The translations under genes and the position numbers were made by a program. A stretch of DNA of 63,157 nucleotides, filler included, from Hausera hauseri (taxonomy: Eukaryota): assembly GCA_046269625.1 (NCBI GenBank). It is 10 parts of 10 records of this genome, joined end to end, with 100 filler letters (N's around TTAATTAATTAA, not from the genome) between each part and the next. Parts side by side here need not be neighbours in the genome. Positions count along the whole stretch, not along the records: positions 17,491 to 23,574 come from JBJURY010142980.1; 9 more parts are not named here. One strand, written 5' to 3'. Numbering within the stretch: the first letter of the stretch is position 1; the number at the start of each line of letters is the position of its first letter. Shown here in pieces: positions 1 to 63,157 of the stretch. The notes beneath the pieces were generated by a model, which worked only from the letters and a program-made list of their open reading frames with translations, did not search any database and was not told where the DNA came from.

Positions 1-12866: not shown

Positions 12867-13900
12867 CTAATTCGATTCCAAAAGTCGTTTGTAGTTCCAT
12901 TCCTCCTATTATTTCCGGTGATATGTCTGCCACTACTATGAAATTTACGAATTTCTGTACTCCCTTGAGTTCCACATTTACAGACAGTTCACCGATGCAA
13001 TCTAGAGGATTACTATTTGCAAAACGGACTATGATACCTGATTTCTCCAGCCGGATATCTATCGATCTCATCACGTTCACCCGTTTCCCTGTGTCCAATA
13101 GGCAGTCTTCCCATCTATCTTGTATCGTTATTTTTATACCTGGCTATCCTTGTAGTTTATCATCCGTCAATCCTTCAAAGGAAAAAACCTCTCTTCATAG
13201 AGGCCCTCATTTTGTTTATCAGTGAATCGTACATCTTCGTTTTTGTCCACAAAAGTTTCCTTTTTTATGAACTTCCGTATCTTTTTCTCTGTCGTTTCCT
13301 TCATTTCTTCAATACCTTGTACATTCCTTTGAATATTTTGGGAGCCTCTGTATTTGTTTAATATAATGTCCCGATTAGCTTTACTTACTCGTGGCTCTGC
13401 CTTTTGGGGTTGTCGGCTCTTTGATTGATTCTTCATAGTCTTTATCAATATTTGCAACGAATGTGTGTCTGTTGTTCACCCTTTCTCACTATCTTTTCTG
13501 ATCACACCCCACACGTTTAAAATTGTCGGCATAAGTGTTTTGTCCTCTTCTGCTCTTGTACAATTTTGTATAGCATTCTTGTTCCCTGTGACCTCTATTG
13601 TGACATCTGTTGAATTTTATGTTTATGCAGTTTCGTCTTATGTGTCCTTGCTGATCACACCGATAGCATATTATGGGCTTCCTTTCCAGGCAATTCATGT
13701 TAATGTGGCCTTCTTTTCCGCAACCAAAACATCTTGATACTTGTTGCAGGTTGCATGTCTTGCTTGTATGTCCGTCTTTCTGGCACGACCAGCATTTCAT
13801 CATCCTCTTTGCCTGTGTATTGTGTGGTTTAAAATCCCTTCTTTCTTGTCTTGGTTTGTCAAATTTGTGCACCACCACATCCCGATAACTCCGTAGACCA
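12867..13900 (-). mobile_element. Decayed Gypsy gag-protease fragment with tandem CCHC knuckles
   Basis: CWSCQKDGHTSKTC, CFGCGKEGHINMNC, CYRCDQQGHIRRNC plus a degenerate fourth; protease LLDTG...IIGGME. Confidence 0.8.
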
Positions 13901-13984
13901 TCTTTAGTGTATTCTCTGACTGTATTTATTATCTCTTAACAAATAATAAAGCAAACATGGAGATATAAATGAAATGATTTTATC

Positions 13985-14275
13985 TCAGTTAAATAAATAC
14001 TCAATCCAAAGACTTTTGAACCACATGGTACATTCTATTCCGTCTGGCGAAATCAATTCACGTCGTTGATATAGTACGTAGCTTTGCTCTTTTGTTTCCA
14101 ATTTATTAGGTCTAGCGTCTTCACACGTTTCTAAATCCATCAACGAGTATTTTTGTCCACGTTTAAATTTGTCACAGTCGAATACTGTGATAGCTGCCAT
14201 TTGTTTTATCAACATCATCAGGGTTAGAAAGTTTATTAACCAACTTGGTTCGTTTCCTCGGTTACTATCTGTCAA
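13985..14275 (-). pseudogene. Truncated N-terminus of an envelope-like glycoprotein (chuvirus/gB-like pattern)
   Basis: Signal-like WLINFLTLMMLIKQMAA then ITVFDC-x7-YSLMDLETC...VLYQ...EC. Confidence 0.55.
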
Positions 14276-15250
14276 ATTTCGTACCAGGTCTTCGAGTCTG
14301 TTAGTTCTACTGCTAGAGGATTGTATCTTTTGGTATTCTTCTTCCTTTTCACATAGTTTAGCCCAGTTTATTTCTCAAGGTAACTTTCTGGCTGCTTTCG
14401 TGCTAGGCTAGTAGCTATGTTAATTTCATTTTCTCGCGTTGGATTTTCTCAATAACTGTTTCATCTGTTAAGGTGTTTTAGATAATCTGGAATGCGACTT
14501 CCTCATCATTCTGACGGCATTATATATAACTTTTTTTTTCTAATTTAATACATCGCCACGGAGACTAGAGTAATTTTCGATACATATTAAATTCTTCATG
14601 AGTTCGGTTAATTCTTCGTTATTCGCGTTGAAAGTAGGTATCGACATTTCCCTTAATTCTCTAATCAAGTCTCCATTATAGTCTGTTTCTTCTAGTATTT
14701 TCTTTCGTCTACCAATTGGACGTTTCTGCCTTACTGTTATCGGTACGACTTCGCTTGGTGGTACTAAACTTTTATCGTATTGTTCCTTGTCATCATCTGT
14801 TTGCACGTATTCGCAATACATTATCGCGTCTTGGACTCCTATAATTCGCCCTACATACTGATCGGTTTTAGCATTTCGTGTGGCTTCTTCTTTTGTCTCC
14901 TCATCAGCTACTATCGCCAATATACGACTTATTTCGTATGGGATAATCCTAACGTCTATTGTTTTAATTCATCTAATATTCAGCCTCGAATATAAAGTCT
15001 ATAATCAGGTTCTAAATTCACGTCTACTACGTTTGAAGTTTTTGGTTCATCCACTTTATCTACTACTTTATTAACTATGGGAACATTCTTCTTCCACGCC
15101 ATGTCGGTCCGTTTTGGTGAAGCTATTGAGTGCTTATATTCATTTTCTGGTTCATGTAGTCTATGATAAACTTCTAGTAGTCGTAACTTATGCTCAAATT
15201 CATTTCTAGTCATTAGAACTTTCGGATTATTACTATCAGCTTGACCTTTT
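14276..15250 (-). pseudogene. Broken ORF of unknown function between gag and env-like region
   Basis: Consecutive minus-strand ORF pieces 14980..15213 and 14540..14920 plus in-frame sequence leading into the env signal; no RT or integrase motifs. Confidence 0.5.
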
Positions 15251-15289
15251 ATAAATCGTCATCTTGTATTTCAGTAACCATACATGTAT

Positions 15290-16720
15290 CACCCCGGATA
15301 CCGTAGGTTGCTTCTGAATTTTCATGTTTTTAATTACACTAATTTTGTTAAGTTCGACAAACGAAACACTTCGTGCATTTCAACATGACTTCGTTATATG
15401 TCCTTCCTAAATTAAATTACCACTTCTGCCGACTCTATCGACCGACTTCAATTATAGGTGACTTCGATCTACTCAAATTTCAATTCTGGTTCGACAAACC
15501 TTGTCGATTATCCCCATTATATTTATTCTCATAATTTTGATTACAATTATATCGATCACCGTTATTAAAACTTCTATAACTATCTTGATTTCTATTTTCA
15601 CTGTAGTTTGTTTTTCAACCTGAATTTTTTGTATTTCGATCGTCACCGTAATTTCTGTTAATACATCCATTGTTTCTTTAATCATTATTACTATTCTGAT
15701 TTCTGCTTCCATATTTTCTACTAGTATTATTGTATCGTCTATTATAATTTACTCTGCTACGATTATCGTTCCGGTTTCTGTCGTTACGGTCGTTTCGATC
15801 ATTCTTTCTGTCGTTTCTATCATTTTGTCTGGTATATCTATCTAATACCATTTCAAAGTCTTGTGCTAAGTGTAAGGCTTTATCAAAATTCTCTGGTCAA
15901 ACTAGAATTAACTTTTTCACTAAATCTCTAGATCAGATACCGTTTACTATCTGCGTCGTCATCATGACGTCTACATCTGAAGGACTTGCCTTTTTTGCAG
16001 CATCACGATGTGCCTCCGTTTGAGCCTTATCTACGTTAGCAATTCTTAGTGTGCTTAGGTAACTATTAGCGAGCTTCTTTAATGCAAATGCAAACGAGGT
16101 TACAAATTCATCCTTCTGTTACATTTTGTTCTAAAAAGCCATGAGTTACTGTTGTGGAATTACAGTTGGAAATAATTTACTGTTTAAGGCTCCTACTAGT
16201 GATGACCAAGATTTCGTCTCATCATTGGTGAGTTCGGTATAAGCATCAGAGGCCAAATTTTTTACGTATAGCGGCAAGCGTTTTATCATAACGTCGGTTT
16301 CAAGTCCGGCACATTCTCCCGGCAGTTTATATGTTGTCAAGAATTCGTTTAATCCGTCCGGATCGCCATCGTATGCTGGAAGATTCAGAGAAACGAATGT
16401 AAAAATGTCTAGTTTCGGCGTCACTGCTGGATTTTGTGTCATTTTATTCTTTTCGTTATTAATTCCTAAGTCTGTTTTTTTGTCTTTGCGAACTTTATTT
16501 CTCGTGTGAAGAATTTTAAACTTATTGATTTGCTCAACAGCAGTTAAGTCTATATTAAGTAAATTTATTCTAGTCTCAGAAAGTGAACTTTTATCTAGGG
16601 TTTTGTCGTCCCTATATATATTTCTATGCGTTTGGCGTATCGGTGAATTTTCTTTACCGTTTATGTCAAGGGTTTCGTTCGATTTACACTTATCAATATT
16701 CGTTCCTTGTAATTAGCTTT
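15290..16720 (-). pseudogene. Decayed Gypsy gag with Asn/Arg-rich region, degenerate knuckle and first residues of protease
   Basis: LPAYDGDPDGLNEFL...KRLPLYVKNLASDAY; EFVTSFAFALKKLA; GHITKSC; PTVSGVIH then loss of homology. Confidence 0.8.
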
Positions 16721-16854
16721 TAATCAATTTCGGTTAACTTATACTCCAAATTTTACTTGAAATCTTATAATACAATTAGTTGACGTGAGTAGCGCTGATC
16801 GCTGGTATGTAATTAATTAACTCTCAAAGTCAAGTCTAGCGAAGCATAAACTGT

Positions 16855-17060
16855 CTTGCTAGGGTCGCGAAATGTTATAGTTACAGCGGGCCCTAAACGT
16901 CTTTCTCTATAACAACAAATTTACACTTGAAGTTAATGCACTATACAGATTAGGTTTAACGTCCTCGTTAAACAGATTATGCCTGATTTTAGTGCGTGCC
17001 GGTAATGAATGCAAATCCTATGAAAATTTTAAAAGAATCACGACTTAACTATAGATTTCA
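16855..17060 (-). repeat. 3' (U5) end of a 5' LTR plus degenerate PBS
   Basis: Minus strand ...TATAACA at 16873 then TTTCGCGACCCT; ~190 bp alignable to 56043..56248. Confidence 0.7.
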
Positions 17061-17390
17061 TTTAAATTTCAGATTTCTAGAATATGTAGAAGTGCTCAAA
17101 CTGAGCACTTCCCAAAAAGTGCTTAGATCGAGCTGGAAACCTGTTTTCCTCACCTATCTCGCAATTTTGAGCATTTCATGTTTGATGGTCGGAGACGCCC
17201 CCCAGGGAAAGAAAAAGGTTGGGAAATTGACTTTAAACCGAGACCAATCGGTCAAGCCGGACAAGGCGAACAAAAGTTAACAGCGCCGCGAAGCCGGAAA
17301 ATGTAACCCGGCTGCACAGGAGGCGGAAGAAGAAAAACGGGCAATGTGCAACTGGCAACGCAACACATGTTGCTGGTATACCGAAATTTT

Positions 17391-17490
17391 NNNNNNNNNN
17401 NNNNNNNNNNNNNNNNNNNNNNNNNNNNNNNNNNTTAATTAATTAANNNNNNNNNNNNNNNNNNNNNNNNNNNNNNNNNNNNNNNNNNNN
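17391..17490. other. Artificial contig linker
   Basis: 44 N + TTAATTAATTAA + 44 N. Confidence 0.98.
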
Positions 17491-20400
17491 GTTATAGTTT
17501 ATACAGATCATCAGGCATTAGAAAAACTTGATTGTAAAAACAAACGTATCTATAATCGAATACAACGTTGGAAGATGGAACTATTAAATTACAATCCGAA
17601 ATTTAAATACGTACCAGGAAAACTTCACAGTGATGCAGATGCTATATCGAGAACCATATATCCTGAGATCAATTCGGCAGCATTTACTCCGATAGAAGAA
17701 CATGAATTTACTACAATGATGACAGAATTTGCAAATCTTAATACAGATAAATTAGCAACCGTTCAAGATGACGATCCTTTGCTCTATGTTGTGAAAAAAT
17801 ATGTACACACTTCCGAAATGCCTAATATTGACAAACGTTTAACGGAATGGCTAATAGACCATAAAAGTAAATTGATTATTGATAGAAATATACTGAAATA
17901 TATCTACAATGATAGAGCTTTAATTGTTATACCTAGTTCATTGATAAAATCAGTCTTACTTCAAGAACATGATTCTCACCTAGCTGGTCACCCATCGTTG
18001 GGCAAAACCATAAAACGTATTAAACTTAAATACTTTTGGCCAAATCAAACAGAGGATATTGTTAATTGGGTCAAATCTTGTAAGATTTGTGCAACCCGAA
18101 GGGATAGGGGAAGATGTATAAGACCAACGCTGGGAACACTTCCAGAGCCCAAAGCACCTATGGAAATATGTGCTATGGATATTTCAGGACCTTATCCGAC
18201 ATCTGAATCAGGCTATAAATATATACTGAGTTTTATCGATTATTACACAAGTTACATTATACTAATCCCATTAAAAACTATGACTACAGAAGCAATAGCA
18301 ATGGAATTGTTTAACAAATTAATATGCATATTCGGATCACCTAGATTAATATTAACTGATAGAGCTCCATATTTTACGAGTCAACTGTTTAATGAAGTTT
18401 CAAAAGTACTTCAAACTAGACATGTATTAACCACAGCTTACCATCCACAGTGTAATGGTAAAGTAGAACGATCTAATAGAACTGTGCAGGGAATTTTATC
18501 TGTACAAGTCTCTGCAGATCAGAAAAATTGGTCAGATAAATTGCCAACTGTAGCTTTCGCCATGGATACCACACCGACGAGAAGTACAAATAAAACACCA
18601 TATGAATTGATGTTTGGAAGACTTCCTTTATTACCATTAGACATTGAACTACTACCAACAGCTTTACCATTTACGGGTAACCAACAAGAAGAAAACTACA
18701 TGGTTTTACTGAAACAACTAAGTGATTATGGAGAACAATCGAGAGCAGTTAGAGAAGAGTACAAAAAATCCTACACTAAACATTATAATAAAAAGGCTCA
18801 AGCAAATCCTTATAAAAAAGGAGATTTCATCATGATACACTATCCAGTGACAGCCAAAGGAAAATCCCTAAAGCTGACACGCACTGGCAAAGGTCCTTAT
18901 AAAGTTGTGGAAGTTAGACCACAAACTCTATTTATTGAAAAATCTCCAGGAAAAATAGAGAATGTTTCTATACAGAATGTAACTAGAGCTCCAAAATCGT
19001 ATACAGGAAAATTCGGTCTTACATCACCAAATTTGCTTTCCACTAATTTGTTAACAATGATTTGCATTCTCATTATTTTGTTATCTTGTACTCATGCGAG
19101 TTATGGTCAATTTAATATTCCTTATAAATCTATGGTACAACTAGTTGAGCAGAATCAAAACCATACAGCTAGCGACGAGATATTTAACAAGGAAATACAA
19201 GTGCTCGGACCAGATTTTGAAAGGGGCTGTATAAAGTTCAAAAAGAGACGTACCAGCAATATTGTGCGAATAGTGATTTTCTATAAAGAAAAATTGGCGT
19301 TTACAGATTTGGATAACGAGAATAACTTAACATGTCTTTTAGTAATTAGAGATCAACTATTTTCCTTGCTTGCACTAATTTTCAAGAGTAATAAAGAGAA
19401 TAAGTGGGACCTGCATCTAACCGTCAAATCTAGCATAAAATGTCTAATACCTTTCAAAATTAATGAATGTATCTACGACATCGCTTTTATGACTGAGCAA
19501 AATAGATGCAATATACCCTATAAAGAGTATAGAAAGATGGCGAAGTATAATGATTTAGAGATTACCGAAAATTTATTTGTACTGATTTACCCTAAACCAG
19601 ATCGAATAGTATTCGCTCGGAATTATCAATCAAATATTAAGAATACACAAGTTAGTATCGCTTGTATAAATCAGCATCATCAACAACGAATTATCCTCGA
19701 AAGGAATCAAAAATGTGCCCATTGTGTAAAGTTAAGCTCGGACACTGATTACTTAATAGTGATAAAAACCTGTACTCATTATTCAGAAATGCATGTTAGA
19801 ACCTTACCCAGAGTAAATAAAATAATCAAGTTTAATTATAATAAAAAAGACTCTAAGACTGATTCACAAACTTTGAAACCAGAAATCGACAATATCGAAT
19901 CAAGCATTGCCGTGTGTGCTTTTTTAATCATCATGTTAAGTATAGCTTTGTTGTTTGTGTTGGCTATAGGCACTTTAATTATTCCAAAAATAGTTCGACA
20001 TAGTCATACTGACACTATCACGTGTCACTGCCCACTAATCTCAAGATGGCGGTCACAGACTAGTCATCCGCACGAGCATTTATCGCACACACTACATGCG
20101 CCCCCACAAATAGCTACATTATTAGCATGTTCATTGGTTGTATGTTGTATACACACCAACAAAGGTGAGTATTTAAACGAATTTTATTTATTTTCAGCTC
20201 TCTACAAATTCAATTTCAGTATGAAACGTCAAAATCCGAAAATGACAAAAAATGATTCACAAATCCAGTCTAGCTTATTGTATTCCAAGATGAATCCTCA
20301 ATATCATGCAGATCAAATGGACTCACAAACCTTAATTCAGAATTATGGAAATAAAAAAGGAAGCCTCAATAAGACTATGTCAAAAACTTTTTACAACAAC

Positions 20401-22206
20401 ATCAGGAGGCAAATGATAAAAATGGACCATTTCGTAGCTTTAAGCGTGGTTCGAATCCCGAATCAACTAAAGCACGAAATTACTGTGAACAGAAATCTCG
20501 GAATCTATTTGATCCAGGAAGCTCAGCAGTTGGAATTGAGAAGATATATGTCTAAGACTGACATGATAGACGGACTAGTGATCCATGTCGCCAGAGGTAT
20601 GATCAGCTTAAAAACAAGGAACGAACAACATTATTCGGATTCAACAGTCTGCAGAATCTGTGAAGAAGAAACTTTATTTATTAATACTCCCATGAGTATT
20701 GATTTAATCCAAGCCAGACCCATGTATGTACCACTCGTTATAATGTTGGAATGGCTTCTTCCCGAAAAACATTTATATTTACCCAGACCTATGATCTTGG
20801 CTCATAACCCTCCAGAAATGGTGAAACAATCCAGATTGAATTTTATTAATACTAATCAAAGTAATACAATCAGAATATTAGCAGTTTCTGTCGGGTACAT
20901 GCAAGATAATTGCCCCTTACCTATTCATGTCATTATCGCCAATAAAAAAGGGACTATATTATATGAAGCTATAATAGCTAACAGGAAGAAGGTACATAAT
21001 GTTAATTCAGTAAGACACGGCATATTACCTGAGTACATCGCTCATCAGGGACAAGACATATTTGACGTTACTAGAGAAATGATTAATTGGTTATTCGGTG
21101 TAGTGGTAGTTGGATTAGAGACCCATAAAATGTTAGAGGCTTTTGACATACCATTGAATTATTTTGCAGGAATAATAGATTTATTAAAACATGAAGAGAT
21201 TACTGGACATACTTTCCAACAGCTGACGCTAATAAATATCAGTAATCTTCTAAAATTACCCGGATCAAGAAACAGCCAAGGATATGCCCAAGATAACCAC
21301 GGTAAATTAAGCCTTACCATGGATGTTTTTCATTTAGTGTCCAATCCCTTCCAGGTAGCATGGGTGCCACCGGAACCATTTAACAACGTAATAGATCCCG
21401 GAGAACTGTTTTACAACAGGGAAAAATATCTGGCAGATTTTGCCTGGATCCATCATGTAACAGGAGGACCAATACAGGACACAGATGCCATTGTAGACGA
21501 AATTATAGACGAGTTAAAGACACCATCAGTATCGGATATTTCAGATATGGTCGCAGAAGAAGAAGGGAAACTACAAAGAGAAGATCAAATTCTCGCAACT
21601 AAAGATACGTCTGAAGGAAATTGGGGTAACTGGAATTACAACCCGGGTAGCAAGAATTCAATAGCTATTCAAACGGAAGAAAATGACTTTAATATGTTCA
21701 CCAAAAGAATAATACAAGGACTAACGAAATTTGATATCTTTACATTTCCATATGGAATCATTATTTACACGAGAAACTTTAGCTTTCCCGTAGTAATTGA
21801 TTCTATCGAGACACCGACATATATTGATCAAACAATTCCTCAAATCACGTTACAGTCATGGGATAATAGTAATAACGTACTTATTGGATTTATATACGAA
21901 CGATCAACAGACATAAAAATGCTTTTCATATACGAGGAATACGAAAGATTGTACAAGTTACCGATACGCTTGGATGCAGACTTTCATATCAAACTCCCAA
22001 TACAGTTAAAAAATAATGTGGCGATGACGAAGCTTAAGAACGAACATAAAGGAGGAAAATTGATTTATATCCTATTAATCAAACACCAAAGACCCATTAT
22101 GATACCAATAGAACGAGTACCACAAGGAAAGAAGCCAGATCCGGAGTTAACGCTGACATACAGAATTGAAAAGGAAATCAGACAAGAAGTTGACCTAGAC
22201 TATTAA
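17491..22206 (+). CDS. 5'-partial uninterrupted Gypsy polyprotein: RNase H end, integrase, internal signal, Cys-rich ectodomain, TM helix, unknown domain, degenerate DEDDh exonuclease-like fold, unknown C-terminal domain
   Basis: Open from contig start (VIVYTDHQAL...RIQRW...DADAISR); HHCC (HDSHLAGH...CKIC); DDE (MDISGPY, LTDRAPYF, NGKVERSNRT); GPYKVVEV; then ~1050 more codons without a stop. Confidence 0.92.
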   Translation, partial: VIVYTDHQALEKLDCKNKRIYNRIQRWKMELLNYNPKFKYVPGKLHSDADAISRTIYPEINSAAFTPIEEHEFTTMMTEFANLNTDKLATVQDDDPLLYVVKKYVHTSEMPNIDKRLTEWLIDHKSKLIIDRNILKYIYNDRALIVIPSSLIKSVLLQEHDSHLAGHPSLGKTIKRIKLKYFWPNQTEDIVNWVKSCKICATRRDRGRCIRPTLGTLPEPKAPMEICAMDISGPYPTSESGYKYILSFIDYYTSYIILIPLKTMTTEAIAMELFNKLICIFGSPRLILTDRAPYFTSQLFNEVSKVLQTRHVLTTAYHPQCNGKVERSNRTVQGILSVQVSADQKNWSDKLPTVAFAMDTTPTRSTNKTPYELMFGRLPLLPLDIELLPTALPFTGNQQEENYMVLLKQLSDYGEQSRAVREEYKKSYTKHYNKKAQANPYKKGDFIMIHYPVTAKGKSLKLTRTGKGPYKVVEVRPQTLFIEKSPGKIENVSIQNVTRAPKSYTGKFGLTSPNLLSTNLLTMICILIILLSCTHASYGQFNIPYKSMVQLVEQNQNHTASDEIFNKEIQVLGPDFERGCIKFKKRRTSNIVRIVIFYKEKLAFTDLDNENNLTCLLVIRDQLFSLLALIFKSNKENKWDLHLTVKSSIKCLIPFKINECIYDIAFMTEQNRCNIPYKEYRKMAKYNDLEITENLFVLIYPKPDRIVFARNYQSNIKNTQVSIACINQHHQQRIILERNQKCAHCVKLSSDTDYLIVIKTCTHYSEMHVRTLPRVNKIIKFNYNKKDSKTDSQTLKPEIDNIESSIAVCAFLIIMLSIALLFVLAIGTLIIPKIVRHSHTDTITCHCPLISRWRSQTSHPHEHLSHTLHAPPQIATLLACSLVVCCIHTNKGEYLNEFYLFSALYKFNFSMKRQNPKMTKNDSQIQSSLLYSKMNPQYHADQMDSQTLIQNYGNKKGSLNKTMSKTFYNNIRRQMIKMDHFVALSVVRIPNQLKHEITVNRNLGIYLIQEAQQLELRRYMSKTDMIDGLVIHVARGMISLKTRNEQHYSDSTVCRICEEETLFINTPMSIDLIQARPMYVPLVIMLEWLLPEKHLYLPRPMILAHNPPEMVKQSRLNFINTNQSNTIRILAVSVGYMQDNCPLPIHVIIANKKGTILYEAIIANRKKVHNVNSVRHGILPEYIAHQGQDIFDVTREMINWLFGVVVVGLETHKMLEAFDIPLNYFAGIIDLLKHEEITGHTFQQLTLINISNLLKLPGSRNSQGYAQDNHGKLSLTMDVFHLVSNPFQVAWVPPEPFNNVIDPGELFYNREKYLADFAWIHHVTGGPIQDTDAIVDEIIDELKTPSVSDISDMVAEEEGKLQREDQILATKDTSEGNWGNWNYNPGSKNSIAIQTEENDFNMFTKRIIQGLTKFDIFTFPYGIIIYTRNFSFPVVIDSIETPTYIDQTIPQITLQSWDNSNNVLIGFIYERSTDIKMLFIYEEYERLYKLPIRLDADFHIKLPIQLKNNVAMTKLKNEHKGGKLIYILLIKHQRPIMIPIERVPQGKKPDPELTLTYRIEKEIRQEVDLDY

Positions 22207-22397
22207 TATTTGTGATTAATTGTGGGTGATAACTTTACATCTTGTCTTGATCCTTTGTTTTATGTATATTCTTGCATGTTTCTTATATTTTTATTTTTAT
22301 TGTTATCTTACATTTTTGTTTCTGCACATTTTAGTTATGTAAATATTAGTAATTCTTTCAACTTCGCTTTGTTTTTGTCATGGTGAATGACCCCTTA

Positions 22398-22835
22398 AGG
22401 GTCGGGGAATGTTGTTAATAGGCTACAGTCTAGACTAGTTGTACTAGTCTAGCCTTAAAATTTGGAAGTGGAGCGCGCGGCTAATTTGAATGATTAATTT
22501 AGTTTATAATTTGCGCCGGCGCCAAGTTTGAATTAGATAAATTTAATATAAATACAGAAAGAAAAACCATTAGGACACACAAATTTTTTACTTCAGTCAA
22601 ATTTTTCTCTCAAAGGAATTTTGGATTACTCCCTTTAAAAATTCTAGATAGAGTTTTTGCATATTTGATTGTTGTATTACGAGTAAGTCTTAGTATACAA
22701 AGTGTTATTTCTGTTAATGATTGACTTGTACATTTGTAAATTTTGTGTTGATTATACGTTATAAAATAATTCCGAGTTCTTCTTAAAAGTAATACGCTAG
22801 ACTCAATCTGCAGAGAGATTGAAGTCAAATAAACA
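22398..22835 (+). repeat. PPT and candidate 3' LTR (22410..22835)
   Basis: AGGGTCGGGGAA then TGTTG; ends AAACA; TATAAATA ~22547; hairpin CTAGACTAGT-TGT-ACTAGTCTAG; no 5' LTR available to confirm. Confidence 0.65.
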
Positions 22836-23574
22836 TTTTTGTTTTTTTCCTAAACTCAGCATTCAAATACATCCAAATATTTCATGAACACCTTGCTGTC
22901 TAAATTGTAACAGAATTGCAAGGTGCGTATTGAAAGTATCAAATCTCACTGTACAAAAGAATATTTCTTGCTCGATATAAGGAAATCTGTAAGCTTGGCA
23001 TTATTTTTGAGGATAAGAAGTTCTTTTCTATGTCTTCCCTGCCAGTTTGTCCTCAATTTATTTTCCAGTTTGGAAACAGTAGGACCAGTACTTTGCTATC
23101 ATCAACCAACATAGACATTCACAGACATGTGGTCCATTGCAACTACACAATCACACTGAAGGGCGCTGCAGACATCCGCCTCCATCCTCGCATGGATCCA
23201 AATCGCTGATCTGCCTGGAGCATAAGCCTCTTTGTTGATTCTAGTGGTTTACATAAAGAAGTAGAATGAAAGCCGTGCCTGACATTCAGAAAATGAAGTA
23301 AAGCTCGGAGGAAGACCAGAGCGTTGCACACAGATGCATGCTGGAGACATGTTCGCAGTCCTCTTTTATGTGAGCTTGCCCTGTGTGAGAGTGTTGCCTC
23401 AGGGAAAAAGCCTATGATAGTAAGAAGGATCTGGGTGGCTCCATAGATTGGTTTAATGTTGGTCTGCTACTGGTACGTTTGAATCTAAGGAATGCTTTGA
23501 CTCAAACAGTTCTGCTTTATTAGTACAACACAACAACACAACAAGTCAGGAATATTCTTGAACGCAAACAAATT

Positions 23575-23674
23575 NNNNNNNNNNNNNNNNNNNNNNNNNN
23601 NNNNNNNNNNNNNNNNNNTTAATTAATTAANNNNNNNNNNNNNNNNNNNNNNNNNNNNNNNNNNNNNNNNNNNN
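23575..23674. other. Artificial contig linker
   Basis: 44 N + TTAATTAATTAA + 44 N. Confidence 0.98.
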
Positions 23675-23759
23675 TTATTACAAAACCAAGGTAGTACGAA
23701 AAACCACACGATGTCAAGTATATATAATTATCGTGACGGTCATACATTTCAAACAATTC

Positions 23760-23880
23760 AATCAATGCTTCCTAAACTTTCGCTAGAAAAGGTTACAGAG
23801 GGTGTGTTTGTGGGTCCGCGAGTCAAGCAAATTTTTAAATCTGTTGATCTCAGAGAAAAAATGACAGTTGTAGAACTGAG
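23760..23880 (+). mobile_element. Small DNA-transposon transposase-like fragment
   Basis: PKLSLEKVTEGVFVGPRVKQIF...MTVVE matches a KLS..K.KEG.FVGP.IR.L motif I associate with invertebrate transposases. Confidence 0.5.
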
Positions 23881-24183
23881 AGCAGTATTACAGTTTGCGA
23901 ATTTCGTAATGATGAGCTTTGAATATTCGATGAATATTTTGGTTTTGACAGAACAACAAGAAAACACGAGCAAAACTTTTGTTGAGGTATTGAACTTTGT
24001 TTCAATTATCGCTTGTCGTTATATTGTCAGATGGATCTCTCAATCTCAGACAGGAATCCACAAATTCGAATTGGTGTAGTCTTGATGAGACACCACTGTA
24101 CGACGAGGGAAAAGCGACAAAAGTGCATTAGTTCGTCGGCAAAACAATTAACAACAAATAAAAAAAAATTTAAAAGTTTTTTT

Positions 24184-27100
24184 TGGGCACAACATCACCC
24201 CAACCCCCATGGCAATGCAAAGACAAACGAGGTAAGAAAATAGAAAATGAGTAGAAACGGTGCAGGCAGTCTAAATGGTCTTTGTGTGGGTAAAACGTTG
24301 TACTCCTGCAGTGTTAATCTCCTTACTATAGGTACTAAATGTAACTGATTTGTGAATTTTCAGTGTCTTTGAACATGCTTGTTGAGGTGATTGGAATACA
24401 GTAAAATCGGATTTGGTCGTGTTAGTTGTTGTGTCGTACCAAGACGGGGAAGGAAATGGAGGATAAGATGTAGGAGAAGAGGGAGTAAAAGTTGTTAGGG
24501 TAGTAGAATCCGAGATTGGAGGAGGTTCTGGTAGAGGAGTAGAAATAGTGGTCGGCATGAAAATGGGTGCAGGTGGTGGAGGGACGAAGGAGGAAAAGGT
24601 GGAGAAGTCAAAAGGGGGTTAGAATATTCAATTTGTGGGGTATCATCTACAAAAAAGGCAGGCTTTACGTTGTTGATATGTACCGCTAGTTCCTTACCGT
24701 CTTTTGAGATAATGGCATTGTGGGAATGCAATTGAACAAGTTTGTAAGGTCCAAAATACCGTGGTTGAAAACCGCACGGCGTCTGGTTTCTTATCCAGAC
24801 GAACTTTGCCTAGTATAAATCCTCCGGTAGGTACGTATTATTATTATTTATTATCCTGCAAAATGAATCTTTACTAACTGTGACAAAATGGTCCTGTGCC
24901 GTTCGGATAGCTTCATCCGTAGTTGTGTCTTTCAAGGCAGTTAACTCAAATAATGAACGTACAGATGTTCCAAAAAGGGCTTCCGTAGGTTAACAACCAG
25001 TAGAAGTAGAAGGAGTGTTACGCCAACCCAGAATAACCAAAGGAAGAAGAGTAATCCAACTGCTATTGGATTCTGAGAGGATTCTCAGTGACGTTTTTAG
25101 TGTTCTGTGGAATCTCTCAAGAAGACCATTCGATTGGAGGTGATACGGTGATGTAAGTATATTGCTAATTCCTAATCGGTTAACGAGAGATTGAAACAAA
25201 TTAGACTCACATTGAGTACCTTGGTCTGTAATAATAAATCTAGGGGATCTAAATCTGCTGATGCAAATACGTACGAAAATGTCAACTATTGTGTACGTGT
25301 TAGTGCTCCGTAGTGGGACAGCTTTTGGCCAACGTAAGAAACGATCCATCATGGTCAAAATGAACTGGTGGCCATTGTCAGGAGGAAGAGGGTCAACGAG
25401 ATCAATGTAAACAGAATCGAAACGTGATGTGCAAGGAAAATGATAAAGTGGTGGCTTCAAATGTTTGGTGATTTTAAATTTCTGGAAAGCCACGCACTCC
25501 TTAACCCACGCTTGCACATCAGAACGCATAGTCGGCCATATTACTTGCCGGTGGAGTAAGCGAAAAGTTGCCTTAGCGCCAGGATGGTGCAGTGAATGTA
25601 CACTGTTAAACGCTTGCCGTTGTAAGGGTGGTGCGAGAATTATTACGGAATGACCTGGTTTGGAAGTGTCTAAAGCCACGCCGTCAACAATTGTGTAAGA
25701 CTTAAAAGAATTAAGTATATCTTAAGGTGGCTGGTTCTGTTGGAGTTGTACCTGAGAGAAGATTGGTGAAAAATTAATTAAACCAACCGTCCTGGACAGG
25801 AAATCGGCAACCAAATTATTGACGTCGTTAATGTTTTATGTCGAAGTTGTATGTTGACAGATATGATATTTGTCGTTCTTGGCGTGAGGAAGGATGTTTC
25901 ATAGTCATGATGTTTAGCAAGAGCTTGTGATCGGTCAGTATGGTAAAACGGCGAGCGACCAGTAGGTGAGCGAAATGCTTCAAAGCGAGTAAGATGGCCA
26001 ATAATTCTCGATCGAACGTTGAATATCGAGTTTCAGGGGGTGTCAGCTTACGAGAGAAAAATTCTAGTGGTTGATTTTCTCCTTTGTATATTTGATGAAG
26101 CACAGCACCTACCGCAGTGGTTAAAGCGTCTGTAGTAAGAATGAGTTCCGCGTCAGGCTTAGGGAAAGCGAGAATGTCAACGGTCTTAATTTCTTCACGA
26201 AGCTTGTCAAACTTATCGACCAGGTCAGGTGACCACTGGATTGGCTGATGTTTTTGCCACCGCTTAGGTGTTCAAATGGTGCGGTAAGTTTAGAGCAGTA
26301 CGACACATACTTGTGAACGAAGTGCAAAGTTCCCAAAAAGCTCCTAATTTCTGATGTTGTTCGAGGTAGTTGTATACTTTTGAGAGCTTCAACACGTTCT
26401 GGCTGAGGAGAATGACCATTTGATAAAATGATGTGTCCGAGAAAGTTAATATTCTTTTGAAAGAAGTGATATTTCGTAAAATTAATTTGTAAATTATGGT
26501 GGTTAAGTCATTCGAAAACGGAACAAAGGTGTTCCTCATGCTGTATAATTGAAGATGAAGCAATCAAGATATCGTCGATATATGGATGCGCAAAAGTGAA
26601 ATCCGAGAGGATTGAATGGATGTAACGTTGTAAAATCTGCGCAACGTTGTGTAAACCAAAAGGCATATAAATGTATTCGTAAAGGCCAAAAGGTGTCGTA
26701 ACGGCAGTTTTTTCGATATCCTCAGGTGCTACAGGAATTTGATGATATGCCTTGGCTAAGTCTGTGGTTAAATACACTGTAGTGGAATTGAGCCGATGCA
26801 GGATATCCTTAATTAGTGGTAAAGAATATGCGTCCATAACAGTTAAAGTGTTCAGCTGACAGTAATCATCGCATGGTCGGAAAGATCCATCCTTTTTTAA
26901 ACTACGTGTAAAGGCAAAGACCACGGTGATTTAGATCTGCGTACGATTCCGGAGCGTTCAAGGTCTAGAAATTCCGCTTCGACAGCTTGCCTACGATGAG
27001 GTGAAAATGGACGTACCTTTTGACGAATAGGTCTTTGGTGTCGCGTTATAATGTGATGAAAAGTGCTGTTTGTATGTGTGAAGGTTTGATCTTTCTGAAT

Positions 27101-28796
27101 TAAGCGTGGGCATGAATTGTGTATGTATTGCCGAAGACTTTCAGACAATTGCGAGAGATTGTGTGTTGGTTGTGGTGTTGCGTCAATGTGTGCTGTGACG
27201 AATGATGTTTGAGAGTTATTGAAATCACGAGGAATTTGGTGTAGGATAGTGGCATTAAAAATAGTGTTCGAAGTAGTAATTTTCGGTAGCGACTGTACTG
27301 AACCAACACAATCGTAATTGTCAGAACCAAATTCCGACTGAATATCGATATTATCATTAAAAAATTTACAAAATGAAAAATGCTTGTTGCAGAGATTTGG
27401 ATGACTTACAGGATTTTTGAGTATCGGCTTCTGCGGGAAGGTCGCTTGTGCCCTAGCAGATATATTATTTATTCGTCCGGTAACATATCCAGTAATGTTA
27501 CGTTTGCAATCAACTAAAAGATTATAGTGTGATAAGAAATCCGAATCTAGGGTTGCTGTGCGGACGTTAGCAACGGTAAACGTGCAATGAAACGTGGACT
27601 GGAAGTTTGGTAAGGTTAACGAGAAGTTAGATGCACCCGAAATGTCTAGCGGTTCTCCTGAAGCCGTAAATAATGATTTAGCTTTGAATGGTGAATTTTG
27701 TACAGGGAAAGTGAGTAATAACAAAAAAACCGCAGCGCCTGTGTCAATAAGGAAATCTATGGATCGAGTTGTTGGTATGGTGATAGAAACATTTAGTGCA
27801 AAAACTGCAAAAGAAGAGAGTCGACCGGTAGTATTAGAGAAGTTACCTTTGCCACACTGGGCCGTGAGTACTGGCGGCGAAATTACTTTTTTGAAAAAGG
27901 AGAAACAGGGCGGCTGTTAGAAAAGAGGTTTGTGTGTTTTTCATTTGCATGATAAGATTTGTTCTTAAAAGTGCAACCAGGAATGCATATGAGTGCATTA
28001 TGTTGGAATTTTGCATGATATATGCAAGTGGCGTTATTTGTATGATATCTTTGGTTATAAAATTTACACACTAGGGGGCATTTTAGTGCATTATTGTCAA
28101 ACTTACCGTGGTAATAGCAGATCAATGATCGTCCAGGTGAAGGTGAACGACCACGAGATATAGAACGGTTACGGTCACGTATGAAACGTCCCCCGACTAG
28201 TCAATGAAATCTCTTTCAATTTATTGTTAATATTACTTATTGTTGTTTGTACGGTCGCATTTTCGGCTCGTAGTTGATTTAACTGCTGTTTGAATGTAGC
28301 GTTGTTGGTAGTAACGGTTGCAGAAATGACTGATTGGGTGTGTACATTCAAAACCTCGTATGTTTTGTCTGACAGTTCGGCCAGTTTATCAAGTGTCGTC
28401 GATTCTTCGACGACAGTAAGTAAGGCCCTAATTTGTATGGGCACTGCGTTCAGAAAGTAGCTTCAGAAAAATATCAGCGTATGTTGTTTTGTCACGCCAA
28501 GTGCCTGAAGTTAAACGAGTAAAGTTCTGACAAAATCTGATGGTTTTTGCGTTCTCATATCATTGTCGTTGAAGAACCGATGAATTATGGACTCCATAAA
28601 TGGTTCGGTAAGCTTTAGAACGGCATTGTAAAGATGGGTGTATGGATCTGGTTGTTGAAGATGTCTAGCATATCATAAATGGCCGTTTTTACAGTTGTCG
28701 GTAAAAGACAAAGTAGGTTATGAGCTTTGGTTAGCGGATCAGTAATGTTGTTAGACTGCAGCCAAAGTTTGTGAAAGCTAAGCCAGGTTTTGCTGG
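24184..28796 (-). mobile_element. Decayed Gypsy element, family A (gag, PR, RT, RNase H, IN, Ser/Pro/Thr tail, PPT), 5'-truncated by the linker
   Basis: CYYHGKF..A..C gag motifs; LIDTGAA; YIDD; FFSRKL...YSTFDRELLAI; H.LHHPG; NGLLERFHRTLK; PPT 24198..24213; many frameshifts and stops. Confidence 0.92.
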
Positions 28797-28896
28797 NNNN
28801 NNNNNNNNNNNNNNNNNNNNNNNNNNNNNNNNNNNNNNNNTTAATTAATTAANNNNNNNNNNNNNNNNNNNNNNNNNNNNNNNNNNNNNNNNNNNN
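28797..28896. other. Artificial contig linker
   Basis: 44 N + TTAATTAATTAA + 44 N. Confidence 0.98.
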
Positions 28897-29029
28897 GAAA
28901 AAATGTAATAGAAAAGAAAAAGGTTTCAAAAGAAATTCAAAAAGAAAAAAGGGAACGAGAGTTTTTTATCTGTAAGTTGGAACTGTTGCAAATGTGTCTT
29001 CTCGTCCGAGAGGGACTTCTTAAAAGTAG

Positions 29030-29830
29030 TGGAAAATTTGAGACATGAAAAGATACAAACATGAAAACTTGCCGGCAAGAACGTTGTCGACGTGGGAGTT
29101 ATCGACATGAGAAGTATCCGACATGACAAAGTCACTGACATGAAAAAAATTAAAACATAAACGTTGTCGACATAACAAAACTGTCAACATAAAGGTTGTC
29201 GACGTGAAAAAAAGCCTAACATGAAAACTTGAGACGTGCAACCAAAGTCGCCGACATGAAAGTTGACGACCCGAAAGTTGTCGACATGAACGTTGTGTAA
29301 ATCAAGGATGTCGACGTGAAAACTTATCAATGTGAAAACTTGAGACTCGGAACGTTGCTGATATGAAAAAATACTGACATTCCAAAGTCACTACACAAAA
29401 GTTGTCAACACTAATGTTGTCGACATTAAGGTTGTCGACGTGTAAAGTCACCAACATGAAAAGACTCCAACATGACAAAGTCGCCGACATGAAAGTTGAT
29501 GACACAAAAGGCGTCGCCTCAAACGTTGTCGACATAAACGTTTTCAACTTGAAAGTTGTTGACATGAACGTTATCAACAAGAAAGTCGCCAACATGAAAC
29601 GTCACCAACATGACAAAACCGCCGATGTGAACGTTTTCGACCCCAATGTTGTCGTCACGACCATTGTCGACATGACCATTGTCGACATGAAAGATGTCGA
29701 CATGAAAATTTGCCGATGTGAAAAAATCCTAACATGAAACCTTGAGATGTGGAACGTCACCGATATGAAAATTTACTGACATGCCAAAGTCGCCCCCATG
29801 AAGGTTAATGACACGAAAACTGCTGACACG
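29030..29830. repeat. Degenerate 15-bp tandem array centred on GTCGAC
   Basis: Consensus ~AAAGTTGTCGACATG; larger blocks recur near 29208, 29330 and 29720. Confidence 0.85.
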
Positions 29831-30515
29831 TGCTCCCAAAAGCATACATAAGCATGATGAACACGAATTAAACCACCGCCAGCACCCTTAAGAAATCCGA
29901 CCTTAACAGAAAATACCCACCTTACATGACTCAACATGCCCCTAAACATGATGAAGACGAACTAAACCACCACCAGCACCCTTAAGACACGCGACCTTAA
30001 AAAAATATCCCCCTTCCATAACCAGACTTGCTTCAAAAGACATGTTCAAGCATGATGAAGACGACCTAAACCACCACCAGCACCCTTAAGAAAATCAACT
30101 TTAACAGAAAATATCCCCCTTACATGACTCGACTTGCTCCCAAAGACGTGCTCAAGTATGATGAAGACGACCTAAACCACCGCCAGCACCCATAAGAAAC
30201 CCAACTTTAACAGAAAATATCCCCCTTACATGAATCGACTTGCTCCCAAAGACATGCTCAAGTATGATGAAGACGAACTAAAACACCGCCAGCACCCTTA
30301 AGAAACCCGACCTTAACAGAAAATATCCCCCTTACATGACTCATCTTGCTCCCAAAAGACATGCTCAAGTATGATGAAGACGAACTAAACCACCGCAGCA
30401 CCCGTAAGAAGCCCGACCTTAACAGAAAATATCCCTCTTGCATGACTCGACATGACCCTAATCATGATGAAGACGACCGAACCACCGCCAGCACCCTTAA
30501 GAAACCCGATTTTAA
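29830..30515. repeat. Tandem array of ~93-107-bp units, ~7 copies
   Basis: ATGATGAAGACGAACTAAACCACCGCCAGCACCCTTAAGAAACCCGACCTTAACAGAAAATATCCCC recurs; unit starts at 30048, 30154, 30260, 30367. Confidence 0.9.
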
Positions 30516-30899
30516 CACGTTCCGTACCCATAACTGCCCATAACGTGAAAGCGTAGTCATGCATTGACCCCTAGCAACGGCCTTGGACGTGCTAGATAGT
30601 GATGTTTTTAGAGCATCATGTGTATTGTTATTTGTTGTTATTTTTTATTAAAACTTATTAAAATAGTGAACTAATATAATAAAATATTTAATTTTACATT
30701 TGAAAGCAAAAAAATTGCGCTTTTGTAATTTAAATTAAATTAAAACACGATGTGTCCGAGATTTGTCTCTTCCGGGCACTCTTCGAAAAATGGCTTGATG
30801 TACGCTTCATAATGACAGTGCATTTCGAACTAAATTGTGTTGTGATTCTTAATCTAATTGCCTTAGTGATTAGGGATATAAATTAAATTATGATTATAT

Positions 30900-32412
30900 T
30901 AATGAAGATTCTTCATCTAATAATGTTTTAGTTGATTTTGAGGGGTTGAAACGAAAAAACTTAGTGACAGTTCAGTTATGTCAGTCAAATCCAATGTTTT
31001 CGATAGACATGTGGCATTTTTTTCGGCTATACAAACAAATATTCAATAATTTATCTACTATCCTGAGTGATAGAAATGTAGAAGAATGAACTGAGAAAGA
31101 CTTTCAGCCAGTTCTTCAATCACTTGTTGCTGATTCTGGTATGACAGTACAGTCACAGTGACTGACTCAGAAAATATTCCTGCCTGAAATAATACTGAAA
31201 TATTTGTTTCAAGTTTCAAACAATGTTTAGAAAGGATTTTTTTTAGTATCTAGCCACAGTAGACAAATATGTAATGTGTGCAGACAAACTGTACAAGTCT
31301 TATTCAAGATTAATAAATTCAACTACTGCATACATTTTTTAAAAAATTATTTTCATAGGTCACTCAAGGAAAGCACATAATAAAAATATAGGACCACCAA
31401 CACACTACTTCAAACACTCATATTTTCTAAAACAAAGAGAACTGCCAGACTTGTGCACATTTCTACTTATTTACACTGTTCAGATAATTTTGAAATTAAA
31501 CCAGAAACCAAGATCAAGCCTTTGTTGGAGCATTTTTTGCCAAAATTTCAAGAGTTGCATAAAGCAAAACATTAGCACTCGCCGAATGAAGGGAAGATCC
31601 CATGGAGAGGACGGCTTACATTCAGGGTACATAATAACCCTCGCAAGCTTACTAAATGCTGTATTCTTATTAGACTTTGTATGTAAAACTGATACAAGCT
31701 TTATCCTGAGCATGGAGATACATACTGGAGAAAGGAAAATTCTTGAAGAGACCATCTTGTCGGTTGTGAATCCTTACTTCGGTTGTGAATCCTTACTTCG
31801 GCATGTGGCATTATGTTTATCAGGATAATTTCTACAACAGTAGCATTTCATGTTATAAATTATGCACTGTTTAATATGTACAGGATCTAACAAGCTCTAA
31901 AAGGAAAGAAAAAAACAACAAACAGCTTTTAGTTGTAGTGGCAAAATTTTTGGCATCTGGAAATTAATTTTCTGAAGCAGGGGAGGGGGTAGATGAATCA
32001 GGACCTTCTGTCAAGAATTAAAAGGGCCCCAAGCAAAGACCATCCAAAAAAGTTTACCACAAATATTTAAGGATGATTTTCTAATAAAGCTTAAGTCAAA
32101 AAGATCAAAAAGACAACTTTACAGGAGGTGCAATGTGTGGTCAGTTCATGAAAAAGAAGTGAAAACAATGTTTATGTGTAGAATTTGCAGTGCTTTATTA
32201 AATTCTGGAGAATATTTCATGAAATATCATACATTAAAAGATACTAAGACATGTCTGGAGCCTTCCTACCAGTTTGGATTAATTTATCCCATGGGTGAGT
32301 AGAGTTATTTAATTTTTTCTAACACATGTATGCATTCCATGTTTTTTTTTCAGAAAATGGGTGGGAACTGGGGAAAGTTAAGGGCAAACAACTGCAGTCC
32401 TGAAAGTATTAA
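30900..32412 (+). mobile_element. Decayed piggyBac (PGBD4-like) transposon remnant
   Basis: IPWRGRLTFRVHN.P.K, MEIHTGE...LEETILSVVNPY, YQDNFYNS, C-terminal Cys-rich remnant ending FMKYHTLKDY*, right end ...CCTGAAAGTA-TTAA; left boundary uncertain. Confidence 0.75.
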
Positions 32413-32949
32413 CAAGATCAGTTTAAGCCTTCAAAACAATTTAAAAGGATGACTGCATCATTTGCGTATCTGAGAGTGCATTGTCTTACTCCCTTTATCT
32501 CCAACTATTCTGATGTTTCCCTAGTTGTTCTAAAAGCTGCTTATTTTTCATGCATGATACAATGATTCAGTCAGGTGAAATATCCGTGTTCGATACCTAT
32601 GTCTCTCATGTTTCATAAATTTTTATGATGCACACAGTCAAAAGACTTGGTGTAATCTATGAAACAAGCATGAAGGTCTACACTGTACTCTCTGCACTTC
32701 TCAAAAAGAAGTATTTCTCATCTGGTCCCAGTGTCTTATCTAAAACCAGCCTACAATATACTTCATCTATTTCATCTTTCAACTTCTTTTCTATTCCCCT
32801 CATGAAATTCTCGAAAGAGTTGGATTCCTTTACTTTACTTTTTAGTATGTCATTGCAACATGGTGATTTCCCATTCCTTAGACTTTGATGGCTGAGTGTG
32901 CTTCATCTAGCATAGGTTTTGGCTCTATGGCTTTGTTCTCCATTGTTAT

Positions 32950-33285
32950 GGTTCTGGATACACAGCCACCCTTGAATTACAGTGCCAGGGCTGATGAACC
33001 ATAATGAGCCAAGATCTTCTGTCAGATGTCCCCATCGTTGTCCCAGTCAATGGTAGGGAAACCTGCTGGGTAACTGGCGGACGTTCAAGATGGTCCCCAT
33101 TTGACAGGTGGATCACTTCTATAGGACCAAACACTGCGCTAAAGCCTGGAGGACCTTGTTCCAACACCTAAGACACTTCTGCCACATCGGGAAAGCTCAG
33201 CTACTCTCCTCAATAGTCCTTCTTAGGGCTGCAACGTTCCTTCTTACGGTTGGTGATATGGAGATCGAAAAAGAACAACAATAAC
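32950..33285 (+). mobile_element. ~330-bp SINE-like element, copy 2
   Basis: Colinear with 12034..12345; ends ATCGAAAAAGAACAACAA. Confidence 0.8.
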
Positions 33286-34919
33286 GACAATGAATAAACA
33301 TGTAACAGTTTACAGCATTACAATTTAAAAAAAAAAAAAAGAAAAATCAAATTATTATCTGGCGTAGTCGATAATGATTGTCTCGCAAAGATATATTTCC
33401 CATCTGAATTACACTGGCAGTTATGTATTTATTCTGGAAATATTTACGAAATGTAGAATTGCTTACTTCATAGTACCAGGAAGTAGTAGGCAGTAACGTT
33501 ATACATAACGACGTATACATGAATGAGGAATTAGTGTCCAACATTTTAATTGACCAAAGGCACATAATTTGGTTTTGTGGTCATCACAACGCCATTTCCC
33601 CTTTAATTCACCAAATAATTTCTACGGTACCCATTTTTTAAGAGAACATTCGACCTAACACTGAAAAAATCAAGCACCGTCTTAGATATTTAAGAGTTAA
33701 ATTTTTTGTACGCGGATGGCTACATTTTGTCCATACGTGTTCCGTTCTCCTCCATACTGGGAGATCTCATTTCACGAACTCCGAGCTAAAGTGCATGGGT
33801 CGAAGGAATAAAAGAGGACAAAGTAGCTGGTTTAACGAATGTTCAAGTGACTTTGCGTGGGACATTAGTAGTTATATAGGTAGGTTTGGGGTATGATTTC
33901 ATGGGAATAGAATTGACTTATATAGTAGGGGGATCTAATTGGCTCATATATAGCAAAATATTAAGGGGGATCTTGGTAAGGGGAAACTACATCCTCTTTG
34001 AGAGGGGTGGTAAGGTGATGCTTTTTATGCAACCTCAGCATTTTTGGTCTTCTTAGGTTCTGTGCTTTGATTAGTTAGTTCATCACAGCACGCGGGACAA
34101 GTCCATAAGTGCCCCGACCTCCTCCTCAGTAGCTTTTTGATTACGTAATTTTGTGTAGTTAATTTTCTGTAGTTAGGAGGCGTGTTGCATCATCGTGTGC
34201 CTTGTTGTATAAGGATTTATTGTTTATTAGTGACCAACACCTTCTGACACCTACATGTAGATGGGGTGGGTGTTTCGTAACTGTTCATAAAGGTGGGTCT
34301 GTGATCATCAGCAGAGTCATCTAGGAGTCTGGGTGTAGGTATTAATAAACTATTAGTGACCAAGACCTTCTAACACCTCCGTGATTAGGATATATTGTTT
34401 CCCAAATAGAGACTGGTGGTTCTTCTTCATATGTCTTGGTAGAGGATTCAGGTTGTAGATATGTCATATAGGGGGAGATAGTGTCATCAGGGGTCATTTG
34501 AGGAATCTGGAGGAGCACCAGCGACTGTGGTTGAGTCTGGGCACTGAGTGTTAGCACTGACATGTTGGCAAATGTTTTTGGCTAGTGGTCAGGTATCCAT
34601 CGGGGATGCAGCAGAAAAGTTCAAGAGGGGCTGATGATTGTCGGGGGATAGGGAGCTGTAGCTACTTCTTCCATGTGTCATGGTAGAGATGGTTGCATTT
34701 TCAGGGGTAGATACGGAAAGTATTTCGGTGGAAGATAGTAGCCATTATCATTATGTGCCCTGCCTAACAGTGTTGGGTTGTCATCAGGTGTTGGAAGCAA
34801 CGCTTTGAATCTGCTGCCCTGCTCGAGGGCCGTTTGAGGAGTCTGGAGCAGCATCGTCGACTGTGGTTAAATATGGGAGCTGAGTGTTAGTGCTGACATA
34901 TGGGAAAATGTGAGCCCCA

Positions 34920-35019
34920 NNNNNNNNNNNNNNNNNNNNNNNNNNNNNNNNNNNNNNNNNNNNTTAATTAATTAANNNNNNNNNNNNNNNNNNNNNNNNN
35001 NNNNNNNNNNNNNNNNNNN
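34920..35019. other. Artificial contig linker
   Basis: 44 N + TTAATTAATTAA + 44 N. Confidence 0.98.
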
Positions 35020-36396
35020 TTTCAAGTTTGTGCATATCGACATCAATTCATTCTTATCATGATAGACCGTTCCTCGCGATGGCCAGAAGCCACCCCTCTG
35101 CGGAGCAAAAACACCCATACCATAGCTGACGTTTTCATTCGTACATGGATTAGCAGGTTTGTATCACCTCGTTTCATCATCACGGACCAGGGTCCACAGT
35201 TTGAATCCAACCTGTTCAAATCCCTTGTTAACCGCTTGAAGATCCATCACATACATACTATGCCTTACCATCCACAATCGAATGGCCTCCTAAAACGCTT
35301 CCACTGAACATTGAAAACGTAACTAAGAATCCTTGAAGAGTTCAACACTAGTCAGACGAATCTTCTTCCGTTTGTTCTGCTTGGCTGGCGGAACACTCCG
35401 CCTACTTCTACAGAATGCTCATCTACGAAGCTTTATTCGGAGCTCCTGTATAACCATTGTTCAAACTAACTGCCCTAGACGACACTCCTACAGATGAAAC
35501 GATACGGGCGGCACAAATCACTTCGTTACGGTCAGCAAAGATTCGTTCTGTAGAATACTTCACAAAGACAAAACACATTTACCCGAAGACTTGTATTCGG
35601 TAAAATTCGTACGACTAAAAAATCAAACGCCGTGAGGTTTCCAGCCGCGGTATCTGGGGCCCTATAAACTGATACAGCTGCATTCACATAATAATATTAT
35701 CCCTAAAGACGGCAAAGAACTTACAGTACATATTACCAACTTAAAGCCCGACTTCTTTGTCGATGACACTTCACCAATCGACGCGTCGACCTCTTTTGTC
35801 ACTCCTACACTTCCTGCTGTTTTTATATATGTTGCTACACCAGTTTCACCTTCTCCTTCTGCTTCTAGTTCTACTTCATCATTTTCCACACCTTCCACTT
35901 TTATTCCTATCTCTCTGCCTTTATCTACCAATCCCTCAGCCTCATTTTCTACTTCTACTCTTTCGCCTAGCACAATTCCAATTTCTACTTCAAGTTTCGT
36001 CTCTCTTCCTTCATCTGCTACTTCACCTTTCGTCACTCCTTCGTCTTCTAACACTCTCTTGAGTACCTTTAACCATCCGTCTCTAACAGTCTCTTTCCCT
36101 CCTTCACCTTCTTCTTCCCTTCGTTTTGAATCGTCTTTGCACGACACGGCACTCACAACAAAATCTGATAATTTTTCCCAACCTCAACCTCTGCAAGCAA
36201 ACACACCGCATAAAGACAACACACACAGAGTCACATTTAGCAAGTATAGCAGGAAAAATCAGCAGAAGGCACCCAACATCTTGTTCACACTAAAACCAAC
36301 TGACACAGACACTTCTCGTTTAGCGATTCTTTCTTTTCGTTTATTCTGATCCTTATAGTTTTCACTTTGCCACGGGGGGGGGTGATGTGGTACCCA
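35020..36396 (+). mobile_element. 3' part of Gypsy family A element (integrase core, GPY, Ser/Pro/Thr tail, PPT)
   Basis: IDRSSRWPEATPL, TDQGPQFES, YHPQSNG, YLGPYKL; PPT GCCACGGGGGGGGG at 36369..36382. Confidence 0.9.
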
Positions 36397-37542
36397 CGGC
36401 GGCCGGTGCCCTTTGGCCTATTTGGTCAGGAGTGGCTGGCCGTCCGTTGTCACTGCGTCGGGCCCATAGTAGGGCCCAATTTTGCGCCTCGAAAATTTCT
36501 CCATCCAAAAGTTTTACGTATTTCTCGTATCGCATTTCACAAGTATTAAATTTGTCACTAATTTCAAACAAGTAAAACTGCAGGCAATTTGCTTTTTATG
36601 TAATGAGCAAAGTTTATTCAGGTACAAATTCGTTCTATGCATTTCAGAACAGTATTGCTGATGTTCAGAATTTGGATGACGATGATGACTGTATGAAAGT
36701 TTCTTTTCCAGACACTCATTCAACAGCAGAAGCCGTAATTCAGCAACATAAACAGCATAATCAAAGACCAGACTATAAAACCCGGATATTGGATTTTGGC
36801 CTTTGATGTCGAATAATTCAGAAAATTATTTGAATCAAGGTCGCTTACTGTGCTTTACGAAATATCTGCCACAACAATTTGTAATGAATTCGACATGCTA
36901 CATACAGCCTAGTACAGAATCTAATGTAATTTATGCAACCAACGGTGGTCAAATGTCATTGTATCAAGATGAAACAAATATCACTGGCGACGGCAACAAT
37001 AATTTCGTGTCTGGTGAAGCAAATAACAACAGTACAACTGGTACAACTTTTTACTGAACAGGTCAGCTGTGAAAAAGAAACGAAAGAAACCGATATGTAT
37101 TCAAAATTCAAATCAATCGAGTCTCAATCTTTTCATCACCAAACATATCGAACTAAAAAACAAATCAAGCAAGAACAACAGAAAAGTGAATCTCAAACGC
37201 CTGATTTAGCATCGATTCATAGCATTAATGCCTTAAGTCAAAATAGCAGCACCAGTATTAATAGTATTTTATATTCAAATTTGCTATCAACTGAGTTTAA
37301 CAATGGCGTTTACAATGATAATAATAACAATACGAACAACACGTCAAATTTCATTAGACCGTCAACATATCCCACTTCTGACACCAATGTTAATATCAGT
37401 CATTTTGGTTTCTTGATGAATGATGAAATAATTGGAATTTAAAAAGTTCAATAATTTTTAAAATACAACCTAATGTATTTAATATTAAAACTAACTGTTT
37501 AAAATAAATTGTTTTTCATACGACTCACCAATTGGGTAAATG

Positions 37543-37572
37543 TGGGCAACATATTACCCTCCCCCCTGTGGC
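37543..37572 (-). promoter_or_regulatory. Family A PPT plus terminal motif in inverted orientation
   Basis: Minus strand GCCACAGGGGGGAGGG-TAATATGTTGCCCA, like the motifs at 24184, 36369 and 52107. Confidence 0.65.
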
Positions 37573-38439
37573 AAGATTGGTATTGCCAGGCGGGACGCAC
37601 CAAAGGTCTTCTGGTAACCAGACTTCAGAAACCTGATGATTAACCATATTTTTGTTATACACTGATTTGTTCTGTTGCAACTGAAACCAAGATGTGAATG
37701 GCAAATGGACAAGCTCGGGTTCTTTTTGAATCGCTATAATCTTTTTCGCATTACTCGGTATTCGACAATCAATACATAAAACATTGGTCGAATTCAGATT
37801 CCGTTTAACAAACGAAGCAGGTGATCAGGAATTGTTACTGTTAGGATTTTTTACCCAAACGTACGGTATTTTTGCGTCCAATTTTGACTCAACTGCTCTG
37901 GTAGACGGAATGTTACTCAGCTGTTCACAAGATATCTTGTTGTTATTATGATAATTCAACGTTTTGTTTGGATCCAGCGAACTTTTCGAATTGGTTTATA
38001 GTCACAATTTGATGAAAATCATACATTAGATTTAGGATTTACAGATCCATTGCCATTTGTTTTCGTGAGCAAATGCACTAAGAAGTTGTTCGAGCAATCG
38101 TCGACTTTTTTCATTTTATTCTGTGGTCGGTCGAACGAAGAATTGCTGTCATCACAATCGGGTTCCCGAGAACGCTTGTGGAATTTGCGATAATGCAAAT
38201 AGTTTGAGTTGCTTGTTTTTTCTGAGTCATGTGATGATTTAGATTTTTGGGTATTAGTCAAATCGACAGAAGTAACATTAGGTATATCCGATACATCGTC
38301 GATGGAAAAATAAAACAATTTCTGAATTTCCCCGAGACGTAGAAATGGCACGTAAAAGTCTGTTTGATGTGTTTCGACTATTAGAAAATTGGTCTTTCTT
38401 GGTCCCACCGGCTAATGCAAAACGATTGATCCTAATGGG

Positions 38440-39653
38440 TCCGTGACCATTAAATAATGTTGAACCTCTGCCCGTTGTACAGCAACTGTGTATAGATGTG
38501 CGCCTCTGACACCAATGTTAATTTACTTGACAAAATCACTTCATCCAACACCATTTTCAATTCGACAATCATACATCAAATACCACTTGACTGCACATCA
38601 CGAAACAATTCACAAATCGCATCCGCTACTACTCAAGCTGTTTCACCATCATCACCGAATCTATCACAGTTGTCTACAACTTTACAGCAATTCGTTGCCA
38701 TATCGCATCCACGCGTACTTAAAAAAATCGTTCGTTTACCCCTACAAACAGCATTGTACATTACATAATTATACAGCATCAATGACCAATACGTCAAAAG
38801 ATACGACCACTGTCACCTTGTCGTAAACAGGCCGTGGTACTTTTAGACCATGCGCGACTACCGACAGTTGAACAACTTGACCATCATAAATGCCTAACCC
38901 TTACCACTCATCAGGGACATCCTGCTTCGTCTTAATTCAACTACCATTTATTTGACCATCGATTTGGCCAAAGCATACCACCAAATACCATTGGCACCCG
39001 AAGACATAGAAAAAACTGCTGTCACTACTCCTTTTGGCCTCTACGAGGACCTGTTTATGCGTTTCGGTTTGCGAAACGCAACATAGACCCTCAGCAACAT
39101 ATTGATTAGACTCTCTCAGATTTCTCGTTTGCGCACTCTTAAATTGATGATATTCTGATCGTTTCGTCTTCGGCCAAACAACACGAGGAACACCTTCACG
39201 CAATAAACTAACGCCTTTACCACCATAATCTCCAAGTCAATTTCGACAAATGCCATTTCTTCAAAAAGCGCATCAACTTTTTGGGCCACGTTATTTCACC
39301 AGATAGCCATTCTCCTCAACCAGACCGAGTTGAAGCACTTAAAAATATCCAATTGCCACGTACGACCACAGAAATGCGCAACTTTCTCGGCACACTACAC
39401 TTTGTAAATAAATATATACCATATTGCTCCGAATTGACAACATTATTTGCACACTTAAGCGGTGGCGAAAAACGTCAGCCAGTCCAGTGGACACCTGAGT
39501 TGGTAGACAGATTTGATAAGCTACGCGAAGGAATTAACACCGTCGATATTCTCGCTTTCCCGATGCGTGATGCGGGACTCATCCTTACCACAGACGCTTC
39601 AACCACTGCAGTAGGTGCTGTACTCCACCAGATCTACAAAGGAGAAAATCAAC
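38440..39653 (+). mobile_element. Gypsy family A pol fragment (PR-RT linker, RT, start of RNase H)
   Basis: NSTIIHQIP linker; IDLAKAYHQIP...KTAVTTPFGLYE; FLGHVISP; LTTDASTTAVGAVLHQ. Confidence 0.9.
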
Positions 39654-39753
39654 NNNNNNNNNNNNNNNNNNNNNNNNNNNNNNNNNNNNNNNNNNNNTTA
39701 ATTAATTAANNNNNNNNNNNNNNNNNNNNNNNNNNNNNNNNNNNNNNNNNNNN
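39654..39753. other. Artificial contig linker
   Basis: 44 N + TTAATTAATTAA + 44 N. Confidence 0.98.
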
Positions 39754-40464
39754 GAATACATTATAACTCTGTCTATCATCATGTGAAAAAAATATATTAT
39801 TTTCCTACTTTCATACTGTGTATATGTAATATTGTTTATGTATATGTAATATTGTTTGATAACACTATCGTATACTTAAAGATGAATATATGACAAACAT
39901 GTACGTATATAAAATAAAATGTTTATATGTAACTTCGCTTCTGTGTTTGTACGTCACAACATGTTGTTTTCTTGCTATTGTTTCTCAATACATCTTAACA
40001 GTCTCTCACCAGCAACCCCACACCTACTCTTATCTTTGGAAAACCTACTAGTCACCCGAGGATAACTCGGCGGCCCCGCATTCTTGGGAAATACGCACTA
40101 GACACCCGATGTCTCTTCAGCAAACACGAGCAAGACGGACAACAGAAGACACGCTTGGGGAAGATGACACCCGCCTCTCAACAACCAGGAGCTTACCTAT
40201 GCGGACATCCACTCCAGCACCCTTGAGCAATTCACCCATCAAAAAATTGGACAAGACCGACAAGATTCAACACCTGGGTATCTATTGTAAGGCGAGCTAA
40301 CCCTTACAAAACACAAAACACTATTACATATAAACAAATAAGTAGCAAGGAAACTCTCCAGGGCATCTTCTTCTGCTGACATCGACCCCTATCAAGGATT
40401 CACTCACCTGACTTATGATGATAATATGGTGACAATAACATCTTATTTACATACATTTAACAAA

Positions 40465-40722
40465 AATATGTCTCCCCTTACTACCGGGGTACCTTAATTA
40501 CGTACCAAATACACAAAACATTTATCATATATAACATTACCTATCAAATGTAAAATTTAACTAAATTGTCTCCCCTTTACTACCCGGGTACCTATATGGG
40601 TACCCAACTTACGTATAAATACCAAATAAACACCTATCATTGCATAACAATTACCTAATGCAAAAAAAATTATACAAAAGTTGTCTTCCCTAAGTACAAC
40701 AAAGCGACATACCCGGGTACCG
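40465..40722. repeat. Degenerate ~100-bp tandem repeat, ~2.5 copies
   Basis: TGTCTCCCCTT(T)ACTACCSGGGTACC at ~40469 and ~40567, weaker copy ~40682. Confidence 0.65.
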
Positions 40723-40819
40723 GCCGAATATTTCTTATATTTCAATGCTCCATCTTGCACTCTCGTATTGGTTATACTTCCTATATTAGCACCCTAAATG
40801 ATATGGTTTATCTGCATAC

Positions 40820-41946
40820 CCTACTACTGCTATAATATGAAATGGTAGGAGTTCTTCAAAGATATTGGAAGCGATCAACATACAACCAAAAACCAAATCA
40901 GCCAGTGCCATTCTTCTTCAGCACCACTTAGATTCATGACACCAGTGCTGCATAGTCAACAAAATGTCCATTAGTACAGTCAAGCTTAAATCACTAATAG
41001 TGTCTACAAGGCAAAACCTTCAAAATTGTCAATCACACTGGAAGGAGAATATTTTGAGCTAGTTTCCAAGCAGTCAATACTAGGAGTCACTATAGAGCAG
41101 ACTTTAAGCTGGAAGCCACATATCTTCTATACGACAAAGAAAATCGCCCATAAAATTTACCAGTTATCCAGAATTAAGCACTTCTTTTGCCTTATCTCCA
41201 AACTAGCATTTTATAATGCGCATATACAAAGCCACCTCTCCTATTGTTCCAGTGTTTTGAGTCGTGGTAATTCTACTGCCTTGAAGAGGCTTGTATCTCT
41301 CACAAAGAGATCGATGCGTCTGATTTGCTTGAGTAGAGACATGGAGTGCATACACACGTTTACCTTACTAAATATTCTCCTTGTTAAAAAGTTCTTCTAC
41401 TATCAAGATCTTATATATGTCTATTAAACACTGCCTAAAAAAGCGCCATCCTATTTAGAACCATTCTTCCAAATAAAACTATGTCCGTACTCAACGCGCA
41501 GTGATCAAACTGTAAATACAACGAGACCCAGAACTGATCTTGTTCGCAGCTGCTTCATTTAGTCCGGTGTCGTGGCCTGGAACAACTTCCCAAAGCAGAC
41601 GAAATCTATCAGCTACAGCACATTTAAAGACAAACTGTACTCTTATTTTAAACTGTTATAATTATGTCTGCCACATATGTATATTAGGATTACAGGCAGC
41701 CAACAGTATATATAATGGCTCGAACCTATATGCGTTCATCTATTCTCTGTGTGTGAGATGAGAGGACGAATTAGTGTATATATCCATGCATTTTAAACTT
41801 ATGAACATGTTTAATTAATTTCACTGTTTATTTTACGTGTATAATGTTCATTTGAATTATTATGTTTTATTATCTAGTGCAGAAATGTCAAAAGGCTAAG
41901 TGCCTATTTCTCAACTCTGGTAAAATACGGATTTGATTCATTCATT
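40820..41946 (+). mobile_element. Decayed CR1/L2-group LINE 3' fragment
   Basis: LGVTIEQTLSWKPHI...KIYQLSRIKHF...FYNAHIQSHLSYCSSV; APSYL; GVVAWNNFP; (ATTC)n tail. Confidence 0.8.
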
Positions 41947-42079
41947 CCCCCACACCAGTTTCAAAATTTCAAGTGTTTTATTTTCTAACTGTATCTAATA
42001 AATAATGCAGTATCAAAATTAGAGCTAGAAATTTACTTCCTGTCAGTGTAAGCTTAATATTTGTGAGCAGACACCATTT

Positions 42080-42350
42080 TTAACATGAAGACCTACTAGA
42101 GATCAATCATAGACAGCACCAGAATGTGGAAGTGGATAGGACACGCACTACGCAGAGAAAAAAGTGCTATTGAACATTGCAATGGAACCCATAGGAACGG
42201 AGGAGGGTCGGAACACTAAAAACAAGCTGGAGAAAGACCCTTAACAAGGTATTAACGTAGCGGGTACGTTATGGAAAAGAATGAAAACACTGGATCATCA
42301 GAGATAAAGATCTACAGGGATGACATCATATGTTGCTTCAGTGGAGCAGA
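42080..42350 (+). mobile_element. Short RTE-type LINE 3' remnant
   Basis: WKWIGHALRREK...RRVG..K.SW. Confidence 0.55.
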
Positions 42351-42914
42351 AATGAAGCACTTTGTGAGCTTTCTAACCAGGGAAACACTTGCCAGTATAT
42401 CATTGTCAGTTCTGTGGTTGGGAAGTGTTATTTCCTCAATGTGTTTTCTTATGAACTTGCCTGGAGTCAGAAAACCACTTAAAATGAGCTCTATGTAGAC
42501 TCATGTGCTATTCATTTCAAGTTCTTCACAGTCACGCTTATTTTCCAGTAACATTTATGTAATTATGAAACTAAACTTTCGAGAGCATTAAAATATGAAA
42601 TTATTTGATCATGAAATCATCCGTGATTTTAGCCTTTTAACTTTAATGTACAGACTGGGGAGGTTACTTTTGATATGATCACACATAGCATTATTATTAA
42701 TATTTTACAAATTTCATTTTATGTTTGTGTATGCGTAAAATTTTATGCAAATTTCTATGAGTTCAAGGCTCAAAAATATAGCCACACATTATGTCTTTCA
42801 GCCGAACGTAATTTTAGAACCAGCGAAACAAAGAAACTGTTTAACGGGATACTAATGGATCTATGTATCAGCGCCTTTTTACATGTTTCCCCTGAAAAAA
42901 GGTAAAGAAGACTC

Positions 42915-43170
42915 TAGGTAAAGTGACCAGTGAAGGTCCAGGGTTTAAATCCTATAGGAAGCGGCAGGGAGCATAAACACAATCATCTGATCTTTGGATG
43001 GTGAGATTGGACCCTATGTGCATTATCGTGCATGTTAAAAATACATTGGCAGTTAAAAACCAACAAAGGAGGGCCTAATTAACCTCTGCCCGGGTACTGC
43101 TCTAACTAAAATCTACCCAAGATGGGGTCCTAACATAAGAGTTAGTGTCAGGATCACTTATGGATAACAA
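42915..43170 (+). mobile_element. Possible tRNA-derived SINE remnant
   Basis: B-box-like GGGTTTAAATCCT and CGTGCATGTTAAA core-like motif; single copy here. Confidence 0.35.
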
Positions 43171-43199
43171 TCAGTGCGCGATGATAATAATCAGTGTCG

Positions 43200-44133
43200 C
43201 TAGGGAATTAGACCGTTTTGGTGACTAGTGTGGGGAATCAGGGGCACTTGTCGACGAAAGCATCGGTGACTTGGTTCTCACTTAACTATCGTATAGTTAA
43301 TATAATTACACCATGCGTTAATGTGTGTGAAATGGCTGTGGCAAGAACCAACTCTTTGAAATATCTTGGCGTGCGGTTTGACCGAAGCTTGGCCTTCAAA
43401 GAGCATATGGACCACACCATCATGAAAGCTAGGAGAGGTCTGTCAGCATTGCGAGTGATGGCCTCGGCACATATTGAACAGCGCCTTTTTTTTCTTCTTT
43501 ATCAGGGCTTAGTCATCTCCGTAATAGAATAAGCCCTCCCATTTCTAACACTGAGTCAATCTTAGATAGAGAGACTGCAAAGGATTCAAAACGAGGCAAT
43601 GCGCATCATTCTTGGCTGTACAAGAGATACGGAAATCAGGGCCATGCGTTTCTTGTTGGACCTTCCAACCATAGACTTCCGGACACAGTTGTGTCGAGCA
43701 TTGGCTTACCTCCGCATTAGCGCCGATACAAACCACCCGCTGCATTGTGAAATACAGAAAACCAAAGGCAGCATACTAAAAAGGGGAAAGTCATGGATGG
43801 GTCGGGCAGATGAAGTGCATCAACGTGTATGTGCCCTAGAAAATATTAAACCTGGCGAAGAGTAGGTATCACTGCCTTCAAACTTGAACACCTCGTTTCG
43901 AGTCATCATCACACTTAACAAAGGAAATCAACGAATCCATTGGTTGTCGACTCTACACTGATGGTTGAATTGTTCATCACGTACACAGTGCATGGACCTT
44001 CACGGTTCGTCGTTGGAAGAATCGTTAAGGAGGATAGTGGAGCTTTTTAAGTGACTACAAGTAGCATGATAATGGAGATCACAAAGGCATTCCGCTGGAG
44101 ACGCAGAGTGCTACTGGTGTGTATATTCTTTGT
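43200..44133 (+). mobile_element. I-group LINE fragment (RT end to start of RNase H)
   Basis: LKYLGVRFDRSLAFKEH; QRIQNEAMRIILGCTRDT; YTDG; EDSGAF...TTSSMIMEI. Confidence 0.85.
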
Positions 44134-44233
44134 NNNNNNNNNNNNNNNNNNNNNNNNNNNNNNNNNNNNNNNNNNNNTTAATTAATTAANNNNNNNNNNN
44201 NNNNNNNNNNNNNNNNNNNNNNNNNNNNNNNNN
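44134..44233. other. Artificial contig linker
   Basis: 44 N + TTAATTAATTAA + 44 N. Confidence 0.98.
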
Positions 44234-45650
44234 CGGGAAAAATGCAAGGAATTCTGAAATCATACGCTATTCGTTACAATGATAAATTCCAACCTGTCAT
44301 TATCACTGAGAAAACCGGTGTTGCTTCTTCTAACAAAACCATTTTAAAATTATCACCGCACCGACAACACACATTCTATAGATCAATGTCTAACGAGATC
44401 AAAGAAGGGTCCAAAGATCCGTATTCCTATACTATTGAGCGGGATAACCCGAATGCGCCAACGTATATTCATGAAGATAAACTTCCAACATCAACGTTTA
44501 AAGTTTCGTGGACATCGGCGTCAGATGAATTTGGTCATATTAACAGCTACTTTTTGGAAATCGGTGAAGTTAACTCTAATTCCCAGCCGACTATATATCA
44601 TATTGGTACACTTGAACGTCAATTCCCCATTAAAAATCTAATGGCTCGCACTTCTTACATCGTTTATTTGGCATCGGTAAATTCAATTGGTAAGAGCAAA
44701 CCTATTCCAACTACAGTCAGAACAGACAGAGAAGAACAGACAGCACCGAAAATTGTCAATAACTACATCAACGGCGAGTCAGTTCGATTGACTTGGGAAA
44801 ATCTGTTTGTCGGCAATGAAACTGCAGAGTACACGTACCGCACTTGTTGCCAACGAGGATTGCACAATTAGGAATGCATTGATACTTTACCGACTTTGGA
44901 AAATAGTCAATGTCACTGGCGATTTGATGCTAAAGTTTATTGGGTGGAATCACGTAAAAAACAACTGGAACGCTTCGTCGGTTTACGTATGGATTAGACT
45001 ATCTGTCCCTAGTGAATTATGTAATAATCCTCCAAATTGTCCGCGATTAAAATTGTCTTCTTCGAAACATATGCTTAATTTTACATACTATCATCCACCA
45101 ATTCCCGTTTTGAATATTGTTGAACATATTCTTAGTTGTCGAGCTGACTGTGGAGCGGGATTTCAAACAGAGTCTGAGGCTGTCGAAAATTCTGATCTCA
45201 AAAAATGGTTAATTACACATGCAAAACTAAAGGAAAATCAATTGAAAAACCACTACACAAATATTTTTTCTTATGATCATAGTAAAGTTATTTTGCAAAA
45301 TTCGTTCAGCGGGAAATCCGATAATATAAATACTAGTTTCATTGACGGTTATAAGCGCACAAATCCATACATGGTCACTCAGGGACCGTTGAAAGATACG
45401 ATTCCGGATTTCTGGCAAATGGTTCGGGAGCAGAATTGTGACATCATCTCAATGATATCGAATTTCTATGAACGAGGTCGTTCTAAGCGCGAAGAATATT
45501 TGTCTACTAATGAAACGCTTTATGGAAACATAAGCGTTCGACTGGTTTACGACACTAAGAGAGCCTTTTTTACGGAACGTCGATTTAAAATTCGAAATAT
45601 GCGAAATTTTTTTAAACTCCAACACGTACGATGGCAGTTCTTTTGTGTAA
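44234..45650 (+). pseudogene. Fragmented receptor-type protein tyrosine phosphatase (FN3 pieces plus N-half of PTP domain)
   Basis: FN3: KVSW...YFLE...IKNLMARTSYIVYLASVNSIG; PTP: NHYTNIFSYDHSKVIL, INTSFIDGY, TQGPLKDTIPDFWQMV; no TM and no HCSAG. Confidence 0.8.
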
Positions 45651-46289
45651 TCGACACTGATGACGTAATTCAAATAATTATGATTAGCATGTCGAATTTT
45701 ATTACGTATTCATCGAATTCCCTTAATACCAATGCTTTATTTATTTTGAGTTATTTGAAATGTCCCGATTGTAGTAGTTTGACGGAAGAAAAGTTATGTT
45801 CGAAACTCCCACAGATGTTTACTAAACAGGGTGATACGTTTTCGTATTTTACCAAACGCAGCAGTTGGTTGGGAGAATTCCATGTTAATATTATTACTGA
45901 AAACCCGTCCAGTTTCTCCATGCTTTATTTTCCCAACGGATTTGAACGGAACTTTTACGAATTAGTTTCTATTATATTAAAGGGTGCAAATCATATTATT
46001 TTATATTTACAAATGATAATGAACAGTATCAAATCAATGTTTGTTGTTACTGAAGAAGAACCATATATGAATGTTTGTTAGTTGCAATAATGTTAATCAA
46101 TCTTATCATTTCATCATTTACACGAACTGTAGAGAGAGGTGGTATTACAGTGACTCACATCTGATTAGTTAATTGAAACAATTAACAATGTAGGGCTCAA
46201 TATAGCTTTCGACATTCGTTTCCTTGTCTTTTCGGCACAAATAACATCAGGCATTAATAAGATAAATCGAAACTTTTGAAATTAATAAA

Positions 46290-46905
46290 ATGGTCCAGTC
46301 ACCTTGTGGCATTGTTAATCACACATCATCCGTGCCTTGTCTTGTCAAATCTACAAAACCCAACACCGAATCATTTATGGAATTTGATGAATCTGTAATG
46401 AGACGAGGTGGAATTAAGGCACATTATTGCAAAGTCGGCCCGATTTATTCTTCTGATGACAGCGAGTATATGATTAGAATTTCTGACTATGGACAGAACC
46501 CGTTCTCCTCTGGTCATTGTCGACTTTCTTCAGTAATCATCAGTTATAAGCGCAATAGATTCATTAACCATAGGGAGTCCACAGATCGATCAGATCTTCA
46601 CCTTAACCTTCTGTGCGCAAATTTTAGTAAAATAGAAAACAATACTTTTATCTTTATCGGTGGTAGATCTTTGCCTCTCGAACCAAACAAGTGTATATTT
46701 CGGTTGTGTTTTACAGAGGAACTAAAATCATACGATTGTTTCCTGATATATAAAGAAATTCTTTGTGAAGCAGGCTCTTTTGTGCAGATTTTACGATGGC
46801 GATATGGTTGTGCTTGTTATTGAATTCACAAAATATTACAGTTGTTTATTTATGGAGGCAGAATAACGAAAGGATTCCAACGAAATATTTCGGGATCGGT
46901 TTCAG
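46290..46905 (+). pseudogene. Kelch-repeat fragment resembling TYW4/LCMT2
   Basis: EFDE...KAHY (end of LCMT-like domain), FIFIGGRSLP, RWRYG, LFIYGGR; in-frame stop at 46821. Confidence 0.55.
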
Positions 46906-46910
46906 ACGGG

Positions 46911-49900
46911 ATGTCAAACCACAATTATCAATCAGATTCTTCAAAAGAAACAGCAACCCTCTTGACTTCGAATGACCACGTCGAGATACCATATTACCCG
47001 GTTTGCCGTCTGACACTACCGTTTTCCTTCTACCTTTTTGTCAATAATAACTTAATACAGAACGTACGCGTCACACAACGTACCGAGACAATACAATTAT
47101 ATGCTCTCATCATAATATCACCGCCGTCAGCGATTTCTATTTGACTCGCAATGGCTTCATTGTAACTTACCTCCCACACATCATGTCCTCACATTACTAC
47201 TTATGTATTCATATACACCCTAGAATCCGCCGCGGTATGATTTCTTTATCAACCAGTGACATCACAGATAAGGTGACCACAAAACCCAAATCCATTCTCT
47301 ACTATCCCAAATTAAACCATCTACATACTTCAACCGATACTAACTCTTCAAAAAATCCTACAACTACACCCCCACATTGCTCCGAATACTTTATCGACAA
47401 TGAAAATTCTAGCAGAAATTGGCTCCACTTCCATCAACTATGGTTACAATCCAACGGCATTACAGACTGGTTATCCAAAGCTCATAATCTACTCTACCTT
47501 CTACTAAACTCCATAAAGGCCTCAATCTATAATTTATTGGACATCTTTCAACACTCTAACCCTTATACGCAATTGTTCAGTGCTGTGTTAAAACTGACAG
47601 AACCACCAATTTATTCGATAATACAACGCTTCTTTAATGAAAACGCAATGAAAACGTAAAAACCTAGTGATTTCTTACGCACCTCGTTGGCCCACTTACG
47701 TACGTTGGGTGTCACCAAGGAACACAACCCGCATCTACTTCGCCGATATTTCCTTAATGTTTACCCATTAAAATTAGGGCTTTACTTACTGTTGTTAAGG
47801 ATTTTACAGCCTTAAATAAACTAGCTGAATTGGTCGATAAAACACGAAGTCTTACAAATTCAATCACAACCCATCATATCAGCCTATATTACGACCTATG
47901 ACAATCAACGACATACATCTATCGAGCACCAATTGAATCAGTTACGTGCCGAAAATGCGGCACTACAACATACAATCAACACCATTAATGATAAGCTGCA
48001 TGACCTTTCTTTACATTGACGAAATGTTTCCTACCCTCATCGAACACGTCCCGTTCCAAGAACCCTAACACAGCCACCAACGCGGTCATTTATATGTTAT
48101 TACCATAACAAATTTAATAACAAAGCAAATAAATGCTGTTTAGGATGCAGATATTATTCGCCGAATTTACACTCAGATAACATAGTTGGCATTTATCATG
48201 CAAAATTCGGATCTAACGCTGGGAATTGTATTTCAGGTTGTAACTATAAAACTAACAATAACTACACCATTGATAGGCGTTCCAGTTTCTTTAACAGTAA
48301 CCGTCTTAACTCACCAATCCAAAAAATGATTTCGCTGTCAGTTTTTTCGGCAGATTCTGGCAAAGGCAGCTTACCTAACTCATCTTGCCGACACACTTCT
48401 TTTGCAGTCTTCACACTAAAAGCTACTATCTCCACTTCTAACATTCAGTCGATAGACTTTCTGATCGATACCGGTACAGCAATCTCACTACTACCACTTT
48501 CTTTTCTAGTTCAGCATTCTTCACCTAAAACAAAACCTTTATACACGGTCTCCGGTTAACCTCTTCATATTTCCAAACTTGCAAATTATCTTTCACTCTG
48601 CCAAAATTTTCCTCATTATTTCATTGGACGTTTAAAGTCGCTAACGTCCAGACTGCAATACTTGGCTCCGATTTCCTGTCACATTATAACTTGCTAGTCA
48701 ATTGTAACCAACGCTGCCTGCAATCAAATACACCTGTAGACTGTATCACAGGAATAGACAAAAACCCGACAATAACACAGCCAACTGTAAGTATGCAATC
48801 TATTTTAAAACAGTCAGTACCTCATTATAATTTCAATAACTATCACGTTTTACATCATAAGCTTCCAAAGGACAATGTCGACAGTCAATCACAGCTCAAT
48901 GTCGACACCCACGATGTGATATTTTCAGTAAAATCATTGAACAACAACACCTACTCAAATACGGTTCCGGATTCGACCATCCTACTCCAAACTCCACCCG
49001 ATTTCTCACCAACAACCAATCACCATATACCAAGTACTGCTAGCAACCTTGGTTCATCGTCACTCACAACATTCCAGCAAGTACCGGTAAGTTTACAACA
49101 ATTCATCTATGCTTGTCATGGTATACTTCAGAAAGATCGGAACTTCACCCAGTAAACGGCATTTACCACCATATAATTACAAGACATCAAAGACCAATTC
49201 GACAAAAAGTCCGTCCATTGTCACCGCGTCGCAGGCAGGCAGTAGAGGCGGAATTTATGGAACTCGAACAATCAGGTATTGCCCGCAGGTTTAAATCCCC
49301 ATGGCCTTCGCCTGTCCACATTATCCAAAAAAGATGGATCCTTCCGACTATGCGGCGATTACCGCCAGCTTAATACTTTAACCATAATGGATGCATATCC
49401 ACTAACATTAATCAAAGACATACTATATCGGATTAATACTACTACAGTGTATTCAACAATTGATTTAGCCAAAGCTTACCACCAAATTCCTGTCACACAG
49501 GAAGACATCGAGAAAACTGAAGTTACCACACCTTTTGGTCTTTATGAGTATTTGTGCATGCCTTTCGGACTCCAGAATGCTGCACAGACTTTTCAGCCAC
49601 ACGTCGACTCAATCCTTCCAGACTTCCATTTTGCGCATCCATATATTGACGATATCTTGGTTGCTTCTTCTTCTGTTAAACAACACAAGGAACACTTACG
49701 ATCTATCTTCCAACGACTTAATCACTTCAACCTACAGATCAATTTTTCAAAATGTAACTTCTTCCAAAAACGTGTTAATTTTCTTGGACATATTATCTCC
49801 TCAAGCGGCCATTCGCCTCATCCTGGTCGAGTTGAGACTCTTAAAAACGTCCAACTGCCCAAGACAACCACTGAAATGCGCAGTTTTCTTAATACCTTGC

Positions 49901-52137
49901 ATTTTGTCCACAAATGTCCCATATTATTCAGAACTCACGGTACCTTCTGCACATTTAAGCGGAGAAAAAAACACCAGAAAATCGTGTGGACACCACAACT
50001 AGTTAATAAGTTCGATAAACTACGAGAAGGACTAAAGACTGTTGAAATACTAGCATTTCCTAAGCCTGACACCGAGTTAATTTTAACCACAAATGCATCA
50101 AACATCGCAGTAGGTGCTGTACTACACCAGTTGCATAAAGGCGAAAATCAGCCTCTAGAATTCTTTTCCCGAAAATTAACGCCATCAGAAACTAGATATT
50201 GAACTTTCGATCGGGAACTGCTGGCAATAGTTCTTGCTTTAAAACACTTTCCTCACTTACTTACAGCTTGTCATTTTGTTATACAGACTGATCACAAACC
50301 GTTGATTAATATAATTGCAATGAAGCGTCCTTCAACTTGAAAAGAACGGCAAATTTCATATTTGTCCACATTTAACTTTGACATTAAACACATCGACGGC
50401 GTTGACAATCTAGTTGCCAATTTTCTATCTAGATCAGTCGGTTCAATCAATTTCTCGCCAATATTTACTCAGACAAAACTCCAAGAAAATCAACCATCTC
50501 AAGATATTCTCAAATCGTTCAAGTCACACCACATAGTTAACGGCGTGGCTTTAGATACTTCCAAACCAGGACATTCTAAAATATTCTTGCCCCATCTTTA
50601 CACAAACAAGCATTTGATAGTATACATTCATTACATTATCCTGGTGCCAAGGCAACTTTTCGCTTGCTTCAAAGCCAAGTAGTTTGGCCGTCGATGCGCT
50701 ACGATGTACAAGCATGGGTTAAAGAGTGCGCAGCTTGTCAAAAATATAAAACCATAAAACATTTAAAACCATCATTATACCACTTCCCCTGTACTTCACA
50801 TTTTAAAACAGTACATATTGATATCGTTGATCCTCTTCCAATAAACAACGGCCACCAATTTATTCTGACCATGAAGAACCGTTCCTTACGATGGCCCGAA
50901 GCTATTCCACTGCGTAGTACAAACACTGACACTAAGTGGATTAGTAGGTTCAAACCTCCTCGTTATATCATCTCAGACCAAGATTTACAATTTGAGTCAA
51001 ATCTGTTCAAATCTCTAGTCAATCGATTGGGTATAAGTCACATTCATACAACACCTTATTATCCCCAATCAAATGGCCTCCTTGAGCGTTTCCATTGAAC
51101 CTTGAAAACGCCAATTCGAATCCTTGCACAGTCAAACACCAATTGGACTACACTTCTACTGTTCGTCATGCTGTGCTGGCGGAACACTCCGTTCACGACA
51201 ACAGGATGTTCACCAATGGAAGCTGTATTCGGAACCCTTGTACGGTCACTGTTTGAACTAACTGTTCTTGAAGAGACTGCTACAGATGAAAGAATACAAG
51301 CAGCACAAGATCATTTTGTTACAATCAGCAAAGATTCGTTTTGCAGGCTTTTATACAATAACAAGTCTTATACACACGAAGATTTATACTCGGCAAAGTT
51401 TGTATGGCCAAAAAACCAGACACCGTGCGGCTTCCAACCACAATACTTAGGACCATATAAATTGGTGCAGCTGAATTCACACAACGCTATTATCCTAAAA
51501 AACGGGAAAGAAGTTGTTGTGCATATCACTAACCTAAAACCCGCCTTTTATGTGGACGATACCTCACCAACCGAGACATCAACCTCATTCCTCACTCCTG
51601 TACCCACCTCTACCCCAATTTCTATTCCTCAGTGTACCACGCATGATCTTGCTACCACCGTTTCTGCACATAAATCGTCACCTACCAAATCGATCCCTGA
51701 CTCGACCTCTGCATTTCCCTCTACTTCTGCTTTTATCAATATTTCCGCCACACACCCTATTTCTATATCTTAGCCCAGTTTTACTGCATCTGTCAACTTG
51801 TCACCTGCGCAAACTATCGCAGAAAACCGGAATAATGTCCCGAAAATCAATTCTTCTCCACCTTTTTTGTTGTCTTCCCCATCAACAACATCCAATCACA
51901 CTAAAACTGACATTTCTTTTAACAAATCCTACCAACAGTAAAACACTACAGAGAAGGTACATCACAAATCAATTACTTTCAGTACCTATAAGGCAACTAA
52001 ACAACGAAGGAGTACAACGTCTTGTACGCACAAAAACTTATTAGGCAATTTATTTGTTTGTTTTTGAGATTTTCTTTTAGCCTTTCCTTTACAATTTCTC
52101 AACTCAGCCACGGTGGGGGGCGGTATTATAGTGCCCA
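46911..52137 (+). mobile_element. Near-complete decayed Gypsy family A element with N-terminal ubiquitin-like segment
   Basis: UBL-like 47016..47236; gag KPSDFLR and CYYHNKF; LIDTG; YIDD; FFSRKL; NGLLERFH; YLGPYKL; PPT 52107..52123. Confidence 0.92.
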
Positions 52138-52523
52138 TCACTTTTAACGCGTTTCGCATTGTATAGTTTATGTAGATAATTTTATGGAATAATGTTATAA
52201 ATTATTTGTTATTGTATTATGTGTTATGTGTCATGGGTATTGTAGTGCTTACCACACGCTACCCTTTCCACCACGTAATAGTTGTTTTTATGTACGTTTC
52301 CCAATGTAAATTTTATACACATAATTTTATGAGGTAAAATGTTGTCCATTATTTCAAATCGTACAGTTTGTTTTTTTTTAATTTTTTTGACATTATTGTA
52401 TGTTAGAGATTTACTTTTGTTCACGATGATTTTTCACCTTCATATATGTGCATAGAATTATGCAGTTTTGCTTTTATTAAATAATGCTGTTTAGTAACAT
52501 GTAATGTTAGAACCAGAATGACT

Positions 52524-52623
52524 NNNNNNNNNNNNNNNNNNNNNNNNNNNNNNNNNNNNNNNNNNNNTTAATTAATTAANNNNNNNNNNNNNNNNNNNNN
52601 NNNNNNNNNNNNNNNNNNNNNNN
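52524..52623. other. Artificial contig linker
   Basis: 44 N + TTAATTAATTAA + 44 N. Confidence 0.98.
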
Positions 52624-55463
52624 CTATCAACGTTTGTTCTCATTATATTAATTGGGATTTTTCGGTTAGTTGCCAAAAACTGTTATTGCAAACGTCCCAA
52701 AACCACAGAATTGGAATTAAGGGAATTGGAAACCGCTGTTGACCCATGTGATAAAATAATCTGGCAACTACTGAGTGGGTTATTCTATTATCAAACAAAT
52801 AATTGGTTTTATTTCATGTCCGTGCTTTGCTGTAAGATTAACCCTTACTGTTTATTTTTTAGATTGATGAGTAAGACTTCGAGAACAGAAACCGGACAAT
52901 GTAGAATCGACGGATCGCAATCAACCAAAGAACACCGAGTTCCTCCGAAAACGTGCTACCGTATATATCCCGAATTCAAAATTGATCTTCAAATAAATAA
53001 GCGACGAACTACATGAGAAGACATACGTAGAATACAACCAGATAAGTGAAATCCCTAATAACTTAAAAAGGCATAATGGAAGAAACTCGTTTCGTGTATC
53101 TGTATCCAATGTGGGAGAACAAAGATAATAGAGCGTACGCCTTAAAACAAATGATTAAATACGAACCTATTCATCAGCAGAGCATTTATATACACCTAGC
53201 GGATGGTGAGATATATTATCGGATAAAAGATCAGGCATGGAATGCCAATAGTTGAAGACAGTACAGATTTAGTACCTTTTTCTATGTAGTGGAGATCTGT
53301 CATTACGACTTAGAATTTCAAGTAGCCACACTCACTGTAAAAATGATGTTTGAAGTAACTTATGAAGATTATCCTTATGTCCAGTTACCGTCCTGGAAAT
53401 TTTACCAACAACCGTCAGAAATATCAAAACTGTCGTCCAGATTAGTACCCGATGCCCGAAACACAAGGATAATAGCAGTTAGTTGTGGAGAAGGAAGCGA
53501 TGCGCAAGAAATTTCGATTGAAGTTTCAGTCCTTGAAACGAGCGAAACAAAAATATACTGCAAAACTATTAACCCTAGAAAACGCGTGCGCGAAACGTAT
53601 TGTGATGCAACAGGAATCCGTAAAGAGACCCTTGCGAGAGAAGATATTAAGCATGTCCAAGCCGAATGAGAACATTGTTTATACAGATGCATCGTCGCTG
53701 GATATCGCGTCCACAAAATTGTTGAATTATTGAAATAATTCCGCTCAAGTATCGTAGGAATACGAGGCATAGGGACACACGTCGTGGTCGCGAAGCAAAC
53801 AAAATCGACGTTGCGAGAAAGAAATTATCCTATGCCAAAAATTACGGATGAATATTTCAAGTTAATGATCGATGCCATGAATAGTAAACATGTCAAGATT
53901 AGTAAACTATTAACTTCAAGCCAAAGAACACAATACTTGCATGATATTTACGTGACTTTAAAATTGGACCATGAATGAATCCCCACAAACCCAGAACAGA
54001 ACATAAGAAGCTCCACTAGTCCAGAAAAAACGAGTAAAAAACAGCGAAAACACTACCGAACTTACTCCATGCATATAACTCTTGAACCCGTCAGTCACGA
54101 TAATATTCGAATAACCGTTTCAAGTATTTGCCAGACTGCAGAAAATAAACCTACTACTATCTATGGATTGAGTTCTACCTCGGACAAAAATCAAGCCAAG
54201 CTGACAGCAAACCCACCATTCAGCCCTGAAAAGAAATGCAAAGAGGAAACGATCTCCACTCATTTCAAATTACGAGTAACCCCAAAGAAATATTCTAAAA
54301 AAGCACAAGGAAAAAATGCCCCGAAATGACAGAAAATGAAAATTCCGGCATTTACCCCAAAAAGAAAACTGGCTCTTTACGAATGTTTTTAAAAGGAAGG
54401 CCAAGAGCACAGAAGACAAAAAGGAAATATCAAAATATATGCAGGAATCACTCAAAATGTAAGTTCCATAGAAAATTGAAGAATCCGAAACTCCCAAAAA
54501 GGAAATCTGACCTATACCCCTACAAAAAGTAGATGTACGGAAAACAGAACCGATCCGAAGAAAAGTCAAAACTGAAGCTCACAAAAGAAATTCAGGAGAC
54601 GAATTTATGCAAGTGTTTACAGAAGTGAATATTTTTCGAAGAAATCAATCTAACGAGAATGTCCATTACGCCATCCAGGATGATTATTCCATAATGCTGG
54701 TTATGGCCGAGTATTGTAGCCACTAGCAGATCAAGGAAGCTGTATTTCACGTCAAAAAGTTAGAATCACGCAAAGTTATGGAAGACTCGTATATATGGGA
54801 AAACCTGAAAGCAGGAAAATACCTCGCCGCGATATTTTAATCGAAAAGGACTGGAAAGTTATCATTATTAGTAGATTAGCAAATCAAGGTACTATTAAAG
54901 AAACAATATGAAGCCTAACAGAAAGGAAAACATGTCCCAGGTTGGGATAAGAATACCATAGTGGACTGGACTTTTGTACCAGTAAACTACGATCGCCGTA
55001 GAAGATCTAGAGATCCAAAATAAAAGTCAATTCATGGCTGCCTTTACCAAGACCAGGACGGATTGGTATTTGAACCTATACAGGTCATTCTAGAGTCGAT
55101 TTGGACCGAGAAGATACAGATGAAGAAGAGGACCACTGTCCCGTCTGCAGAGAAATCATCACCCAAGGATTCGTTAAGTTAAACAACAAGGAATGTAGAC
55201 ATAAATATTGTCGAGCTTGTCTGGAAACCTGGATTTTAGATAATGGAAAAACTACATGTCCAGTATGTCATGCAAAGGCCGTCGAACTTAGGTACTATTC
55301 GGATGGTACTCATAATCGAACCATGTGCATTAAACCCTCAACTAGCTATGTACTAGAACCTACGGACGACATGGAGAATGAAGCGGGCCTTAAGCGTCGC
55401 CTTAACCGCCTCAGGCGACCAAACAATGGTGTCACATCTCTTGACGCAATAGTCACATCCTAG
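52624..55463 (+). pseudogene. Decayed accessory region of a Gypsy element homologous to 19900..21400: TM helix, unknown domain, DEDDh-like fold, Lys-rich linker, C3HC4 RING
   Basis: LSTFVLIILIGIF TM; EIPNNLK; IYIHLADG; TRIIAVSCG...INPRKRV...TGI; RING CPVC-x15-CRH-x2-CRAC-x13-CPVC at 55137..55268. Confidence 0.75.
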
Positions 55464-55485
55464 GATGCCGCTCAGTGAGGACAAA

Positions 55486-56248
55486 TGTTGCAGAATTGTA
55501 TAAATTATTATTGAACGAAATGTAACATGAGAAATTAAAAAATTGTATATAATTAGAGGATAGGATTTAGAATAATTTGCCATATTCTTGAAAATTTTAG
55601 AAGCATTTTCCGAATTTCTACGAATTTAAATAAAAAATTCGGGATTAAATTGTACCTATAATTCATGGGATATATATATAGAAATTGAGTAGTAATCGAA
55701 AACAATTATTGCTAAACCGGATACTCACTTAGGTGCTCAGCTATATAAACAGATCGCGTTAATCAGTGGTTGGTTGTTAGTGTGCGACTGAAATAGAAAT
55801 TAGCGACACTAGAGTTGCTTAGCAGTTGATATTAGTCATTAGTAGTTAGCTGTTCAGTTGATAGTTGAAACAGAATTTAGTGGAGAAATTATCCGATTGC
55901 GAAGATAACCGATAATGAATTGACATTGATCAGTGATTTAAAGTACGGGTTGTATTTATTGTATTAATAAATTATTTAAATTTCTAAAGTTTCCCACTGC
56001 CTCTTAAAGGTAGTTAAACGTCATTAAGGATTAAAATTACTCAAAATACATAGGTAAGTCGAGAATTTAATAATTGATTGCACATGACCGCAAGTGAGTA
56101 CCCGCATTAGTATTCATAAAATTTATATAAGGCACAATCTGTCTAGACGAAAACGTTTAGACATTACCTGACGTATAGTAAATATAATTTCAAATGTCAC
56201 TATTGTTATATAGTGGGAGTTGTATAAGGGCCACCCAAATATATAACA
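55486..56248 (+). repeat. Candidate 3' LTR
   Basis: GAGGACAAA then TGTTG; TATATAA ~55742; AATAAA ~55966; ends TATAACA; last ~200 bp homologous to the LTR end at 16873..17060. Confidence 0.7.
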
Positions 56249-57061
56249 AACGTATTATGCTGATCTGCCTAAAGCATATCTATACACATTCCATTAAAAG
56301 TGCCAAGTAAACTGATACGCAAATGAAAATCAAATACAATCCCCACGTTTAATCGATCTACCTAAGCTATCATTAGCAGATAAACACGAAAACTCGGATG
56401 TTATCTATGAAATAATTACATCCCGATTAACCTATAAATCATAACAGACGGTACGCATCTGCCTTTTACATACCGCACCAATATAAAGGCAATAGCTTGC
56501 GTAATCGTTTCACCGTTCTCGCATTTTTGGTTGTACAAACACAATACGAGAAATTACTCAATGACAATTTCAATAGCCTAAGTTTCCTTTATACCCACCA
56601 TGCTACTCATCACTTTCTATCGATACGATTAAATTTGTATTTCATAGCTCAAAGCAATCAAATAAGAAAATCAATATATTACAACATACATCGATTGCGA
56701 CAACACAAAAAATTTAGTTTGAGTTATTACCAAAACTTCTAATGGAAACTTTCCCATTGTATTATCAAAATTGAATACGGCGATGTTCCACAGTGGTATG
56801 CAAATAGGAAAATTTGGAGCCTAATCTAACTTCGAATATAATCTAAGAATGTACTATGTCTATGACACAATCTAATGAAAAACATAAAAATACATCTTTC
56901 GATAATTTAGACTCAGATAATTAGAATTTTATATCCTTCGGATGTCATAGCTATGTCAGAAATTACTCCTGATTGCATACAGGTATATATTCACGAATAT
57001 AACAAAACAAAAGTATAGTACCAGTTTATTCAAAACTCATTAATCCACGAGCTGTCCTTCG

Positions 57062-57330
57062 AATGATGATAATGAAGTTCATGATGATGGTGATTTTGAT
57101 AATGATGATGATGATGATGATGATTATAATGATGATTATGATGATTATGTTGGTAATGATGATAATCATGATGATAATGATGATGATAATGGTGATGGCG
57201 GTTATGAATTTGATATTAATAATGTGATTATGATGGAAAATTGAATAATTAGTTGATGACAATGGTGATGATGACGGAGATGTTGAAGGTGATGAGGATG
57301 ATTATGATGATGATGATGATGATGATGATT

Positions 57331-57390
<60 letters not shown>
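57062..57390. repeat. (GAT)n microsatellite, degenerate then pure
   Basis: Direct inspection. Confidence 0.95.
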
Positions 57391-57490
57391 NNNNNNNNNN
57401 NNNNNNNNNNNNNNNNNNNNNNNNNNNNNNNNNNTTAATTAATTAANNNNNNNNNNNNNNNNNNNNNNNNNNNNNNNNNNNNNNNNNNNN
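57391..57490. other. Artificial contig linker
   Basis: 44 N + TTAATTAATTAA + 44 N. Confidence 0.98.
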
Positions 57491-57885
57491 GTTTTCGAAC
57501 AGGTTCCATTGATGCCCACAAACTCGGATCGAGAATGTGGATAAAAGAAAAAGGACCAGTTGTGGAAAACTATATCTGGTTTATTGAATCATATCGTGAT
57601 CCCCTCAGTGTTCGTGGAGAATTCGAAGCGTTCATTGCCGTCGTCAATAAAGAAATGTTGGAGAAATTCAACAAACTCGTCGCATCGGCTCCAACCATTC
57701 TTAAAGTACTGCCTTGGCCGAAAGAATACGAAAAGAACAAATTTCTTCAACTCAAATTCACATCACTGGATACTATCAATTTCACCAACAGCGGCATGCC
57801 GGTTGTAATTAACATTCTGAATTTCAACGATATTCAACAAAATGAAGGGTTTAATAACGTTTCGTTAGGTAACGTTCTGAAATCA
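57491..57885 (+). pseudogene. DPP3: Dipeptidyl peptidase 3 fragment, intronless and decayed
   Basis: [27 protein letters not shown]...RGEFE...LPWP..YEK..FL...FTSLD...[11 protein letters not shown]; ends before the HEXXGH site. Confidence 0.88.
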
Positions 57886-57889
57886 TGAT

Positions 57890-59425
57890 TTCATGTTAGA
57901 CGAAATTCCGTGCTCGCTATTTTTACAATGTATAGAAATTTTAATTTTCTCATTCACGATGCTCCTAAAAAAATTACAAATTTCTTGAACAAGAACAAGA
58001 TGCATCATACAAACGAAATGCTTTTATGGTGCTACTTAATGCAAGTCATGAAATGGCATTGGAATATTTGTCAACGAGTCTCGATCAAGTACACATGTTT
58101 GGTGATATTTTACAGTTGATTATTGTTGAACCGATTTACAAAGTCTCCCATTCAAATCCAGAAGAACGGAGAAGGTTCATTCGTTATGTGTACAATCTTC
58201 TACAATCCAGCATTCCGTCGGTTAGATATGAAGCTGCTGGTACACTAATTACGTTAACAAATGCTGTCACTGCAATTAAATCGGTCGCTACTTGTCATAT
58301 TGATTTAATTTTAAAGGAAAGTGACAATAACGTTAAGTTAATTGTACTAGACTGTTTAATAGGACTTCGAGAAAACCACGAAGAAGATCTTCGATGTCTT
58401 GTTATGGATATTTTACGAATTTTCGGCGCTTCTGATTTGGAAGCTCGGAAGAAAACCTTGCAATTAGGATTGAATCTAATGACAAATCGAACTGCGGAAG
58501 ATTTTATAAACATTCTTTTCATAGAAATCGTTAAAATGTGCAGCAGTGATAATAAGTATAACAGCATTGATAAGAAATCTTATTGATATTATCTCGTAAA
58601 TACGATTTATTTGGCTTGTATTCATTGTTCGGATATGATCCCATCAGTGGTACCGACATTGTGTGAACTGCTGATATATGAGAATGAACAACAAGAAAAC
58701 AGTGGTTCCGATGAAGTCTGAAAATTTCTTCGTGAAGCTACTCTAAAATATCCGCAATATGAAACGTTGATGTTGAAAAAATTAATGGAATTCTGCCCGA
58801 ACATGCGTTGTTGAAGTGTCTTACTGCACATCATATGTATTTTAGGGGGATTTTATACATCTGTAGAACAAATTGAAAATTTCGTTAATCTCATTTATCA
58901 AGTGTTGGGACCCGTTCCAATTGTCAAAGAAGTCAGACGAATTAGTGGGGAAAACGTTGAAGCATCGGCATTACTGGCTGCCGAGGGCGGTTTGTCATCA
59001 AGCAGTCAAGAACGAAAAGTAACTACCGGCGAATGCAACTTTGTTGTTCTAAACGACATTGACATTGTCATTCTCGAATACATTATTCCAGCAACGTGCT
59101 GCAGAAGTCTGTATCGAAAAATGTGGAACGAATTTGAATGGGAGAACAAAGTAACAGTGAACACGAAAATCAGGGATCTCAATGTATGCTTGAGGCATAT
59201 CACAAGCATTACGAGTATGCGTTGTTTAACATCTCCAGAATCCCTGAAGGGTGAATGTGATTATCTTTGTGTTACATTGTACGAAAAAGCATTTTCGGTG
59301 AAAATGTACTGGCAAATGTTTGTTTGGTGAAACCACCCGGCAAAGAGCCGGTGACAGGATACGTTCGAATTCGAGCAAAGAGCCAAGGAATAGCCGTAAC
59401 GATGGGTGAGAAAAACTGCTCTTGA
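57890..59425 (+). pseudogene. COPB1: Coatomer subunit beta, intronless pseudogene with large internal deletion
   Basis: [35 protein letters not shown], then jump to MWNEFEWENKVTVNT and [11 protein letters not shown]; frameshifts and stops. Confidence 0.9.
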
Positions 59426-60159
59426 AGTCTTTCGCGAAATGGTCCATCTTGAAAATAAGCATTTTTTGAAAATTTTTGTTCCATAGAATTGTGAAATATA
59501 CTCAATAAGGCTTATCAGCTTAATAAAACTGTTAATAATCATTTACCTCTATCTCTGTACTTGGAAGTATCATAGCCATGCATAACAAATCAACAAATGG
59601 TTTGCCACGAGCACCAAGCATTAATGATATTCGAACGACGGAAAATAGTGCTTTCATCAACTGGAAATCTCGTGGTACCACTGACAGTACGGCACTAGTA
59701 ATCGGGATCATTGTGAACGGAACTGATCGATTGCAATTCGAATCGCTGGGCAATGATGAAAGGACATGCGCTTTCTGCAAGGCGATGAAGTTAATGGCAA
59801 GCAAATTGAATATACCACAAACACGTGTCTGTCTGTCCAATCGACGCTCAGTGTCAAGTGTTGGACTTCGATCTTTCTGAACCAGACCACCGTAATGATC
59901 CAATGGACGTACTGCGAGTCAACAGCAACCTCACCGACCGACCGGCAGACATTCCATCATCAAAAGCATCCAAACACAGGTTGGTGAAGTTCTTTTCGCT
60001 GATTCGCGCCCGCCAGTGCGACCATTTTTTGCGCATATACAAATCTTTCATAGCTAACACCATTTTTCATTTTAAAGGGTATTTAAGCTCAATAACTGAA
60101 TATTCCTTTATCACAGTCATCATTTGCCACTGCTTCCCCGCTGTACACCCGAACCTCAC

Positions 60160-63157
60160 GTTAACCCAGAAAGAAACAGCCCTAGACCTCCATGCATTTG
60201 AATATTCTCCTGGGATTACTTCGCTGCAAATCTCCTTCCTGGCCTTCAGCAATAATCAACACATTAAAACCATTAGAGCTCCATTCAACGCCACAGCGCA
60301 GCTCCTATACAACTCTATCCTCCTCACTCAACACTTCTAACTTCTATTTCACACAACGAGGTATCACTGTACATCCTGTCGACTCCCTCCTGTCATTTGT
60401 ATGCCACGAACGTCCAGTCATCTATCTCCTGCTTCATTTTCGCATTTGGGGTGGACCGGACTCAAATCCGTCTTGCTCGGATAATAAATTCACATATACA
60501 TACAATATTTATTGTCTACCAAATTGTCAACAAACACAAGCCTCGCTAAATCTATCTTGGGTGAATTTTTCTTAATAAAAGCAACTCCAGCAAACCATGT
60601 CTCCAATTCCACCAACAGTGGCTAAAATCCAACAACATCACCGACTCCATTGGGCGAGCCTGTAGTCTTTTTATACTTCTGCCTGCCAACGTCAAGCAGC
60701 AGATCAGTAATATCTGAACTGCTTTAATCATCGACACTATACGAAACACTATGTGAGGCCGTATTCGATATCACCGATCCCTCGATAGATCACATTATAC
60801 GAAAATACTTTAACAATCATACTATAGGAAACCAAAAGCCATCCGATTTTCTCCAAACGGCCATTCTACAACTTAGCGCTCTGAGTAACACCTAGGAATA
60901 ACGCGGAATTAATTAACCATTACTTTTTTTCATCTTTTCCCACCTCAATCAGAGCCTTTCCCACCGTTGTCGATGAGTCCACTGCTATCGAAAAACTAGC
61001 CAAAATGGCTGACAAGTCCTTTGAGATTCTTCATACAAATAATTCTCTCCAATTGCGGCTGCAACCACACACGCAAAATATAGACACCACGTCTATCACT
61101 CAACAACTGAAAATGATGCGACAACAATTTGACACGTTACATCAGTTAATTTCGGCAATTACTACACAACTAAACAATATAAATGGGCCTCGACGAAGTA
61201 ACACCAGACGTTCAAGGGAGAGAAGCACTTCAAGACATGCTACTCAATCCATTTTACCTGGTGGACATTTGACGTGCTTCTATCACACGCGATTTCGTAA
61301 GGATACAAGGAAATACTTCTTGGGTTGTCGATTCTACAGTGAACGATACGCGGTGGACAACCCTATTTGGATCTACTACAACAAGTATCAGTCACAGGAC
61401 AGATCATGTGTGCCTGGTTGCAAACAATACAAAAACAAATTTCCCTTTTCTTCTCCTTCTTCCTTTTCTCCAAATCCTTCAAAAATTTAATAATGCCGCC
61501 AGATTTGACGGCGCATTCTGGCGCAGGCAATATTGCTTAATCTTCTGGCCGTTTCAACACCGCCTCTTCAGTCTTTCTGTTCAAAGCTGCACTGATATCC
61601 AGAAATTCCTCACATATCGACTTCCTAATAGATTCAGGAGCTGCCTTTTCACCCCTTCCCTTATCCTTCACTCCTATATCCACTATAATTTCCTGTCCAC
61701 CGCTCATCACTGCCAGTGGGCAACCGTCGCACGTTGCGGGAACCACGGAACTGACTTTCACATTCGCTAACTTTCCAAATAAGTTTTTCTGGAGGTTTCA
61801 CGTAACCAATATTAAATCTTCCATAATAGGTTCCGATTTCCTTGCTGACATGATCTATTGGATGATTGCAAATAAGCTATCTGCTGCGCAGGAATTTAAT
61901 CGCAAATCCAGTCATATGTCTCACAGACAATTTAGCGAGCGATTCATTTTACTCATCTGTAAATATGTCGAACTCTTCGTCGACTATTGACAAAACCTTC
62001 GATAAAGTCGGTATTCCTTCAACTATGAATAAAAAATCTATCTTAAAACAAAATTCCAAATTAAGTCCTGACAGTGGCAATGCCAGTTGTTTTTCGTCAA
62101 TTACTGAAACTGTTTCTTCTCATAAAATGCCTCAACCATTTCTATCTCTATACTCCGATCTTAAATCATTCATTGCAACGTCTTGCTTTTGCATACTTCA
62201 GAGGGACATCAATTTCAAGCCTCTATCCTCGACTTATCATCATATAGTAACAGAATATCAGAGGCCGATCAAACAAAAGGTCAGACCCTTGTCGCCACGC
62301 AGACGTGAAACTGCGGAACAGGAATTCAATGAAATGGAAAAGTCTGGCATCATTCGGAGATTGAATTCACCTATGGCTTCTCCTATTCATGTAGTAGTAA
62401 AGAAAGATGGTACCTAGAAGCCATGCGGCGGCAATCGTCAATTAAACAACCTGACTATTACAGATGCCTATCCACTACCGCTCATTAAGGATATCCTTCA
62501 TAGCCTCAATAACACCAATACCGATTCTACCATTTATTTGCACAAGGCCTATCATCAAATTTTTGTCGAAACTGATGACGTTCCTAAAACTGCTGTCATC
62601 ACACCATTTGGTCTTTATGAATACATCTTCATGCCTTTCGGCCTACGCAGCGCATCTCAGACCTTTCAGCGCCACATTGACACCGTTCTGTCAGGACTAT
62701 ATTTTGCTCACCCATACATAGATGACATATTAGTCGCTTCCACCTTCATCAAACAACATCATGAGCACCTGAGAATTATTTTCCATATATTGCATAAAAG
62801 CAACCTACAAATTAATTTCTCTAAATGCAATTTCTTCCAGAAACGCGTCAACTTCTTAGGCCACATAATTACTCTCGAAGATCATTCGCCCCAGCCCGAT
62901 CGCTTGCAACAGTTAAAAAATGTCATACTACCAACTACTACCACGGACATGAGGCGTTTTCTAGGGACACTGCATTTCGTACATAAATATGTGCCACACT
63001 TCTCCGAACTAACGACACCTTTCGCACACCTCTCATCTGGGAAGAAAAGACAATTAATCCACTGGACTCCCGATCTAGTAAATCAATTTCATCGTCTTCG
63101 TGAAAGTCTGAAAACCGCTGAAATCTTGGTTTTTCCAAAACCCAACGCGGAACTCAT
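60160..63157 (+). mobile_element. 5' half of decayed Gypsy family A element (UBL-like, gag, PR, RT), runs off window end
   Basis: UBL-like 60224..60455 ending FRIWGG; KPSDFLQ; CFYHTRF; FLIDSGAA; PIKQKVRPLSP; YIDD ~62716. Confidence 0.9.

Follow-up and report, generated by a model that had tools for sequence, protein, structure and literature searches.

A Ty3/Gypsy retrotransposon 3' end with a membrane protein read in frame from integrase and, probably, a separate accessory gene for an ISG20/REX4-type exonuclease without catalytic residues

Does a 1,571-codon reading frame that runs from a retrotransposon integrase through a membrane protein into further cargo encode one giant protein, or more than one? 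The frame occupies positions 17491-22206 of a window of 63,157 nucleotides of Hausera hauseri DNA (assembly GCA_046269625.1), which consists of ten contigs joined by N50-TTAATTAATTAA-N50 linkers; features are on the + strand unless stated. Translation of the stretch bore out the preliminary description's claim of a giant uninterrupted ORF, and stops are abundant in the five other frames across long segments. That it is the only long undisrupted ORF in the window holds for its openness, but the window is a set of ten unrelated contigs and the comparison runs across them; a window of joined contigs likewise gives no basis for inferring recent activity. The contig carrying the ORF is 6.1 kb long (6,084 nt), a linker stands directly before 17491, and the ORF is truncated at the contig start, with gag, PR and RT absent from the contig. 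We conclude that the frame likely comprises two expression units rather than one giant protein. Our preferred reading, to which we assign a probability of roughly 60%, is a Pol-fused membrane protein followed by an accessory gene that would be expressed from its own spliced mRNA and encode a dead ISG20/REX4-type exonuclease.

The domains follow one another in a single open frame. It begins with the RNase H tail of Pol (17491-17592; PF17917 over aa 1-34, E=0.0036), followed by an integrase (17929-18987; PF17921, E=1e-17; PF00665, E=2e-10) with an H2C2 zinc finger, core, GPY motif (18892-18900, aa 468-470) and C-terminal domain, the region of the latter scoring 39.7 bits against a profile of Pol relatives. 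About 1,100 codons remain past the GPY motif, close to the ~1,050 of the preliminary description. RNase H before integrase, an H2C2 and core integrase, the GPY/F motif, and a polypurine tract (PPT, 22397-22409) followed by a TG...CA LTR starting with TGTTG at 22410 confirm the Gypsy identity. By these features the whole is the 3' end of a cargo-rich Ty3/Gypsy LTR retrotransposon, with a single LTR on the contig whose far end is inferred. The downstream part of the ORF is common to none of 89 Pol relatives (24-35% identity; best E=1.7).

Past the integrase, still in frame, lies a predicted membrane protein with an internal signal peptide (19048-19107; hydropathy 2.37), an ectodomain of about 270 aa (19099-19905) and a transmembrane helix (19906-19986; hydropathy 3.16). 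The signal-like LLTMICILIILLSCTHASYG from 19048, LSSDTDY from 19732 and the helix from 19906 were all recovered as first reported. We presume that the signal peptide is cut after T-H-A, following the -3/-1 rule. The ectodomain is beta-rich in a low-confidence fold model. Its description as Cys-rich with sequons applies modestly: there are 9 Cys in about 270 aa, but only 2 sequons. The last module (19597-19815) is similar to repeats of the membrane protein of the related locus L006, with a score reached by 1 of 1,000 shuffles, and shares with them the FN3-like strand pattern noted earlier (L-x-P-x-T-x-Y-type). The pattern is thus present, but neither PF00041 nor any FN3 chain in the PDB was matched, the model has a pLDDT of 35, and the window's own FN3 gave no profile match to the ectodomain; FN3 identity is suggestive only. 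Plain BLASTP likeness of the element's and L006 membrane proteins was rejected as not significant (best E=0.06), as was an L006 frame starting with an integrase tail (59 of 500 shuffles equally good). In L011 and L012 the membrane protein continues the upstream frame, which in L012 includes the protease.

The env-like position and polyprotein route, a KKRR basic site at aa 584, signs of purifying selection and an LTR-like end at a junction with another genome's DNA would suit a previously unseen fusogen or entry protein, belonging to an infectious element able to enter a second species. However, the ectodomain is shorter than those of F, gB or Gc (the whole F protein has about 600 aa, as given in PMC5408684, and the Gc ectodomain about 440 aa, as given in PMC9094657) and contains no R-x-x-R, and the ORF matched no Pfam envelope family (E<=1) and no PDB sequence at E<=10, in line with the first impression that it is unlike known fusogens. 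Furthermore, in many relatives the accessory gene is preceded by small non-membrane ORFs, and the junction may be a chimera. We therefore regard a fusogen as highly unlikely; the glycoprotein would most likely serve in adhesion or as a receptor-like protein, and not as a classical fusogen. A full HMMER search of 1.84 billion proteins found no ectodomain homolog, a word-based protein search found no relatives of aa 440-1571 among shorter proteins, and Atlas returned nothing for the ectodomain. Single-sequence folds (pLDDT 29 and 35) were too poor to inform on fold, and a viral fold search with these low-confidence models gave no match at E<=0.001.

Other copies were compared in run X1 over 18960-20460. 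The preliminary description had named stops after the integrase in other copies as evidence against the fusion; the 40 best-supported of 296 differences create none. In the signal peptide and ectodomain, 17 of 32 listed differences are synonymous versus 26.8% expected (p=0.0014), while the helix and tail have only six (three synonymous, p=0.23). One compensating pair of indels is listed and nothing else, with none in the linker. Because the listed differences contain no stops and an excess of synonymous changes, the reported in-frame fusion of integrase to a signal-ectodomain-TM protein, open throughout, looks maintained and was apparently kept in other copies. An assembly artefact that pieced the long frame together from different copies might be expected of a high-copy, diverged family; the contig joins DNA of two genomes at its 3' end, and none of the listed X1 contigs spans the whole stretch. 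Yet overlapping X1 contigs cover 30 of 30 bins, a 278-nt contig is identical to 20165-20442 (0 differences), crossing the acceptor and ATG described below, an 834-nt contig matches 20944-21777 with 2 differences, and the gene order agrees with relatives. We consider such a mosaic barely credible.

The helix is followed by a Cys/His-rich cytoplasmic tail (19987-20220) that overlaps likely regulatory DNA, including CACGTG at 20019 and AAGATGGCGG at 20043, which we take to be an E-box and a YY1 site, respectively. Raised X1 depth over 19929-20132 was rejected as proof of a promoter, as depth peaks similarly within the ectodomain. The tail region also contains a frame-preserving GT-AG micro-intron of 33 nt (20165-20197; second donor at 20140) and a candidate acceptor, CAATTTCAG at 20211-20219, just before ATG 20221. 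The pattern YAATTKYAG, chosen after viewing both the relatives and the element, has its single + strand occurrence on the 6,084-nt contig at 20211, directly before this ATG; under a looser filter, 4 of the 42 in-frame ATGs have an acceptor, and the signal peptide ATG (M523) fails. We read positions 20211-20223 as an acceptor plus ATG on the basis of this motif.

If the frame were instead translated as a single polyprotein, the membrane protein would carry the pseudo-nuclease as a large cytoplasmic tail, tethering it to the membranes of particle assembly, and the acceptor would give a second, free form. The topology permits this, with a cytosolic tail following the helix, the micro-intron keeps the frame, the linker lacks listed X1 indels, and the 75 codons from the helix to ATG 20221 are open by chance with P=0.016 in shuffles. 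On the other hand, chance is required just for the final 20-40 codons before the ATG (P=0.06-0.18 for the last 41-20), and the element was picked for length. Of the whole frame, the 75-codon stretch is the one part for which openness by chance is plausible.

Related loci also bear on this choice. All 15 loci have the accessory gene as an ORF of its own, set off by an in-frame stop no more than 113 codons ahead of a shared IPN motif. A splice acceptor lies 0-4 nt before the accessory ATG in 12 of the 15, and 8 of the 9 tested neighbouring accessory ORFs have one at this spacing as well. These loci, drawn from two assemblies with near-duplicates included, represent the active clade and not the element's own, because they were found by catalytic-motif patterns. 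The relatives carry TRAF, RING and coiled-coil ORFs, and L001 has an LTR, a TGG-type PBS and gag; scans of viral contigs and metagenome contigs found no such locus. The separate ORFs, together with the dedicated acceptor and ATG, argue against a single polyprotein, and the "~660 aa of further cargo" are probably a gene of their own rather than a polyprotein tail. Another contig carries a second, broken element of this group (52624-56700, end approximate; 36-61% identity to the relative P0092). It has the same order of TM helix, C-x-C, CC, a 31-nt GT-AG micro-intron (52832-52862) and ATG (52867), and reads open and in frame from helix to ATG, as a polyprotein would; from 52937, however, its homology shifts to another frame. 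Further downstream it has a DEDDh-like domain, a RING finger, a PPT and an LTR start at 56220. Two dead relatives, P0092 and P0094, have frames open upstream of the homologous part, which again favours a polyprotein. Taken together, we consider a single polyprotein possible but unlikely, and retain an accessory gene with its own mRNA.

This gene (20221-22206) is predicted to encode a 661-aa protein. Family comparison delimits a conserved, novel N-domain (about 20395-20799), which may look cupin-like and for which searches gave no credible assignment. It is followed by an ISG20/REX4-type DEDDh domain without catalytic residues (about 20866-21345), an acidic spacer and about 190 C-terminal residues without homologs, to 22206. 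The family profile matches ISG20L2 (E=3e-19), ISG20 (1e-11) and SDN1 (4e-9), with similar results in a repeat search, and Atlas gave a nuclease lead (0.89). In the element D-x-E has become A-x-S, the second-motif D is E and H..D is lost, while the residues are present in relatives. The domain-wise check suggested for the cargo thus made it identifiable, and these comparisons place the predicted protein in the DEDDh family with its active site lost. Six homologs were found among 1.84 billion proteins, all stand-alone with Met-start calls and aligning only beyond about aa 916; the full HMMER search of the same set gave nothing for the last ~280 aa, and the word-based protein search found no relatives of the accessory protein. 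PHROGs and NCBIfam gave nothing useful for the ORF, and Rfam gave no match. The nuclease tree groups the element with P0092 and P0094 (87/84), which are also catalytically dead, although long branches leave this grouping unsure. On profile and motif evidence the gene belongs to an unnamed retroelement accessory family that combines the novel N-domain with an ISG20/REX4-type exonuclease.

Under our preferred reading, the internal signal would direct threading of Pol into the ER, signal peptidase would release a type I glycoprotein, the element's protease would free integrase, and particles would form on membranes bearing the glycoprotein. The acceptor at 20219 would be used to make the accessory mRNA, spliced either in cis, with a promoter that is upstream or internal, or in trans to a spliced leader. 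The dead nuclease may bind RNA 3' ends and, as a shield or a decoy, protect against host exonucleases or small-RNA silencing. That the frame stays open from the tail of the membrane protein up to the accessory ATG is probably a chance feature of this copy, or else yields a minor form tethered to the membrane.

Known elements share parts of this arrangement. The planarian giant Gypsy Burro/GYPSM1 is likewise a Ty3/Gypsy element with a huge in-frame polyprotein, an env-like region and MATH/TRAF and RING-type cargo of the kind present in the related loci L002 and L004. Its env, however, lies between gag and pol and is homologous to F-type fusion proteins, whereas our membrane protein follows integrase with no fusogen match, and its cargo as described includes no exonuclease (PMC6431247). 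The Burro ORF1 domains BIR, BCL2, MATH and ankyrin are absent from the element's ORF, the 5' part of which is missing. The bdelloid rotifer LTR elements Vesta and Juno similarly encode, after pol, an ORF3 that is a DnaQ-like 3'-5' exonuclease or a small TM protein, but the exonuclease described is of DEDDy/RNase D type with intact residues (PMC5408684), whereas the family here is DEDDh ISG20/REX4, includes an extra N-domain as well as dead members, and lies behind a Pol-fused membrane protein. By profile search ISG20, the ISG20L2/REX4 group and plant SDN1 are in the same DEDDh family; these are cellular enzymes, whereas the element's copy lacks catalytic residues. An envelope-position glycoprotein in one frame with Pol is described for Atlas virus, a Gag-Pol-Env polyprotein with cellular cleavage, and nematode belpaoviruses, but these are Bel/Pao elements with a phlebovirus Gn/Gc class II envelope at the polyprotein end (PMC9094657). 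Errantiviruses across metazoans share Ty3/Gypsy pol and a downstream signal-ectodomain-TM protein; a 2026 survey sorts metazoan Ty3/Gypsy envelopes into F-type or gB-type, with flatworm members arranged gag-env-pol with gB (PMC13524379). In contrast, the element's ectodomain of about 270 aa matches neither type, and its membrane protein is in frame with integrase rather than a separate third ORF, its own ATG failing the acceptor filter. The element would thus have a different kind of surface protein, made by a route described for Bel/Pao. In the literature covered (Repbase, subscription papers and supplements, such as the PMC13524379 table, lay outside its scope), neither this architecture nor a DEDDh ISG20-type gene in Gypsy is described. 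With active and dead nucleases beside host-derived signalling genes, the accessory family resembles the accessory region of complex retroviruses, and its genes are candidates for how retrotransposons counter small-RNA silencing.

The predicted order of ORF, then PPT and LTR, was also confirmed. The 3' LTR (22410-22861, TGTTG ... CAGCA; alternative end AAACA at 22835) was delimited by its terminal pattern and X1 depth, which drops to about 2 past the LTR-end bin, and it carries TATAAA at 22547 and 22760 and AATAAA at 22828. The remaining 22862-23574 (unstranded; CpG o/e 0.40) comes from a second genome: runs X2-X4, in which the element is absent, contain this flank in near-identical form. This junction is either a chimera or a cross-species insertion; if the latter, it would be a direct trace of between-species transfer. 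The broadest reading is an undescribed complex retrovirus-like Gypsy lineage, with a non-fusogen surface protein made from Pol, acceptor-fronted TRAF/RING/ISG20-like anti-defence genes and an LTR-precise transfer from parasite to host into the second species; we regard this combination as improbable. We had not expected the LTR to stop where the DNA of a second genome begins; the LTR-like end that coincides with this junction is one of only 2 of 432 LTR positions fitting a terminal repeat.

The element lies on a contig of 6,084 nt (17491-23574), one of ten in the window, which are linked by N50-TTAATTAATTAA-N50. Since its plus-strand frame is open from the first base of the contig to 22206 (1,571 codons), it is truncated at the 5′ end; no other ORF in the window is longer than 429 aa, in a comparison between unrelated contigs. 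Pfam matches in the Pol part comprise an RNase H tail, an H2C2 finger and an integrase core, with a GPY motif at aa 468-470 of the frame. After the stop there is a polypurine tract and then an LTR beginning TGTTG at 22410. The 89 Pol relatives that we found share only 24-35% identity with the element, and none has the downstream part of the frame. The element is a Ty3/Gypsy of a poorly sampled lineage. Proteins P0057, P0059, P0062, P0065, P0066, P0068, P0070, P0076, P0077 and P0079 form a Gypsy Pol family whose C-terminal end, past the integrase, is a hydrophobic helix, a possible membrane anchor.

The frame continues into a signal peptide (aa 520-539, ~20 residues past the integrase C-terminal domain), an ectodomain of ~270 aa that contains 9 Cys and 2 sequons, followed by a membrane helix (aa 806-832); the preliminary description had located the signal-like peptide, an LSSDTDY strand and the helix exactly. 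Sequencing run X1 contains the element family as many diverged copies. Of 296 X1 differences over 18960-20460, the best-supported 40 were each scored singly. None of these 40 creates a stop, the only indels among the differences listed are one compensating pair, and 17 of the 32 listed in the signal and ectodomain are synonymous versus 26.8% expected (p=0.0014). The signal peptide's ATG fails our splice acceptor filter. From this ATG and the pattern of differences, we conclude that the membrane protein is under selection and that it is most likely produced within Pol. It appears to be a surface protein fused to Pol, of no type matched in our searches of Pfam envelope families, PDB sequences, atlas clusters and representative proteins. 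In the related metagenome locus L006, a signal-ectodomain-TM protein contains repeats, and a two-repeat L006 profile, with borders set by eye, scored 11.6 bits against aa 703-775 of the frame, a value reached by 1 of 1000 shuffles. The repeat pattern here looks FN3-like; the strand earlier described as such shares its pattern with the L006 repeats, but direct FN3 tests of the region were negative and the structure model was unusable. L011 (2-973) and L012 (3-1679) also encode TM proteins that have a signal and an ectodomain rich in Cys and Thr. The L012 membrane protein is a different one, in frame with a retroviral-type protease that precedes it without an RT between, and a nuclease gene follows.

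When 1.84 billion proteins were searched with HMMER, the frame had six homologs (22-33% identity), which match only past ~aa 916 and are all called as stand-alone proteins. Their profile matches ISG20L2 (E=3e-19), ISG20, SDN1 and DnaQ domains. The catalytic D-x-E, D and H..D are retained in homologs P0093, P0095 and P0096; the element has A-x-S and E at the first two sites and lacks H..D, and its protein is therefore a pseudo-nuclease. A conserved N-domain of ~135 aa, common to the element and all homologs, received no assignment in family searches, and no homolog was found for the C-terminal ~190 aa.

Fifteen related loci were retrieved with catalytic motifs from a metagenome scan (two assemblies), so their catalytic sites are intact by construction. 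The nuclease gene is its own ORF in all 15, with a 3′ splice acceptor 0-4 nt upstream of its ATG in 12. Neighbouring ORFs, which include TRAF (RING, zf-TRAF, MATH), RING and coiled-coil proteins, have an acceptor at such a distance from the ATG in 8 of 9 tested. In L001, L004 and L006 the nuclease gene is the last before a common CCCCGAGATA-TGT boundary, beyond which L001 has an LTR, a TGG-type primer site, which we take to be that of tRNA-Lys, and gag. The accessory arrays of L001-L004 comprise RING, TRAF, two coiled-coil proteins and an active-type DEDDh nuclease, with an LTR at the end, and most of their ORFs have TAATTTTAG directly upstream of the ATG; their layout is complex-retrovirus-like or operon-like. 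The motif YAATTKYAG, fixed after both the loci and the element had been inspected, has 25 occurrences in the loci, of which 18 precede an ATG, and a single one on the element's contig, at 20211, one base before the accessory ATG at 20221. A looser acceptor filter passes 4 of 42 ATGs of the element, and a 33-nt GT-AG micro-intron lies directly upstream of the accessory acceptor. The simplest reading would be that the accessory protein is made from a separate spliced mRNA. Flatworm operons are resolved by trans-splicing to such acceptors (PMC12582326); cis-splicing would fit equally well.

A functional fusion of the membrane protein tail to the nuclease seems unlikely to us, at distinctly less than even odds. 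The 75 codons from the helix to ATG 20221 are open (P=0.016), but a cytoplasmic tail is expected there regardless of fusion, and the last 20-41 codons would be open by chance at P=0.06-0.18. Against a chance opening, a broken relative of the element on contig 52624-57390, with its own polypurine tract and LTR and 36-61% identical to homologous protein P0092, repeats the order of TM, micro-intron, in-frame ATG, dead DEDDh-like nuclease and RING finger, yet its homology continues in a different frame from 52937. The single giant ORF of the preliminary description is a real feature that was partly misread, as the dead-nuclease gene is probably separate from the Pol-membrane protein.

Every single ingredient of the element has precedent. 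The giant planarian element Burro has MATH/TRAF cargo and an in-frame env that is flanked by gag and pol (PMC6431247); ORF3 of rotifer Vesta and Juno is a DEDDy exonuclease (PMC5408684); Atlas virus has one Gag-Pol-Env frame, but is a Bel/Pao with Gn/Gc (PMC9094657); env of metazoan errantiviruses is F or gB (PMC13524379); and MDG1 elements have small TM proteins in place of env (PMC11952523). The literature searched contained no description of this combination or of an ISG20-type accessory family. The element belongs to a cargo-rich Ty3/Gypsy group undescribed in that literature. Micro-introns and Burro-like cargo may point to a flatworm-like owner of the element.

The element family and the 3′ flank of its LTR (22862-23574) come from different genomes, because their depths and matches differ between runs. 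X1 has a depth of ~28 for pieces near-identical to the element's copy versus 2-3 for the flank. In runs X2-X4 the flank has a depth of 21-25 and shows 2, 5 and 11 differences over 714 nt; the element gives short stray matches only. The flank match begins at 22861 in all three of these runs. Of 432 positions in the LTR, this is one of only 2 that end in CA and match the complement of the LTR start in 4 or more of 5 bases; the LTR end was itself placed partly from the junction. A junction at a CA end would be the product expected of integrase; such junctions are more commonly caused by chimeric molecules in mixed samples than by insertion. The flank is CpG-poor (0.40), and the window mixes low-CpG and CpG-rich contigs, as would be expected of a two-organism assembly from host and parasite. 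CpG-poor contigs carry LINE and DNA-transposon pieces, and contig 28897-34919 changes from one CpG class to the other near 30800.

On the minus strand of contig 12867-17390 lies a broken gag whose repeats are rich in Arg, Asn and Asp; it also has three CCHC knuckles and a protease motif. This gag is weakly similar to that of L001 (E=4e-7) and may represent the 5′ portion of a related element. Contigs that also contain Gypsy elements carry intronless, broken host-type gene pieces at 57493-59330 and 44234-46081, namely Adaptin_N (beta-COP-like), a piece that is presumably DPP3-like, FN3 and a tyrosine phosphatase. These are possibly retro-copied or captured mRNAs.

Follow-up and report, generated by a model that had tools for sequence, protein, structure and literature searches.

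A Ty3/Gypsy retrotransposon of Hausera hauseri carries a probable pseudo-exonuclease of ISG20 type behind a predicted cupin-like domain

The stretch of Hausera hauseri DNA analyzed here (the window, 63,157 nt in full) consists of ten contigs joined by N spacers, and the gene of interest lies in contig 3 (17491-23574). Its coding sequence is a single open frame in which the 3′ part of a Ty3/Gypsy pol is fused to an accessory region; over 3,150 nt the other two frames contain 102 and 86 stops. The first part of the frame has Pfam matches to PF17917 (E 0.0036), PF17921 (1.3e-17), and PF00665 (1.7e-10), and its top match in PDB is the Ty3 Gag-Pol (E 3.5e-35). The end of the LTR that follows the frame is supported by flank-only contigs of runs X2 and X3, which start matching at 22861. 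The order of RNase H and integrase, the polypurine tract, and the LTR identify the element as a Ty3/Gypsy LTR retrotransposon, whose gag, protease, and reverse transcriptase lie beyond the limits of the contig. Since the frame begins with RNase H and integrase and is followed by the polypurine tract and LTR, the accessory gene is cargo of this retrotransposon.

Downstream of the integrase the frame encodes, in order, a hydrophobic stretch (aa 512-539), a Cys-containing domain of ~265 aa, and a strong transmembrane segment (aa 806-838). From its hydropathy this part is a putative env-like segment, for which Pfam gives no more than weak hints (DUF7044, E 0.068). Two accessory domains follow, and the motifs quoted for them in the initial annotation all lie in the one open frame (RIPNQLK at 20452, LVIHVARG at 20575, PPEMVKQSRL at 20809, IRILAVSVG at 20869, and VVVG at 21103). 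From 21382 to 22203 there is no Pfam match at E≤1. Elsewhere in the window we observed a COPB-like fragment and a receptor-type phosphatase, which point to an animal source. The summed contig depth of run X1 was much greater over the integrase than over the accessory region, although depth is not equal to copy number.

Table 1. Features of the retrotransposon in contig 3 and of the related region in contig 9 (window coordinates).
Feature	Position	Strand	Basis or remark
Open frame, 1,571 codons + stop	17491..22206	+	5′ end truncated by contig edge
RNase H end, integrase zinc-binding domain, integrase core	17491..18447	+	Pfam
Env-like segment (putative)	19024..20004	+	Hydropathy peaks 2.37 and 3.16
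Putative expression signal	20154..20223	+	CACCAA 20154; acceptor-like AATTTCAG 20212-20219; ATG 20221
Upstream domain, predicted cupin-like double-stranded beta-helix	20452..20766	+	
DEDDh (REX4/ISG20-like) exonuclease fold (predicted), five catalytic positions replaced	20866..21369	+	
ExoI positions A1131 (for Asp), S1133 (for Glu)	20881..20889	+	Alignments; structural-match start offsets agree
ExoII position M1214 (Glu in intact family members)	21130..21132	+	Alignment
ExoIII positions Q1267 (for His), K1272 (for Asp)	21289..21306	+	Alignment
Acidic linker and C-terminal domain	21370..22203	+	
Polypurine tract	22397-22409	+	Sequence
3′ LTR, 452 bp, TGTTG...CAGCA	22410-22861	+	Sequence
Contig 9 decayed family member	52937..54119	+	tblastn with intact-frame homolog P0004, E 1.7e-72
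Contig 9 C3HC4 RING finger	55137..55268	+	Pfam PF00097, E 3.6e-8

The second accessory domain is predicted to adopt the DEDDh exonuclease fold of the REX4/ISG20 branch. By itself, the window protein has no Pfam match in this region (RNase_T included) and nothing meaningful in PDB. A language-model search (Atlas) returned RNase T-type clusters at 0.91, with PF00929 in 59% of that cluster, and a family profile built from 10 database homologs plus the window rows matched ISG20L2 (5e-20), ISG20 (1.8e-10), SDN1 (3.4e-8), and the PolC exonuclease domain (4.7e-5) in PDB, with no further match at E≤1. PF00929 was found in 5 of 15 aligned rows, below its curated cut-off save in P0008 and possibly its close relatives. 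Using the 15-row alignment we obtained an AlphaFold model of moderate quality (mean pLDDT 63, pTM 0.46) that is not independent of that alignment; a single-sequence model (pLDDT 31) was set aside. Model residues 152-319 match ISG20 with Z 17.4 (rmsd 2.9, 157 aligned), ahead of every other representative; the values for Exuperantia (Exu) and Maelstrom are Z 10.6 and 8.6. Fold and sequence homology place the domain in the DEDDh superfamily (RNase T/REX4/ISG20) by descent. The family profile, the language-model search, and the predicted structure thus agree on the DnaQ-like fold of REX4/ISG20 type that the initial annotation had proposed.

The catalytic residues of this domain are lost. At the five catalytic positions, where all six intact rows carry D/E/E/H/D, the window protein has other residues at ExoI, ExoII, and ExoIII alike (Table 1), so that the loss, first noticed at ExoI, extends to the whole set; the register at ExoIII is less certain, as the preceding loop (model residues 272-292) has a pLDDT under 50. 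The ExoI D-x-E was originally read as S-V-G. The loss of acid stands, since neither register holds an acidic residue, but the register itself was probably two residues off, and the motif most likely reads A-V-S. All six multiple alignments with family members place D-x-E on A1131-V-S1133 ungapped, and an invariant Arg lies at a distance of 34 from the ExoI position in all but two of the 15 rows, where the distance is 33. Structural comparison pairs model residue 150 with SDN1 residue 137, which puts A1131 on SDN1 D144 if the strand is ungapped. The S-V-G register is favored by two pairwise or two-sequence alignments, each of which needs a two-residue gap. ExoI acids are lost in 9/15 aligned rows, spread over at least five deep lineages; these dead rows have Ala at the first Asp in 8/9 cases and a Lys or Arg in place of a metal ligand in 5/9. 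The Arg that is invariant in all 15 rows lies beside the substrate loop.

Loss of the canonical residues could also mean that catalysis was rewired. Maelstrom has nuclease activity through residues other than DEDDh, and in the window protein D1139, D1189, E1210, D1230, D1268, and H1270 remain, 4 of 7 dead homologs have Glu at the ExoIII acid, and the uncertain ExoIII register leaves some room for such an arrangement. However, the first strand is without an acid in either register, D1189 and D1230 are common to intact rows at non-catalytic places, and the 15-row alignment contains no acidic, His, or Cys column conserved specifically in the dead rows, the kind of substitute set that would have spoken against a pseudo-nuclease. 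We therefore regard a rewired nuclease as highly improbable.

When 1.84 billion representatives were scanned in full with HMMER, 10 homologs emerged (E 5e-9 to 5e-4), all of which have the exonuclease domain and 9 of which have both domains. They derive from ENA and JGI/IMG records, where the proteins are nameless or 'hypothetical'. Two word-indexed homolog searches gave no match, and a third with an alignment query found P0008 and two close relatives. The complete catalytic set D-E-E-H-D is kept in three homologs (P0003, P0007, and P0008) and the ExoI acids are gone in the other seven, one of which, P0011, stops short of ExoII. All 10 are free-standing ORFs without an integrase. The window protein and P0010 sit on long branches of the tree. 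The best tree needs two changes of catalytic state, but a dead state that arose just once is not rejected (p-AU 0.246).

Contig 9 contains a decayed member of another dead lineage, as judged from its sequence. The tree does not make contigs 3 and 9 sisters and groups contig 9 with P0004 and P0011 (100/100). The initial annotation had treated contig 9 as a second, diverged element with the same domains. Its exonuclease-like match to contig 3 is real (score 94; scores from 500 shuffles averaged 32 and peaked at 53), but the copy is not intact: it is broken by a frameshift near 53068-53082 plus in-frame stops, so that the quoted motifs are present in two reading frames of a distant lineage instead of one frame. 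Its catalytic positions read A-V-S at ExoI and Ile at ExoII. For the upstream domain, direct comparison of the quoted motifs is not significant, and the correspondence was recovered through a homolog profile (E 8.9e-12 and 1.2e-12) whose members were found using contig 3, two of them being close relatives of contig 9. Profiles from database homologs alone detect both domains in contigs 3 and 9, recovering the contig 9 region with E 1.2e-12 and 1.2e-25. Direct alignment of the transmembrane/linker and C-terminal regions of the two contigs is at chance level. In P0004 a RING finger (PF00097, E 2.6e-7) closes the same ORF as the pseudo-nuclease.

The diverged copies in run X1 allow a rough estimate of selection on the dead domain. 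Across 34 contig pieces, no indel is listed over 20860-21340 (481 nt). The 40 listed differences fall mostly at third codon positions (23, p 0.0014), with 14 at first and 3 at second positions, and 21 of the 40 are synonymous against an expectation of 21-29%. The resulting omega is roughly 0.24-0.37, based on 40 of 103 variable places that were picked by support and each classed as a single change. Within the five catalytic codons there is one difference among those listed, a synonymous one at Q1267. At one diverged contig end the sequence is V-S-I-G-Y, in which synonymous changes have left the Ser at the Glu position in place. Purifying selection is thus estimated, if roughly, to act on the diverged copies. 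One could still suppose that a captured nuclease died and was merely carried along, as the copy in the window could have inserted recently, so that its own open frame by itself proves little, contig 9 has decayed, and within-genome variation of bdelloid ORF3 was mostly neutral (PMC5408684). Such a neutral relic is already largely refuted and has very little probability left because omega is low in ~80-85% identical copies that keep the frame with a synonymous excess, and because dead lineages only ~20-25% identical retain full-length ORFs and the fold-defining residues. We are confident that the domain has the DEDDh fold, is catalytically dead, and evolves under constraint.

The upstream domain, 'unknown' in the initial annotation, has the conserved positions IPNxxK, R, HxxxG, R, and E/D. 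Its fold is likely, though not firmly, a cupin-like barrel that lacks metal ligands. In the model, residues 22-118 align with 6b8w, a Cupin_2 domain, at Z 8.5 (rmsd 2.7, 81 aligned), a value that comes from the two-domain model and is barely over the tool's threshold for common arrangements. Foldseek also gave cupin-type matches, and the nearest named clusters in Atlas, which we take as a lead only, are Cupin_2/AraC_binding at 0.89; a Pfam search found no cupin match in this domain. The His/His/Glu or HxD...H metal ligands are absent, as the domain has just a single conserved His (H1032) and a single conserved Glu/Asp (E1087). An AlkB-type enzyme, suggested by viral matches in Foldseek, was rejected for lack of metal ligands.

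How the accessory protein is expressed can be approached through the intact-site relatives. Members of the P0008 group occur at four loci (L001-L004, close relatives of one another and not independent cases) as a separate ORF amid RING, TRAF/MATH, and coiled-coil ORFs; at L001 a Gag that has a CCHC knuckle lies 2.1 kb downstream of the exonuclease gene. Locus scans found no family loci in viral contigs, prokaryote genomes, or the first metagenome scan. An acceptor-like AATT(T/G)TAG with an ATG within four bases, a pattern defined after inspection of these four loci, occurs 15 times in them, mostly at accessory ORF starts and usually with a CACCA element upstream. Contig 3 contains this signature ahead of the upstream domain (Table 1), together with a GT..AG mini-intron-like 33 nt at 20165-20197, and one looser match elsewhere. 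The ATG corresponds to M911, and a start there would give a 661-aa protein, close to P0002 (660 aa) and P0006 (662 aa). Because the signature is shared, the match of a diverged X1 contig starts exactly at 20221 and does not extend upstream, and the homologs are free-standing, a separate 661-aa product is likely made from this ATG.

A fused, membrane-anchored form is also possible, since the 72-codon linker ahead of the ATG is stop-free (chance ~2%). Extending this, the chief role of the domain could be that of a cytosolic tail on a membrane-anchored Pol-Env-like polyprotein that tethers element RNA or particles to the membrane. In line with this, the frame runs on without a stop from integrase across both hydrophobic segments into the domain, contig 9 also starts with an upstream hydrophobic segment, and Burro accessory ORFs may be subdomains of a polyprotein (PMC6431247). 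Against it stand the 10 of 10 homologs that are separate ORFs, the acceptor-plus-ATG signature (20212-20223), and the diverged contig match that ends at 20221, and we consider such tethering improbable as the main role.

We favor, with moderate confidence and by analogy to host proteins, a non-cutting RNA-binding protein that holds or shields element RNA. The initial annotation had suggested an RNA-binding or anti-silencing factor, and RNA binding by the pseudo-nuclease would fit that suggestion. An ancestral element may have captured an active REX4-like 3′-5′ exonuclease fused to a cupin-like module, after which one or more lineages would have lost the two-metal site and retained the fold. 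A spliced subgenomic RNA would be the message for the cytosolic 661-aa product, and read-through from the membrane segment may yield a second form. The protein would bind element RNA uncut, as Exuperantia and the PXL domain of PML do with RNA, probably at 3′ ends or structured regions, and the element RNA would thereby be protected or chaperoned against host 3′ trimming or small-RNA surveillance. The RNA-binding reading is supported because the inactive DEDD folds of Exu and PXL bind nucleic acid (PMC5785220 and PMC13659232), and the combination found here, of a kept fold, absent catalytic residues, and constraint, is that of an Exu/PXL-type pseudo-exonuclease. It is weakened because the domain has a net charge of -1, with dead rows spanning -6 to +6 and no clear basic character, and because the RING fused to the domain in the contig 9 lineage suggests roles directed at proteins.

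These last points lead to the main rival, in which the dead domain belongs to an anti-defense cassette and acts as a decoy or adaptor for proteins, engaging the partners that a host nuclease or silencing factor would otherwise bind; in RING-bearing lineages the captured partners would be delivered to ubiquitination. We judge this rather unlikely, although the non-basic surface, the C-terminal RING of P0004 and contig 9, and the relatives amid RING, TRAF/MATH, and coiled-coil ORFs argue for it. Human PML-I restricts L1 via a catalytically changed DEDDh domain, promoting ORF1p degradation (PMC10123124). However, the contig 3 protein is without a RING, the RING/TRAF neighborhood is seen only for intact-site members at four related loci, and basic residues in the old pocket suit phosphate binding. 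Rewired catalysis, membrane tethering, and neutral decay are all less likely than either RNA binding or a decoy.

Several known systems resemble parts of this gene. The best profile and structural matches to the second domain, ISG20, ISG20L2, and SDN1 (REX4-REX1 DEDDh; PDB 1wlj, 7yw5, and 5z9x), are host enzymes with a complete D-E-D-H-D, whereas the window protein has five positions replaced, a cupin-like module ahead, and a retrotransposon as its carrier. DnaQ-like exonucleases as accessory ORFs of LTR retrotransposons are known from the bdelloid Juno/Vesta elements and Terminons, whose ORF3s are DEDDy (RNase D-like), typically have spliced messages, and show a DEDD to DEED change with catalytic residues intact and no transmembrane domains (Rodriguez et al. 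2017, PMC5408684); such ORFs are noted again in PMC6338049. The Glu at the third acid in intact members of our family recalls the bdelloid DEED. Unlike the ORF3s as described there, our family is of the DEDDh/ISG20 type, bears a cupin-like domain on its N-terminal side, and is dead in 7/10 homologs, and its intact relatives have an ExoIII His and match ISG20/REX and not RNase D, a comparison made with the rotifer ORF3s by description. The pseudo-exonucleases Exuperantia, PML PXL, Maelstrom, and EXD1 also keep the fold without the catalytic residues (PMC5785220, PMC13659232, PMC10123124, and PMC5408684), and by analogy the window protein probably functions like them. Those proteins are encoded by the host, belong to different branches of the DEDD group, and carry SAM-like or MAEL-specific additions; the window protein is closer to ISG20 (Z 17.4), and a SAM-like domain was not seen in it. 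The intact-site loci, with their RING, TRAF/MATH, and coiled-coil ORFs and the Gag of L001, resemble the giant planarian Gypsy elements Burro/GYPSM1, and an upstream MATH/TRAF accessory ORF is described from Dugesia tigrina (both from the available portion of PMC6431247). Of the Burro traits (a giant polyprotein, env between gag and pol, upstream RING/TRAF ORFs), L001-L004 are a partial fit; in the window element, whose 5′ part is missing, the membrane segment follows the integrase and the gene lies downstream of it, beside the 3′ LTR, and an exonuclease or cupin domain is not listed for Burro in that portion of the paper. The word 'exonuclease' has 0 occurrences in PMC8532177. Retrotransposon exonuclease ORFs and host pseudo-exonucleases are thus already known, and their combination here is new within the literature searched, which takes in few subscription papers and no repeat databases: Gypsy elements that bear an ISG20-type DEDDh, live and dead, behind a cupin-like N-terminal domain are not described there.

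To our knowledge, few counter-defense proteins are known from animal retrotransposons. As a tentative proposal, which we think has a small chance of holding as a whole, animal Gypsy elements would carry a cupin-plus-DEDDh family, live and dead, whose dead form is a suppressor of small-RNA silencing, a disarmed relative of ISG20 and of the small-RNA-degrading SDN1, and sequesters the 3′ ends of guide RNAs or targets, with RING-fused forms destroying the captured host factors. Within this one family, related elements supply active as well as inactive natural forms of a single two-domain protein. This makes it testable why retroelements capture exonucleases, a question left open in PMC5408684, and by what route a nuclease turns into a pseudo-enzyme. 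If the protein does suppress piRNA/siRNA silencing, it would be the transposon-side mirror of the host proteins Maelstrom and EXD1.

The accessory ORFs in four closely related loci around the intact-site homolog P0008 (L001-L004) comprise RING, TRAF/MATH, coiled-coil and exonuclease ORFs, and most are immediately preceded by an acceptor-like motif. Since they lie in tandem on the same strand, most directly behind such a motif, their arrangement suggests polycistronic expression that would be resolved via cis- or trans-splicing. Upstream of the family gene, which combines a predicted cupin-like domain with an ISG20/REX4-like exonuclease fold, the contig 3 element and the decayed member on contig 9 carry mini-intron-like stretches at comparable positions relative to the gene. 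Additionally, the contig 3 linker contains a hairpin-forming stretch (window 20043-20068) that has locally high contig depth in run X1 and begins with a motif that we take to resemble a YY1 site; this stretch is a possible internal promoter or RNA element.

Positions of accessory ORF arrays and element features
Feature	Position	Remark
Tandem accessory ORFs	L001:226-2843	all one strand
Tandem accessory ORFs	L002:54-4652	all one strand
Tandem accessory ORFs	L003:226-2854	all one strand
Tandem accessory ORFs	L004:1-6727	all one strand
Mini-intron-like GT..AG, 33 nt	contig 3, window 20165-20197	in frame; upstream of family gene
Mini-intron-like GT..AG, 31 nt	contig 9, window 52832-52862	upstream of family gene
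Env-like signal/ectodomain/TM segment	window 19024-20004	in-frame fusion to integrase

For the env-like segment, Pfam gave only weak hints of DUF7043/DUF7044. The C-terminal region of the contig 3 frame (window 21600-22203) has hydrophobic patterning and a predicted-globular look; it had no match in a Pfam search, and direct alignment found no counterpart in contig 9. Elsewhere in the window, a decayed Gypsy element on contig 8 has FN3 and protein-tyrosine-phosphatase ORFs (44236-46820) upstream of it, which may be either a host gene or cargo captured by the element. On contig 10, decayed coatomer beta-like fragments (57969-59327) adjoin a Gypsy element.

The 3′ flank of the contig 3 element (window 22861-23574) is present in runs X2 and X3; over 714 nt, X2 shows 2 differences and X3 shows 5. 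These flank contigs carry a different sequence in place of the LTR, an apparent empty site, and the element coding region has almost no match in either run. Run X1 contains many element copies, one at 2 differences in 834 nt, and the flank at low depth only. A recent insertion could account for this distribution of element and flank, as could movement of the element from one species to another.

Follow-up and report, generated by a model that had tools for sequence, protein, structure and literature searches.

A predicted pseudo-nuclease fused to a C3HC4 RING finger in the last reading frame of a decayed, likely Gypsy-type LTR retrotransposon of Hausera hauseri

The ways in which LTR retrotransposons of animals resist host silencing are poorly known, and their extra open reading frames (ORFs) are mostly unassigned. 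The Juno and Vesta LTR retrotransposons of bdelloid rotifers carry, after pol, an ORF3 that encodes a DEDDy exonuclease with a DEDD to DEED change, according to the available part of the published account (PMC5408684). Burro elements, which are giant Gypsy elements of planarians, carry MATH/TRAF, BIR, SUMO-like and AIR1 motifs, and meddling with host ubiquitination has been suggested for them in the accessible sections of PMC6431247; Burro is also named in the accessible portion of PMC13238120. PML (TRIM19) combines an RBCC region with a DEDDh fold, inactive in amniotes, and restricts L1 (PMC10123124, in excerpt). Maelstrom and EXD1 are inactive DEDD derivatives that bind RNA (PMC5408684 and PMC7968707, both in excerpt, the latter covering viral ExoN together with Maelstrom). 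DEDD exonucleases and ubiquitin-related cargo are each already known in LTR elements, and their fusion was not found in print: the titles and abstract openings screened name no DEDDh-RING fusion and no ORF combining AlkB-like and DEDDh domains in LTR elements, while the original Burro paper, its supplements and repeat databases may hold annotation.

The window, the whole stretch of DNA analysed here, comprises 63,157 nucleotides in which ten contigs are joined by spacers, and its content is eukaryotic retroelement DNA. The cargo copy with the RING finger lies on contig 9 (52624-57390) and its sister element on contig 3 (17491-23574). What contig 9 preserves of its element, a multi-copy LTR retrotransposon that is likely of Gypsy type, is a decayed 3' end, the Gypsy label being taken from relatives; gag and pol are absent from the contig, and the 5' part of the element lies outside it. 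The features of both are as follows.

52624..52692, plus strand: end of a transmembrane (TM) segment, inside which the contig starts (hydropathy 1.93 at 52633; very high summed contig depth in run X1)
52693..52849, plus strand: basic, Cys-rich tail after the TM segment (open frame 52626-53013)
52850..52869, plus strand: putative splice acceptor (T-rich tract, AG at 52861-52862) and ATG at 52867, read from the sequence
52937..53465, plus strand: predicted AlkB-like double-stranded beta-helix without conserved metal ligands (matches P0004, an intact relative, from residue 60)
53466..53975, plus strand: ISG20/REX4-like DEDDh fold without catalytic residues, with in-frame stops inside (profiles and model)
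53979..54570, plus strand: Lys-rich low-complexity linker (14-20% Lys; low pLDDT in the P0004 model)
54571..55083, plus strand: conserved pre-RING region (block 54472-55083 is 34% identical to P0004 523-732)
55137..55268, plus strand: C3HC4 RING finger with an acidic stretch before it (Pfam PF00097 above cut-off; 31/44 identical to P0004)
55269..55463, plus strand: C-terminal tail and stop (aligns to the P0004 end)
55470..55485, plus strand: degenerate polypurine-tract position (directly before TGTTG; depth peak 55453-55506 in run X1)
55486..56248, plus strand: putative 3' LTR of 763 bases, TGTT...AACA (termini, TATA-like and AATAAA motifs)
17491..22206, plus strand: sister element on contig 3 (open frame of 1571 aa, continuous across the putative splice acceptor)

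The cargo of contig 9 is not intact. Three blocks upstream of the RING contain 12 stops in 677 codons and the cargo has at least three frame changes; the N-terminal domain is interrupted by one near 53068-53082, and the nuclease and RING blocks come into a common frame only through cancelling shifts. No stop occurs in the 122 codons of the RING block, an outcome that the upstream stop rate would give about once in nine by chance. The cargo region of contig 9 is a pseudogene, and the full protein cannot be made from this copy. The T-rich tract, AG and ATG that had been claimed as a putative acceptor with its Met are present in the sequence, and the tract of contig 3 is similar; P0005 has a Phe-rich stretch where contig 9 has the putative acceptor tract, but no Met there. 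Intact copies may be expressed from a spliced subgenomic RNA. The Lys-rich linker is likewise as first described.

An intact relative shows the arrangement that contig 9 has lost. A profile of the two cargo copies, run against 1.84 billion proteins, matched 36 of them with E no higher than 0.001, and the best match, P0004, is a natural protein of 870 aa, encoded on one 16 kb contig, that contains the entire architecture in a single ORF with the C3HC4 RING at residues 747-790. P0004 is colinear with 52937-55490 over four blocks (57, 34, 34 and 48% identity), and the nuclease-domain tree places it and contig 9 as sisters (support 100/99). The RING is thus in frame with the exonuclease-like domain in this relative. 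Word-index searches returned no relatives of the contig-3 cargo, none of the RING ORF in longer proteins and, for P0004, only itself, and none of three scans of viral contigs gave a match. In the cargo, the nuclease fold and the RING lie about 340 residues apart, and because of this distance the two need not act together.

The RING core is 70% identical between contig 9 and P0004, compared with about 34% in the two long upstream blocks, and on this alignment the RING is the best-conserved part of a colinear single ORF and therefore not a separate insertion. Diverged copies were found in run X1, possibly the very sample from which the window comes; in this run 1216 contigs match 52624-57000 at 80% identity or more. 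A contig covering 54945-55266 shows 48 differences over about 320 bases, and another covering 55240-55504 shows 52, so that copies diverged by 12-20% link the RING on one side with the upstream domain and on the other with the start of the LTR. Pieces so diverged are other copies of the element. Summed depth in run X1, which is not a copy number, is 23-294 across 53062-55397 (260 on the RING bin) and 2-6 in the flank after 56274. A RING confined to a single copy, or one brought in by a separate insertion, is therefore not what is found: the shared ORF and RING identity of P0004, together with the bridging copies, effectively exclude the latter. The anatomy of the cargo, that is, its domain order and its fusion to the RING, is held with high confidence.

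The RING itself follows the pattern C-x2-C-x15-C-x-H-x2-C-x2-C-x12-C-x2-C at 55137-55268, with all eight ligands and the helix Trp present, and scores 33.6 bits against a cut-off of 21 for Pfam zf-C3HC4. The Trp and Pro positions are both present, and a six-frame search gives the pattern a single time in the window and in 0/100 of its shuffles. The C3HC4 RING with its typical Trp therefore stands as originally read, as do its place before the LTR, with 217 bases between it and the LTR-like repeat, and its absence from contig 3, which was seen in both Pfam and pattern searches. The 25 differences listed at 55095-55460, among 40 of 108 rows listed, fall 14 on third, 9 on second and 2 on first codon positions, a weak count in which the decay of contig 9 and divergence are mixed. 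Against the PDB, an equine herpesvirus RING is a weak match (E 0.0017), and the cellular RINGs of RING1B, RNF4 and TRIM5 score higher. Herpesvirus ICP0 is a viral RING E3 ligase; the likeness to RING proteins of this type lies in a C3HC4 RING carried by a mobile genome, and the difference is that there is no similarity outside the RING.

From what is known of the RING family, E3 activity of the RING protein is predicted and is considered likely. The residue after the last RING Cys is Arg in P0004 and His in contig 9, and the Arg occupies what we take to be the E2-activating "linchpin" position. Some RING domains have no E3 activity, and the copy on contig 9 is a pseudogene without the linchpin Arg, both of which would suit a RING that is a non-ligase module for zinc binding or oligomerisation, a neutral passenger or a separate insertion. 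This alternative is nevertheless very improbable, given that P0004 has the RING in the same ORF at 70% identity and that copies in run X1 bridge it on both sides.

Behind the cargo, TGTTG starts at 55486 and AACA ends at 56248, and LTR-type TG...CA ends after the purine-tract position are present, the purine tract being degenerate and poor; contig 9 has no second LTR and no target-site duplication. In run X1, 58 loose ends, with an agreement of only 0.39, begin behind 56248 and support this boundary, and depth then falls to about 5. The last 45 bases of the putative LTR (56204-56248) hold a short inverted repeat of very high depth. At 52624-52915 and 55453-55506 summed depth in this run exceeds that of the intervening cargo 10- to 100-fold, as though the TM and LTR-adjacent parts were common to many more elements that carried other cargo.

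A single structure model, that of P0004, is the source of the two folds predicted upstream of the RING. It is confident at about residues 55-205 and 235-415, and the linker, pre-RING domain and RING are all at pLDDT below 50; a single-sequence model of the contig-3 cargo reached pLDDT 31. The pre-RING domain (54571-55083) has no Pfam match, and the P0004 model is not confident there. The first domain, modelled as part of P0004 (residues 49-207), matches Ofd2 with Z 10.3 and an rmsd of 4.0 over 141 aligned residues, followed by two further 2OG-Fe(II) oxygenases, ALKBH6 (Z 9.6) and ALKBH1 (Z 9.5); in Foldseek, cupins match as well, as do entries for viral replicases or oxygenases. At the sequence level the domain is without a significant match in PDB or Pfam, and a comparison of profiles puts its relation to E. 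coli AlkB at 0.1% probability. Alignment A4, with 14 domains, contains one invariant His, no conserved HxD/E and no HxD/E...H metal triad, and an active AlkB dioxygenase was rejected. Because sequence support and a conserved HxD...H triad are both missing, the label double-stranded beta-helix (DSBH) is used rather than AlkB; the domain is modelled as a DSBH fold and is probably not an enzyme.

The second domain of the P0004 model matches ISG20 with Z 18.3 and an rmsd of 2.1 over 158 aligned residues. Profile A1 matches SDN1 (E 0.0098), and a family profile of 19 rows matches ISG20L2 (E 5e-22), ISG20 and SDN1. The middle domain is thus like ISG20, ISG20L2, REX4 and SDN1 in fold and sequence profile, and differs in that the contig 9 lineage is without catalytic residues. 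The positions of the catalytic D, E, D, H and D read A, S, I, L and R in contig 9, A, S, M, Q and K in contig 3, and A, N, M, L and C in P0004, with the last two columns (H and D) aligning less surely. Of the DEDDh-like domain proposed in the preliminary description, the ISG20/REX4-like fold is upheld and the catalytic residues are not there, and an active exonuclease was rejected for this lineage. On the model, the nuclease domain of contig 9 is an ISG20/REX4-like DEDDh fold that is predicted to be catalytically dead.

The loss extends through much of the family. The 36 profile matches were divided into 21 treated as family members, 8 cellular REX4-like proteins that formed the outgroup, 2 multi-repeat proteins kept out of the trees and 5 others left aside. 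Nine of 23 family rows keep D-E-(E/D)-H-D, and 14, including contig 9, contig 3 and P0004, are without the first catalytic Asp. The dead forms group together in a first tree (support 88/89); once the catalytic columns, five in all, and six rows that were long or partial are removed, they split, their grouping being found in 0% of bootstrap trees, and a single clade of dead forms is not rejected in this reduced tree (p-AU 0.32). Juno and Vesta are alike in having an extra ORF after pol with a DEDD-fold nuclease, and 8 of the 9 active members of the contig 9 family also read D-E-E-H-D; in the available part of PMC5408684, however, their nucleases are RNase D-like DEDDy enzymes with intact active sites, whereas in the contig 9 family the nuclease is an ISG20/REX4-like DEDDh, many members are dead, a DSBH domain is added at the N-terminus and contig 9 has the RING fusion.

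Dead folds of this kind have host counterparts. PML resembles the cargo as a RING-containing protein with a DEDDh fold that is without catalysis in amniotes and that acts on retrotransposons; in the excerpted text of PMC10123124 it is a host restriction factor, TREX/Plex9-related, with an N-terminal RING in its RBCC region. The contig 9 cargo, in contrast, is element-encoded, ISG20/REX4-like and of reverse domain order, and the likeness is an analogy rather than homology of the fusion. Maelstrom, EXD1 and Exuperantia share a DEDD fold without the DEDD motif. They differ in being host proteins, with a structural match much weaker than that of ISG20 (Exuperantia matches the P0004 model at Z 10.4), and the accessible parts of the published accounts report no RING in them. 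The RNA binding kept by the dead DEDD folds of Maelstrom and EXD1, and the joining of a RING to a dead DEDDh fold in amniote PML, count for the reading preferred here, in which the dead nuclease fold would grip RNA.

The reading tentatively preferred, for which confidence stops short of probable, is that of an E3 ligase whose dead folds bring host factors to the RING. In intact copies the cargo protein would likely act as a ubiquitin ligase, its dead N-terminal folds would grip RNA or RNA-protein complexes, and host factors for silencing or sensing, once bound, would be directed to degradation by the RING. Counted against this are the His, not Arg, after the last RING Cys in contig 9 and the AlkB-like call from structure alone. 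The 14 rows without the first catalytic Asp, which are mostly RING-less, would suit a decoy, in which the dead nuclease stands in for a host nuclease of REX4/ISG20 type, sequestering the partners or substrates of the latter, and the RING acts independently in an unrelated pathway, such as apoptosis or innate signalling, through the adjoining domain. The RING does adjoin its own conserved domain beyond a long linker, but the fusion is kept in two copies that are only 34% identical upstream, and such a decoy is judged unlikely.

Contig 3 shows how the cargo sits in its element. Region 53094-53801 aligns to residues 1005-1241 of the contig-3 ORF (about 236 residues) with a score of 104, against a maximum of 63 in 200 shuffles, which bears out the sister relation that had been proposed; tblastx alone missed it. 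The contig-3 frame runs in the order RNase H end, integrase (best PDB match Ty3), signal-like segment, ectodomain, TM segment (complete at residues 806-824), two-domain cargo and a different tail. The claim that contig 9 has the same order is sustained for the cargo by the alignment, and in part for the TM segment, of which contig 9 shows the end, cut by the contig start. The contig-3 ectodomain has no viral fusogen match in Pfam. Its Atlas matches are all under 0.9, with several fibronectin-III proteins among them, and with these weak fibronectin-III-like matches it may be a receptor mimic rather than a fusogen.

The nuclease ORF follows a type I membrane protein gene in contig 9, contig 3, L005 and L012 (in the last after two short ORFs, the membrane protein being a signal-plus-TM protein), and the contig 3 cargo is in one frame with pol. 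Both points suit a role in the element's own life cycle, in which the pseudo-nuclease would bind element RNA or reverse transcription intermediates and the RING would ubiquitinate Gag, the membrane protein or itself for particle sorting or turnover; auxiliary replication roles have been proposed for the rotifer DEDDy ORF3s in the available part of PMC5408684. Most members are without a RING, however, and the TRAF and IAP-type RING genes of relatives point at host signalling, so that this role is considered doubtful. At L005:3-1679, a retroviral-type protease is fused to a membrane protein with two hydrophobic segments, without reverse transcriptase, directly before the nuclease ORF.

The RING is rare in the family. 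Scanning metagenomes with the nine active members yielded 19 loci, none of whose nuclease ORFs contains a RING, and among the database proteins of the family, several of which are fragments, the RING is present in 1/21; it is therefore not needed by the family. The modular nature that had been proposed for the cargo agrees with this distribution and with a tail that varies, and the core of the family can be described as an accessory gene of two domains, placed at the 3' end of complex LTR elements, to which exchangeable tails are attached. In L016 the nuclease ORF is followed by a 1.6 kb LTR-like TG...CA stretch, a primer site, presumably of tRNA-Lys type, and gag. In L014 and L017 the ORF is followed, after about 100 bases, by a purine tract and TGTTG, a strict pattern found in 2 of 16 loci examined, L016 not among them. 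L015 carries RING-H2, IAP-type RING and TRAF genes, all separate, just upstream of an active DEDDh ORF, which argues that elements of this family keep ubiquitin-system genes, and L018 has a TRAF gene beside the nuclease ORF. The stretch L015:1-6727 has these in one row: two RING-H2 frames, one of which is partial, a single RING of IAP type, a complete TRAF and a pair of coiled-coil-like ORFs.

Burro is alike in being a Gypsy element with ubiquitin and apoptosis cargo in accessory ORFs that are separate or within the polyprotein, and the TRAF genes of L015 and L018, with the RING genes of L015, add circumstantially to the likeness. The giant Burro polyprotein has MATH, BIR, BCL2 and env parts between gag and pol. 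Burro differs in that its cargo lies in or upstream of the gag-pol polyprotein, whereas the contig 9 cargo is the last ORF before the 3' LTR, and the cargo described in the accessible sections of PMC6431247 includes no DEDDh domain and no nuclease-RING fusion. The proposal that two Gypsy groups in the window had borrowed ubiquitin-system parts survives as far as borrowing by Gypsy elements goes, which the same sections of PMC6431247 already describe for Burro, and was not confirmed for the supposed family with a ubiquitin-like domain in Gag, for which the gag-region frames scanned gave no ubiquitin-like Pfam match.

A more far-reaching form of the preferred reading is rather unlikely. In it, the captured AlkB-like and ISG20-like module would be an RNA-guided substrate receptor for its own E3, destroying small-RNA silencing or RNA-sensing proteins as a transposon-encoded mirror image of PML, within an undescribed accessory family that passed from active nuclease to dead nuclease to RING fusion. 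Within related elements the family offers a series open to testing, from active through dead nuclease to dead nuclease with RING, and an intact natural protein is available. Should a silencing factor prove to be degraded by the RING fusion, the fusion would be the equivalent, encoded by a transposon, of viral E3 antagonists; should this not be so, the Burro and rotifer cargo lists are still extended by a new fold pair.

Other parts of the window contain further coding remains. On contig 2 (12867-17390, minus strand), a Gag related to the L016 gag (E 4e-7) is followed by a weak match to a Monjiviricetes fusion protein at 13988-14374 (E 0.0035, below cut-off), several zinc knuckles and a protease-like frame; this env-like piece 5' of pol is reminiscent of Burro. 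Coding pieces for fibronectin-III with tyrosine-phosphatase and for coatomer-beta (44236-46078 and 57439-59330) immediately precede copies of a second Gypsy family (contigs 4, 6, 8 and 10), and are either retrocopies or captured cargo. The end of contig 9 (57024-57390) is a GAT-rich microsatellite, and contig 5 holds tandem arrays at 29069-30517.
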